A DNA stretch of 64,000 nt, taken from positions 1-64,000 of the forward strand of contig QPGO01000048.1 of NCBI GenBank assembly GCA_008632985.1. Direction: 5' to 3'. Under the pieces are notes generated by a model. The model searched no databases, was not told where the DNA came from, and saw nothing but the letters and a program-made list of their open reading frames with translations. The position numbers were made by a program, and so were the translations under genes. The stretch's first letter is position 1. The number at the start of each line of letters is the position of its first letter. The DNA comes from Psammoneis japonica. Lineage: Eukaryota. Positions 1 to 64,000 of the stretch are shown in pieces.

Positions 1-488
1 GGCTGCTGACGCCATGAAAATCACAGCAAAGCACCGTCTTGTTACGAAACCTTGTATCATTTTTCCACTTTTCAACGAGAATTTAGGATTTTTTCGAGAG
101 AACCGCACTGAGAAAGAAGGCTTTGCTTTATCATTCGTCGATAAGTTCAGCTGATAGTTCCATCCAACATTGACCTCGTTGTTTCCAATCTTCGCCTCTT
201 CTTGCTTCTTGCGGTCGCAAAAAGTGCGGGGGCGACAAAAACCGGCATGCAGGTTTCAGTACTAGCTCTTCGTAGAAATCTACGAAGTCTCATTCATCTT
301 TCACTTCAATCTCATCCAAGATCCAAGCAGCCGCTGTCAATCGCGGAAGTATTGTTTATACTTTCAACTTCAGCGCTATACTTTCAACTTCAGCGCTCAG
401 CGCTCTCCATCTCCAATCGTCAACCAAACCTGCTCGGCATTTTTTGGCAGACCCAGTTTTGTTTTAGTTTCTTCCGCCTCTCACCACA

Positions 489-2048
489 ATGGGATTGGAT
501 TACGATTCTTTTGACATTCTCAGAGACCCTCAAGATGATTGGCCTGATGAAGCAGAAGACATGTATGATCGTATCGGAGTTATCGGGCGTGGCAGCTTTG
601 GTTTGGTGTGGATGGCCAAGCGAAGGGCTCCTCCAGTTGACAAGAACGACGATGAATTCGTAGCGCTAAAAAATATCAAGATTAAGGATCGCAAAGGCCT
701 CATCTTTGCGGAGCGTGAGATTTCTATTCTAACAGAACTGCACCATCCGAATGTGATTCGCCTCATTCGAGCATTCCCTATTCACAAAGCTCCATCCAGT
801 ACCAACCAAACACGGCTCGTGTCCATGCAGTTGGCACGAGGACCAGACCTCCAGGCTTTGGTGGCAGAAAGAGGTGCACTTGGATTACCGCTTGTGCGTC
901 TTGTGTCTCGACAACTCATTGCAGCGGTGAGCTATCTGCATGGGAGGGGTGTACTTCATCGGGATATTAAGCCGGCTAATCTCCTGATAGAAAACAGGCA
1001 GCTATCACCGAGTGATGATTACTACTGGGAGGCGGATGACGATTTGTGGAGCGATGGTGAGAGTGCGGAGAAGAACACAAAGAACGGAAAGTGGAACCTG
1101 CTTCTGATTGATTTTGGCTTTGCCAGGGCATTGACGAAGAAAGAGATACTGAACAATCCAAATCATTTGAAAAATTCAATTGTCAACGAGGGGCAATCGA
1201 TGGTAGATGCCGCCAAGGCAGTTTCTGAATTGGGTGAGCTGGTTGAATCATCCGGTGAAGATGAAGAAGATGGCGTTCAAGACATTGCGTTGCGGAATCT
1301 AACAACCAAAACGGACAGCTTGCCGCAAGAATTCGTTGAAGGAGAGCAAATTCTCGTCGGTGACCAAGTAGAAGCTACTCGGAAACGATATTCGGGTATA
1401 ACTGAAACGATAATGCCAGTTGATTCAGGGACTACCGGGAAATCCACCAAGAGACGACCCAGTGGACTTCTGATAGGAACTCATGGGCGTCGCAGAGGCT
1501 CATCTACCCGAACAAAGTTACGGTCTATGAGTGCCCTGGGAACGAAGGCTTTTGCCGCGCCGGAAATCAGACACGATCTCCGTGAGAAGGAAGAAGCTGA
1601 TGTGAAGAGATCAAACGAAGCGCTGACTACATGTGTGGCTGACTATGGAATGATCGTTGATGCATACTCTGTGGGATGGACGTTAAGGGTTGTGTTGACT
1701 GGTGTTCCACCAAACTCAACCATATCTGAATACCTTTATCAATTAGCAATGCAGGAATCCGTGGTTGAAACAGGTTGTTGTGGGAGGAAGACGCGACATC
1801 AGGAGCCAAAGAGGATTGTGCGCGAAAGTTCAAACATCCCCTCCGACGCAGCTTCGTTAATCAAATCATTGACGATGCCCAAGCCAGAGGATCGAATGAC
1901 AATTCGCGAGGCGCAGAATGAGCCCTGGATAAAAGGTAGGCCGAATGAGACACCGTATGTTGTGGCGCAAGGCGATTATCCTTCAAAACATGGGGATCCG
2001 GTGGTACCATTGGAATGTGCTGAGCTACTTGCAGGTCAACAACTATAA
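489..2048 (+). CDS. Ser/Thr protein kinase with long activation-segment insertion
   Basis: GRGSFG Gly loop, VALK, HRDIKPAN catalytic loop, DFG, and GTKAFAAPE motifs in the 519 aa ORF. Confidence 0.92.
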   Translation: MGLDYDSFDILRDPQDDWPDEAEDMYDRIGVIGRGSFGLVWMAKRRAPPVDKNDDEFVALKNIKIKDRKGLIFAEREISILTELHHPNVIRLIRAFPIHKAPSSTNQTRLVSMQLARGPDLQALVAERGALGLPLVRLVSRQLIAAVSYLHGRGVLHRDIKPANLLIENRQLSPSDDYYWEADDDLWSDGESAEKNTKNGKWNLLLIDFGFARALTKKEILNNPNHLKNSIVNEGQSMVDAAKAVSELGELVESSGEDEEDGVQDIALRNLTTKTDSLPQEFVEGEQILVGDQVEATRKRYSGITETIMPVDSGTTGKSTKRRPSGLLIGTHGRRRGSSTRTKLRSMSALGTKAFAAPEIRHDLREKEEADVKRSNEALTTCVADYGMIVDAYSVGWTLRVVLTGVPPNSTISEYLYQLAMQESVVETGCCGRKTRHQEPKRIVRESSNIPSDAASLIKSLTMPKPEDRMTIREAQNEPWIKGRPNETPYVVAQGDYPSKHGDPVVPLECAELLAGQQL

Positions 2049-2181
2049 TCTCATACGCTCTCGAAACGTTTGTTGTGAATATGCTGGTATCAGCGACTTG
2101 AATTGAAATAGCAATTTTACTAGTGTGATACAACATTTACCCTTTTACCGATGTAGCTAGAGAGCTAACGTACAAAACTCG

Positions 2182-3049
2182 CTAGAAAGACGCAAGGTCA
2201 CTGCCCTCTTCGTTGCTGATATCGATGAATTCTGGCGGCTTCATAGTTCCATCTGGTCTCATAGCATTGAGGCGACGCTTCCTACGATATGTAATCAGAC
2301 CTGCGAGTGCGATCACAATGGCAAGCACACAAAGCACAATGGAAGCAATAGCAGCCCCCGAGAGGCCGCCACCCCACCTCCGCCCCCTCCATTTCCGTTG
2401 TTGTTTTCGCCGTAGGTGTTTTCTCCATTACCTTTATTCAAGTCGACATAGAAGACACGCACCAGCTTATCATTAATTTCGTTTGCCCTGGGGCTTGTGA
2501 CCTTGAGCGATTTCTCAACTACGGGGAGGATATCTGAAACTTTGGATCCATAGACGAGCACTTCTCCGGAATAGATTCCACAATAGTTTCCCTCGGCTTG
2601 GACTTCGCATTCCACTGCAGAACAACGCAATGACAATCCCTGTAAGCTCAGCCATCATACAAAATTGATGATACGCAATGGTACGAGGATTCTCACTAAC
2701 CGTCTGTTTTATCCAAATCCTCCTGTTGTAAGGATGGGGAAAAGGAGAAACCTCCAGCACCAGTGACCGATCTCCTGATTGAGCCTAAGCCGCACACAGA
2801 TGGAAAGGTGTTGGTGATGAGGAAGTGTTCGACGCTTTTCTTCACGCCCTTTAGTATGATATCCACGTCAGACGCAGATCCGGGTTTGGTTTCGACGCCC
2901 ACCCCATATCGCACCACCCGATTTGTTCCGTCGCCAACTGTTCCAAAGTATCCGTTGACATCCGGGAAGCAGTAATCCGGTGATCTGAAGACATTTCTTT
3001 CAGTTCCAGGATCATCCTCCTTTCTTTTAGTTCCTAAGTCATCATTCAT
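2182..3049 (-). CDS. Single-pass membrane protein of unknown function; one intron (~2640-2700) and an apparent frameshift near 2371
   Basis: ORFs 2696-3154 and 2313-2636 join through a GT-AG intron. An alternative frame downstream gives a TM helix plus basic stop-transfer (AAIASIVLCVLAIVIALAGLITYRRKRR). Confidence 0.5.
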
Positions 3050-3669
3050 TTGTGCGGCTCTTTCTCTGGTTGGACGAGACTGCCTTCCCTGGGCCGTACT
3101 CGTTGCTATGACAGCTTCGTGGCTAAAGTAGGGTTTAGGTTTCGATTGAACCACCTAGCAAAGAAATGAGAAGACGATCAAAAGACGTCTTGGTCGAACA
3201 GGGACGCAAGAGTGCAGACTTGGCACGATTGGTGTCCTCTCGAGGTGCTTTGTTTTCCTATTGCGGACTTTGCCAGATCAAATTTTGTGAGCAACTCAAC
3301 GGCGAGTGGAAGCGTTGAATTTGAAAATTTGGCTCAATTTCAATTTCTAAATTTATGGATATGTCTATTTACATATTTGCAGCCAATACCGTTTCATGAC
3401 CGTTATTTCATTCACGAGATGAGTCACGGTATGTTTGGAAGGTCACCTTTTATTCCGATATTCATGCCGATAAATTATAAATTGATATGTTCAAACGGGT
3501 TTTTGAATATTTTTATAACCCGAGTACACGTAGATTTTGTACCATGTTATACGACTAAAAACAAATAAACGGACTCGTGAGTACAAACACGCGACGTCGT
3601 GACTCGCTCGTGACCGGGAGCGCGAGCATGTGACTACTGTATTTCATCTGCCTTCGTTCGACGGCAACC

Positions 3670-5749
3670 ATGGCGGCGCAGCAACCAATGGCCAACCCTT
3701 TCGCGGGGGCTCCACCCGACAACCCCTTCGCCGCCGCCCCTTCTCCATCAGGTCCGACAACACAGACCGGAAATCCGTTTGACCCGATGGCACCTCCTCC
3801 GCAAGACCCGTTCGCTACGCAGACAGCGCCTCCGTCGGATATCGTGCCCGAACCCGGAGCTGGGATCCCGGCGAGCAACCCGTTTGCTCCTCCGACGCAA
3901 CAACAGCCAATGCAGAACCCGTACCAACAACAGGCAGCGCCTCAACAGCCCCAACCAGTTCCTCCTGAGACACAACCGATTGTAGGAAACCCGCCGTTCG
4001 GTGCCCAGCAGCCGGCACAGGCCAACGCTATGGCTTCCACGGCGTTAGTCCCTAGTCAGCAGCCCTCGAATCCTTATGGCGGCTTGGTACCGCCTCAGCA
4101 GCAAGGCCAGGTGGCATATGGGGCGCCCCAAAGCCAAGCAGTAGTACCCGCGGCTCAACAGAATTCTCAGTGGGCCGTGCCGTCGTCTGGAGGAGCTGGT
4201 GGTGCCACCTTCGATCCCTTTGCTCCTCCTCCCGCTCCAGTACCAGCAGCTGCCCCACCCCCTGCGCCTGTACCTGTACCTGCAGCTGCCCCACCTCCTG
4301 CGCCTGTGTCACAGGAGCTAGTTGTGACGCCCTGGGAACAAGGCCCGGCTTCGCAATACCAGCTCCCACCGGAAACTAATCTTACCGAGAGCGCTAGTGT
4401 CGCTCCACCCTTCCAAGACCATGGCCCAGGATTTGGTGGCGGACGGTCTGTTGCATCTGAACCAGAAACGCCGGCCAATCACCGTTCCACGCAAGAAATG
4501 ATTCCTTTTCAGCAACCTGGTGAAAATAATACGACAACGCAGCAGATTGTTAATTCTCCTCAAACAAAGTATGGTCGCATACTGGCTCAGAATGCTCCGC
4601 CGGGGGCATCGCCTCTACCCAAGGCGGAACTTGTGCGGAAGACTGGTTTTATTCTTGCCCGCGTCTCTTTCCGAACAATAGTTATGAAGAAATGGAAACA
4701 AGCCTTTTGGATTCAATATGGTCCTCACACGATGATTTGGTTTCGTACGCAAGAAGATTTTAACGATTGGCTCAACAACCCGTACCATACGCAATCGCAG
4801 CGAAACTTTCTCATCAAGCTCGCGGTCAATTTTGTTCATGATTTGTATCGTCCGAACGTTCGAGGATATCAAGTGACTCAGAGCCGCACCAAGAATTATG
4901 GACGAAAGACAATGAAGCAGTTCAAACTTGAACGATGGATGGACTATGGACCGACGATTGCTGCTGCCTTTGCGTCTCACGATCCAAAAGAAGTGGATGC
5001 GCTACGAGAAGCCATCGTGGAGTGCATGCGGAACACACCGCAAGACTCTGGCATCCGAGCCACAGGAGCAGTTCGACAGAACCATGGAAATGGCGAGCAT
5101 CACCATGAGATCAGTATGGTATGTAATTCTCGGTTGATGATGTGGTCTCTTGTTGTCTTTGCTAACATTTTCGTTTCTTGCGCTTTTTAGATTCAGACCA
5201 TCATGGAGCCCATCACGACGATTACGACGACGGGTCTCACTACAGCGGCTCCTATGCTCCGTCCTATGGTTAGTACAGTAGGCCCTGCGACCTGCGACCT
5301 CAATGAAGAGTTTTATGCGTGTTGCGACTTTATCTCATTTTTTGCTTTTTGTGTTTGACTCTCGAATGGAACAGCCGAGTCATCGCGTGGTCATCGTCAA
5401 TCTTCACAGGATTTGGGATACCAGGGAGGATCCGAAAGAACAATGGAAGCACCGGATGGCTGCTGCTGCTCCTGCTCCTGTTGCTGACTTGCTTGATTTC
5501 AGCAGCGACCCAGCTCCTGCTCCTGCGCAGCCAGCTGCGGCGCCTCCTCCGGCAGCAGGCAACTACCACTACGCAGCAGCAGGTCAACCTCAGCCTCCTA
5601 CACAACAATACCCGGCCGCAGGACAACCACAGCCTCCTGCACAACAATATGCTGCCGCGGGACAACCACAGCCTCCTCAGCAATACTACTCGGCCCCGGG
5701 ACAACCGCAGCCTCCTGCACAGCAGAGTTATGCCCAGTACCAGTACTAG
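3670..5749 (+). CDS. Pro/Gln-rich protein with NPF/DPF motifs and a PH-like domain; 3' exon structure uncertain
   Basis: Repeated NPF/DPF motifs (endocytic adaptor-like), globular region KKWKQAFWIQY...LREAI, intron after ~5118, and a downstream DLLDF motif with GQPQPP repeats. Confidence 0.65.
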
Positions 5750-5898
5750 AAACAGGAACCGAGTGCATGGAGAAATGAGTTTGCGATGGGATGGGGTGGG
5801 GGAGATCGGTGTCGCTACAGTGCTAGTCGCACATTGATGCCTGCTTACCGTAATAAATCTGTCTAGAGAAGCTGGTTGTAAGGCCTTTGTTATAATTG

Positions 5899-7119
5899 TT
5901 ATGTTGGTGAGAACTTGCGATATTTTCTCCGGGATGGGTCCATTGTTCTGGATCTGTGCTTCTTGTGTTTTTGAGCAGGATATATAGCCAAGTGCTTGGA
6001 CCTGATCTCTTGTATCAGCTTCTCGGTCACGGGTACAATGTCGAAGCTGTGTTTGTCAATGTTATTTGCATTCATTTCTTGCGAATTCGTGGGAATTGTA
6101 TTGGGAAAGCGTTGCTCCTCTGCACGACGTTGGCACTGGGCGTCATCACTTGAGAGCGATTCAATCTTAAAAATATAAACGCAGGCATCATGGCATGGAA
6201 ACGACTTGCGGTCCAAAGCTTTGCGGGGCGTGTATGGTGGGAGGAGTGCTCGATCCAACACGATCTTCCCCACAAAGTGAGAGCGGCAATCGTTGACCTG
6301 TTCAAATGCCTGAGAGACTACTTCTTCAAGTTCCCATTGATTGTAAGGAGGTTTTGTTTTGTGGCACATGTGTATCTCCCCGTCGCGGTGTAGGAAGTGG
6401 CGGCAGTTTGCAACAAATCGTCGAACAAGATTCTTGTTGCTTTCAATCGCATCGTTCTGTCCGTCCTGCCCCGAGGGATCTGCTGTACACGGAAAATTCC
6501 AAACGATTCGATGGTATTTTCTTCTTTGACCACTATCGGTTCTGATTACATCTTTTGGCAGAGTTTCCTCCAGATTTGTGGCATCCACCTGAAAACAGAC
6601 CTTCGTCTTCAATGCTGCAAGCTCGTCGAGCGTCTCGTTAATGTCTGGATATACATTCTGGAGTGTTTCTTTCAATTCATAGCTGGTTGAAACAATATAT
6701 GGTTTTGACTCATGTGAACTGAGCGAAGACAACATGCGGGCAACTGCGAGAGAGAAACTAAAGTCGCCGTCACCGATTGTGAGCACCGACATTCCATGTT
6801 TGTACCCCATCGTTGGAACGCAGTGAACACCCACGTTACCAATTCGACGACACTGTTCTGGTCGCTGATTCGGAACCTTTCTTCGGAAATCTGTATCCAG
6901 TGCCACATCAAAGCATCCCACCTTGTAGGCACACGGGATACAAGACAACGCACAGTCAACGGTCCTCGTACTGGCATAGAGAAGTTTGCAATCTCGAATT
7001 GGCACGACATCCAATTCCTTTTCACAATCTGTCTCTGATTCTTTCCCTGCTACTTCATTCTTTCTCTTCTTATTCGTCTTTGTTTGAGGAGGCGTTGTGG
7101 GTGGACGTTTTTTCACCAT
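5899..7119 (-). CDS. DUF2431 / BMT5-like 25S rRNA (uridine-N3)-methyltransferase domain protein
   Basis: VLTIGDGDFSFS, FQVDAT, RIVWNFPC and GEIHMCHK..PYNQW motifs. Confidence 0.85.
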   Translation of the reverse strand: MVKKRPPTTPPQTKTNKKRKNEVAGKESETDCEKELDVVPIRDCKLLYASTRTVDCALSCIPCAYKVGCFDVALDTDFRRKVPNQRPEQCRRIGNVGVHCVPTMGYKHGMSVLTIGDGDFSFSLAVARMLSSLSSHESKPYIVSTSYELKETLQNVYPDINETLDELAALKTKVCFQVDATNLEETLPKDVIRTDSGQRRKYHRIVWNFPCTADPSGQDGQNDAIESNKNLVRRFVANCRHFLHRDGEIHMCHKTKPPYNQWELEEVVSQAFEQVNDCRSHFVGKIVLDRALLPPYTPRKALDRKSFPCHDACVYIFKIESLSSDDAQCQRRAEEQRFPNTIPTNSQEMNANNIDKHSFDIVPVTEKLIQEIRSKHLAIYPAQKHKKHRSRTMDPSRRKYRKFSPT

Positions 7120-7446
7120 CGTCTGCTCACGCGGCTCCGCTTGAATGAATCATTACAGAGTGAGTCGTCGTTTTTTTGGCGGGAGAATCCGTCTGCCCTT
7201 CGACCGCAACTTGCAATGCTCGGCGCATTTTCAACTCTCTATTTTTATTTGCGGCGCAAGATGCCGAACACGGAACACGCGACCACACATCCATACAATC
7301 CAATCCATCGCCAATAAGAACTGACCTATCCAGCATCGGAGGAGAACCCCTCTATTGTCTCATGTTGCTCCACGTGAGGGTGTAGTGTTCAGCGGATAGC
7401 AAAATATAGGACTCCCTATAGGACTCCCAACCCAATTGAACGCCAC

Positions 7447-9360
7447 ATGATGAAGCACGTTGTTTCCAAAGCCACGGCCAAAGGGCAGGTGCTGGATCAA
7501 CCACTGCCATGGATCATGGTCGCGTTATTTTCCTCCCAAAAGGATCCAGTCTTCTCAAAGGCATTAACTCTTCCGAAATACGATACAATTGTGCAGCCCA
7601 GTGATGTTACAGACGAGTTTCAAAAGAACAAAACGCTGGTTCAGTTTTTCTGCCGGCTTCTTTCTTCGCCGAGCTTCGCAGTTCATGTTCTTTTGGTTGC
7701 AACGAAGATTCTTTTGCACCACAAACACGAAACGAAAGAAAAAATACATTCGAGTTTCGGCACTGGACAACGCTCTGACGAAATTTGGAAAAGCGAGGAC
7801 GAACGCGAGATGGCATACGAAGGTTGGGCCCTTGGACTGCAAGAGTCGGTCAGTTGGGAGCAGTTTTTGGGCACCTACCTACACGTCCGAAATCATCTCC
7901 ACGTTGCCTCGCTTCCTCATCCTCTTGTACGGTATGTGTCAAAGGTTTTCACACTGTTATCTGCAGATGAACAAGAGGTCGCTGTGAGAGCTTTGAGAAG
8001 CGTCGTGAACAAAAGGTATCAACATGTTCCAACAATAGCGTTGTTAAATGCCGTTTTGGATACCTACGGACAGCGACCATGCTTGTTTGGCTTTCTATTG
8101 CATTCTCCTGATGATTCTGATAGAGTAACCAGGACGCTTCACTCGTGTCTCCCGAATGCGGAGTGGCATATGAACGACGCCGAAGGCGGCGTCAGGCCGG
8201 AGCTTTTTGCGATTTATGATGTGGAGGAAAATGAAGATTTGACTATAAGCTTGATCGACAATACTTTGCCTTACAATGAACGAATGAATGCTCTTGCGCA
8301 GAGATGTGCCGGAGAGCAAGACTCTTCGTCCTCCTGTGAATGCTGCCGTTGTAAGTTTGAAGGATATGGAAAGTTACCAAAGAATCGAGATGCATGTAGA
8401 CTTGGGCACTTGTGCTTTCAGCAAAGTCGTTACATCGATTCAGAGCGGTTGTATCGTCATGCTATTGACCAAGACAGTCAGTTATCGGACATATGGCATG
8501 CCATCGGAGCCGTGTACTTGGAACAACAACAATTTGTAAAAGCGCAGCTACACTGGAAGGATGCGGTAGCGACGCACCAGTTCTTGGCAAAGCATGAGGG
8601 GATCGCGCTACAATTGGAGAAGCAGTCTGCTTACCGATACTGGGATCGTCAGCTTCAGCATTCAAACCAATGTGCACTTCCCAGATCGCTTTCTTACTTT
8701 CAACGGCGTTGCTTTGTTACAAAGGATCCCATTGTCTCCATTGAGGATTGCGAATCAGTAATTTCCTGGGCAGAGGACGCTTCTGGTGGATGGACCACAT
8801 CCCGGCATTACGCGGTGCCTACCACTGACGTGCCTGTTCACAAGGTGCCCTCACTCTTGAAATGGTTCATTGACTGCATGGAAACAAAGATTTACCCCTG
8901 GTTGTCCTTGCAGTTTGAGCTACAAAACACGGATCGGAAACGCTGGTATGTGCATGATGCATTTGTAGCGCGATATGACTCAGCAATGAAGAACAATCAC
9001 TTGCCGCTTCATCTCGATGAATCAACACACAGCTTTGTCTTGGCACTTAACGACGACTATGAAGGAGGGGGGACGTATTTTGCAAACTACGACCAAACGC
9101 TCAATACTTCAGCAGGTCACATGATAGCTTTTCGTGGCGATGAACTTCGTCATGGTGGAAATGTCGTGAAGAAGGGCGTTCGCTACATTCTTGCAGTCTT
9201 CTTGTATCTGGATAATGTCCCCGATTTGTGCGACTCACCGGAGACAAAGCTATCGCAGAAACGGGAGAAATTGAATCACCTGTTCGAAAGGAATGCAAAG
9301 AAAACGAAAGGAGAAGCGAAGTGTTTCACCTTCGGTTTCAACATCTCTAGCCAGAACTAG
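7447..9360 (+). CDS. Degenerate SET-like + TPR + 2OG-Fe(II) oxygenase (prolyl-hydroxylase-like) protein
   Basis: LHSCLPN...CECCRC (SET/post-SET-like), TPR-like helices, and FVARY...LPLHLDES...GGGTYF...HGG...GVRYIL (HxD..H..R). Confidence 0.75.
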   Translation: MMKHVVSKATAKGQVLDQPLPWIMVALFSSQKDPVFSKALTLPKYDTIVQPSDVTDEFQKNKTLVQFFCRLLSSPSFAVHVLLVATKILLHHKHETKEKIHSSFGTGQRSDEIWKSEDEREMAYEGWALGLQESVSWEQFLGTYLHVRNHLHVASLPHPLVRYVSKVFTLLSADEQEVAVRALRSVVNKRYQHVPTIALLNAVLDTYGQRPCLFGFLLHSPDDSDRVTRTLHSCLPNAEWHMNDAEGGVRPELFAIYDVEENEDLTISLIDNTLPYNERMNALAQRCAGEQDSSSSCECCRCKFEGYGKLPKNRDACRLGHLCFQQSRYIDSERLYRHAIDQDSQLSDIWHAIGAVYLEQQQFVKAQLHWKDAVATHQFLAKHEGIALQLEKQSAYRYWDRQLQHSNQCALPRSLSYFQRRCFVTKDPIVSIEDCESVISWAEDASGGWTTSRHYAVPTTDVPVHKVPSLLKWFIDCMETKIYPWLSLQFELQNTDRKRWYVHDAFVARYDSAMKNNHLPLHLDESTHSFVLALNDDYEGGGTYFANYDQTLNTSAGHMIAFRGDELRHGGNVVKKGVRYILAVFLYLDNVPDLCDSPETKLSQKREKLNHLFERNAKKTKGEAKCFTFGFNISSQN

Positions 9361-9525
9361 GAGACTACCCGTCACCTCTCGATGCAACACGTACAGAGAG
9401 TATTTGCGAGATTCCTACGAGTCTTACAGACACCGTACGGTTACGTAATGGCTTATCCCCAGAAAGAACTACGCAACATGAAAATGATAAGAGGAAAGCA
9501 CCGAATTTGAGACAGCTCTTGTACT

Positions 9526-11361
9526 CTAAGAATCCGCGGGAAAGGCTGCAAAAGCTGATAGTCTGTGTCGTTTGTGTAGAAGCTCGCGGAAAATCTCGTT
9601 TCGCAGGTTTCTGCCTGCTCTGGGTGGGGGGATGTCCCACGTCATGTCAGCGCCACTTGCCGACATTCTCTCGCTGTCTTCTTCGAGATGCATCGATACT
9701 CCGATAAGCAACGGAACACGTGAAAGAAGTGATATCGAGCTTTTTGTGTCTGGTGAACTTGACAAGTGAGATTCAACAGACTCAGAACCTTCAGTATGCA
9801 TGTCCTCCTTGTGAAGTAATTGAGAAGCAATGCTGAGGAGATTTGAGCCTGACATGGGATGCTCTGTGTCAACATCAGGCATTTCATCCGACAGGCCCGG
9901 CTCTGAACCTGGAGCCGCCTTCTCTGTCACGACAGGTAGAACTGAAACCCCTTGTTGACGACGACCCAGTCTTTCCTCTGCAATGATAACGTCGAAATGG
10001 TCACATCGAGACAAGCTTGGTCGGATTTCTTTTATCGCATCTTCACCGCTTCGTACGGCAAGAATGCTAGCTTGTGGGAACATTATTTTGATTGACATGA
10101 CAAAGAGCTTTTGGATCGCTTCGTGAAAAACGACAATAAGGACCTTCCTGATTTCGGATGCTATCAAATCCTTCATTGTATCACTATCCTGGATATTGGG
10201 GAGGCTTGCGTCGCTATTTGCAGACAATGCCGGATTCGTAAAGATTGCTTTTTGTCTCACCTTCCCGGTGACAGGGTCGCGATGTCCCACCTGAAATTCC
10301 TTGGCAACCTGCGGATTCAAGCGCATGTAGCGATGAGCAAGTACAAGAGCCTCGTGTTTAAACGAATCGAGCTCTTTCTCTGTGAACCATTTCTGCCCGG
10401 ATGGTTCTTCAAACTCTGTGATAGTGACTCGTGGATCGAACCGCACCAAGGGTTTGTTCAGGCCGAATGCAAAAGTTGCTTCTGTTTCTGCTCTCTCTTG
10501 TGCCATGGAGAATCCTGTAGAAGCCTTCTCGTCTCCTACTGACGAGCTGGAGTGACTATCGGACTCGAGATGTTTAGCGTTTTCACAGCGGGAGTCGGGA
10601 TGTTCCGCGACTTGCCTGTCCCCATTCTGGTCACAGCTTGTAGTACTCTCGTCCCGTCCATTCACGGAATCGAATCGACTGGTTCTCAATATGGAGGCTG
10701 GCTTCACGAGCGGATAAACCCCTCCTTGTTCCCCGCAATATCTTAACAGCGGTGATGGTACTGCGGGTAGCGACATGTTTTCAGGTGATGAGAGGTTGGA
10801 AAGGAACCCCTCCACTGGGGAGAAACGCTTACTCAATAACGATCGGTGCTGTTGTGGTGGAGAAAACTCGAGAATGTCAACCGGTGGAAGTTCCAGGTGT
10901 GAGCCAATTACTGCTTCTTCTCTGTGCCAAAACTTCTTGAATATTGTCCGTCGGCTGGGGTCGTAGGCACAGCGAGAGTTGCCTGCTGTCCCTTGACTGT
11001 CTCCATCTGAGAGCGGACTTTCCGGAACGGAGTTGTTATGAATGGAGCTGTTTTCTTCTGTTGTTTTAGCCAACACTATGTTTGGCGTTGGGGAGCTTCC
11101 AGCGAGTCTTTCGATAGCTCCGTCTTTGCTTCTTGCTAATCTGTCGGCGGCTTGTGGTGGGTTGCTCGTTTTGATCGTGCTTGCTTCGCCGCTTTTGTCT
11201 ACTAGCGTCCACTCAGCGCTGCAATTACAAGCCCTCTGGTTATCATTCTTCACCGACTTCTTCTCTTCCAAGGGCCCACTTGATATATTCGCACTCTTGT
11301 TAACCGACGTCGAATCGCGAGCTTCTCCTTCTTTGTGATGGGTCATCGGGTGAACAATCAT
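9526..11361 (-). CDS. Protein with VRF motif and C-terminal atypical response-regulator receiver-like domain
   Basis: KVLIV...SGEDA...FDVIIAEE...MSGSNLL...LLIGVS...GAD..W..PPP pattern of a receiver fold. Confidence 0.6.
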   Translation of the reverse strand: MIVHPMTHHKEGEARDSTSVNKSANISSGPLEEKKSVKNDNQRACNCSAEWTLVDKSGEASTIKTSNPPQAADRLARSKDGAIERLAGSSPTPNIVLAKTTEENSSIHNNSVPESPLSDGDSQGTAGNSRCAYDPSRRTIFKKFWHREEAVIGSHLELPPVDILEFSPPQQHRSLLSKRFSPVEGFLSNLSSPENMSLPAVPSPLLRYCGEQGGVYPLVKPASILRTSRFDSVNGRDESTTSCDQNGDRQVAEHPDSRCENAKHLESDSHSSSSVGDEKASTGFSMAQERAETEATFAFGLNKPLVRFDPRVTITEFEEPSGQKWFTEKELDSFKHEALVLAHRYMRLNPQVAKEFQVGHRDPVTGKVRQKAIFTNPALSANSDASLPNIQDSDTMKDLIASEIRKVLIVVFHEAIQKLFVMSIKIMFPQASILAVRSGEDAIKEIRPSLSRCDHFDVIIAEERLGRRQQGVSVLPVVTEKAAPGSEPGLSDEMPDVDTEHPMSGSNLLSIASQLLHKEDMHTEGSESVESHLSSSPDTKSSISLLSRVPLLIGVSMHLEEDSERMSASGADMTWDIPPPRAGRNLRNEIFRELLHKRHRLSAFAAFPADS

Positions 11362-11918
11362 GCTCAATGTTGTATCGAAACCAGATCAAAACTCTTCCGC
11401 TCTTTCCGCGAGGTATTTTGAATTTAGGACTTTCAATTATTATTTACAGGCTAGTCAGGAGCAACAGCCGCTTCTGAAGAGCTTTCATCGCAATCACGTA
11501 ATCCAAGAGTGGCAGAGATCAATAATAGGAGTGTTCGTCAATAGCGGTAACAGAGACGCACAAGCGAACTCGACTGATCGAAACACGATCTGTCAAAGCG
11601 AACGCACACCGCAACACAAAGAGAGCAAAAACAAACAACCTCGCTCGCGAGAGAACATGCCGCCATCAAACTACTATCAGTTGAGTCGTGCTTTAGACAA
11701 AAGCATTGAGTTGATCTACGACACTGGATAAGGTTATTTCGTTGCCGTTTTTATAGAATATTCATCTCTTCCATACTATATTTGTTTTCCATACGTGAGC
11801 TTACCAAGATTTTCTACATACGTCCTGTTCAGTACAAATGCTAGAGGAAATTCAAATTTCGGCTAACGACTATGCTGGTGTGCCAAAACCAGGAAACATG
11901 CCAGCCGCCGAGGGAAGC

Positions 11919-14900
11919 AATGGAGCAAAATGAAAACCTGAGCTGTGAGTTGCAGAACATTCGATGATTCATCAGTAGTTGAATGGTTGTGGCTTTGGCA
12001 TAGTATGGAGATTTTTCTCGACTGTGACGTATCTTTTCAAACACGAAAGTCAAACGAACAAGGAGATAGGACCCGTACGGTACCTAGTAGAACGAAGAGT
12101 TTTGGTGCTCCGGCTCGGCGACCGTTCACGCCCCACAAAAATCTAAATCTCAGCATTCGAGACGGACCCAAAGAAGCTGGACACCAACATAACAAGCAAG
12201 GAGCAGTTCTGAGCGACGTGTACGGCAAAGAGAATCGTCGGCAAGGGTCGATCGTAACTTCTCCCGAACGCAAATCGGATTCAATGATAAGTACCGGTAG
12301 GACGACGATGGATGGGACGAGCTCGTCCAAGAAGGAGAATGTACATCCTTCTTCAAGACTTTCCAACGTTAGCTCTCTTAGACGAAATCTCCGAGGTACG
12401 ATGCTGTCGCCACCCTCGACGAAGAAGCATACAGAGACAACGGTTCTCTTACCCACAGACTCCTCTACCAGGTTGAACTTACGTCGGCCAAATCCAACGC
12501 TCAAGAACACTGTCGGATCGAGACGACGAGAGAATGGCGGCATAATTGCTGACGACGAAGACCACTCAGTGCTCGACAGAGAGTTGGAGAGATTTAAGAG
12601 CGACGAAAGCCTCCTGATTTCACCGGATGAATCTGGGTCCGATGAAAGACAAGCACGTCGTTTGCAAGACCAGTCCGAAACCAAAAACTGGACACTCTCC
12701 GATGGTCATTGTAAAGGAGGAATCTCATCTCAAGGTCCGAGGGAACGGCGTCCAGATGGATCTCTCTCATGTGTTTGCATCCGCATCTGTGGGTTCTGCG
12801 TCGAAGAAACGAGACGTTCTCGATGCTCAAATTCGCCCTCGATATTCCACTTCAACGAAAGCTATACAACCAATGTCTGAGCATGCTTCCTCGGGACCTG
12901 CAGACTCACTCCGGCCTTCTCACAGTGCCATACCATCTTCCAACATTGACATTCAGGCGAGCGACAACTACAAATGGGCTGAGAAACAATGCGAGGCTTT
13001 TACGAATTGGCTGAATTTCAAGTTCCATCCATCAGAGGACGAAGATCACGAGTCATGTAAGCAGAAATCGCTGGTCGAAGGACAAGGGAGTTCGCCTTCG
13101 AGTTACCAGGCCTTTCGACGTCTTTTGGTTTATCAAAGGATGACACAAGTGCGTCTAAAGGCGCTAGATCTCTTTAACGGCGAGAAAATGGCCAAGGTCA
13201 AACAAGTAGTTGGCAATGCTGTATCTACTGGTCGGCTTTCCATCCGAAAAGATAGGGATATGTATGCTGACCTTACACTCCGTAAGAAGATATTGTCCCT
13301 CCTGATGTCTTATTCGCTTCCGTGGCTACGGCTGGGCTTGGAAACTTTGTGCGGCGAAACGATATCACCTGAACTGTATGGAGTCACTTCGACTCACAAG
13401 AAAGTACCCCAGCGTTCGAATCAAATGGCGGTGAAGTCGGGAAAGGTGCGTGCTGTCTCAGTTTCACCTTCTAGTAATTTCGCCATTCATCTCGAGTGAC
13501 ATCTGATTTTCTTGTTTTTGACACTTCATTTCAGAAACCCATGAGTCGCATGGCACGTGCACTTAGAGAGTTCATTATTTCTCGTGTCCTTTCTGATCCA
13601 GATATCCTTTTCAAGTACACAAAGGGGAAATGCAAGGTACCATCTGGTAAATTTGAAAAGCTTTATAGAGAAGATATAAAGAAGCACGCTCTTAGCCGGA
13701 TATTGATCCTAATCTTCTTTCTCGATGAAGCGAAACTCGCAAATGTCACCGAGAAGGTTCCAAACCTGTTTGCTGAGGAAGCCACCGTAAAATCATCCCG
13801 CGAAGTTCTCGTCAGACTTTGCCGAGACTTTCTCTCATCCGAAGGTGACATCATCAAGCATTTGTCGCGGATGGGACTCACCGTGTCGTACAAACAAGAT
13901 CGTATCGATGAGTTAGATTTCACTGTCACTGAACTTGCGGTGGATTTGAGAGACGGTGTTCGACTCGCAAGACTCACTGAAATCTTGAAGGGTGACAAGC
14001 CGAGAACACTTTTAGCACAGCTACGTCTTCCGGCGACATCACTACAGAGAAAGTTCTTTAACGTGGACTTGGTTCTTGCGAATCTGCGTCGCACCGGGGT
14101 CCCGATCAGTGAAGATGTCATGTCGCATCACGTTGTGTACGGACACCGCCAAATTGTGTTAGATTTGTTGTGGTCGGTGGTTTCATTCTTCGAATTCAAC
14201 TCGCTTCTGAAAATTGACGTTTTGAAGGACGAAATCCTAAACATCCGGAAGGCCAAAAGGAAGAGAATGCCCTTGCAGGACTTTTCTTCAGACTCTGCTT
14301 CTGATAGATCTTCATATGGACCGCGGGCTGATGTTGAGTCGCTGCTCCTTTGTTGGTGTCAAGAAGTATGCTCCTGCTTCGGTGTTGCTGTCAAGGATTT
14401 CTCTTCTTCTTTTGCTGACGGGAAGGTGATATGTTTGTTGCTACACTATTATCATCCTGGGTTTCTTTCGTTATGTGAGATTCTACCCACAACGAGGGAC
14501 CTACCTCTGTCTGCAAAATCCTCTGACAAACTGTATCACGAAGCACTAAAGCAAGAGCAGCAAAACTCGTCTATCGCAGCCCGCAAAATCTCGGAATTAG
14601 GAGGCGTGCCCCATATACTCCCAACCACCGACTCCAACAGTATCCCAGAGGAGAGGTCCGTTTTGATTTCTCTCGCTTTCCTATTCTCACGACTAATGGA
14701 ATCGAGTAAGGAGGCTTTGGCGTCCATCACAATTCAGGCTTGTTGTCGAACCTTTCTAGCAAAGATTCATGAAGAGCGGAAGAGCCGCGCCGCCACCATC
14801 ATTCTCAAGGAGTGGCGAAAGCGAAAGGAACAATACTTTGTCAACAGGAAGCGGAAATACGAAGAATCCGTGTTCGCCATTGAGGCTTTTGTCCAAAGAT

Positions 14901-17900
14901 TCAAGCACAACCTCAAGCTTCTCCGTCGCGATAGGCTAGAGAAACAAGAGCGAACGCGAGCTGCCACTGTGATCCAGGTAAATAGTTGGAGAAGCATTGT
15001 GTTCTCGACGCTTGATTGATTGACACCGTGCCTCACCTCGTGTTTTGAGCCTTTTTAAACAGAGATGCGCTAGGCGAGGGTATGCGAGCACTCTGGTCAA
15101 GTCTCTTATTCGTAAGCGGAATTCAGCTGCACGCATTCAGTGCTGTTGGAGAAGGTATAAGATCCTCAAACATTTCGTCAAGGCCAAGGCCTCCGCAATC
15201 ACCATACAGTCGCGTTTTAGAGGCTGGGCAGTTCGACGCATTATAAAAAATTGGAATACGAGTGCTACACAAATTCAGCGAGTCTTTCGAGGATTCTTGT
15301 GCCAAGTTTTCTTCAAAATGGATCTATTCGACATTGTTGTGGTCCAAAGGTTCTTTCGTCGTCGTATTGCGGCTCGCTCCCAGAGCCGGAAGAATCGTGC
15401 AGCTCTTGTGATACAACGTGCATTTCGAAATCTACTTGTAAAACAGGCTGCGTCGGAGAAAGCGTCCGTCGTCTGCGCTTCGGCCATTGTGTGCCAGGTG
15501 AGTTGTCGGCTACTTTCGTTGTCGATGAGAAGGGAAAAAAAGCAAATTCTAACTCTCTCCATCTCTTGCTGTGTAGAGAGTAATTCGTCGTCACCTGGCT
15601 CGAAATGTTGTGCAAGCTTTGTTTCGAGAGAGAGCTGCGACCGTTCTCCAGAAGAACTGGAGGGCGTTCCAGCATGAGCATCGCTTCGATACAGTCCGTC
15701 GTGGCATCGTTTCTGCACAATCTGTAGTCCGTGCCTTTGCTGCCCGTCGATACATCGATACATTGCGGTTGAGCGCCTTGAAGGTCCAAAAGTTGTGGCG
15801 GGGATACAGTGCACGGCTTTCATTTCAAGAAATGACGGAAAGAAGAAGTACAGCTGTCGTGACCATACAGGCATGGGCTCGTAGCCAGATTGCCGGATGT
15901 TTGGTGCAGAGTCTTCGAGCCGCGGAGAATCAAAGACATGAAGAGCAAGCCGCAGTGGTTTGTCAGGTATGGAAAATGAGGTCGTTTGCCCTTATTTGTA
16001 TTATCACCGCTTTTTCCTAATCGTGTCACTTTTTGCTTGACTGTAAGAGTGTGGCTCGCAGGTTTTTAGCTCGATCGAAATCTCTTTCGCTTCATGAAGC
16101 ATCCATATCGATACAGCGCTGTTGGAGAGGGTATATGACTCGGTCTCGTTTTGACCAGACATGCAGTTGCGCAGTCAAAATACAAGCTTTGTTTCGAGGT
16201 GTAGCTGCCCGAACTGTGCTTTCTTGTCGCAACAACTGTGCAACGTTTATACAGAGTGCATGGCGTGGACACTGGGGTAATCTTCACTATCGAATGGATC
16301 TGCAAGACATAATCATAGTACAGAGCATCGTGCGGCGTCGGAGCGTTTTGAAGGACATGGTAGAACGCAAGATTGCAGCTGCTACTATCCAGAGACAATT
16401 CCGTTGCTCTCAAGCTATGCACAAGGTTGCAACAATGAGAAAGCACCGTTCCGACTTGAAATATCTGGTGGAGGCTTCTGTAAAATGCCAGGTATAGCTG
16501 CGCTTGTAACGTCTACTTCCTGCATTCTGTTTCATGATATCTCACATCGTTTTACTTTTCTGACAGGCTCTTGTTCGCCGTAGACTTGCTCTTAAAAGGG
16601 TGAACCTGCTGCGCAAGCAAACCAAGAGTGCCACATCGATTCAGTCACATCATCGAGCACAGAAATGTAGAGCAAAGTTTCATCTGATGATGGCATCAGT
16701 GCGAAAGCTACAGCAATGCTTCAGAATGTATTTGATGAAATGCAGGAACGAGATTCGCTCTTCTTCCGCCGTGAAAATTCAGAGATATTGGAGGGCGTCC
16801 GTCGTGGCAAGAAAGTACAGACAGCTAAGAGCTGATATTATTCTCTGCCAGAGTGTGTGCCGCCGTCACATAGGTCGCGTTGAACTGAAACGGAGATTGG
16901 CCGCGGTTGTTCGGATTCAGTGTCTTGTTCGTTTGTGGCAGGCACCACGTCACCTTGCCTTACTTCGAATTGAGAGAATCGAGAGGGAACGACTTCTCGG
17001 GGAGCGACGGCGTCTTTGTGCTACCGTTTTGCAGGCAAATTGCAGAGGATACCTCGCCCGACGCGATTTCGACCACCTAAAAGTCCAGACAATTATGGTA
17101 CAAAGTGTTTGGAGAGCTTTCGTATCAAGAAATCAATACCGGATGGACGTTGTCGACATAATTCTTGCTCAAGCCGCAGTTCGGAGAAGAATTGCTTGTT
17201 CGCAAGTAAAAAATCGAAGGATTAATCTCCAAAACAAAGCAATTGTGATTCAAACGGCATGGCGACGCTATGTACTGCACATGGACTACAAGATTTTGAG
17301 GTCGTCCGCTTCCATCATCCAGTCTTGTGTAAGAGGTCACTTGGCGAGGCTGACTTGCATCGGCATGGGTCGCCAAAATATGCAAGAGGCTACTGTACGC
17401 ATTCAATCTCGTATCAGAGGCTACTTAGTGAGGAAGTCCACTTCGAAACAAGTTCGCACGGCCGCCAAACGAATGGATCGAGTTTTCAGAACTTGCAATG
17501 ACCATCGAATGTGCTTGGGACCGCGTACAGTTGCAGCGCTGAATACTCTTCGATCAAGCAAGAGTTTGTACAAGATAACCTCAGCAGTGAAAACCCTAGA
17601 GGTTACAACTCGCTACTCGAAAGAGTGCTGCGTCACTTTCGCGAACGGAGGTGGTCCTGAGCACCTATACGATTTCATCCCCAGTTGCAACAGAAGCCGT
17701 CCTCATATTCAACAGTTGAGCTTGGTGTTGTCAGTTCTCATGAACGTGAGGAGGTACCCATTTCTCTTACCGACTTTGGCGACTGATAAATCAGCTGCCG
17801 TTCTCATACCGGTTATTCAGATGTTTCGCGAGACTGATGAAGTCTTCTATTTTTCAACGTGCTTATTGTACGCGGTCATATCTGTTCGTAACGATTTGAA

Positions 17901-18219
17901 GGTGAGGTAGCCATTGAAGATTGAAATGCTCGGATGCCACTTTGTTATTGATTCTCGTTTCTCACCGATGATTCTTGGTTTTCTGTCTGAAAAGATGCAA
18001 TGTCGAATAGCAGAAAATCTGAAGGCATTGGAAGAGGTTCACGAATTGGTGCATCGGATGATTCTTATCGAAAATCCGGTGGTTTCAAGTAGAATGGGCG
18101 CCAGAAACCACGCGAATTGTCGCAGAACTCGACTTTCTGACTACGAGCAAAAACATCCCGCCATGATTTTTGGCATGGAGAATCTGCGAAAGATTATCGC
18201 CGAAACGAAGGCAATCTAG
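11919..18219 (+). CDS. ASPM: Abnormal spindle-like microcephaly-associated protein homologue (multi-exon)
   Basis: AFTNWLN, WLRLGLE and DLRDGVRLARL CH-domain motifs, SFADGKVICLLLHYYHP, many IQxxxRG repeats over several exons, and a C-terminal SCNRS.PH ARM-like region. Apparent frameshift near 12620. Confidence 0.88.
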
Positions 18220-18506
18220 GAAGTGGATTTCGAAGTATATATTATAGTCGATACTGAAAGTACAGAGTCATTTCAATGTTTAGATTACATAGCTGTAAAA
18301 GCCACAAAGGAACATTACGACTCAATGACTTCAAGACGAAACCGTGTCATCCTATCATGTCGTCCCAGGCCAATCCCGAAGGCGGGGCTCTAGCAAACTG
18401 GAATGGGCGCTGATAAACCAGAATACTACCCTACCGTACAGTAGCTTCCCTCCAACAAGCATCGTATTCCTCGCCTCCCGGAAATCCTAAAAGCTATACT
18501 AGCCCT

Positions 18507-19385
18507 CTAATCGCCGTCTCCATCGTCTCCATCACCTCCTCCCCCTGTCTGGACAACACGCGGAGGGAAGAGTTTTCGTAGTTTATCAATGCCCAAGCTC
18601 TGCAGCCATATTTTTCCCGGTCCACGAAGATGGGTGTGAAAGAACCCCTCCCCACCACAACATGCAGTCGCGCAGGTACCAACGAAACGAATGTCGAGCT
18701 GGACACTCGATTCAAAGCAAAGGATGCTATCAGTATCCACCAAGACGGCTTCTCCTTGCTGCAGAGTTCTCGTCACCACAGTGCCCATGGCCATGAGGAA
18801 GGCCCACTCGCCGTGTTCCAAACTTTGCACGATAAAGTCCACTCCACTACAGCAAAAGCCTCCGACGGACGACGCAGGGTTGAATCCTGCTCCAATGTCT
18901 GTTTCGACTCCAGACAAATCAATGGTGGAACAAAGAAAGGAGTCTCGCATGGCCAAGATGCGTCCTGAAGTTGACATGTTTATAGGCACGATGACACCCG
19001 GGTAATCTGGTGTCATGGCTATGTATCCGTCCTCGGTGTTGCTAATGTTTGTGTAAGTGAGCTGGAAGAGGCTGCCGCCACCGGCTGCGAGTTTCACCGA
19101 AAAGGAGAAAAGAATGAGACAAAGAATCGTACTCAAACAAACCACAAAAAGAAATATCGCACCAAGTCTACCAAATGTCTTTTTCAATCCAGCTAGTTTA
19201 GCGTCTAGCTTCACGTGATCAGACATGTACGCCATTGCGCCACTGAAGCATGTTACCGAGCGCTGGGCTCGGAGAGGAAATTGCACAATCTGCGCATCCG
19301 TTCCCAGAATCTCGTAGATGGGTATCCCGTCCTCGTAACTCGGGGCTTTTGACGGCACCCAGAGTTCAAAACCAGCTAACTCCAT
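18507..19385 (-). CDS. AIM24/TRAP-like (TIGR00266) family protein, paralogue 1
   Basis: YEILGTDAQIV...GAMAYMS...GG.LF...GGEGFFHTHLRGPGKIWLQS; in-frame intron ~19085-19165. Confidence 0.85.
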   Translation of the reverse strand: MELAGFELWVPSKAPSYEDGIPIYEILGTDAQIVQFPLRAQRSVTCFSGAMAYMSDHVKLDAKLAGLKKTFGRLGAIFLFVVCLSTILCLILFSFSVKLAAGGGSLFQLTYTNISNTEDGYIAMTPDYPGVIVPINMSTSGRILAMRDSFLCSTIDLSGVETDIGAGFNPASSVGGFCCSGVDFIVQSLEHGEWAFLMAMGTVVTRTLQQGEAVLVDTDSILCFESSVQLDIRFVGTCATACCGGEGFFHTHLRGPGKIWLQSLGIDKLRKLFPPRVVQTGGGGDGDDGDGD

Positions 19386-19636
19386 TGCCAAGACAACCAA
19401 AGTATTGTCAAGATTGGACCAGAGGTAGGTGACACCTGTGTCAGCAGTCAGCAATAAGAAAAATTGTGGGAAGAAGATAAGCTTATTTACGTGTACCGTT
19501 TTTGGAACGCAAAGATTTCTCATATAACTTATCTTCATATCTTAATAAAATAAATTCAGTGGGAGCAGCAGGATTTTGCCGGTCTGAATCTGACACTGAA
19601 CGACACCAACAGCCGACACCCAACACGCAGTTCTCG

Positions 19637-20504
19637 ATGATGGATGTCAAGGACGATGAGCTCGTACTAAAGGCGACGGGATGGAACCATCTTTATATTC
19701 CCGAGCCTCGGGTATCAAAGGTTAGTTTAATTTGAACTAGATACGATCGTTGTACAGAAGATTGATCATTACCATATTTTGTTTTCGTCTCGCAATAGAC
19801 GCAGGAGACACAGTCAAGAGCGAGCCTGGATCAATGATGTTTCTCACAGGTCAAATGGAACAAAGCATTCAGTGTGAAGGCTGTATGGAACGGTGTTGCG
19901 CAGGCGAGGCATGCTACGTTGTCAAGTACTTTAATGCAGGAAACGACCAGGGATTTGTGGCGCTGACACCGAGTTTCCCGACTGCCAAGGTTGTTCCAGT
20001 TGACTTGTCGTCACCAGATGTGAACGGTTCTCTCATTTGTCAGCAGGGTACTTTTATGGCATCATGTAAGAATGAAGCACTCGTTGTCTTTCACTTCCAT
20101 TTCAGATCAGCTCACAAAATGATGTTGCTCAAATCATAGATGGTAACGTCGTGGTGGGAGCAAGTGTTGACTGTAACTTTATGCGATGCTGCTGTGCTGG
20201 TACAGGCTTGGTCCGACAAAAGCTCACTGGAGACGGCACAGTATTTCTGCAGGCCACGGGCACGATCGTTCAGAAAGTTTTGGCGCCGGGGGAGATTATT
20301 CTGATGGATACAAACTGCGTCCTGGCTTTTGCAGAAACTTGCACACTTGATATCCGCCGAACAGGTGGTGCCGTCGGCATGATTGGCGGAGGAGAAGGCA
20401 TTTTTAACACTACCTTGACTGGTCCCGGGTTAGCACTCGTTCAGAGCATGAATGAGATCGTCTTCCGTGAGGCTATGGTAGCGAACAAGATGTATCGAAG
20501 GTAA
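19637..20504 (+). CDS. AIM24/TRAP-like family protein, paralogue 2 (2 introns)
   Basis: SEPGSMMFL, ALTPSFP.AKVVP, GGGEGIFNTTLTGPGLALVQSM. Confidence 0.85.
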
Positions 20505-21048
20505 TACTGTAACGCTAAAGGGTGTCGCTTTCTCGCCTCTGTATGTCCTTCGATAGTTCTCTACCTTTCTGAACTCCCAGACGCCGAAGCGAGGATACTA
20601 ATTATATACTCTCTAGATTTGGTTTTAGCCAGTTAGCCAAGAGCAATATCTCTGCTCGCTACAGGTAGAGCCACACTGCACTGAGACCAGACTCTAGTGT
20701 ACTGCGACGTGAAAAGCTCTCTCTCAATAAGAACATACAACACTAGATGGCTTAGTGGATTCTAACACAAGGAGGTTGATGAAACTTCATTCCTTCCTCG
20801 TTCGGAATACCCTTTTGGGCAACAGTTAACATCTCAACTGAGAAATTGTGAGGAGAATAGGTTAGGTTAGTTAGGTAGGTGTGCTTGCGTGCTTGCTTTA
20901 CTTGAGTCAGTACGGTCCGTCCGTCCGTGCACATGCTCAGACACGGGCTTCATTATCCATTTCATCAAGACCGAGGAATCAAAATACAAAGATATTTTCC
21001 GCATCACAATTATGTAAGGTTACCCATTTGCATCGGCAAGAGATCGAG

Positions 21049-22014
21049 ATGATGGCGCATGCAGCTGCTGCAATGGCTGAAGGAGATATCGATTTAAGCG
21101 CAGAAGAGAAACAGGGTCTAGTGGAAGTGAAAAACAGAGATCCGCTCAATTCAGGATTTATATGGTGGGAAGCGCCGGTGGCGCTAAATGAGGAGCACAC
21201 CTCGTGCCGCCGCATCTGGTCAATATCCGGTGCGTATGCGATGGAAAAAGTTGTTCCATCTCCTATCTGACCCTAATACTTGCTTTGATTTTCTGTCTGA
21301 CTTGCACTGGCAGGTCATGACATGCAAATTCTCACCTCGACTCTTCCAACTGGCAACAATGTTTTCACGGAAGTCGGATCTTTCCTATTTATGCACCCGG
21401 GCATGACATCCGAGTCGGAGCTCACCCTGTGCACCAAGGGAGGCTGCGGAGAGGGATGCGGTCGAATCATGGGCGGGGAGAGCTGTGTCAAGCTAATTCT
21501 GAAAAACGAAACAGGCGAGGAGGGCTATGTTGGACTCACGCCAAACTTCCCCGCGAAAGTCATACCTGTGAGGTTCGGAGACACTGTACAGTCCAACTCG
21601 GCTCTCTTTGCACAGGGCGGCTCAATCATGTCGCAGTTTGGTCAAGTCGAGGTTGGGTGCGATCTTATGTGTACCTGTGCTTCGTGTTGCGCCCTCGGCC
21701 TCTGTCGCCAGAAAATCACGGGAGAACGGGATAGCATGGCTTTTCTCGCTGCCGGGGGAACCATAGTACAACGCCAATTACAGAATAACGAAAGGATAAT
21801 CGTGGACAAAAACTCAATTGTAGCCATTGAAGATTCTGTTGATGTTGGGTGTGTGCAGAATGGACGCTTCTGCATGGGTTGCTTCGGCGGAGAAGGCTGT
21901 TTTTCCACTTCATTGAGCGGACCGGGCGTCGTGTATCTACAGAGCATGAATCTTTCCAAGTTTCGAAACGCAGTTCAACAAACCATTTACGACAATGAAG
22001 AGATGGATAGGTAG
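21049..22014 (+). CDS. AIM24/TRAP-like family protein, paralogue 3 (1 intron)
   Basis: EVGSFLFM, GLTPNFPAKVIP, GGEGCFSTSLSGPGVVYLQSM. Confidence 0.85.
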
Positions 22015-22721
22015 GGAGGCGGTATTGACCTGTTGGCATCCTTCGGGATGTAGTGTTTCCCTGAAGAATGAAGCAGTCACTTTGCCATGGAGTGCATAAA
22101 TGTAGCTCAGAAGTACAAAAAAAGTAACGAAACCAAGATCACCCACAACCATTGCGAAATTGCCCCTATTCATTGTAAGCAGCGTGTCCAGCTTTCCGTG
22201 GAAGGTATGCCTCGCCCGTGATGGTAATCACGTCAGAGTGGAGCGGAATCACGACAGGAATCTTATGCGTGGAATGGATTTGAAAAGAGGGCAAATTAAC
22301 CTGAAAAGAGGCAGAAAGAACAAGGCTAATAATCTTCATTGGGCATCAGTTAAAAATGGTAACGAGAAACAATCTAAAAGGTTCCACAACCGTCGGAGAA
22401 GGTCGAGCTACCGTAGCACTGGCCTGATCACAGAGGTATAAACTCAGCAGTGCTCCGAGCTGAGCACCAGATGCTCACACACACAAATACGCGGCCCCCG
22501 GCCGCTATAATCCAAAGCCCTACACGCAGTGCTGTCGAGGCTTGTGGCTTTATTGTGTTGCTTGTATTCACTCTGTTGCGTTGTGCGTTGTTGTGTCACT
22601 TGACTTTAGCACCGTGCGTTTTGTCGATTCAGCACAGCGCATAGAGGAGCTTGGTAGGCCCTCTAGTGGCATTTCAGTTGTTACCGAAGCAATAATTTCA
22701 CAATCCGCTTCTCATTTAGCG

Positions 22722-23324
22722 ATGCTCAGCGGCAAGTCGTTGTTTTCTCGATTTCTGAGGGCGTCGTACGATGAAGGGGTCACGCGTTTGTCCCATGCTG
22801 TTTGCAAGGGTAGAGCGAACACCGTAAAGGCGATGACGCACAGGAACTTTGGCTCCATGAGACCGAATTCTTTTATGAAAAACCAAAACGCTTCGCCGCT
22901 ACGCGCGTTCTCCTTGGGCAACCAGGTTCTCCACGACTCTTCTTCCAAGGGCTACCAAATTCGTTATCGGAGCAATCGATCTCGACGAGGATTATATGAC
23001 GGGAAAGATATAAGAAGCGGGAACAAGCGCTCCTTTAGTATGAAGAAGACAAAGCGCAAGTTCAAGCCAAATGTTTTTCTCAAGAGAGTTTATTCAGAGA
23101 TTTTGGATGAGATGGTTCGATTCCATTTGACCGCTTCAGCCCTGCGATCCATTGACAAGGCCGGCGGTCTTGACAACTACTTGCTAACGAGCAAGCATGT
23201 GCAAGAAGGCGAAGGACTTGCCGTAAAGAAACGTATACTGAATAAGATGAAACGACGTGGAGCGATTGAAAACAAATCATCTTTCGACTCTAGCGAAAAC
23301 GAGGCACCCCAATCGACTGAATAA
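22722..23324 (+). CDS. Mitochondrial ribosomal protein bL28m
   Basis: RSRRGLYDGKDIRSGN..SFS..KTKRKFKPNV...ALRSIDKAGGLDNYLL; Arg/Ser-rich presequence. Confidence 0.88.
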   Translation: MLSGKSLFSRFLRASYDEGVTRLSHAVCKGRANTVKAMTHRNFGSMRPNSFMKNQNASPLRAFSLGNQVLHDSSSKGYQIRYRSNRSRRGLYDGKDIRSGNKRSFSMKKTKRKFKPNVFLKRVYSEILDEMVRFHLTASALRSIDKAGGLDNYLLTSKHVQEGEGLAVKKRILNKMKRRGAIENKSSFDSSENEAPQSTE

Positions 23325-24139
23325 GCCCATAAATTTCTTTTCAATTCAATAGCATTTCATTTCCACCTTTGTAGATAATGTATGATATGCACATCATTTG
23401 GTTTCCAAGCATACAGTAGTTCCCGTCGAGCTAGCTGCACGTTCGGATACAATTAAAGCCACTTTCATACCACTCTCTAAATGCCTCGAGCTCTATTCTA
23501 TTGCAGAGGCGAGACAGTTGTAGGTGTTCCTCTGCTGCATTGTCGAAGGCTCTCTCCAGCTATAGAGGGCCCTGTAGCCATGGTAGTAGAAGTAGATAGC
23601 TCTAGAGAGTGACACCGGTGGTGCTACCGTAGAGGGAGGAGAACCTACAATAATTGGGCACTCTCGAAAGGCTGGTCGTTTCAGGCAGAGGTGGGAGCAA
23701 ATAAATGCCCATGTGGATTTGCGCAGCGGGGTGATTCTTTTTTCAGAGAAAAGGACCGCACCCAACCTTCTCACTCGGCGAGGAATCATCGCGGCGGCGT
23801 CTGGGAGTGTACATGCCTCTCTTAGAAGTGCACAGGTGGACCCCTGGGAAAAAGCGGGGCCCACCCGCTAAAAATCTTAAGCCCTCTCATGGCCAGCAGC
23901 TGGCTGCTCTAGAGAAGAAGTACAGTGTGGCAGGGCCCCACCAGTGGAGGGCCTCCACTCTAGAGTTGTCGGGGGGTGTCCTCTTGAGAGAGAGGGATGA
24001 TGTGCTGACGTCTCCTTGATCCTTGTCTTGGGACGTCTCCAGCTGCTGGCAGAAGAATCATCAGCAGCTGGCGCCAGGGCAGCGATGGTGGAATCCACCT
24101 GTGTCTCCCCCCTGACCTGCCCATGAAGTGTCACGCACC

Positions 24140-27100
24140 CCCATGTTTCTGATGTGTTGTGTGGCATTGACAATTGCACTGGACATTCCAGAGCCGTTGT
24201 GATGGGCTTTGCTGCTGATGATTGTGACATCCAGTTGCCTTGGTCTCTTCTCACAACTTTGTTGTCACTGAGGTCTTTGTTTGTTTGACCTTGCACTGCA
24301 GCAATTGCGGTCAAAAGGAGAATGGATTGAGGCTGTGAGACTCATTCCAACAAGTTGACAAAGCACGAGATGCAAGAATCATGTGCAAGAGATGTGCAGT
24401 TTGGGCTGTTGATCCCCATGAACAAGAGAGAGTCAATGATGCGCAAACTTTGTGGACAAGATTTGATGAGTGATTTGAGTGCAACAGTTGGAGAACAAAG
24501 CAGAGTCCCTGGAAAGGGCCATTGAGGAGCAACCGTGCTTTTTGCTCTGTCTTTCACAGTGGGTGGGTCAACATTCAACAGCTTTCCTTGCCCGCGGTGT
24601 GAGATGTGTGCTCAAGTGGGGTGCTTGACAGCTGACAACAGTCTTGCCAAGATCATCAACCATGCAAGCAACAAGAAGTCCTTCACTGACAAGGGTGGCA
24701 GCAAGAAGCAAAGCAAAATGAGGAGGGGTGCTTCTTCTTGTTCTTTTTTCTTCTTTTTCTTCTTCTCAAGCCTCAAGAAAACACAATCATGGCAGCAGCA
24801 CTGGGGTCAATGCAGAGGCCAGATGCCCAGCACATGCCAGCTGTGATGGCAAGTGGAAGCATTGCATTGCAAACCCAGAGAGTCAGAACTGTCAACCAAG
24901 GTCAGGCCATGGTGGCCACAGAAGCAGTTGTGATGAGTCCACCGCAGCTTCCAAGGCTGAGGTTCAGAAGGTCAAAGAGGTTGTGGCAACCACCAAGACT
25001 GAGAGTGCAGTGGCTGCAACAGACAAGGTTAAGGTGGTGGCCATGGCAGCCATGGCCATGACAGCCATGGTGTTCTGATGAGAGAACTCTCAAGGAGGTG
25101 GACCCTGTGCTGTGGAAATCTGGCTGGAGCAGCTTTTCCTCTTGGTGGCTGATGATGTGTCCCAGTGCATGGATGAGTTGGTTGTTGTTGCAGTGTGTGT
25201 GTCATGCTGGTCCTGGAGAATTTGACATGCTGGGGCTGGAAGCAAGCAATGCACAAGACACAAATTTGCTCACACAGTGCACAGGTTCTGCTTGGAATGT
25301 CTCATTTTTATGGATCTTGGTCATTGTCAAAGAACAGCAGCATGACAATCATTGGAGCTGTCTCCACATGAAAAAAGAAATGAGGACAAAGCTGTGCAGT
25401 TGTCATGCATTGTGGGTTGTTGTTCTTGTGGATGGCAACAAAACGGCAGAGAAAAAAATCATGTTGTTGCAGCCATTGCTTGGAGAATGTGAGTGCCCGG
25501 GTGGAGACTGCTGTTGGAAGATTTTGCTCCTGCCTTTGAGCATGGTGTTGATGGCAAGAACAATGTGCTGGTGGATTGTTTCTCTTGATTGCCTTGCATG
25601 GATCCCACTGTGGAAGAGAGGCATGCTCCAAACAAGGGCAAGTTGATGGACCTCAAGGTGATCAACACAACACTGCCATGCTGCCACACAAAGAGGATGA
25701 AAGGCCCAACAAGCAAACTGTGTCCTGTTTCTCTCCTTTTCATGAAGAATCTTCTCACTTTTGCTCCTCTTGTGTGGATGATCATGAGTTGTTTGAGTCA
25801 ACAATTCCCACAACTGCCCAACTCTTGACAAGATGCCAAAACCTGCTGCAATCCAACAAATCCAAGAGCATGAATTTGTTGACAACAAATTGACTGACAT
25901 GTGTTGGTGTGGTGACCAAAGTGTTTTGTGGTTGAACGTGTGAGTCAGCATCCTGGGATCTGTTGTCATGCTCAGCTGGCTGATTTGCCAGCTCTGTGGA
26001 AAATTTCATTCCTGCTGCTTTGCTGGCCACCTGACTGGGTGCAGCGGCACTGTCATGATGTGTTGGGACAAACAGGAGTGCATCAAATGCACTCTGCTGT
26101 TGGCTGTTGGCACACTGTTTTGTCATCCTGTCTTGCACTGATGTTGTGAAGAGCTTCATTGCCCTGATTGCCAGCACTTGAAAACATCAGGTCCTGGTTG
26201 TGGGAACCCTCTGAGCATGAAGCATCATCGCTGCCCTGACTGAAGCTGCTGCAGATCTCACTGGCCCCAGGAAGATTGAAGTCCAAGGTCAAGAGACATT
26301 GAGTTCTGTGCATTGACATGCATTGATGTGGTTTCCACTGTTGAGGAACTCACCCAGATTGAAAACAAGACTCCTTGCCACATTGCACAGCAGCTTGGAA
26401 ATTGTTGGTTGTCTCTCTTGTCCAAATCATTGCATTCATGACAATGGCAGTGGGTTTGCAGGTGAAGATCATCTGCTGCTTTTGAAATGTGCTGGTGTTG
26501 ATGATGAACCTGATGCTTTGTGCAGTCTGCAGGCCAACGCAGTGTGTGAATGTGCACATCAAACTGTGGGTGACATCTTGTGCACATTGTCTCACACTTG
26601 TCTTCTGCAGAATGTTGGGCAAGCAGCAGGCCAGCCAGCTGACAACCCATTGGGGTGACTGCAATGCATGCCATGTGGTGCACAGCACCCCATGCTCTCA
26701 AAACATCTTCAAGAGCAATGGCACTCCAATGTGATGCAATTTTAAACCTGCCAGCTCTGACCACTGTTCAAGAATGTCATCAGGCTCTTGTCAAAACAAA
26801 CCTGTGCTGAGAAAAAACTTGCAATTTTGCAGTCAGCAGTCAAACACTTCTCAAGGTGTCAATGATCCTGCCAAGCTTGAGCCACAAGATCATGAGCCAC
26901 ACCCTGCAGTGCAAGCACACACCAATGGGGCTGTTGTGGTCCAATGAGCACCTCATGCAGCATGCAGTGGAGTGGTGGACTGACACTCAGTGCATCGTGC
27001 CACATCACATCTGAGACCAAGGGCATTTTCCCCAACATCTGGGTTTCCCTTTGCTCTGTGCACAGAATTTGAATTTGAGTTCTTGAAATTTTTGAATCCC

Positions 27101-27212
27101 ACATGATCTGATGATGTGTGGATGGCAATGACTGATTGCAACCTTGTCACCTTGGTCTCTCCTTGCAACTTCATTGCCGCTGAGGTCTGTGTCTTGTTTG
27201 ACCTTGCACTCC
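24140..27212 (+). mobile_element. Degenerate Ty3/Gypsy LTR retrotransposon relic
   Basis: gag knuckle-like CPAH...WKHCIANP (~24820), protease-like MDLG (~25310), RT-like FAGH.DWVQ (~26020), integrase CIHDNGSGF...QANAVCECAHQTVGDIL (26323-26658) in PR-RT-IN order, and degenerate direct repeats at ~24237-24297 and ~27149-27210. Confidence 0.7.
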
Positions 27213-27799
27213 ACATGCAACTGACTGGAGACAGATGGGTGGGCTGGACCAGGGCCAGACAAAGTTGAGGTTTGGGCTGATCACTTCCAAAATGATTGAG
27301 TTTGCAAGAGAGCGATCTTTGCACATGAAACAGTGTCCAACAACTTTTGAAGGCTTCTGCATCATGCAAACAACACACAAAACATCTAAATTTTGCATTG
27401 CCTCAGAAGTCATTTTTTGGTTGGAAAATGACTGCACCTTCTGACCAATGGACTGGCTGTTTTTTCATTGCTTTTGTCATTGATCTTAAGAACAATTGAG
27501 TGCCAGTCTCTTCATGTCTTCAATTGTTCACCATCCTTGGTGGACATGCAAGATTCATCAACAGCAAGCGTGCTGCCATCAAAACTTCAAATCACAGTCA
27601 AGACAGAATCATCAAGAAAAAACCACCCAACCCTTGTTTCAATGCCTGACTCTGCAACTGTGGTGCAACACAACCCCAGATTTCCACTGCATTGTTGAGA
27701 ATTGGAACGGTGTGTTGCACGGTTGTCTGATGTGCTGCTGTGCTGCCTGTCTCACATTGACATTTTCATCTGCAGCAGGAGGAACCTGAGAACCTCCTT

Positions 27800-29300
27800 C
27801 TTGGAGCACTCTCATGCTGCACCCAGAATTGCTGAGAAACTTGCTCAATGCTGTGGCATTCCCTTTTGTTTTCCTGCCATCAAGTTTCCTCCTCAGACAC
27901 TGTTTTTTTTTCCTTTGGTGACTCCAGACAGAGCCACACCTGCCCCCACAATCCCAGCTCTCTCTGAAGTCAAAGTTGTTCACAATCAGGCTCTCAGCTG
28001 CCCTCCACTGGAGCTTGCAGAGGTGGCTGTGTGGTTCATGCCATTTTGCACAAAACTGGGAGCTGGGTCATTTGCATTCTCTTGTGGCTGATTCTCAGAG
28101 CTTTTTTTCAAGAACAAAACCCATCACAGAGACAGGAAAGTTGGCAATGCATGTCTCTTTCTTTGGAGCCAACTTGAGACTGACATCTCCCTGTTTTGTC
28201 CCTTTTCTCATGCCTCAAGATGGTGGGCTCAACTCATGAAACACAGGCTGAGCTGACCCAACAACCATCAATCCTCATCAACTCCAAATCTTCCAAAGAA
28301 ACACCTTTCTTCAGCTCAATTCCCCCAGAAACCAACAGGGCTGCTGGCCTGCTTTTCTCAACATCTTCATTGCAGATTGTTGCTTAGAGGGCAGCAATGG
28401 CAAAGCTTGAGAGGTGGGCCCACATGTCTGGATTTGTTGCCAGCTTGCTTGACATGGGCATCTGGACAGGCTGCAAACAAAATGTCCTCAGGCAGCTCAT
28501 TCTGAAATTTCACATGCTCCCACCTTGCATTTTGCCTCCTTTTCTGCTTGAGGTTGCTTGCGTAGATCACAATGTTGTGGGGGCTGGATGTGGCTGTACA
28601 AGAGATTTTGAGCATGTGTCCCCTCTTGCACCTTCTTTCAGAGCTTCACTTTGGCATTTCCCATGGGGTCAATGAGGTGGTCACATGCCAAGCACACTTT
28701 GGCAAAATGCTTGTTGCCTTCTCCATGTGCTGGGTCACCCAGCATGGCTTTTGCATTCCTGGCTGCTTTTTGCTTTTGTGGTGCCAGCATTGGCAACCAG
28801 CATGGAGGGTGCTAGAACAAGGAGCTTCATTGGGGGGTCACAAGGGCTCATCTTTCAAGAAGATTGTGGCAACTCTTGTGTCAAGAGAGCATCAAGGACA
28901 AGGGTGCACATGGGCTGCTGCTTGCATTTTGTTGAAAAAAATGTGAGGCGCTTCACGCAGATTTGGTTGCATGTGTTCATTCACTGAAAAAAGTGTGAAG
29001 CTGCTTTTTCATGTTTTTGTTCAAAGCTTTCCAAGTGATCAATGCAGATGTTGATGTTGGCTGAATGACATTGTTCAAATGTCCACAATGCTTTTCAAAA
29101 ACAAGTCAGCAATGCACCACAAGATGTGGGCAATGAGAGCCATGTGCTTTCATTTTTTCCTTTGTCAGACCATCTGCCTCACAGTTCCATTTTGACACTG
29201 ACACTGTAATTTACAAGCAGGTGCACACTTGGTCTTTTCCTTGCCAGCACCATGGCTGTTGACAAAGCAAGAAGCAAGAACAAGCAGCAGCCAAGACTCA
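27800..29300 (-). mobile_element. Degenerate Pif1-like SF1 helicase remnant (Helitron-like element)
   Basis: Fragmented motifs: FVNSHGAGK (Walker A-like, ~29250), IVD..MSF (~29080), PPLKLCHCCPL (~28400), KLQWR..ESLIV...W (~28000), VALSGV (VALSRV-like, ~27930). Confidence 0.55.
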
Positions 29301-31419
29301 CAAGAAGAGACACCAAGTCCAAAGAAGGCAAAAGAAGGAAAAGTGGCCTGCATGCCAGAGAAAAAGAGCCCTCCTCTTTGTGTTCAAACAATGGCCCTCA
29401 CAGTGTCACTCAGCCAGCTTGTGTTTGTGGACAAGGAAACAAGATTTGCTTTCTGGGGGCAGCTGAACAAGGGTGTGAGAAACAGACACAGCTGGTGGGT
29501 TGAGAGAAGGATGAAGATCTAAAGGAATTGGTTGGTTGTCCTGACTTGTCTGACCACAAGTGATTGTCTGACCACAATTGATGAGAACAATGCCAAGCCA
29601 CATCTTCAACTTCATCAGTTTGCATGTCACAAGTTGGGCAACAAGCCACAAAAAGACAACAAAAGTGCAAGACAGAGTGCTTTGTTGTTGATGATGAATT
29701 TGTGTTTGACATTGACATGTGCACTTTCTGCTCATTGCACTGGACCACTTGTGAGCAGCAAACAAGTGCCATTGTCAAGTTGACCAGAGAGGTGCATGAT
29801 GAAGATGATGCTGACCCAGCTCTTGTGCATGTGCCACCACACCATGTCTTGAGTTTGCTGGCAACAAACTTCCAAAGGAAGCCCAAGAGCATTGCAGGTG
29901 TCCTTCTCTCTAAGACTGACAAATGCAACAACATTCATCACAATTCTGGCATCTGCTGGCTCATTGTTGCTCTGTGCTTGCAAAGACAGTGAAACACAGC
30001 CATCCACCAGCAAAGCATCCACTCCAATTTGCACTGAAAAGTTCATCAATCAGTGCATTTGGGGAGCCTGCAGTGGCAATGCTGTGCCATGCAGTGTGCC
30101 AGCGGAGAGCAGAGAGTGAGCAAAAATTGCACTGGCAAATCACAAAACTTGCCAACAGGGCAGATGTTTTTCAGGCAGCTGCTGGCTGGCCCACCTGCCT
30201 GGCCTGGCTGGAGATGCCCCCACCCTGGCAGCTTCTCAAACAGCATGGGCAAAGCTGCATGATGACAACACTCAAGTGGACAGCAATTCCTTGAGTGAGT
30301 CTCCCTCTTGTGGCTCATGACTTTGACTTTGTGAGCTGCCTGCACAAGAGAAGTTTGCAAGCTGCACAGTGCAGCTTTTCATTGCCCTCCCTGTGCAGCT
30401 CACAACTTTGTGCACTGCACAAAGGAAGTTCACAAGCTGCGTGATGCAATGTTTCATGATGGAAGCACCCAACCTTGCTTGCTCAAAACAACACAAGAAA
30501 CAGACCATGACAGCAGCAGCAACAGCCAATGCCAGATTGTGCCACCAAACCTTTTCCCACCAAGAACACCAATGCATCACATGCCACAGCATTTTGCTCT
30601 GACAAATGCATCCATGAAAAGAGAGGTGAGACAAGTCAAAAATGGACGAAACTTCTTCTTTGACTTTGCTGTCATTCCTGCTTAAATCTCACAACTTTAA
30701 CAGCTGATGCTGATTTGCCACCAAACTTTTCAGGCCAACAATGCCAACATGTGACATGCTTTGTTGCACTCAGAAAAGTGCACACAAGAAAAGAGAGGTG
30801 AGAAAGAAGTCCAAAAATGGACAAACACTCCTTCCTCATGCTGAGATTTTGCAGACATTCACACTCTTTTTTCACAACTGTTGCATTTCAATTTGTTTGT
30901 TCTCAACAAATTGAAGAGTGCAGACCATTGCACAGATGATTGAGACTCGTTGTGATTTGTGATGCCAAGTGTTGGGCAGAGTTGGTTGGGTTGGCAAGCA
31001 GCCCACAGCAGGGTGAGGCAGGCTGGAGATGATGACGATGAGCAAAAGAGGATCAGGGGGGCAACTCAAGTGTGTGGAGCACTCATCATGGGAATCTGCA
31101 ATCTGCCACTTTTACAAAGGTCCAGGAACAACTGGCTGATGAGGTTGCTGTTGTCCTCTCTAAACATTTGAGTGACTGCCTGGGTTGGCTGACTTTTGAC
31201 TGCAGCGGCACCTGTGCAATTTCTTTCTGCAAAGATGTTCATGTGGCTTGAGATCCCCCACCTCTGAACATTGAGACAGCCGACAAGAGCCAAGGGGTTG
31301 CTCTCTGGCAAGGCATTGATTGATGCTTCTAAGGAAGGGAGTGTTCTTGATTCAGCAGACCCAAAATCTCAGTTGCAACAAGGCTTGGCTTCACTCAAAA
31401 GCCAGTGCATGTGAATTGA

Positions 31420-31662
31420 CTGCTGCTGGCATGACTGCTGCAACCACTGCCATTCTGACTGCTGCCATTGCAACTGCTGCTGTTGCAACTGCTGCCATTT
31501 TGACTGCTGCTGTTGCAACTGCTGCAGTTTGCAACTGGCACTGTTGTGAGCACTGCCATTTTGACTGCGTTGCAATTGCTGCCATTGCAGCCATTGCCAT
31601 TGTGGCAACCACGACAATTGCAACTGCCATTGTTGTGACTGCTGCCATTGTGACTGCCACTG
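31420..31662. repeat. Degenerate minisatellite of (G/T)CAACTGCTGCCATT / TGACTGCTGCCATT-like units
   Basis: Recurrent actgctgccatt / actgctgctgtt units visible in the sequence. Confidence 0.8.
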
Positions 31663-32049
31663 TTTTTAGACTTTTGTTGTTGCATTTGCCATCATTGGTG
31701 GGGCTGCAACTGTGGCTGTTCAGACCCTGCTGCTGTTGAAAAAGCTCAATTGTGCTCTTGCTTTTTGTGTCAATTGGCAATTTTCTCCACATCTTGTTTG
31801 TTCTTGAAATCCCATTTTGCCTGACTGCACCCTTCCTCTGTTTCCAGCACCCTCACACAAATGCTCCTCTTTTGCTTCACTGACAAGCAACTCTGCCATC
31901 CTTGCTTGCCATGACTTGCTTGAACATTTGCTGGTGAGCCTGGGGCATTTTGCTTTCATGCCAACTCTTCTTTGGCATCACACTTGTGGCCCCAAACAGG
32001 GTTCCTTGTCCTTTGATGTGGTCTGATCTTCTTCTGCCAGAGCCCTTTC

Positions 32050-33210
32050 TGCTGCCACCACTGCTGGTTCCACCCATGGCATGCTGGGGTGACAGGTGCT
32101 GAACAGTGAGTTCTTTAGATGTCAGGGGTCCATGGCAAAGGAGGAGGTGGGTCAACAGGGATGTGTGGTGGGAGGGTGGCATGGAGTGCACTGAGTGATG
32201 GAGAGAAGAAAGATGAGCCAAGAGTGTGGACAGACAGTTGGGAGGAAGAGTTGTCAGTGACAGTTGGGTGTCAAAGAAGGAGAGTTTGGCATGCAGAGAG
32301 GTGGTTCAAGAGAATGACACTGAAGTTGAGGCTGAGGATTTGTGAAGCCCAAAGTTGGGGGGTTGCACGGTGTGATGGGAGGTGCCAAAGTGGTCTGGTG
32401 ACACTTGCTTCTGGGTGATGTTGGAGTGGGTGAGGAAGTTGGAGGGGGGTGGGAGCGAGCATTTGAAGGCAGAAAAGGAAGCTTGGGAGTTGGAGAGGGA
32501 AGATGGATCAGCCCAAGGTGGCTTGGGAGGGAGAGGAGGGATGCCGGAGGAGGATGTTGTGGTTTGTGGTTGAGACACCAAAAAAGAAGATGTGGAAGTG
32601 GCGTCCAGGCCAATGCCACCTGGGTGATCAAAGGTGAAAGGGAGGAGGAAAAGTCCTGCTTGATTGACAGTGTCAATGATGTCAGAGCAGCAGGCGGATG
32701 ATGCAGTGCGACCAATGAGCTTGTCCCGTGTGCTGCTGAGGCGAGCCTTGTTTGACAGGTTTTCAGGGGCAGGCAAACCAGGCGCAGGAGGTGGGGGAGC
32801 TGGCAGTGCAGCAACATCAATGGCTGGAAATTGGTGGCTTGATGGGGCTTCCGACGGTGCAGAACCAAGCACAAATTGAGCACCAATGTTGGCGGGGTGT
32901 TCCAAGGGGTGGTCGTCCACTGACAAGAAGACCGGTGGGGTCTGGATGAACTTGTTGTCGAGAGTGGCACAGACCACCAAGGGGGGCCAGTGTTTCAATG
33001 ATGGTGCAGATGATGGTGTCATGGATGTGGTTTGAAAAAGGGCTCTTGTGCATTTTGGGGCAGGTGAAAGCACGGTCTCCGCAAGGGGCGGTCTGGGCAG
33101 GTGTGACCGAGTGGACAGTCGTGTTGGAGCAGATCAGGAGAAACAATGGGGAGCCACAGCTTGAGGAGAAGGAGAAGTGTGAACAGGGTTGGTGGGAGTT
33201 GGTTTGAGGC
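32050..33210 (-). mobile_element. 3' fragment of an RLE-type (CRE-like) non-LTR retrotransposon
   Basis: CCHC-like PCGDRAFTC.K.HK...SNHIHD, followed by HPANIG (RPAD-like), AIDV and LLPFTFDHPGGIG restriction-like endonuclease motifs. Confidence 0.6.
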
Positions 33211-33528
33211 ATGTAGTCGGGAGAGAGAGTAAAGGCATGAGGATCGTTCCAACACTTTGTTATTTTGGCGAGTTGACGACGGCTCCTCTCGCTCGCTTTT
33301 TATTTGTTCTTCTTCCGCACCACTTAGGTACAGCTTACAGACCTCCCAGTCATTGGGAGTGCGCGGCTGCCGCGGCTTTATCGATCGCTTTTGGCTTTTC
33401 CCCCTCCCCGCCCGCCCCGCGGCCGCGGCCGCGCTCATTCATACATCGGTGTTGCCGAACTTCCAACATTTATACAAAACAAACAACACACCACTCCACT
33501 CAGCAAACAGCGACAAGCAACCACAGAG

Positions 33529-34800
33529 ATGACAGACAAGGACAAAGAAGAAGTTCGCCACGCGTTCAAACCAAGAGTTGTTTCGTCTCTGAAGTCTTTA
33601 CCAGTCCCTGGTGGCGACGGCAATCTAAGCAGCTCGAGTTCAGCCGACGGCAGCGAGAACTCCGATGACGGTGGACCCTTGGCATGCAGCGAAAGCCTTC
33701 CTTTACAACCACAGTCGACACCTGATGATGGTTCTGATAAAAACGATCCACTAACTTGTCATGAGAGCCTCGGCGATTTCGATGCGTCCACCGTAGAGTC
33801 AACCTCAGACATTGAGCAGAACCTGTCGGCCGCGACCACTGGGCGACCTGATCTAGCAAACAACAGCCGTGATGTCTATCAATTATCAAAATCTGGGGGT
33901 GAGACGGAAGATTCGTCGCAGATTCATTTAGAGTTGAAACCATCCAAACTTGTGCCTCGGTCGCACCAGTTACCGGTACCCTTTGGCTCTTCCGCGTCAA
34001 AGCCTGAGCAGTTTAGGAAACGAGCTAGTAAAGGTCGATCTCTACCTACAGCCGCTTCACGGAAATCTCAGAAGAAACCTCGTCTCGGAGAGATTTCAGA
34101 ATCAGACGTGACAAGAGAGCAGGTCAGAAAAGAAGTTGCGTATCTGTTGAACAGCTCCACACAGCTCGCTTACTCCTGGGACAGTCTCGGAGTGGGAGAG
34201 GAATTGGGCAGCGCTGATTTAAACAGGTACATGACCAGGCTTCGAGAGCAAGGAGGAGTCGGAGGACCAGAAACTACTCCAGATCTCACTGTACAAGAAA
34301 CGTTGCAAATCATGACCAGCTTGCGAGTCAGGACATTGCTGCCACCGCCCAAGAGCTATTTACACAAAGTCGTACAAAGGAATCGATTCGAAAATAGGTT
34401 AGCACTCTACGGCTCTTCAGGTCTGGGATGGGGGATCGACGAAGTAGGTGCTAAGAGTGGAAACCCGGCAGATGCCGAGGAATGCCGTCTCCCTAAGAAA
34501 ACTTTGGCAAGGCTTTACGAAGTTATGTGTGCTCAGGACGCGGACGATGGCCTGTCGAATCGACGCGAGGCACAGTATTTGTCGGCAGAAGCCACCATTG
34601 AGAGGCTTCGATCGCTCGAGAACAAGGCTTGCGAGCTTAAACTTAACGAAGCTGAAGTGCTCGGGAAAGGAAGAGAGCTCGGTTTACTCAAGCCAATCCA
34701 TCGGTCGATCCCACGATATGCTGAGGTGAAATATCGAGGACAGAACACGGAATCGATGTATGGTCGAGCAGATCCTATGGATCGTCCGAATAAGCGTTGA
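33529..34800 (+). CDS. Hypothetical protein (disordered N-terminus, coiled-coil C-terminus)
   Basis: Long ORF with normal composition and codon use. Confidence 0.7.
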   Translation: MTDKDKEEVRHAFKPRVVSSLKSLPVPGGDGNLSSSSSADGSENSDDGGPLACSESLPLQPQSTPDDGSDKNDPLTCHESLGDFDASTVESTSDIEQNLSAATTGRPDLANNSRDVYQLSKSGGETEDSSQIHLELKPSKLVPRSHQLPVPFGSSASKPEQFRKRASKGRSLPTAASRKSQKKPRLGEISESDVTREQVRKEVAYLLNSSTQLAYSWDSLGVGEELGSADLNRYMTRLREQGGVGGPETTPDLTVQETLQIMTSLRVRTLLPPPKSYLHKVVQRNRFENRLALYGSSGLGWGIDEVGAKSGNPADAEECRLPKKTLARLYEVMCAQDADDGLSNRREAQYLSAEATIERLRSLENKACELKLNEAEVLGKGRELGLLKPIHRSIPRYAEVKYRGQNTESMYGRADPMDRPNKR

Positions 34801-35260
34801 GGAGGGAACGGACGCGAAAATCTTGTTGCTTGCAGGTAAGAATGAGGACTCTTTCAGACGATCTTCCTTTCTAAATTAGAGAGTGCGCCACCAGCATGTC
34901 TGTCATTGATTTTGCGGTTAGTACAGTAGTAGACAATGGATATTCGTTGCTTTACTCTCTCTACTAGCTAGAGGTAAGATTACTGCAGAGAGTAGACCCT
35001 CTACTCTAGTAGCCCCTCTCCAAGCCCACTCTCTACTAGCTAGACCCTACTACTCTCTCTATGAGTACTCTCTAGCTTAGTAGAGTAGAGTGGAGAGTAT
35101 GGCACGGCAGCTGAAAAGCGGGGGTGGGAGGCGCAGATTCATGACTGGGGGCGTCCATGACCCATGACTGAAACGACTGACTCGAGTAAAAGGAACAATG
35201 AACAAAGCCAAAAGCCAAGCGCAATGATGCGACTAGCAATGAAGGCGCACCATCTTCAGA

Positions 35261-36677
35261 ATGAAGCAAACAAATCCTGTACTCAATCGTCGGCGAAGAC
35301 GTCGTAGAGCGAATAAATCGCCTGTGATACTATATCTACTTGGCGTTTGCATCGTTCTTGTTGGAGTATGTTTCGTCTACACAGCGATGATACTCCTCGA
35401 CGACGAACACGCACACGGATCGGCTCACTCCCCAGCAGAGCTCGAATCACCACTAAGACCAATTCATGATGCGGTTCACCTAACTCCACTAAGAGAAGTC
35501 GACCGATCGTTTTATACGGTTCGGATAAACACATGGGAACGACCCGAGCAATTGCTTGTATCAGTAAATCACCACTCTCAGTGTCCGGGAGCGATGCAAA
35601 TTCAGGTTGTCTGGTGCGAGGCTCAGAACGGGGAACCGCCTGTCGAAATAACACGAAACCCGAAGGTCGTAATAGAGCGACACTCTGTGAATTCTTTGAA
35701 CGAACGCTTCAATGTACAGTCTGATACACCCACCTTGGGTATTTTGAGTATTGATGATGATGTGCTGCGACCGTGCGAGGCGATCGACTCTGGTAAGCAG
35801 CTTGAAGCTGGTCTCTCTTACTGATTGAAGGTTGTACTTACTAACGCCATTTACCGGATTTGCAATCCCGCTTATTCACCTCCACAAGGTTTCTTTATTT
35901 GGACACATAATCCACACCGAATGGTAGGCTTCGATGCAAGGTTGCATGTGGAAGAACCCGATAACTGGAAGGTGAGGATACGAAGCTATGCTCGTCGATT
36001 CAAATCCGTGATGTTCGTTCCTCCGTCGTTTCTTACTTTTATGTGACAATGATTAGTACGGTTACTTGAGTACTACAGAAAAATCCAATCGATACAGCAT
36101 CTCATTGACTCGGTATTGCTTTCTTCATCGGGACTACATGGATCTTTACATGGATACTCTGCCAAAGCCAATCTTCAGCACGGTGGAGAAATCTTTTAAT
36201 TGCGAAGATATTGCAATGACATTCTTCATTTCTTCCTTTACTGAGGGACGGCCGCCGCTTTTGGCTGACTTTTGGGCAATGAAGGCAATGCTTAAACTCT
36301 ATTCGAAATCCAAAATTAGTGGCACAAAGGATCACAAAAAGATTCGGGATGGCTGTGTGGATAGTTTTTCGGAACAACTAGGTCTAAAGTTTGGGGTGTC
36401 GAGGCTGCAAACGGCTGTTTTACAGCATAAGAAGAATCGCTTCTTTGCTTGCGGGGCAGATCCGGATAATGTCATTATGGATCAACGCGACATCGATGTT
36501 TCTAGACACAAGGATCTTGCAGAAAAAGTCGCCAGATGGAAGGAGTCAGGCTTCGATGTTTTTCGAAAAGAGGTTGCGGACATGCGGAATGACATCAGTT
36601 TGCAAGCTTGGAAGCATGGTCTAATCGAAAAGTCAGAACCGTGGAAGAAGAAGTTTGGCACGCGGCAGGAGAGATAG
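35261..36677 (+). CDS. Glycosyltransferase family 64 (EXTL2/EPC1-like), type II membrane protein, 2 introns
   Basis: N-terminal TM helix, IQVVW, NSLNERF, ILSIDDD, RMVGF.AR.H, NCEDIAM motifs. Confidence 0.9.
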
Positions 36678-37128
36678 TGGAGCTCAACCCGATAATACAA
36701 CATGTACAAAAACAGTTGTTGACTTGGATATTCGTTATCGTATGTAGCATCAATTGTTTTCTTCTGACTCTACAACATGATTTGCTACGACCGCTCCAGT
36801 AGCACATGAATATATCGTCCTCTGCCTCTATGGCGTGACTGTGAGCTCAAATCTTGACTTCGTCAAAAAGTCGGAAAAGCAGGCGTCCACAACATTCAGT
36901 TTTCATTTATTCGAATGCTGCAAATTTTAAAACCAGCACCTCTAGCTAGTCGATTACGAGTATACGAGCGCAATCGAAGGACAGTGAAAATTGTGCGACG
37001 CCCAAGCACTTGATCTGTGGATCAAGTCCTTCCTGAGGATATACCCGTGTTACAAGTGCTATCAACTTTGATTTCTTAAAGCTTATGTATCCGTTTCTAT
37101 AACATTCTTCACTACTGTGTTGCACGTT

Positions 37129-38010
37129 TCACCTTACTTTTGACCCTTTCTTCTTGCGGCCAAGAGATACCATTGCGACCACGACCGCGCTAAGCAATAC
37201 CAAGACGGCAAGAATGCCGGTCGTACTACTTGTATCTGATCCAGCATCCAGGTAAGCCTTTCCAAGCTCATTTTGCTGAGCTGTTGCTCCAACTTTTGGT
37301 GGATCTTTTATCATTTGCTGCTGTTCTGTCTCTCTCTTCGCCGATTTACTTTCCCTCTCAACCGTGCACTTGAGAAAGTTATCCGTAAGCGGAAACTTGT
37401 CTTCAATGTACCTGCGCCCGGAGTAAATCTTTCCCTGTTCAGGTCCTTCACCCCACGGTGGCATATCTCCATAAGAGTAAAAGTTTCGAACATTTTCCAT
37501 CCCTTCAACTACCTCTCCAACGGGAGTTTCCCACGGACTTGATCCGAACGTTCCCCCATAAGAAATAAAGAGGTGCGACGTCCTTGAGTTATCGCCGCTG
37601 CCTGCAAAAGAAATCGTGCCCGCCTTGAATTTGATCGGAGGATCCCACTGTGGATCATCAAGAATGGTTGATTCCGCAAAGTTTTTGAGCATTTCGCTGT
37701 TTGTGTAGGAGATGCCAAACTGGACAAGAAAGTCCGGCACAACACGGAAAAAATGAGAGTTGTCATAATAGCCTTTCTCAAACAGAGCAACCGCCCGGTC
37801 GTATCCATGTGGCGACCAAGTCCGAGTAAACTTCATTGCAAATTTACCAGCACTTGTACCGCATCGGACAACGGCGACTTCGTCTTCAGGGACCGGCATG
37901 GTGGAATGCTTCTTCTTGTCTTTGTGCAACTTTGTGTCGGTAAAAGGTTGCATGTCCGTCAAAGCAATGACTGCAAGCTGGAAAGCGCGGCGGCGCGCGG
38001 CGGTAGACAC
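37129..38010 (-). CDS. Cyclophilin-type peptidyl-prolyl isomerase with C-terminal TM anchor (start uncertain)
   Basis: WSPHG..R, FFRVVPDFLVQFGI, GTISFAGSG.NSRT, PVGEVVEGME motifs. Confidence 0.85.
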   Translation of the reverse strand: MSTAARRRAFQLAVIALTDMQPFTDTKLHKDKKKHSTMPVPEDEVAVVRCGTSAGKFAMKFTRTWSPHGYDRAVALFEKGYYDNSHFFRVVPDFLVQFGISYTNSEMLKNFAESTILDDPQWDPPIKFKAGTISFAGSGDNSRTSHLFISYGGTFGSSPWETPVGEVVEGMENVRNFYSYGDMPPWGEGPEQGKIYSGRRYIEDKFPLTDNFLKCTVERESKSAKRETEQQQMIKDPPKVGATAQQNELGKAYLDAGSDTSSTTGILAVLVLLSAVVVAMVSLGRKKKGSKVR

Positions 38011-38275
38011 GCAAAGTCGAAATGGTTCATTATCTTATTAGTTGATTTATATATCTTATTGAAATAAAAACCTTTCAAGTTTGAATATAAATTGATATAT
38101 ATATCTGTAATCGTTGGCTGTTCCTACCATATCAAATCTATTAGAGCATTGATACTTAGGAAATACAGTAAGAATGTAATCATCCATTAATATATTTTAT
38201 TTAAAATTGTTTGCAGGGAAACAGCAACAGCATTTTGTCAAACACCATTGCACCCAGAAACAAAACGCAGCCACC

Positions 38276-38862
38276 ATGTCGGTTCCAACAACGCTTATCA
38301 GCGGTACAATTGCCTACCTTGTTCTTTTTGGTATCCTTATTGGATTAGTATTTGCCTCTTTGGCAACTGGCATGCTGAATAAGGACAATGCAGCGTAAGT
38401 TTCAACGATTCGCTTGTGACTGACTGTCGGCGAGCTTTACGTATGATGACCGTAGCCGCATACCACGAGCATGTTGTGGGTGAACAAGACGATGCTTCGT
38501 TCCAAGCAATATCTCTTTAAGTTGTTTTTTGTCTTTCTAACGTTTTCTCGCTGTTTGTCTTTTTTCTTTGCAACAGTGTCGGACACGTAGTAGTATCAAT
38601 CGCTGTTTTCTCCATGTGGCTTTTCTGGTGAGTTTGTTCCAAGAAAACGATGGCGGCATTTGTCAATACGGTGTTTTGCTTTCAAAGGCAAACTCAGGAC
38701 GACAGGACGTTTTTATGTAGAGGGCTCGGAGAGGGCTCGTCGTTCGTATGTATTGTCTTGAGTTCTAAAGCACCGTTTGTTGTTCGATGAACTGCTTTTC
38801 ACAGGCTCTGCGCATGGATGCATCAGTGGCACCCGCTCATTCAACCGATATACGAGGAATAG
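38276..38862 (+). CDS. V-type ATPase V0 subunit e (3 exons)
   Basis: Spliced product ...SIAVFSMWLFW/LCAWMHQWHPLIQPIYEE*, two TM helices, GT-AG introns. Confidence 0.88.
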
Positions 38863-39196
38863 TCAAGGCTTTGTGGATTGAGTAATGAAAAATTCAGACC
38901 TCGCTGCAAACTTCTATGGAACAGAATAACAATAGATTTCAGCACATACATTGAACATCTCCCGATTACCATTCACAACCTCGTCAAGGAAACAGTATAA
39001 CGTATAGACCGGGGCGCACCATGCGTTGTATTGGTAGCGACCGTCTTCTTCCGATTTTGCGCCCCGAATAATGAGAAAACGATTGTAGATACTTCCACAT
39101 CATACCTGAACATCCGCTTTCAAGACTCCCAAGAGGCCTCTCGTTCCTTTCTCACAGCCCTCCTGACAGATAAGCTCCTCTCTTTTTCTTTATTCA

Positions 39197-40945
39197 TTAT
39201 GAGCCAAGTTCCTCGGTGAGAAAATATGAGATTGCTTGATTCCACCAATTTGGTAGGGGCGCTTCAACGTCAATGTCATATTCAGTGATGCACAATCATG
39301 AGGTATGCAGCAAGAATCGCTGCTGCTCACCATCCACCGGCAAAGCGGCAACATGGGCCAACGAGTCTCTGTCGTCGCTTGTACTTGAATAGTCGGTGTC
39401 AAAGAGAATGGGGAATCCCAATCCTTCGGCACAGTGAACTCACACTTGATGTTTCCTTCCAGCACGAGTTTCGATTCGAAGACACACAGGGCAGAATCAC
39501 TGCATTCTTCAACTGCAGCAAAGGTAGACTGGGGTGTGCCGACTTCCCGTGCACTGGAATGTCAATCTCCCCATGAAAAGGGATTTCCTTTGCACTGGCA
39601 GCTGCCACAGTCAAGCAGCTCTTTTTTGCTTTGCAAAAAAAAAGAATTCAGCAACAAGCTTTGCATTCATTTCATCAGTTTTTGCAAGTGCAGTGCAGCC
39701 AGGTGTCCTGCGATCAATTCTGTGAACAAGGCCCCTTCTTTCATGATTGAGTGCTGAAAGCGGGACATTGAAATGATCCAGGAAATCCTCCAAAGATGCA
39801 TCAAAGCATGTCCTGGATTGCTCTCACCCTTTCTTTAAACTGGAAGATCTTTGCAAAGAAAGAATTCAGCAACAAGCTTTGCATGCATTTCATCGGTTTT
39901 GGCAAGTGCAGTGCAGCCAGATGTCCTGCGATCAATTCTGTGAACAATGCCTCTTTCTTCATGATTGAGTGTTGAAAGCAGGACATTGAAATGATCCAGG
40001 GCATCCTCCAAAGATGCGTCAAAGCATGTCCTGGATTGCTCGCACCCTTTCTTTGAACTGGAAGATTGCATTCTTCCAGCCGAAGTCTTGCATCTCCTGT
40101 TGAAGCATGCCACACCAGGCAGTTTGATGCAACCACTGCACTCCCAGATCAATGCAAAAATTGAAAATCAAGGCCACACAAGTCTCAAAGCAGTTCTTCC
40201 ACATCCTTGACTTGTGCTGCTCAGCCCTTGCATTGAGTTGCAGCCCTTGCATGATGGCATTTTGACCCTCCTTTCTTCTTGATCAGTTTTCCATCATTTT
40301 CCAGCTTTCTCCAAAACTGGGTTGGCTTGTGACACAGTGAGGGAGCCATCAGATGCAAGGCACAAAGCTGAGCACACCAGCAACAAAACACCATGACATC
40401 AGGGCATGTTTCAATGGATTTGGACATGTCCCAAGCCAGCAGATGAGCTCCCCGGATGCAGCATCGTCAGCCAGACAACCAGACCCTGTGAAAGCACGCA
40501 AAATTCCAGACAGCTCAGGCTTGTTGTTTTCTGCTGCATCAAGTGATGTGCATTGACCAGGTCTTTGGGTGAAAGTTCAAGTGGCAATGTGTTGCAACAA
40601 ATCCAGAACAGCGTCAGTCTCACCAGCCATGGTGTGAACTTTCTTGGCATGGTCAGATGGGTCATTCATCAAAACAAGCAAACACAAGGGCTTGCTGCTG
40701 CTGCTGCTGCTGCCACTGTGCAAAGCACTTTCACAACCCAAAGGCTGGTCCATGGTGCACTCAGAGATGTCTGCATGATGACAAACCAACTGCTTTGAAA
40801 TGTCTTCCTTTCCAGGCACATTTGTGCTGCCTCTGACACCATGCCCCAATGCTCAACAGCTGACAATGTTCAAGCATCAACATTGAAAAATGGGGCCAGA
40901 GCAGCTGACAACCATTGACATCATCTCTGTCTCAATCTTCATCAT
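39197..40945 (-). pseudogene. RluA/RluD-family pseudouridine synthase pseudogene with internal tandem duplication
   Basis: KLPGVACF (motif I), GIVHRIDRRTSGC (motif II, twice), ETRAGRKHQV*VHCAEGLGFPILFD (motif III), RFLLHTS*L...VEAPLP.WW; in-frame stops and frameshifts; 5' end approximate. Confidence 0.85.
39641..40066. repeat. ~218-bp-period tandem duplication
   Basis: aaagaattcagcaacaagctttgca...aactggaagat occurs at 39641-39848 and again at 39859-40066. Confidence 0.95.
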
Positions 40946-41039
40946 GGGATTCATTTGTTGAGAGACCATGCCCGATGAGCGCTCACAGGGGGGGAAAGCA
41001 GGTGCCTTCTTCATTTGTTTTCATGTCCAGCTGTGCCAG

Positions 41040-41998
41040 CTTTTCATGCCATCATGTTGTGGTGCTGAGTGTTGCTTTCAGTGTTTGATTGTGTGGTGTT
41101 TGGTGTGTGGCACACAGGGCCAGAATTGTGCCCCCATGCAGGCCAACTTAGCAAGGACTTGCACATTTCAGAGCAGCAGAACAAAATCCAAAACTTGCTG
41201 CTCTCACTGTGCCTGTGCTCATGGCAGCCTGAGCCACAATTGGCAGCAACCTCTGTCATTCAGTTGGCAGCAACCTTCATCAATTGGTGGCCACAGGCTC
41301 AGGCACTCAACCTCCCTCTCAGCTTTCAGTGACACCCCAATCTCAACAATCTCAACGAAGGGAACCTCCATCAGCTGGCAGTGACATCTCTGTCAACTGG
41401 CAGCAACCTTCATCAATTGGTGCAAACAGCACCATTTGTGCCACACAATGGGTGACAACCATCAACATCACCTCTGCCTCAACCTCAATGTCCCAAAACT
41501 CATTTGCTCAAGGACCGCGCCTCTGCCAACCTCTTGGCACATCCCTCTCTCATGCAGCTGCCAGGGGTCTCTGGTTTGTGTGTTCTCAGGTGAAGTGGCC
41601 TTTCCAACTTGCTTCTATCCACCCCCTCTTTGTGCTGTCACTTTTGTCATGCTGAGTGTTGCTTTGAGTGTTTGATTGTGTGGTGGGGTCCAGTGCATGT
41701 GTGGTGTGCATCAAGCAGGGCTGTTGTCATGCCCACATGGACCAATTCAATGAGGACTTGCACATTTCAAAAAACACAAAATCCAAAACACCATTCTCAC
41801 CATGCCTGCACTCTTGGCAGCCTGAGTCAATTGGCAGCAGTGACCTCCATGAATTGGAGCGATGCAAGTGACACCAGCACTTGTGCCATGCAACAGGCAA
41901 CAACTTCCTCCTCAATCTCAATCCTAAAACTTGTCTGCCAAGGGACTATGCCTGCCGAGCTCTTGGCTTCCATCTCTCTAGCAGCTGCCAGGGCTCTC
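41040..41998. repeat. Degenerate nested direct repeats, TpA/CpG-depleted
   Basis: gctgagtgttgcttt.agtgtttgattgtgtggtg at ~41064 and ~41651; tggcagcaaccttcatcaattggtg at ~41265 and ~41398; cagctgccaggg at ~41555 and ~41982. Confidence 0.8.
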
Positions 41999-42340
41999 TA
42001 TTTTTTGTGTTCTCTCATTGTTTCTAGTAGAGAAAACGTGGATTTCACTTCGTTTGGAATCCCTGATGTCCACACAAGATTAGCAATCGCGACCTACCAT
42101 CCATCACGGGATTGACATAAATGAGAACGGCGTCCTTAGAACTACTGATTATATTGACAGGCAGTTAAGATGTGTTTTTTATGTTCTTTGCCGCAAGATC
42201 CATACAAAGCAAGGAATCAGACGTATGCTCAAGTCCACCACTACACTGCAATACCAGCACAACAGGCGTATGCTGTCGTCTTCAAGCCGTTGCGCGGAGT
42301 ATGACAAATATACGGCACGCCTTCTACCAGGCTCTTTCAA

Positions 42341-43817
42341 CTACGGATCATCTACTTCTGGATTGCTTTTCGGTTTCACTCGTACGACGACGTCGCTGTG
42401 CGATGGCAACGCAGTCGCACCTCCTGCGTTCTTAACAATTCCTTGTTGAGCACAAAGTTCCACAAAATCCTCATGGCTGGCGAGATCAGCCCAACGACTT
42501 TCTAAGGTCCGTGGATGTCGACCGGGGAAGGCCCGAGATATTTGGATCCAGTCCAAGCTTTGGGAGTCCCTGACTGCAAGCAACAATCTTTCATCTTCCT
42601 CGGGAGCAAAGGGCTTCGTCGATAGGTCTGGGTCAAGGGAGCGATTCCATTTTTCTGACACAGATTTTGACGCTCGATTAGGAAAGTGAACCTGATGCAA
42701 TAAGTAGAAAATGACAGAATGAGATCTAAGTCCGAAAGTAAGCAACGAAACAGTGGACAACAGAGACTCTCGTATTTTCTTACAGCAGCCTTGACAAGCG
42801 GGGAGGGCTCATCGCGATACACTTTCATACAAAGAACAAGCTTCCTTTCTTCGTCCTTCGACCAAACATCATGAATATAGTTGGGATTAACAAGTGATGC
42901 ATGCGCCCTTGATAAAATCTGTCTTGGGACTTGTCCGGTAGCATTCGAAGTGACATTTGAGCAGCTGCATGGAGATTAAAGACCCAGCCTGGACCCATTG
43001 CAGACGCGTACTTAAACAGCATTTCATCCTCTTCAGGAGACCACTGTGATGCACGAGATCGTTTCGACTGGTAGTTGGAAAAGCACTGCCACGTGGTTCG
43101 ATTAGTGTCAAGAGAGGAAGCAACATCGTCCCAGCGAACAGCGCCGTTTTGCGTTTCTTGATATTGTATGTTCTCCAGAATCATATTCGACTCTTGCGTC
43201 GTGAGGGGAGTAGAAGTAGATGTCGAGTGTAAGAATTTCAGGCGACATTCCGATCCAGTACGAGTGTGCGCCGAGCCACCTTTAGCCCTAATTGTCTCAT
43301 TTAATATGTCCGCCACGCGTTCAAAGTTAACTTCTTGAAGGGAAGCAGAATCCGCGCAAGCCGCCTGAAGTTGAGACACGATACCACAAACACTTTCTAA
43401 TTCACCCTTTGACCACGGTGGAGATTTACTGAATAACACTTTTCCCTCTTCCAAGCTTCGTCTTTTGTTGGTATCCTCATTGTGGGGAGGAATGCTCCCG
43501 TCAGGGTCGACGAAGAATCTTTTGGTCCACTTTCGATACGGATCGTAGTTCCACTTCTTCTTCAAATAGCTCGTATGCCCCCTACTTGACGAGGACTCGT
43601 TACGCGTCCGCCTTGGCTGTTTTAGAAGTTTTTCCGGCTCTTGCGAAGCATCTTCGAGCTTTTCCCACGTCACCGCCAACTGAGCCGCAACACGAGAGGC
43701 AACGCGACGGTTTTCGGCCTTGTGTCGTGCCAATCGTTTCAGTTCACAAAGAATCTTTGCTTGAAACTGACGATTGGACTCGAGCGCTTTTTCAATCGAA
43801 ATAGCCGTCTCTTCCAT
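42341..43817 (-). CDS. Myb-repeat protein (SNAPC4-like); intron and apparent frameshift near 42915
   Basis: PWSKGE, WDDVASSL.TNRT.WQC, WSPEEDEML, FAPEEDERLL...WIQIS..FPGR. Confidence 0.75.
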
Positions 43818-44159
43818 GGCGAGGATCGTACCGGTATCAACACAACACGAAACCTTTGCCTTGGGAGCGGCGGCGCATTGCTTGTTGCTTGCTTGCTCGC
43901 TTGCAAGCTTGACCAAAGAAGAACAGTGCGAACAGCCGCCGATCGCCGATCGAAGGTTCCTTGTGCGCGGCCGCGCGGCCGGGCGGGTGTGTAGGGGCAA
44001 TGACGTCATCATTATTTAGCCACATTCGTTCGTGTCACGAGTCAACGAGAACGCGAACGTGACAAAATGACGCGCACAAATCCAAAATCTTTGCCAATGG
44101 CAGCCGATCCCCGCCTGCGTACGGTACGATAGCCATTGTCACCTCGACACCATATAACA

Positions 44160-45902
44160 ATGTTGTCGCATCGATCACTGCGTCACAAGGTATTCCAGGA
44201 ACTGAAATTTGGTATACGAAGAAGCAGTGTCTCTAGTTTGCGTCCTGTTGTGTCCGCTACGAAACGATTGGGTGGAGTAGTATTATGCGAACCGCCCTGC
44301 CGATCACAGTCGACTGCTACTTTTCCGGTAGACATTGAACAAGTGCATATCGGGAAAGAGGGTGAAGTATTTCAAGCTAAGCTTGATGATGAAGGCTCCG
44401 GCGTTGAACTGACATTCCCAATGAGCAGGGGCGAGTCTGTCACATCGTATTTTCACGCCCCGTGGCTCTGGTCGAACAACCCATCCTTTGTTCATCCCAC
44501 CTCCGGGCAACGATTGAAGACTCCAGGTCGATATCCTGGCACCAAAATTGCCGCAGTTGATTTCTTGGCTGGTGAAGACGAGCTCAAATCTTCTGGAGCA
44601 ACATTACCGATCCCATTACCACCGAAGGGCTGCGTGCATCCAGTGGGAACTGTTTTCAAGCAACCGAACAGTAATGACGATGAATCACAGCTGTTAATTC
44701 GTGTCGAATGGGAACCGACTAGTAACGAGCAGGACCTTTTCGTCTCATATTATTCTGTCGACTGGCTTCGGCAGTGGAGATATGACGACGAGGCTTTACA
44801 ACAAAGACAATGTCTCTCTCAGGTTACTGAAGAGCATTGCATCAGACGAAGAAGAAATGAACAGGATGGGCTTCTTCACGTCGACTTCAGCGAGTTAGCT
44901 ATCGATGATTGTGACGATACAAGGTTTGAGATATTACAGGTACTGTAACAACTCGAAGCAATGATACGCTCTTCTCCCTTTCTTCCACACAGCAATTTCG
45001 CTTTCTAACTCTCATTCGATACGTTTCGTGCTTTTCAGGCAATTTTCCGAGATGGCGCCGCGATTGTCAAGAACGCTCCAGCGATTCCACCATGTATCGA
45101 TTCTTCCGTTGAACTCGTGGGTCGTAAATTGGGCGGGACACTTTCACACGGGGCTTTGTATGGCGACGTCTTTCATGTCCAATCCTTTCCTGATGCCCAC
45201 AACTTGGCTTATACCTCGGTACCGCTACAACCACATCAAGACCTTGCTTATTATGAAAGCATGCCGGGATTGCAGTTGCTGCATTGTGTTGAGAATAGTG
45301 GGGTCGATGGCGGGGAGAGTGTTTTGATAGACGCAATGGCAGCAGCAAATCGTTTCCGACAAGTCGCTCCACAGTACTTTGAAATATTGATGACGTGTCC
45401 TGCAACCTTTGTAAAGCAGCGAGAGGGCGCTGATATGGTGTACCGTCGACCGCATATTGCTGTGGATGCCATGGATGGCGAAATTGTGAGCGTGTCCTGG
45501 AGCCCCCCATTTGAAGGACCAACAAGCCTACCGGCTCATTTGGTTGAGGCATATTATGAAGCTTACGCTGCGTTTGAACTCATGTTGGATAATTCCCTAC
45601 CTGAAAACTGCCAGGCTAGTGTGATCCCTGAAGCTCTCAGTTCCGTGTTACAGGATTACGCACATGAACACACTTGGGAGCGTCAGCTGGAGCCCGGCGA
45701 GATTCTTGTTTTCAACAATCGTAGATTGCTACATGGTCGCCGCGGATTCTCAGTGAATGAGGGTGCCGGCCACGGTCGTCACCTCGCGGGTGCGTACACC
45801 AACATAGATGACACCTTGAAAGAGTATAGATGCCTCCGAAGAAAAAGGAACGATTGTCGCCCAGTGCCAAATGCGGGGAATGGGAGTATCATGGTGCTGT
45901 GA
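44160..45902 (+). CDS. TauD/gamma-butyrobetaine dioxygenase-like 2OG-Fe(II) enzyme (1 intron)
   Basis: NLAYTSVPLQPHQDLAYYES.PGLQLLHC, GGESVLID, FNNRRLLHGRRGF. Confidence 0.88.
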
Positions 45903-46074
45903 CAAGCACTTTGCGAGTCGTCGTTCTTGCATTTCCAGGAGCAAGTAACAGGGCAGTAGAACAAGTATTTAAAAAAGAGAATCTGTCAAGCCTCAATTGT
46001 GTTGAGCTCAAATCCCACAGAATGAAAATAATGAAGTGAAACAGATTTGCGTTAGCTAGCAATTAGCGAATTTT

Positions 46075-46746
46075 TTATATTTCATCGGGAACATCTTGCA
46101 AAAGGCCGAAGAACTCATCAACTAGCTCCAGCTCTTGCTTATAAATGACAAGGAAGCTCTTGGCATCTTGTTTGCTCACAGGGAGATCGCCTGCCTGGGC
46201 GTACTTCTGAATAAGCTTGACATTTTCTAGAGCCTTCTTTTTCTTCTCTGGATCCGAAATGCCGTTCGCGATGGCCTTCATGTCTTCGCCCACCTGGTAA
46301 AGTCTGCGAAGAAAGCCTCCGATGTTATCCCATTCTTGGGCATCGATTTCACTTGCATGCTCAGTCACTCGTTTTCCTACAGCCTGCGAACAAATGATAC
46401 AACAGCGAATGCAATGGCTTGTTAGGTGTGAGCTGACCCCTCAATTTTCGCCTTGGTAACTGCGGGATCACCAAACGTCAACGATACGCACCATCAGATC
46501 TGATTTAATATTGTAGGCCCTACTGAACTGCGCGGCCCCCTTGGGAAGTGTATTCCCGTCAGACACATCGGCACAGGAAGGTTCAACTGCGACAAAAGAT
46601 GCAGCTGTTGCCAGGCCAGAGAGGAATTGACGCCTTCCAATTCCGTCAGTTGTTGTGAAATCGCCATTTGCGGGACCAAATGAAAATGATAACGCACACG
46701 CGGCCATGGCCGAGAGGAAGAACACCGAGGCGCAGCACGTTCGCAT
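46075..46746 (-). CDS. Plastid thylakoid-lumen helical protein (PsbQ-like), 1 intron
   Basis: Signal peptide + F, twin-Arg RRQFL, A-x-A-like cleavage site, helical mature part. Confidence 0.6.
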
Positions 46747-47071
46747 GATGGAATATTCGAAGGAGACGTCAGCCGAAAGAACTTGCGCTAGGAAGCAATG
46801 CCCAGCTCGAGAAAGTCAACTCTACTTGAAAATTAAAAGTGAGCTAACAGGAACACTGAAGCTGCGAAACGACTAAGTCCCCGTGCGAATAACTCGTTAC
46901 GTATTCACTACAACAGCGCAAGAAGTTATCCGGTGTAGTGCGTGATGAGGAGTGAGTCAGAGAGGGAAATGCTGAAAATAAATCTCCAAAACGAGGAGCA
47001 AAATCGCGCCAGAACGCGCATAGTTTTCCCGCCAAATTGTGTGCGCCTTGCGGCCGCAAGCAACATGACAC

Positions 47072-48217
47072 ATGACAACAAATTCTGTTGAATGTTGTCT
47101 GCTTTTTGTGTTGAGTTTACGTTCTAGCGGGTGTGGAAATGAGATCAGTACAGATACAGTGCATCGTCATCTATTTGTTCGCCAGAGTTGCAGCTGATGT
47201 CTCAAGTTCGACGAAAGCGCGTGCAATGCAAATGGAATTGGCGTTCGGCATGTTTGGAGCAAGGAGACTCCCCAAGATCCCGTCGTCTCCCTCCGGCCGG
47301 TAAGCATATCGGAATTCAAACTTGTTATCTATTATTTTCTAGCTTCGACTCCTGATTCAACATCCGTCTAATGAGCGATATTCGCAGTGACAGACAGGCT
47401 GTTGATTCCGTAAAGGTTGCCATTTCCTCCCCGAAAGACCCTGCTTTCCCGCTCATAGAGTGTGAATTTCCACCTCTTCAGGCGTTGAACAAACTCGGAG
47501 ATGGATCGCTTCGATCCGCACTTGAAGTTGACCAGGCAAGTCTTAGGGCGCAGATTACTTTCTGGATGAGATCAGCTCTCTTTGCACTCTACTTGCACAC
47601 ATATTTCATAGCCAGCCATTTTTGTACTCACAGAAACACAGCTTACGCTCTTGCCATTCGAATGACAGGCCAACCTCGCCTTTGCAGCAAAGCTTTTACA
47701 GTCGATAGCTCCATTGCCACAAATTGGCCCCAAAACATGGCTGTTGATCAGCTCCACAGCATCTGCGAACTTCCTTGCCAAAGCGAAGCAAAAACTTAGA
47801 ACCAGCAACGTGCAATCTCTCAAGGATGGCCTCCCTGACCTTGGAGCTAAGGATGTATGTGTTTTTCTCTCTCCCTCTTCAAGGAGTGATTATATAGCTG
47901 CTCAGGATGTTGCTTCTGAGGGAAATGCAGCAGTGATATTGAATGGCTTTGCAAAAGATGCGAAAAGCGTTCCAACGAGAGCGACCATGGCTTATTTTGA
48001 GAAGCCACTCACGTACAACTCTCAAGTCGCTGGATACCTATTGCGTGCCTTTCCTTCAGAATGGACTGTGGTCGACGCAGTTACCCAAGAAGTTCTTGGT
48101 ACTTTTGGTGATGAGAAGATATTGGTTAGGGGCACCAACACTCCAGATCTCCGCGAGGCCGGGCGACTAGTTCAGAAATCAGTCGACGAAAGGGCTATTC
48201 GTGCAAGGCAAGGTTAA
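47072..48217 (+). CDS. DUF1995-like plastid protein (multi-exon)
   Basis: Signal peptide; LIECEFPPL, VILNG, GYLLRAFPSEW motifs. Confidence 0.7.
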
Positions 48218-48442
48218 TCCAGACTCACTGTCATGCAGCATGGATTGTCACAAGTTTCTCCCACCAAACTACTATTGTAGAGCTTGGTCGTATGTAGATG
48301 AAACCAAGGCTTGTGGTGTGGTACCGTACAGACTACTTTCTAAACTCTTCTTAGGGAAATTTACGGTTCGAAAGCTAGCGTACTTTGAATACGAGTAGTA
48401 TGGTAGCGGGGTGTGGCACTCTCTTTCTGCCAAACCTTTGCG

Positions 48443-49324
48443 TTACCGTCCACAACCCACCGACATTCGAGTATCGGCACCTGTCGTTGGGTTTTCGCCC
48501 TTAAGAGATGGATTCTTGCACAGATTTCTAATATCAAAGTCGCCCAAATACGCTTCAGTGAAGTCTGCATTTTCTACATCAGCGTCTTCAAAGCTCGTCG
48601 CCGTCAGGACTGCGTTAGTGAAGATTGTTCCCCGCAAACTTGAGCCTTTAAAACTCGCTCTGTCCACAACGGCATTTGTGAAGTCCGCCCCATCAAAGTT
48701 GCTATCTGCAATCCAATGTTATGAGTGTGAGCGAACGAACGAAAGACGACGATCAATGATTTCTCCAGTGATCTTACCATGAAGGTACCCCTTGCTGAAA
48801 TATGACTCGATAAACTTTGCATTAGACACATCCGTCTTAGACATGATGACACCGGAAAGATCAAAGCCGTCAGCCTTCGCACCAGAAAGCTGGCATTCTC
48901 GAAGATCGTAAAGTTTGTCCCTAGCAGCATTCGCCTGGCCCATTTTACTGCTATTTAGAACACAGCGATTTTTATCGCTCACGTCAATCGGTGGTAGCTT
49001 GAATTCCTTGGTTTGCCCTACGCTCACCGGTGAATCAGAATTCGACAAACAATGAGCAATTACCATCGAGATCGTGACAGCATTTCAGGAACTACAAGAG
49101 GATGACTCACCATCAGCGAACGCGGGGAGAGGACTGGCCAAAATAGCACATGATACAGCTGCTGCTGCAGCGGCTCTGCCGATTACCGCCAGAGCGTCAT
49201 TCGAATGGTTTTCTGCATACAACGAAGTTGGTGTGCGTTGAGGACTCCTCGGTAAAAATGCATCAGCGCCTCCATTCAGGACTGCGAACAACACGCTCAG
49301 GGTGGATAAGAGACGTGGCATCAT
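48443..49324 (-). CDS. Thylakoid lumenal 17.4 kDa pentapeptide-repeat protein (TL17-like)
   Basis: ADAF plastid-targeting motif, PAFA cleavage site, LPPID..DKNRC...GQANA..DKLYDLR.C, pentapeptide repeats, C-terminal LCKNP...GC. Confidence 0.88.
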
Positions 49325-50268
49325 CTTCAGGCAGTTTGATCCAGACAACTTCCCTTTAATGCTTGTGTAATAGTCGCAATGAATGTGACAACGTCTTGTG
49401 GTGACGGATGACGACGACCGATCGACTTGCCACAGTAGCTTGTATCGAATGATGAGATGGTCGATGGTTGTCAGTTTGAAAAGATCGAATTCTACGTGAT
49501 CCCCAGTACAAATCCTACGCTAATCCAAATCTCAAAGAAAGATCGCGGGCAAAAACACGTCACTGAGATTGACTCGTCCGATTAAATATGCATGGGCTAA
49601 TTCGCGATAAGATCTCGATCTCTCTACTGACTCTACAGTAGCTAGTAGCTCTGTCCTACTCTCTACCGGTAGTAGAGTAGAGAGTAGTAGAGAATACCTA
49701 GAAGTACTTAGTAGAGGGCTAGTAGCGGTACGGTAAAGTAGCTAGAGAGAGAGCAATGGTGCATTCCTCCGGATCAGGTGCAACATTGTAGAGAGTACTT
49801 CTAGTAGCTAGCGAGTCGAGTAGGCCCTACTCTCCTCGAGCACGAAGGGAGGCGGTTCTGCCATCACGGCTATTCTTTCGTAGCCCTCTAGGGACTAGGC
49901 CCCAGGCCAAAATGCTTTAGAATCCTCTCTATGGTAAGAAGCGAGAGGCATGTATGCACATCAGTAAATGATCTGGATCAGCGACTTATAAAATGACACA
50001 GTAGTGCTCGTGAATGCCACACGTCACCGAACACATCATCTTGTCACCCCCCAGTCGCGACATGCCATAATTGCAAAGTACGAAGTAACAGATAAACTGT
50101 AGAGTACTTTAAAAAACGACTGTTCGTTACGGTATTGCGGAAGAGGTTGCACTCGAACAGAAAAGTCATGGCGATGCACGTGTCTTCCACAAGAAGGTCG
50201 AAACGGCCGGTTACAATCTTTCGGACCGTACAATTACCTGCCGAGAATGAAGAGAATTCTTGATCATA

Positions 50269-50945
50269 TCAATTCATGGTAGAAATAGAATATGGCCCCG
50301 GCTTGACAAGTCCCTTCTTGTAAAGCGAAGACACAGCTTTTTTGAATGACGATTTGCTAACACCCGGGAATTCAGCTGCGATTTCCTTTGGTGCTGACTT
50401 GTCTCCCACGGGAAGTGTACCATCTTCACTCCATTCCAATTTCTCCAGTATCATTTCTCCTACTTGCTTGGCTTTTGCCTTACCACCCGGAACCCTCAGA
50501 GAAATATCTAGCTTCCCATCATCACGGATACGTTCGATGTATGCGCGAAGAACCTCTCCATGCACAACGTCGACGTTGCCTCGAACTTCCCTAAATGCCT
50601 AATTTCTTGCTGCAACACCAATCCATTTCCTAACGGCGGAGCTGACTCTGGAATTAGATCTTCGGGTGAATGGCCAATGCCAATAACATCAACTGATGCA
50701 CCCAGCGGCCCGAAAGATGCAACCTCGACTTGAATCTTCTGACCGTATCGAAACGGGATTTCGTCACCTCTTGAGTTAGCCTTCGAATAGAGAGGTTCCG
50801 TTTTAATGGCTCTTGGGTCCAGAAAGCTTCGGTCTAGCCTTCGTGATTGTAGCCCGACGAAGGCAAAAGCGGGGGCAGTTATTTTGCGTGATGAAGCCAA
50901 AACAAGTGAGAAGGAAGTCAGTGTGAGTGTTCGAAGTTGCAGCAT
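50269..50945 (-). CDS. S1 RNA-binding / CvfB(YitL)-like winged-helix protein; 1-nt frameshift near 50595
   Basis: YIERIRDDGKLDISLR (S1) and LPVGDKS.P.EI...FPGVSK..FKKAV..LYKKG (CvfB WH). Confidence 0.8.
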
Positions 50946-51347
50946 TTTGATATAATGAAGTGGAAGGTGCTTGAATCGATCGGAATACGGTGCTATGACG
51001 ACTCGTCCAATGTTAGACGATAACATTGAAAGCAACCTTCAACCGACAGAAACAATTTGCCGGGTCCAGTCGTCCCCCACGCCGCAGTGTGCAGATGATG
51101 CGTTCTGGAGAATTCTGGAGCTCGGGCCTGCTCGAGCGAAAACGGCGGCAGTTCTGTTGGCTACCGTAAAGGCTACGTAGGAATTGGTAATAATTATTGA
51201 AAGTACTAAGTCCCTACGAATGTTCTACATACGAATTCATGGTACTCTCTTTACAAATGTACACAAAAAGTGATAGTGATTGAGAATTGTGGCAACGGTC
51301 ACGACACCACAAAAATCTCTTCGAAAACCGCGCTCGTTTTCGATCAC

Positions 51348-51639
51348 AACTCGTCGTCTCGCACGATGTGTTGTTGTTTGCCAAGCCGGAAGCCGTAATC
51401 TCCGAGGATGGCTCGCCCTTCCTCTGGATTGAGAGCTCGCTCTTGTTTGGTATTCCACAACTCATTTTGCTTGATGGTGTGTTGTCTCTCTTTTTCAACT
51501 CGTCGTCTCGCACGAGGTGTTGTTGTTCGCCAAGCCGGAATGCCGCGATACCCAAGGATGGCTCGCCCTTCCTCTGGTTCTAATTGCCTGCTCTTGTTTG
51601 GTGTTCCACAACTCATTTTGCTTGATGGCGTGTTGTCTC
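51348..51639. repeat. ~149-bp-period tandem duplication
   Basis: aactcgtcgtctcgcacga...gtgttgtctc at 51348-51488 and 51497-51639. Confidence 0.95.
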
Positions 51640-53597
51640 AAATGGTAGCGTAGGTGTTGCCAGTTAAGTCCAGAGGTCGGGGCAAATCGAATGCGTCTCT
51701 CCGGCCTTGAGTCCATGTCACTCTCGTGTCTTTGAGCGAGGAAGTTGCCTGTTCGCTTGACCCAGTCAGGTCACGGCTGTTGAAACAGACAGCAGCGTTC
51801 GTCTGCAAAGCAGCAAAAGCTCGCCGAGCAGATCATACCATTGACGGAACACAGGTTTGGGGTTCTGTCGTATCAGTGACATGATACGGTGAGTCTTCAC
51901 TCGTAGGGAGTGTTGATTTAGAACGCGGTCGACTCGCAAGTTTTCTTGTTGTCTCCGTAGTACGTCCCCCCTTTTTCTTTTCTTGGGGTGAATTTTCACT
52001 CTGAAGATACGAAAAAGCTTGAGCGCCATCTTTTGATGGCGCTCTTGAGCAACGTACCCTACGCGACCGATTTCAATAGATACTTTTGATATTGGTGTGT
52101 TTCAAATATTTGAAACACGCTTTGAAACTTTACAATAGAAGCAGAAAGACTAACAGTACCAGATAGTAATCCTTATTTATGTGTAAGTTATTCCATGCAT
52201 ATGTCAATGGACTACGATGGCGGTCGTAGCGCTTGAAATGTCGTTGCATACTCTGATGTCGTTGTTTCTGTTTTTCTCCATTGACAATCTTAAGGCCACA
52301 GGCGATCCCTTGAGAGCAGTCTGCTCCTTGCCGTTGCCCTTGATGGAGGTCACTTTTCTTGCAGAAAGAGCTACCCGTCCAGAACGCATCATGAAGTGTT
52401 AAGCTGGTAACGTGCAATAGACGCGGGATCCCAACCACGAGAAGCACCTTAATGAAACGATAAAATATAACGCACCGTTGAATGTCTGTCGACTGTAAGA
52501 GCAGACTTGTCTGCTTCGGACCGAGTTATCCATTTCCTCAGCGTTCTATCAAAGACGTACTCATCTTCTGGCTTTTGATGATCACTCTTCTTATCAACCG
52601 TGGACAGACCTGTGCCTTGTTCGAATGAGATACTGAGAATGTTGTCAAAGTGTGATTGTTCAGGTACGCCACCTCGAGCGTCCCCGGAGCTAATCTTTCC
52701 CGACGCACTATCAAATGAAGCAGTTGTACCTTCAATCATCATTGCTATCATTGTCAAAGTACGATTGTTCCGGTGGTACGCTACCGGTATTGCTCGTGGA
52801 ATCTATTCTTCCGTGGCGCTATGAAATGAAACAGCTGTATCGTCGAACTGAGAACATGATCGTTTGAAGCGGCTGGAGCGAGGACTTGACTGATCCAAGC
52901 ACACTATGATAGCTAGAAATGGCACTTTAGCACCGTCAATGCCTTGAAGAGATCTCAGCAGAAAAAGGAGTTACCCCGTGGAATCGGCTAAACCTGCTCA
53001 GTTTGAAACTCGAAAGTTGCGAAGAAGATGGGGCATTGCAGTTTCGAAGAAGACAGGGCGGGCATTGCGGCACTGTGTGCCCCACCGTTGCGCGCAACTT
53101 TGAACATGCCACATCACGTCTCAAGAAGTCTTCTCATCTTTGACTTGTGCGACTGAAAAGAAAGCTTGTGGCGCATGGAACTTCCGCCACTCAGTGTAGA
53201 TTTACTTGCTTGCTTGACTACAGTAGAAAGCCGGTTGGGATTGATAGGCTTTTGAACACTATAATCTATGTCTTAGATTCTATAAGGCGCCGCGAGACAG
53301 AAGAGTGTTCTCTGTGTCGCCTTGGGCTTGCCAATATCAGCTGAAAGCTTGCGCATGGCATTCGCAGGCAGCTGTCTCTAGAGATAAGACTAGAATTCAG
53401 AACGGACACACCAGGCTTACGCTGACGCGATCGCATCACTCGTTCAGGAGATAGCTGCTGTGCGACTTAAGCGTTACTGAAGAAGAGCGAAACACAAACA
53501 GCTATAGAATGCAAGCTAGTCGAGTTCCTATCATGAGTGATTATTTAATTAGCATTTGCAATATTGATCCGGTGATCGTCTTGGGCGTTTTCGAATC

Positions 53598-54380
53598 TTA
53601 GTGCTCACCCGGAATCTCCATTCTTTTCAGAATAGAAATTTCATCTCGTAAATTGCTTCGTGCCTTACTTTCCATGGCAGAACGAAAAACATCAGTGACA
53701 AAAAGAACCGGTTGTTTAAGAAAACCCTCCAGTATTTCCGCACGTTTCTCACAATAGATTGTGCGATCTACAAACCGATATTCCTTTCGTATCAGACCCG
53801 CGTATACTTTGTAAGCATTCGCCTCTTTTCCAAGCACACATATATCCATATCCAACAAAAGTCTCATGCATTTGTCGTCTTCTATAACTTTGTGATTCTG
53901 TGTAGCGAGAATACAAGCGATAACCCTTTTGAACAAGGAATCACTATCCTTCTGTTTCGTTTCTGTAACAAACTTGCGAAATACAGCTGCGCTATCAGTT
54001 TCGTTCGTTTGAGATCTAGGATCGTAAATTGCATCGTGAAAGAATATGGCGAGCCCCAGCACCGAGTATTCGATTTCATCAATGTCTTCCAGCAAGTCGA
54101 GGTATCCAAACATTTCTTCTAGATGCACTACCGTGTGATAAGCTCGATCGTCGGCGCAATGTTTTTCGAGAATAGTCTCAAACCAAGAATTGGAAGCTTC
54201 ATCATGCGGTGCGAAACATTTTGTTGCTCTCCTCCACCGCTTCTTCAAGTTATCTTTTCGGCGCTTTCCATCGTTGGTGGTCACTGGTGGAAAGGTAAAT
54301 ATCTTGTTCGTGGACATCCATGACCTGGCGAAGGAATTATCTTTTTCGATACTTGACGGAGGCGTGTCCGACATAGACAT
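53598..54380 (-). CDS. HD-superfamily metal-dependent phosphohydrolase (COG4339-like)
   Basis: RAYHTVVHL, AIFFHDAIYDP, LLDMDICVLG, Y..Y...IRKEY motifs. Confidence 0.88.
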   Translation of the reverse strand: MSMSDTPPSSIEKDNSFARSWMSTNKIFTFPPVTTNDGKRRKDNLKKRWRRATKCFAPHDEASNSWFETILEKHCADDRAYHTVVHLEEMFGYLDLLEDIDEIEYSVLGLAIFFHDAIYDPRSQTNETDSAAVFRKFVTETKQKDSDSLFKRVIACILATQNHKVIEDDKCMRLLLDMDICVLGKEANAYKVYAGLIRKEYRFVDRTIYCEKRAEILEGFLKQPVLFVTDVFRSAMESKARSNLRDEISILKRMEIPGEH

Positions 54381-54678
54381 GGTCTGAAGCGGCGGCTGAG
54401 CGAGAAGCTCATCATCTATCTTCTCTCGTTGCTCGTCGTGGCAATCATCCGCACCGCTTCCACCATGCTTGTTTGGCGTGCGCTCGCGCGCGCGAGCGCG
54501 GAATCTGTCGACGCGAAAGCACGGCCGACCATCCGACATCGGACGTTTTCAAGTTTTGGTGGTGATGGCATGACGCATGACCATCACAATGATGAGCGAT
54601 AGCGCTGAGATTACGTCGTCTTTCTGAAACTCATCATTCGTTTGCGCTTATTGTACTGTCAGCCTTGTCATTATCAAC

Positions 54679-55533
54679 ATGAGCATGCTCATCAACTCGT
54701 TCCTTGTGCAAGGCGCGGGCGCAGCGCTGGCCAGTGGACTGAACACCGTTTCATCCCTTCCACTCGACGCTCTTGTTCTCATGTCTCTCGGAGCGGACTT
54801 TCCCACTTTAATTAACACTGTCGACAAAGCCAACATTGACTGTCCTGTCCATCTTACCGAGACGTATGGAATCATTGGGCATGATGATGATTTGGGACGC
54901 AACGTTGAATTGATGGAAAAAGGGCGAGGCCAAGAGCATGGATTTCAGGGCGGCAGTGGCGGGCAAGGATGTCTTGCACCAGCATTTTCACAAGGAGCGG
55001 TTGCTGGACACATGGATTCTGCGGTCCCTCAAGACGCATCCTCTTTGATGGTGATTGCCGACACATCTGGTGCTTTTGCAGAAGTGTCGGGAAAATTGCC
55101 TCTGCACTGTGGTGGGATCACAAAGGAGGCTTGGTTTCTAAACAATGGCGAACTCGAGAAAGTCCCTTGCTTTTGGGTGGCCAGCCAATCGCGCGATTGT
55201 CCAATCGGTGCACCAGCGTTCAAGGGCGATGCCAGTGAGGCGACAGAAGCCCCAATGTCAAAGCTCCCTTCAGGATGGCAACCCAGTGGACAGGTCGGTC
55301 TGTTTCCATGTCATGCACGCGGTGTGAATCATTGCGGTGCCGAGAATGTAGAAGTGGATGCCATTGCATCACTTCTTTCAGAGAAGGGTTCTGCTCCTCA
55401 CATTTTTGGCATGTTTGCTCACGGCGAACTCGGTCCGTCTAGCTTCAGTGGGTTCATGAACGAGAAGAACGACATTGAGTGCGAGAAACACAGCATGACG
55501 AGCATTTTGTCAATCCACACGTCAGTGGGTGAG
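54679..55533 (+). CDS. FIST-C domain protein, interrupted 3 codons before its stop by the Copia insertion and hypermutated
   Basis: LFPC.ARG...E...IFGMFAHGELGP (FIST-C). The native end GCG TCC AGC TGA lies after the 3' TSD at 62118-62129. Confidence 0.75.
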
Positions 55534-55880
55534 TGTGACAATGTTCATGTTTGCATGTTTTTACAACAACATCGGACCTCCACGATTCAAATCAGAGATC
55601 CAAGATTCGAACCCCGTGTGCGATGCTCAGTCTCGAATCCCGCGGAAGCCGAGTCACGAATGCGATGTTTGTTCCCAGCTTCGCGCTTGTTCAACTTCGC
55701 GTTTCCTTTAGATGGCAGCTGCATCTGCTCATAAAAACTGCTCACAATCTTTCCAATGCACTGATTGTCACCTCTCAACTTTTGGTGCAACAAAGTTGCT
55801 GATTGATTGTTGTGTCGCAATCACAGCTTTTAATCACTGAAAGTGCAGACGAATCTTAGAATTCCGGCTACTTTCCCACA
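55534..55880 (+). repeat. 5' LTR
   Basis: tgtgacaat...ctttcccaca; 338/347 identical to the 3' LTR by manual alignment. Confidence 0.97.
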
Positions 55881-55954
55881 CGCTTCCTCTGCGAAACCCA
55901 CAAGTTAAGTCAATCGATCTTAAGCTCTCGATTCTACTTCACTCTGCTGTCACC

Positions 55955-57462
55955 ATGGTCACGCAGACACGAACCGCGGCTGCTCTAGCTGCCTCTGTTG
56001 CAGCTCCCGCTGCTGCACCCGCTGCAGCTCCCACCACTGCTGCTGCTCCGGCAACAGCACCTGCTCCTGCAGCCGCTCCAGTTGCTCCTGCACCTCCCCC
56101 AGTCGTTCCTCCCGGTGCACCTCCAGGAGGAAGTGGCGGAGGAGGTGGAGGAGGAGGCGGAGGTGGAGTCCCACCAGGTGGAGTCCCGCCAGGTGGACCA
56201 CCATTGGCACCTGTGCCACCACTGCCGATCTTCGCGTTGACTCCAGGTCAACACCGTCCCAACAACTTCATCGACTGCGGCACATCGCAAGGCCTCAAGC
56301 TTTGGAACGCCGCTGCTGCACCGCTGCCACACGAGTTCAACGGCGATTCAGAAGGTCTCAAACGGTTTTGTGAGACACTCAGTCAACGAGCTGCCGAGGC
56401 AGGATGGAAAACAGGGGCAAGAGACATGCTTGCCATTCCCGACGCGAATGGAACTCCACGAGATCTCATCTCCGAGTGCGGGCTGCTCACTCTGCAGGAT
56501 GTGAGAACCCACGCGAACACCTTCGCGAATCCACCTGCGCGACAAGCACAGAACAATGTGCAGATGGCCGAGGCGATCTCTCAATCCCTTGCGGAGGAAG
56601 CAAGAGACAAGACATTGGCTGAGATGGATTCCCACACGATCAATGGAAATCAAATCGGCACACTGTTCTTCAAGCTGCTTGCGCAAAAGGCCATCGTTGA
56701 CACACGCTCTGCCACCAACTGCTTCCGCGAGAACTTGTCAAGCCTGGACACGTGCATGGCGGCTGTTGGCTCGGACATCGAAGAGTTCAACAAGTGCGCC
56801 AAGCTCAACGTTGACGGACTCCAAGCTAGAGGAGAGCAGTGCGACGACCTTGTCATGAACCCATTCAAAGGATGCACCGCAGCTGCTGACGAAGCATTCG
56901 TCAAGCACATCATGTCACACAAGGACAGGTGCGACGACGGTGAGGAATTCACGCCGACACAAATCATGACGTTGGCACTGAACAAATGTGTTTGACCTCA
57001 AGCGCGAGAAGAAGTGGGGAGCACTGTCACCGGCTGAAGAGCAAATCGTCGCGCTTGCAGCCAAGGTAGACTCCATTTGAGGATCAGAACCTTCAGCCAT
57101 CTAAAGCTTTGAAGGCCAAGGCTGGTTCAATCAAGGAAAGAAGCACACGGTCAAGGAAGACCAAGACCACTCCACGTCAGAGACAGAAAGCGGACGAAGC
57201 CTGGAAGAAAGTCCCGCCCAAGGAGGACGCTCCCAAGAAGACAGTGAACGGTCATCAGTGCTGTCACAAGCGCGTCAACAATCGCGACTGTCACTGGTGC
57301 CCACATCACACTGCTTGGGTCATGCACTTGCCTGATGATCCGGGCAACCAAGGCTGTAGACTCCGCAAGCAACAGTCTGCTCCATCCACAGACACGTCGG
57401 ACAAGAAAGTCTCCTTCGCAAGTGCTGTCTCTGCCATCCCAAACGAAGTGGATCAAGAGTGA
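55955..57462 (+). pseudogene. Copia gag (frameshifted near 56990 and 57078; no Tyr in the two main ORFs)
   Basis: FALTP...IDCGT..GLKLW, PFKGC..AAD..FVKHI, WKKVPP, WCPHH..W..H motifs of CoDi-type gag. Confidence 0.85.
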
Positions 57463-60400
57463 CTGCTCTGCAGGTTCACTCTGACACTGCTGCTGTCCTT
57501 GCAGACAGCCGTCACTGTGTCAGTGCTCCTGATGGCGGTCGCTGGCGTCATGAAATGTGCAGCATCGATCTGGATCATGCTGCTGTTCATGATGCCATCC
57601 CTTCCTTCAGAAAAGTGCAAGCGCCTGTCACATGCCGCAATGACGCTGGGTGAGTGGGTCATCTCACATGTCCTGGCTGAACTGGGCACAAGACAAGTTA
57701 AGACTTGCCAGCGACGGCCAACGACGAGGTGCTGCGCACGGCATCATGCGTCGACGAGGCCAGGTCACCGCTCCAGAGTGGCCACCAAGAAGGCTCACTG
57801 TGTCATTGCACGACACAAGACGGTTAGAGCGTGCAACTCAGCCACACCACACCGTCCCGAGCGAACGGAGCCCACTTGCGATTCGGACTCATTCGCAATC
57901 GGCGTCGACTCGCATTCTTCCTGCACCATGTCCAACAACGAGGCACACTTCATTGGTCCTCTTCGCAAATCCAACAAAGTGGTGCTCGGTGTCAAGGGCT
58001 GCTTGCGTGCTGAGGGAGAAGGAACAGTGCAGTGGGCAATTGAGGACGACATGGGACGAGTGCACAGCATTAAAATTCGAGACGCACCCCATGTGCCGGA
58101 CTTGCCTCATTGTCTTCTCTGCCCGCAGCAATGGAGCCAACAAGCTAATGACCACACGCCAGAGCCTCACGGAACCGTGTCTTGGACCAGGGACGACGGA
58201 CCATTGCTGATGTGGGACCAGCGCAAGTGCCATCGCCTGATTCCATTGTCCGCCAACTCTAACGTCGCCAAGATGCGCTCCGCACCCGGTTCCAACAAAT
58301 GCCGGACCTTTGCAGCCGCTGTCGAAGAACAAACCGACATCGAAACTATCGAGCACGTGGCCTGTCAAGCTCACATCATGCCACCAGACGACGAGAGCAT
58401 TGCGAATGATGACGAGGCTGCAATTGATGCAGACGTCTTCAGAAGTCCATCCGAGACACGTCCTTCTGAGACGCAAGACGCACGCAACACTGCTGATGAG
58501 GATGCTCCTGTCTCATTTGAGCCAACAGACGGAGCAAGTCGTTCAGACTCAGACGAGGAAAACCTGAGGGATTTCACGACACCGGAGGTGCAGCAGGACT
58601 TGCCGGAACCCATCAACATCATACCAAATGATGACGCCCTTGCTGCCACAGATGACCAGGGTGAACTATTGCGTTGGCATTGCCGCCTGGGCCACATGTC
58701 ATTCAAAATGATAAAGCCATTGGCCGCCCTAGGCATTCTACCGAAACGCCTTACAAAGGTGCACAACCCAAAATGTGCCGGCTGCCCATACGGTGCCATG
58801 ACGAAACGACCATGGCGATCCAAGTCCAAGCGGAACCGACGAATCCACTTGGCAACTTCGCCTGGAGAAGCCGTATCCGTCGACCAGCTCGAGAGTCCTA
58901 CTCCTGGATTGATCCCACAGCTCAAAGGGAGACCTACGAAACAAAGGTATCGAGCAGCGACAATTTTTGTTGATCATTTCAGCGGATTGGGGTGCATGTA
59001 TTTGCAGAAAGGACTTACCTCAGCCGAGACGCTCGAAGCCAAGCACGCTTTCGAGGCATTCGCACGCCGGATGCACGTCCGTATTCAACACTACCACGCC
59101 GACAATGGAAGATTTGCTGACAATGCTTTCATACAAGACGTCAAGAAGCAACAGCAAACAACATCCTATTGTGGGGTCAACGCCCACTTCCAAAACGGCA
59201 TCGCGGAGAAAAGAATGAGGGACCTCCAAGAGCAATCTCGGAAGCAACTCCTGCATGCAAAAGTGAGATGGCCAACGGCTATTGAGTTGAACTTATGGCC
59301 AAGCGCTCTCAGGAACTCAAACGAGATCAAGAATCACTTACCAAATCACGAGGACGGCTCTTCTCCGCTGGAACGTTTCTCGTCCGTCAAGGTCCAGCCT
59401 AATCTCAAACAACACCATACCTTCGGCTGTCCCGTCTACGCCTTGCACAACCGGTTGCAGGGAGGAGGTAGGCTGCCTAAGTGGGACCCAAGGGCAAGGT
59501 TAGGAATCAATTTGGGACCATCAACAAGACACGCAGGTTCAGTTACCTTGGTTCTGAATTTGCAGACCGGACTCGTATCGCCGCAATTTCACGTACAATT
59601 TGACGACTTCTTTGAGACTGTTCGTCCATCTGCTGGGAATCCTCCTACATTCTCACAATGGCAAGGCATTACAGGTTTCAGACAACTCAAGACAAGGAGC
59701 ACTTTCAACATCTTTGGGAAATCAAGTGACGTACCGGTTGAGGGATTAGTCCCTACCACAACGGAACCACCTGAGCCGAATTCGGATATCCCGTCTCAGC
59801 TGCTGCATCCTACTGATACGTCTACCACTGATGACTCATTTGATAATGCCCAACCGGATGATGAAATGCTATACACGCCTCCAGATGATTCTGACGCACC
59901 ATCTGAGCCACAGCGCACTATGGGTCAACCCAGTACCAGTAGGTCCGGCCGACAACGACGCCCGACCGAAAGGATGCGCGAGAGCCAACTACAACGGGCT
60001 CAAGGCATTGTCTCCTACAATGCAGAGGCAGAGGCATATTATGATGCGATGCACGAGGATGATTACAAACTGCAGGACGATATGGACTCACCTATCTCTT
60101 TTCTGGCGAGCTCGGACCCCGACACCATGTACTTTGATCAGGCCATGCGTGAACCTGACAGAGACGAATTTATCAGGGCCTGTGTTAAGGAGGTCAATGA
60201 TCATATTGAAAGGAAACATTGGATACTCATTCCAAGAGAGGACGTACCTGACGACGTCGATGTTCTCCCTTCGGTATGGTCTATGAAGCGCAAAAGAGAC
60301 ATTAAGACCCAAGCCGTCTACAAATGGAAGTCCCGACTTAATGTGCACGGCGGAAAGCAAGAGTATGCTGTCAACTACTTCCAGACCTACTCTGCCGTGG

Positions 60401-61722
60401 TCTTCTGGTTCACTATCCGGCTCCTACTGATCATTGCCATTCTTAAGAAGTGGCATACACGCCAAATCGACTTCGTTCTGGCGTATCCGCATGCCGATAT
60501 CGAATATGATATGTACATGGAGTTGCCTGCAGGAATTGAAACAAAATATGGCAATGGTAAGACTCATGTTCTGAAGTTGCTCAAGAACTTATATGGACAG
60601 AAGCAAGCAGGGAGAGTATGGCAAGAACACTTACGTGATGGATTGTTAAGGATTGGTTTCGTACAATCGGCGGTTGATGAGTGCCTGTATTTTCGTGGCA
60701 ATGTCATTTTCATTCATTATGTCGATGACGGTATCTTTGCATCCCCTGACAAGTCTGCTATTGACAAGGCGATACAGGATATCAGAGATGAGAATTTTGA
60801 TATTGATGATCAAGGCACTCTGGACGACTATCTCGGTGTCAACGTCGAGACACTACCAGACGGCAGAATGAAACTTACCCAACCTCACCTTATCAATCAG
60901 ATACTGGAGATGGCCAATATTCCAAAGAGACTACCAGATAAGTCTACTCCTGCTCCTTCCTCCAAGATCCTCCACAGGCATATGAGTGAGCCTGCTTTCC
61001 AAGGGAGCTTTCATTACCGATCCATCATCGGCAAGCTCAATTTTCTGGAGAAGAGCACTCGACCGGATATCGCTTACGCGGTGCACCAAGTCGCACGCTT
61101 TTCTTCCGATCCCAAGGTTTCTCACGGTGAAGCCGTACTATGGCTCTGTAAGTACCTAAGGTCAACCAGAACTGAAGGTATTATACTACAGCCCTCAACG
61201 GACAAGTCCCTTGAAGTTCACGCCGACGCGGACTTTGTGGGCAATTGGAATAAGCTGACTGCACCCGATGACGTCGGCACTTCCAAATCTCGAACTGGGT
61301 TTGTCATCACCTATGCAGGGTGTCCGATTGTCTGGACGTCCAAGCTACAGACTCAGATCGCGCTCAGCACTACTGAAGCTGAATTTATCGCTCTTTCGGA
61401 AAGTCTTCGAAGCGCCATCCCAATTATGAACCTCATTCAAGAATTTATGGATCACGGTCATAATGTCCCTTCCAAGACACCAGTCGTACATTGTAAGGCT
61501 TTTGAAGACAATTCTGGAGCATTGGAGATCGCGAGATTGCCTAAGATGCGTCCTCGGACAAAACACTTCAACCTCACTCTCCACCATTTTAAAGACCATC
61601 TTCGCAAAGGTCTCATATCAATCCTACCAATTGATACGGCGGATCAGATTGCAGACATTTTCACCAAACCTCTACCACAGAATCTCTTCATTAAACACAG
61701 GAAATCGCTCCTTAAGTGGTAA
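57463..61722 (+). CDS. Copia pol: protease, GAG-pre-integrase, integrase, RT, RNase H
   Basis: IGVDS, WHCRLGH, VSVDQ...HADNG...NGIAE, QIDF..AY, LYGQKQAGR.W, YVDD, DADF, STTEAE, EDN, ADIFTK. Confidence 0.95.
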   Translation: MLCRFTLTLLLSLQTAVTVSVLLMAVAGVMKCAASIWIMLLFMMPSLPSEKCKRLSHAAMTLGEWVISHVLAELGTRQVKTCQRRPTTRCCARHHASTRPGHRSRVATKKAHCVIARHKTVRACNSATPHRPERTEPTCDSDSFAIGVDSHSSCTMSNNEAHFIGPLRKSNKVVLGVKGCLRAEGEGTVQWAIEDDMGRVHSIKIRDAPHVPDLPHCLLCPQQWSQQANDHTPEPHGTVSWTRDDGPLLMWDQRKCHRLIPLSANSNVAKMRSAPGSNKCRTFAAAVEEQTDIETIEHVACQAHIMPPDDESIANDDEAAIDADVFRSPSETRPSETQDARNTADEDAPVSFEPTDGASRSDSDEENLRDFTTPEVQQDLPEPINIIPNDDALAATDDQGELLRWHCRLGHMSFKMIKPLAALGILPKRLTKVHNPKCAGCPYGAMTKRPWRSKSKRNRRIHLATSPGEAVSVDQLESPTPGLIPQLKGRPTKQRYRAATIFVDHFSGLGCMYLQKGLTSAETLEAKHAFEAFARRMHVRIQHYHADNGRFADNAFIQDVKKQQQTTSYCGVNAHFQNGIAEKRMRDLQEQSRKQLLHAKVRWPTAIELNLWPSALRNSNEIKNHLPNHEDGSSPLERFSSVKVQPNLKQHHTFGCPVYALHNRLQGGGRLPKWDPRARLGINLGPSTRHAGSVTLVLNLQTGLVSPQFHVQFDDFFETVRPSAGNPPTFSQWQGITGFRQLKTRSTFNIFGKSSDVPVEGLVPTTTEPPEPNSDIPSQLLHPTDTSTTDDSFDNAQPDDEMLYTPPDDSDAPSEPQRTMGQPSTSRSGRQRRPTERMRESQLQRAQGIVSYNAEAEAYYDAMHEDDYKLQDDMDSPISFLASSDPDTMYFDQAMREPDRDEFIRACVKEVNDHIERKHWILIPREDVPDDVDVLPSVWSMKRKRDIKTQAVYKWKSRLNVHGGKQEYAVNYFQTYSAVVFWFTIRLLLIIAILKKWHTRQIDFVLAYPHADIEYDMYMELPAGIETKYGNGKTHVLKLLKNLYGQKQAGRVWQEHLRDGLLRIGFVQSAVDECLYFRGNVIFIHYVDDGIFASPDKSAIDKAIQDIRDENFDIDDQGTLDDYLGVNVETLPDGRMKLTQPHLINQILEMANIPKRLPDKSTPAPSSKILHRHMSEPAFQGSFHYRSIIGKLNFLEKSTRPDIAYAVHQVARFSSDPKVSHGEAVLWLCKYLRSTRTEGIILQPSTDKSLEVHADADFVGNWNKLTAPDDVGTSKSRTGFVITYAGCPIVWTSKLQTQIALSTTEAEFIALSESLRSAIPIMNLIQEFMDHGHNVPSKTPVVHCKAFEDNSGALEIARLPKMRPRTKHFNLTLHHFKDHLRKGLISILPIDTADQIADIFTKPLPQNLFIKHRKSLLKW

Positions 61723-61765
61723 GACGTTTTCGAGTCATCATTCCACCCGACATTGTTGAAGGGAG

Positions 61766-62112
61766 TGTGACAATATTCATGTTTGCATGTTTTTACAACA
61801 ACATCGGACCTCCACGATTCAAATCAGAGATCCAAGATTCGAACCCCGTGTGCGATGCTCAGTCTCGAATCCCGCGGAAGCCGAGTCACGAATGCGATGT
61901 TTGTTCCTAGCTTCGCGCTTGTTTAACTTCGCGTTTCCTTTAGATGGCAGCTGCATCTGCTCATAAAAACTGCTCATAATCTTTCTAACGCACTGATTAT
62001 CACCTCTCAACTTTTGGTGCAATAAAGTTACTGATTGATTGTTGTGTCGCAATCACAGCTTTTAATCACTGAAAGTGCAGACGAATCTTAGAATTCCGGC
62101 TACTTTCCCACA
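61766..62112 (+). repeat. 3' LTR
   Basis: Direct repeat of 55534-55880, followed by TSD gtgag. Confidence 0.97.
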
Positions 62113-62717
62113 GTGAGGCGTCCAGCTGAGTCGCTTGAGTTGAGTCCATTATTTAGGCTACATTGCAACACATTGTGTCTTTTACGGGACACTTTTTGTC
62201 GCAACTGTATCAAGCCTAACAGTTGCATTTAAAACAAGACATTTACAAATCACAGAGATTACAGCACCTGCATCTTCCTTGAAAACTTTTCAGGCTTATG
62301 GCAGTTGATGAATAGAGACTCTAACACTGGAGCTCTCGCGGTCGGTCGTACTGTACGTATTGTACGTCGGGCGGGCGGTCCAGTCCCGATTCCCTACAGC
62401 ACGTGATTCAAAACGAGATAGTGCCATTCTGACGTTCTACGCGCTTCTCAGTATGTCTCCATGTACCTTATTTCAGTACGAACAGTTTGTCGTATGTAGG
62501 GTTTGTACTCAATCCTACGGCCTGACGGGACCCGGCGTTGGAAGCACAAAGTCAGAAGCGAAGCACGCACACACAGAACAAAAAGCACGGCAACAAAGAC
62601 GAAGTTGTTGCCTGTGTCATTTGCGTCGTCGGAGTTCCCTCGTCCTCTGCACCGACCGCAGAAGCAACCGTACCGTATCAAGTTCAAGGACATCAGAGAC
62701 TCAGCGACTGGCATTGA

Positions 62718-64000
62718 ATGAGGAAACGCGTCTTTTCCCACGAAGAATCATCAACTTCAAGATCGCCGTACCTACGTTCCGTACCGAGAAACGTTCTGGC
62801 GGTTGTCTGTATTCTCTTTGTATCTCTCTCCGCAGTGGTACTTGTCGACAACGCAAACAGCTCTTCCCATAATGGTCGCCATCACCTGAGGTCTGCGTAT
62901 GATGCAGTTCTTGACGGGGTTGACAATGACGAAGGCTCTGTGATTGACAGTTCTGGCGCGCGAAAACGATGGAGTCGGTCCCTCCAAGAAGAGCTTTCCA
63001 CCAAAGACTGTGCCACAGAATCAAATCCCTTTGACTCGGTACCAGACGCGGTCCAATACATAATGATTGTTATTCTAGTCATGTTCTCCGCGCTCTTCAG
63101 CGGACTTACACTGGGGCTGATGAGTCTCGATAAGACGGGGCTCGAGATTGTTATGGAGGGCGAAGACGAGAAGCTGGCGGAAGCTGCGAGGAAGATATAC
63201 CCGGTTCGAAAGAACGGCAATTTGCTCTTGTGTACGCTTCTTCTTGGAAACGTTGCAGTCAATGCGCTTTTGTCGATTCTTTTGGCAGACAAGGCTGGAG
63301 GTGCAGTCGGTTTTGTCGTTTCTACGGCGATTATTGTCGTTTTTGGCGAGATCTTGCCCCAGGCTCTTTGTTCGAGGTATGCTCTGCAGATTGGAAGTAG
63401 GACAGTCCCGTTGGTCAAAGTCATTATTGTGATTCTCTTCCCGATTGCATGGCCTTTATCCTTTGCGCTCAACAAGGCGCTTGGGCACGAGCTGGCAACT
63501 ACATACTCTACTCAGGAAATGCTCAAGCTGTTAGAGATTCATGTCGAAGAGGGAAGGTTCGACCAGGAGACCGGGACAGCCATGACAGGGGCGTTGAAGT
63601 ATAAGGTAAGTTACTACAGCTAGATTGCATCGTGAGTGGGAGACCGTGTGAACTTACCTGAACTTACCGGCTTTGTTCTTCTTCTATGCGATACCAGGAT
63701 ATCATGGTGAAGGAGGTGAGTAGATGGACACGTTATGAGTTCTGACTCGACTGGTTGAATGATAGCAATCCTTACGTTCATGTCCGTTGTGTTGCCGCCA
63801 CTTTCTCTCAGGTAATGACGCCTCTTGATAACACCTTTATGCTCGGAGTTGACGAGGTAAGTGGTGGAGTCCTTTCGTTGAAACTTTTGACAATCATGTA
63901 TCTCTTCCAATCTCACGGTGGTCTCTCCATTTTTTTATCAAAGAAACTTTCCTTTGAGACGATTGCAAAGATTTTCAAACACGGATACTCTAGGGTAGGT
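62718..64000 (+). CDS. CNNM/DUF21-CBS metal transporter (runs off the window)
   Basis: SALFSGLTLGLMSLD, LLCTLLLGN, FGEILPQA, GALKY/DI.VKEVMTPL...GYSR. Confidence 0.92.

What the first reader, a model, noticed from the sequence alone, without database searches (positions are those of the whole stretch)
55955..61722. Mutation gradient along one element: gag/protease Tyr-free, RT/RNase H untouched
The two main gag ORFs and the first ~430 aa of pol contain no Tyr. Cys or His stand where this family normally has Tyr (IDCGT, ISECG, LDTCM, FKGC, VKHI, WHCRLGH), which is what TAY->TGY/CAY produces. Leu->Pro (CTA->CCA: NPFKG, CAGCPYG) and Ile->Met (ATA->ATG: KRMRDL) fit the same rule. TA reappears from ~58.6 kb and is normal by ~59.3 kb, with YVDD intact. 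CpG is still abundant throughout, so TpA loss comes before and is independent of CpG decay. The focus is on the promoter/5' LTR end, suggesting nucleation and spreading from a chromatin or small-RNA mark.
Basis: partly seen in the sequence, partly recalled or inferred. Interest (0 to 1): 0.9.

Follow-up and report, generated by a model that had tools for sequence, protein, structure and literature searches.

The report
TpA-erasing hypermutation tract on a retrotransposon
A young copia-type jumping gene in what looks like a diatom genome, plus the end of the host gene it landed in, has had about four fifths of its TA steps rewritten to TG or CA over a 3.8-kb stretch, a kind of targeted mutation no literature search here found described.

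Summary
The element is a Ty1/copia LTR retrotransposon: LTRs 55534-55880 and 61766-62112, 5-bp target duplication GTGAG.

- **Tyr loss:** gag and the first 430 residues of pol have no Tyr. Relatives have Tyr where this copy has Cys or His, at 9 of 10 gag columns and 6 of 9 pol columns.
- **Extent:** the TpA-poor tract is not confined to the element. It runs about 54870-58620, with 23 TA against 117 expected, and has a partly converted shoulder to about 59.4 kb.
- **Host gene hit:** the tract covers about 0.66 kb of a conserved single-copy host gene, whose conserved Tyr residues are also Cys or His.
- **Timing and direction:** the two LTRs differ at 9 sites, all in one direction: 8 TA to TG/CA and 1 CG to TG, all in the 5' LTR. 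The change therefore came after integration and was fast.
- **Other features:** CpG is largely kept. Surviving TA sites are mostly YTAR. TG and CA outcomes are interspersed.
- **Reads:** contigs from public runs hold an allele without the insertion, with TA at the one flank site shown.

Best reading (0.66): an in-place, TpA-specific A:T-to-G:C hypermutation domain that leaks into flanking DNA. It resembles RIP in logic but has the opposite chemistry.

Main rival (0.15): long-read consensus errors at an unknown TpA base modification.

The "nucleation at the promoter" idea is untested, and the 5' LTR is less converted than gag.

The parts
54679..55533 (+). Host gene, a conserved roughly 286-aa protein of unknown function. 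The element inserted 3 codons before its stop. Its last 0.66 kb lies inside the TpA-poor tract.
   Evidence: 80 homologues, including one named record from Seminavis robusta at 53% identity; without the element the frame would read 3 more codons from 62118 and then stop; 1 Tyr against a median of 8 (minimum 7) in 52 orthologues. The nine Tyr columns read H,Y,H,H,F,C,C,C,F.
54870..58620 (.). Core TpA-depleted (hypermutated) tract. It crosses the host/element junction.
   Evidence: 23 TA against 117 expected. TG o/e is 1.49 and CA 1.44, against 1.10 and 1.13 in the background. CpG o/e is 0.81.
58621..59400 (.). Shoulder with partial conversion.
   Evidence: TA/(TA+TG+CA) is 0.11-0.17 here, against 0.2-0.35 further 3'. 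Conversions still occur at C395 (58681), C499 (58993) and M573 (59215).
55529..55533 (+). 5' copy of the target-site duplication GTGAG.
55534..55880 (+). 5' LTR (347 nt, TG...CA). 8 of the 14 TA sites seen in the 3' LTR are TG or CA here.
55955..56995 (+). gag ORF 1. It has no Tyr.
   Evidence: ten Tyr columns of relatives read C,C,F,H,C,C,C,H,C,C.
56996..57462 (+). Rest of gag, including the zinc-knuckle region. It is read in two further frames, so this copy's gag is frameshifted. It has no Tyr.
   Evidence: three-frame translation. table 4: all contigs laid at 57077-57079 lack one letter that the window has.
57499..61722 (+). pol ORF (protease, integrase, RT, RNase H). No Tyr in residues 1-430; 28 Tyr after that.
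   Evidence: Pol_BBD, gag_pre-integrs, SH3_retrovirus and RVT_2. Tyr columns.
61758..61765 (+). Polypurine tract GAAGGGAG, directly before the 3' LTR.
   Evidence: read from the alignment.
61766..62112 (+). 3' LTR. It keeps all 14 TA sites.
62113..62117 (+). 3' copy of the target-site duplication GTGAG. Read contigs stop matching the window exactly at this point.
   Evidence: table 8, record 7.
23961..33214 (.). Separate tract that lacks both TpA and CpG. It is a possible end state of the same process plus CpG decay.
   Evidence: TA o/e 0.00-0.06, CG 0.00-0.24, TG and CA 1.5-2.2; no Pfam family in six frames.
39525..41925 (.). Second tract that lacks both TpA and CpG.

Best explanation
After this copia element inserted into the 3' end of a host gene, a roughly 3.8-kb domain underwent rapid, context-specific A:T-to-G:C transition hypermutation at TpA dinucleotides, so that TA became TG or CA. 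The domain covers the last 0.66 kb of the host gene, the 5' LTR, gag and the protease/early integrase part of pol.

**Shown.**
- The changes are real differences from relatives and from family contigs.
- They arose after integration.
- They hit both strands, interspersed.
- They prefer TA sites that are not YTAR.
- They leave CpG mostly intact.
- By the genetic code they cannot create a stop codon, so the open frames say nothing about selection.

**Inferred.**
- This is a host process aimed at newly inserted or silenced DNA. It is regional rather than homology-wide, because the equally repeated 3' half is untouched.
- It leaks into neighbouring single-copy DNA as fungal RIP does.
- It stops on the left near the host gene's promoter.
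- Over longer times CpG decay follows, giving the TA-free and CG-free tracts seen at 24-33 kb and 39.5-42 kb.

**Enzymology is unknown.** The candidates, all inferred, are:
- deamination of adenine in T-A-Y, the context of the tRNA adenosine deaminase substrate (recalled);
- oxidation of thymine in TpA to a base that mispairs with G;
- repeated error-prone repair synthesis.
For: **Tract.** It holds 23 TA against 117 expected, P 2.5e-26, and none of 130 background windows falls below o/e 0.48. The gain in TG+CA o/e (+0.70) equals the loss in TA (0.49) plus CG (0.19).

**Polarity from outgroups.**
- gag: 9 of 10 Tyr columns are C or H, none is Y.
- pol residues below 431: 6 of 9 are C or H, none is Y. 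From 431 on, 23 of 32 are Y and 2 are C or H.
- Host gene: 6 of 9 are C or H, including two columns that are 100% Tyr in 52 orthologues.

**After integration.** The 347-nt LTRs differ at 9 sites: 8 are TA in the 3' LTR and TG or CA in the 5' LTR, and 1 is CG against TG. There are no differences of any other kind and none in the opposite direction.

**Not a family trait.**
- X2 contigs differ from the window by C>T 43 and G>A 50, against A>G 8 and T>C 11.
- 11 of the 21 listed differences supported by X2 are window TG or CA against read TA.

**Flank.**
- X2 contigs show 15+17 differences in 54604-55528 but none in 54001-54406 or 62620-63000. An X1 contig shows none in 54001-54635 (table 8).
- At 55491 both runs read T, giving TA, where the window has C.
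- The contigs stop matching at the element's ends and run on. This fits an allele without the insertion: X2 depth 1.85 in bin 62101-62400 equals 5.4 x 103/300.

**Context.** 31 of 46 surviving TA sites in the three tracts are YTAR, against 331 of 1952 elsewhere (Fisher P 1e-13).

**Direction rule.** At asymmetric sites 18 of 24 fit RTA>RCA / TAY>TGY (P 0.023).

**Strands.** 26 TG and 17 CA outcomes form 18 runs against 21.6+-3.1 expected, so there is no strand coordination.

**Same signature elsewhere.** 2 of 40 aligned homologues (P0004 from ENA, P0029 from NCBI) have C or H at 20 Tyr columns across the whole pol, with few CpG-type changes. The other 38 have 0-2.
Against: - The only accurate-read data found do not appear to hold this allele. 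X1 holds 0.67 of the sampled words. My estimate, which is an inference, is 0.67-0.78 if the tract's converted words are absent and about 1.0 if they are present.
- At 55491 the one X1 contig laid there reads T, not the window's C.
- So no independent read supports the converted sequence. Either the runs come from another genotype or haplotype, or the tract is an assembly artefact.
- Only 40 of 591 differences were listed, so the claim that most flank differences are TA-type rests on one listed flank site plus the orthologue comparison.
- 0 of 78 related metagenome loci show the signature. The lowest 1-kb TA o/e is 0.16, and there is at most 1 Cys at Tyr positions.
- The direction rule failed a second test: Tyr>His does not depend on the preceding base.
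- No enzyme is known, to my recall, that makes A:T-to-G:C changes in genomic DNA as a defence. None was looked for here because no genome is held.
Confidence: 0.66

Rival explanations
1. Assembly artefact that reports a base modification. Thymine or adenine at TpA is chemically modified across this silenced domain. A long-read basecaller or consensus then reads the modified base as the other pyrimidine or purine, so TA appears as CA on one strand's reads and TG on the other's. The underlying DNA still has TA.
For: - Modification-induced transition errors that survive polishing in nanopore assemblies are in print for bacteria. They are strand-specific (PMC11610603, sections 6 and 8 read; bioRxiv 10.64898/2026.01.14.699587, abstract read).
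- X1 holds only 0.67 of the words and reads TA at 55491.
- A path-based consensus would pick CA or TG and never CG, which matches the data: 1 Arg and 1 Tyr among 28 Tyr columns.
- Dependence on neighbouring bases could equally be a property of the signal.
- The window has one extra T in a T-run at about 57077-57079 compared with every contig laid there (table 4).
Against: - The two other tracts have lost about 95% of CpG as well. From recall, routine nanopore assemblies of CpG-methylated genomes do not show this, so at least that half of the pattern is probably real mutation with the same products.
- One X1 contig of another LTR copy (depth 63.4) has TG at the same ancestral TA where this 5' LTR has CA, plus CG>TG and CG>CA. 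Transition-mutated copies therefore exist in accurate-read contigs.
- Among X1 differences, transitions outnumber transversions 511 to 59.
- The unique flank would normally have been corrected by short-read polishing.
- The flanks agree with X1 at 0 of 635 differences, and at 1 substitution plus 1 non-homopolymer indel in 888. That does not look like a raw, error-rich assembly.
- It also needs an unknown modification present at about four fifths of the TA sites.
Confidence: 0.15
2. Chimera. The element is a recombinant, gene-conversion product or misassembly that joins an old TA-poor copy (5' part) to a young copy (3' part).
For: - The main drop in conversion is fairly abrupt: no TA in 58347-58622, then 7 TA in 170 nt.
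- The family is multi-copy. Summed contig depth over the element is 18-45 times that of the flanks, although the tool warns this is not a copy number.
Against: - The tract continues 660 nt into single-copy host DNA.
- Both ends share the target duplication GTGAG, and read contigs join the two flanks exactly there.
- The LTRs show no divergence other than the 9 one-directional changes. An old 5' half would also carry ordinary substitutions.
- Conversions continue at lower density for 0.8 kb past the step.
Confidence: 0.04
3. RNA-level A-to-I hyperediting of the element's transcript, for example in double-stranded RNA formed with the antisense transcripts. The edits would then be fixed by reverse transcription before integration.
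For: - The change is A-to-G with a 5' T, as for RNA adenosine deaminases (recalled).
- Contigs of run X2 look like spliced antisense RNA of the family.
Against: - Both LTRs of a new copy are templated from the same RNA ends and are identical at integration. Yet 8 TA sites differ between them.
- Host DNA outside the element is converted.
- Both strands are hit in an interspersed way.
Confidence: 0.02
4. Native composition or selection. The 5' half of this family avoids TA, for example to avoid stop codons or UA-directed RNA cleavage.
For: TpA is under-represented across the window in general (o/e 0.61).
Against: - Relatives and family contigs have Tyr/TA at these places.
- The 3' LTR keeps the TA sites that the 5' LTR lacks.
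- Invariant Tyr residues of a host protein are replaced.
- No 3.75-kb background window falls below o/e 0.48.
Confidence: 0.01

Closest known systems
Repeat-induced point mutation (RIP) of filamentous fungi, including its leakage into adjacent single-copy DNA (mechanism and leakage recalled; RIPCAL paper PMC2621366 and the Leptosphaeria maculans genome paper PMC3105345 seen only as search listings with the start of the abstract)
   Same: Both are in-place, DNA-level, dinucleotide-specific transition hypermutation of a transposon copy after integration. Both are far faster than background mutation. Both spill hundreds of bases into neighbouring unique sequence and damage a host gene. Both leave dinucleotide-skewed relics.
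   Different: - The chemistry is opposite. RIP makes C:G to T:A, mostly CpA to TpA, so it raises TpA and lowers GC. Here A:T goes to G:C at TpA, which removes TpA and raises GC.
- RIP creates stop codons. This process cannot.
- RIP covers the whole duplicated length. Here the equally repeated 3' half and 3' LTR are untouched.
- The host looks like a diatom, not a fungus. Diatom DNMT4 enzymes are related to fungal RID but their function is unknown (PMC9998398, passages read).
Methylation-driven CpG decay of silenced transposons (5-methylcytosine deamination; recalled)
   Same: The products are the same (TG and CA). It also acts on silenced repeats. It is probably the second component in the tracts at 24-33 kb and 39.5-42 kb.
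   Different: The target here is TpA, not CpG. CpG o/e is still 0.81 in the tract, and only 1 of the 9 LTR differences is at a CpG.
A:T-phase somatic hypermutation of immunoglobulin genes (polymerase eta errors at WA motifs; recalled)
   Same: Both give a regional cluster of A-to-G changes at TA/AA-type motifs on both strands, over a few kilobases.
   Different: That process gives a few per cent of mutated sites with mixed outcomes. It does not convert about 80% of one dinucleotide. It depends on AID, which was not assessed here, and it occurs in vertebrate lymphocytes.
ADAR or TAD-type A-to-I hyperediting of retroelement RNA (recalled; the APOBEC DNA-editing counterpart PMC4866542 seen only as a search listing)
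   Same: Both give clustered A-to-G changes with a 5' T/U preference in a retroelement.
   Different: The event here follows integration, differs between the two LTRs and includes host DNA. RNA editing before reverse transcription cannot produce any of these.
Modification-induced substitution errors in nanopore assemblies (PMC11610603, sections 6 and 8 read; bioRxiv 10.64898/2026.01.14.699587, abstract read)
   Same: Both show motif-bound transitions that appear as fixed differences in an assembly.
   Different: Those errors are reported for bacterial methylation motifs, at scattered sites. They are not reported for about four fifths of one dinucleotide over kilobases in a eukaryote.

Membership tests
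Ty1/copia LTR retrotransposon | Two direct LTRs ending TG...CA, flanked by a 5-bp target-site duplication | tested here: met
   LTRs are 347 nt, at 55534-55880 and 61766-62112, with 338 of 347 positions identical. GTGAG lies on both sides.
Ty1/copia LTR retrotransposon | Copia-type reverse transcriptase, with the integrase placed before it | tested here: met
   Pfam RVT_2 at residues 915-1142 (E 1e-36). gag_pre-integrs at 382-432 and the integrase SH3-like domain at 633-703 lie upstream of it. The rve core itself did not reach E 0.001.
Ty1/copia LTR retrotransposon | Polypurine tract before the 3' LTR | tested here: met
   GAAGGGAG at 61758-61765.
Ty1/copia LTR retrotransposon | Primer-binding site complementary to a tRNA after the 5' LTR | not tested
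   No tRNA comparison was made.
Fungal RIP | C:G to T:A transitions, mainly CpA to TpA, so TpA rises | tested here: not met
   The direction is the reverse. TA falls to o/e 0.12 and TG/CA rise. Outgroups show TAY to TGY/CAY.
Fungal RIP | Mutation covers the duplicated sequence as recognised by homology | tested here: not met
   The 3' half and the 3' LTR belong to the same multi-copy family but keep their TA sites.
Fungal RIP | Leakage into adjacent single-copy DNA | tested here: met
   About 660 nt of the host gene is converted. 6 of 9 conserved Tyr are His or Cys.
Fungal RIP | Dependence on a RID/DNMT4-type enzyme and a premeiotic stage | not testable with these tools
   No genome is held. 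Diatom DNMT4 function is unknown according to PMC9998398.
RNA A-to-I hyperediting fixed by retrotransposition | Changes arise before integration, so both LTRs carry the same state and host DNA is spared | tested here: not met
   8 TA sites differ between the LTRs, and the flank is converted.
CpG methylation decay | Loss of CpG to TpG/CpA | tested here: not met
   CpG o/e is 0.81 in the tract against 0.90 in the element's 3' part. 1 of the 9 LTR differences is at a CpG.
Modification-induced long-read consensus error | Miscalls confined to reads of one strand and absent from amplified DNA or accurate short reads of the same sample | tested here: inconclusive
   Only contigs of public runs could be laid. 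They lack support for the window's base at 55491 but appear to come from an allele without the insertion. No raw reads or signal were available.

The most novel reading that the evidence does not exclude
This organism, probably a diatom, has a genome-defence mutator that works the opposite way to RIP. Under this reading:
- A DNA-level activity converts TpA to TpG/CpA, by adenine deamination in T-A-Y or by thymine oxidation, across kilobase domains laid over fresh transposon insertions.
- It acts within a time too short for a single ordinary substitution to appear in the LTRs.
- It spills into host genes.
- It removes Tyr, Ile(ATA) and Leu(YTA) codons, but it can never create a stop codon, so the scrambled frames stay open.
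- CpG decay follows later, giving TA-free and CG-free relics.

If the tract instead turns out to be a basecalling effect, the novelty moves to an unknown TpA base modification that marks silenced DNA before CpG methylation does.
Probability: 0.5. Interest if true: 0.9.

Novelty: new variant of a known kind. Interest (0 to 1): 0.8.

Why it matters
Targeted hypermutation of transposons in place is known, to my recall, only as cytosine deamination: RIP in fungi, and APOBEC on cDNA. A process that erases TpA through A:T-to-G:C changes would matter in several ways.

- It would be a second chemistry for genome defence, in a major group of marine algae.
- It would explain TA-free, TG/CA-rich tracts and long open but scrambled reading frames that can mislead gene callers. 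Two such "proteins" already sit in public databases.
- It would show that a fresh insertion can destroy a neighbouring gene by mutational spill-over as well as by disruption.
- It gives a dated order of events, TpA first and CpG later, that can be tested across a genome.
- It points to a natural DNA-level A-to-G or T-to-C activity, which would interest the study of DNA-modifying enzymes.

Tried and rejected
**Whole genome.** None is held, so no genome-wide survey or enzyme search was possible.

**Literature.** Nine of the ten searches sent ran; the tenth was rejected for a term format.
- Eight covered the biology. The terms combined diatom, retrotransposon, hypermutation, TpA, TpG, CpA, RIP, RIP-like, A-to-G, T-to-C, 5-hydroxymethyluracil, DNMT4 and RID.
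- None returned a description of TpA-directed hypermutation of transposons. These searches cover only the held open-access library.
- PMC7884421 (Rhizoctonia) held the terms but concerns ordinary transition bias (passages read).

**Earlier findings of this scan**. There was nothing on this genome or on a eukaryotic case. The listed phage CA/TG notes do not bear on this.

**Other searches.**
- tblastn of 8 homologues found no second copia pol in the window.
- Pfam on six read-through frames of 23950-33251 found no family.
- Of 78 related metagenome loci, none has a TA-free tract or excess Cys/His at Tyr positions.
- The listing of cluster members gave no names or accessions for five homologues.
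- The protein-atlas search on a host protein gave only a BMT5-like family with mixed eukaryotic taxa.

**Sequencing runs.**
- No RNA holder is listed.
- X3 laid nothing.
The full list of flank differences could not be seen.

**Ideas tested and dropped.**
- A spared "TA island" at 55831-55986. 5 of its 7 TA sites are simply YTAR, the slow context.
- Strand-coordinated, kataegis-like clusters (runs test).
- An antisense ORF in the spliced antisense contig (none).
- Dependence of Tyr>His on a preceding purine (not seen).


Full report
**What is there.** Positions 55534-62112 are a complete Ty1/copia LTR retrotransposon.
- It has two 347-nt LTRs, TG...CA, at 55534-55880 and 61766-62112.
- A 5-bp target duplication GTGAG lies on both sides, and a polypurine tract precedes the 3' LTR.
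- gag is followed by pol with Pol_BBD, gag_pre-integrs, the integrase SH3-like domain and RVT_2.
- gag is read in three frames in this copy. All read contigs laid at 57077-57079 lack one letter that the window has (table 4).
- The best protein relatives are 60% identical and come from environmental assemblies.
- The window is gene-dense with long uninterrupted ORFs.
- The gene next to the element has a named relative in the diatom Seminavis robusta at 53% identity. I therefore take the host to be a diatom. This is an inference.

- gag has 0 Tyr in 346 residues, and the first Tyr of pol is residue 431.
- TpA o/e is 0.00-0.17 in 500-nt windows from 54750 to 58000 and returns to 0.65-0.81 from 59500, while CpG stays at 0.6-1.0.
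- Tract 54870-58620 holds 23 TA against 117 expected at the window's background ratio (P 2.5e-26). None of 130 background windows of the same length falls below 0.48.
- The rise of TG and CA (+0.70 in o/e) equals the loss of TA (0.49) plus a small loss of CG (0.19).

**The direction is TA to TG/CA.**
- In related gag sequences from 78 metagenome loci, ten columns are mostly Tyr. This copy has C,C,F,H,C,C,C,H,C,C there.
- In an alignment with 40 pol homologues, the nine Tyr columns before residue 431 read H,H,R,M,C,C,F,C,C. From 431 on, 23 of 32 are Tyr.

**It happened after integration, and quickly.** LTRs are identical when an element inserts.
- Here they differ at 9 of 347 positions. 8 are TA in the 3' LTR and TG or CA in the 5' LTR, and 1 is CG against TG.
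- There is no other kind of difference and none in the opposite direction.
- So roughly 94 conversions accumulated in 3.75 kb while no ordinary substitution appeared in 694 nt of LTR.

**It is not confined to the element.** The tract begins about 660 nt upstream of the 5' LTR, inside a host gene (54679-55533).
- The element inserted three codons before that gene's stop.
- The protein is conserved. 52 orthologues have a median of 8 Tyr (minimum 7), and this allele has 1.
- Its nine Tyr columns read H,Y,H,H,F,C,C,C,F, including two columns that are 100% Tyr.

**Read contigs of two public runs from one sample add to this.**
- They match the window without a difference at 54001-54635 (X1) and at 54001-54406 and 62620-63000 (X2). 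X2 contigs carry 15 and 17 differences in 54604-55097 and 55088-55528.
- At 55491, the only flank difference printed, both runs read T, giving TA, where the window has C.
- The contigs stop matching exactly at the element's two ends and run on (194 and 103 more letters). The X2 depth in the first bin after the element equals what those 103 letters would give.
- I read this as an allele without the insertion. This is an inference from table 8, because the joint itself was not among the printed rows.

**Family contigs.**
- X2 contigs over the element differ from the window mainly by C>T (43) and G>A (50), against A>G 8 and T>C 11.
- 11 of the 21 printed differences supported by X2 are window TG or CA against read TA.
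- So other family members have TA where this copy does not.

**Anatomy of the tract.**
- *Left edge.* It lies between 54650 and 54870, about 0-200 nt inside the host gene and just past the 139-nt gap shared with a divergent neighbour gene.
- *Right edge.* There is a step at about 58620, with no TA in 58347-58622 and then 7 in 170 nt. A shoulder to about 59.4 kb follows, where conversions still occur (C395, C499, M573) but many TA sites survive.
- *5' LTR.* It is the least converted part, at 8 of 14 sites. The cluster of surviving TA at 55831-55986 is mostly TTAA, TTAG or CTAG.
- *Context.* Over the three TA-poor tracts of the window, 31 of 46 surviving TA sites are YTAR, against 17% elsewhere (P 1e-13). 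ATAT, GTAT, ATAC and ATAG are gone.
- *Polarised sites.* Of 43 sites whose ancestral state is known, 26 became TG and 17 CA, interspersed (18 runs against 21.6+-3.1). At sites with asymmetric neighbours, 18 of 24 fit "the T with a 5' purine changes", that is RTA>RCA or equivalently TAY>TGY (P 0.023).
- *Failed second test.* Tyr>His does not depend on the preceding base. The direction rule is therefore only moderately supported.
- *No new stops.* A T-to-C or A-to-G change cannot turn a sense codon into TAA, TAG or TGA. The open frames are therefore no sign of selection.

**Wider context.**
- Two other tracts in the window (23961-33214 and 39525-41925) have lost both TpA and CpG (o/e 0.0-0.24, mostly below 0.1), and TG and CA stand at about 1.9. 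That is the value expected if every TA and CG had become TG or CA. They hold no recognisable protein domain.
- Two of 40 aligned homologues, from different public sources, carry Cys or His at 20 Tyr columns along the whole pol with few CpG-type changes. The other 38 have 0-2.
- None of 78 related metagenome loci shows the signature.

**Explanation.** The best reading is an in-place, DNA-level, TpA-specific A:T-to-G:C hypermutation laid over a fresh insertion as a domain of a few kilobases. It leaks into host DNA, with CpG decay as a later and separate step.
- It resembles fungal RIP in logic and in leakage. It fails RIP's defining tests on chemistry and on coverage of the whole repeat.
- RNA editing before integration is excluded by the LTR differences and by the flank.
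- A recombinant of old and young copies is excluded by the flank, the clean LTRs and the shoulder.
- The enzyme is unknown. Adenine deamination in T-A-Y, thymine oxidation, and error-prone repair are all inferences.

**Main caveat.** The accurate-read contigs found do not seem to contain this allele.
- X1 holds 0.67 of the sampled words, and its only contig laid at 55491 reads TA.
- Transition errors caused by base modification, which persist in nanopore assemblies, are documented for bacteria (PMC11610603, sections 6 and 8; bioRxiv 10.64898/2026.01.14.699587, abstract).

Arguments against the artefact reading:
- About 95% of CpG is lost in the older tracts, which such errors do not explain.
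- One X1 contig of another LTR copy carries TG at a TA site where this LTR has CA.
- X1 shows 511 transitions against 59 transversions.
- The flanks agree cleanly with the reads.

I give the artefact reading 0.15. If it were true, it would imply an unknown TpA modification that marks silenced DNA.

**Literature.** Eight full-text searches on the biology found no description of such a process. One paper notes that diatom DNMT4 enzymes are related to the fungal RIP enzyme RID and that their function is unknown (PMC9998398, passages read).

**Verdict.** It is a new variant of transposon-directed hypermutation, of high interest, pending read-level confirmation.

Noticed in passing
window 23961-33214 and 39525-41925: Two tracts have lost almost all TpA (o/e 0.00-0.10) and almost all CpG (0.00-0.24). 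TG and CA stand at about 1.9, the value expected if every TA and CG had become TG or CA. There is no ORF over 255 aa and no Pfam family in six read-through frames (checked for the first tract only).
   Followed up: partly
window 56323-60631, minus strand (contigs of run X2): X2 contigs lack at least 14 short segments (70-114 nt). One 1333-nt contig of depth 512 lacks five of them. 12 of the 14 have GT/GC...AG ends on the strand antisense to pol, which looks like a many-intron spliced antisense RNA of the family. It has no ORF. Inside the TA-poor tract the six donor sites read GCAAG. Outside it they read GTAAG, GTACG or GTGAG, so the hypermutation changed GT donors to GC. The kind of run X2 is not on record.
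   Followed up: partly
window 55529-55533 / 62113-62117: Contigs of runs X1 and X2 stop matching exactly at the two ends of the element and run on. This fits a second allele without the insertion. That allele also differs from the window by one inserted A behind 62216, which is not in a homopolymer.
   Followed up: partly
window 56989-56994 and 57077-57079: This copy's gag is split over three frames. All contigs laid at 57077-57079 lack one letter of a T-run that the window has, and some lack one letter at 56989 or 56994. This could be a private indel, a defective master copy or a consensus error.
   Followed up: partly
proteins P0004 (ENA, contig 65999 nt) and P0029 (NCBI, contig 47284 nt): These are public 'proteins' of 1481 and 919 aa. 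They are copia pol frames with Cys or His at 20 Tyr columns along their whole length, plus I>T and V>A changes. They are probably fully TA-converted copies whose frames stayed open. Their DNA could not be fetched.
   Followed up: partly
loci L043, L045, L047, L049: These related copia elements from metagenomes have moderate joint depletion of TpA (o/e 0.30-0.40) and CpG (0.24-0.40), with TG/CA at 1.33-1.59. They show no excess Cys at Tyr positions.
   Followed up: no
window 56125-56168: The Gly/Pro/Ala-rich start of gag holds a GGN repeat. Read contigs show loose ends and 'goes back' joints there, which suggests repeat-length variation among copies.
   Followed up: no
window 54540-54678: A 139-nt gap separates the converted host gene (+) from a divergent neighbour gene (53598-54539, -). 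The neighbour shows no difference from the reads. The conversion tract ends just inside the host gene, as if the shared promoter region were a barrier.
   Followed up: no
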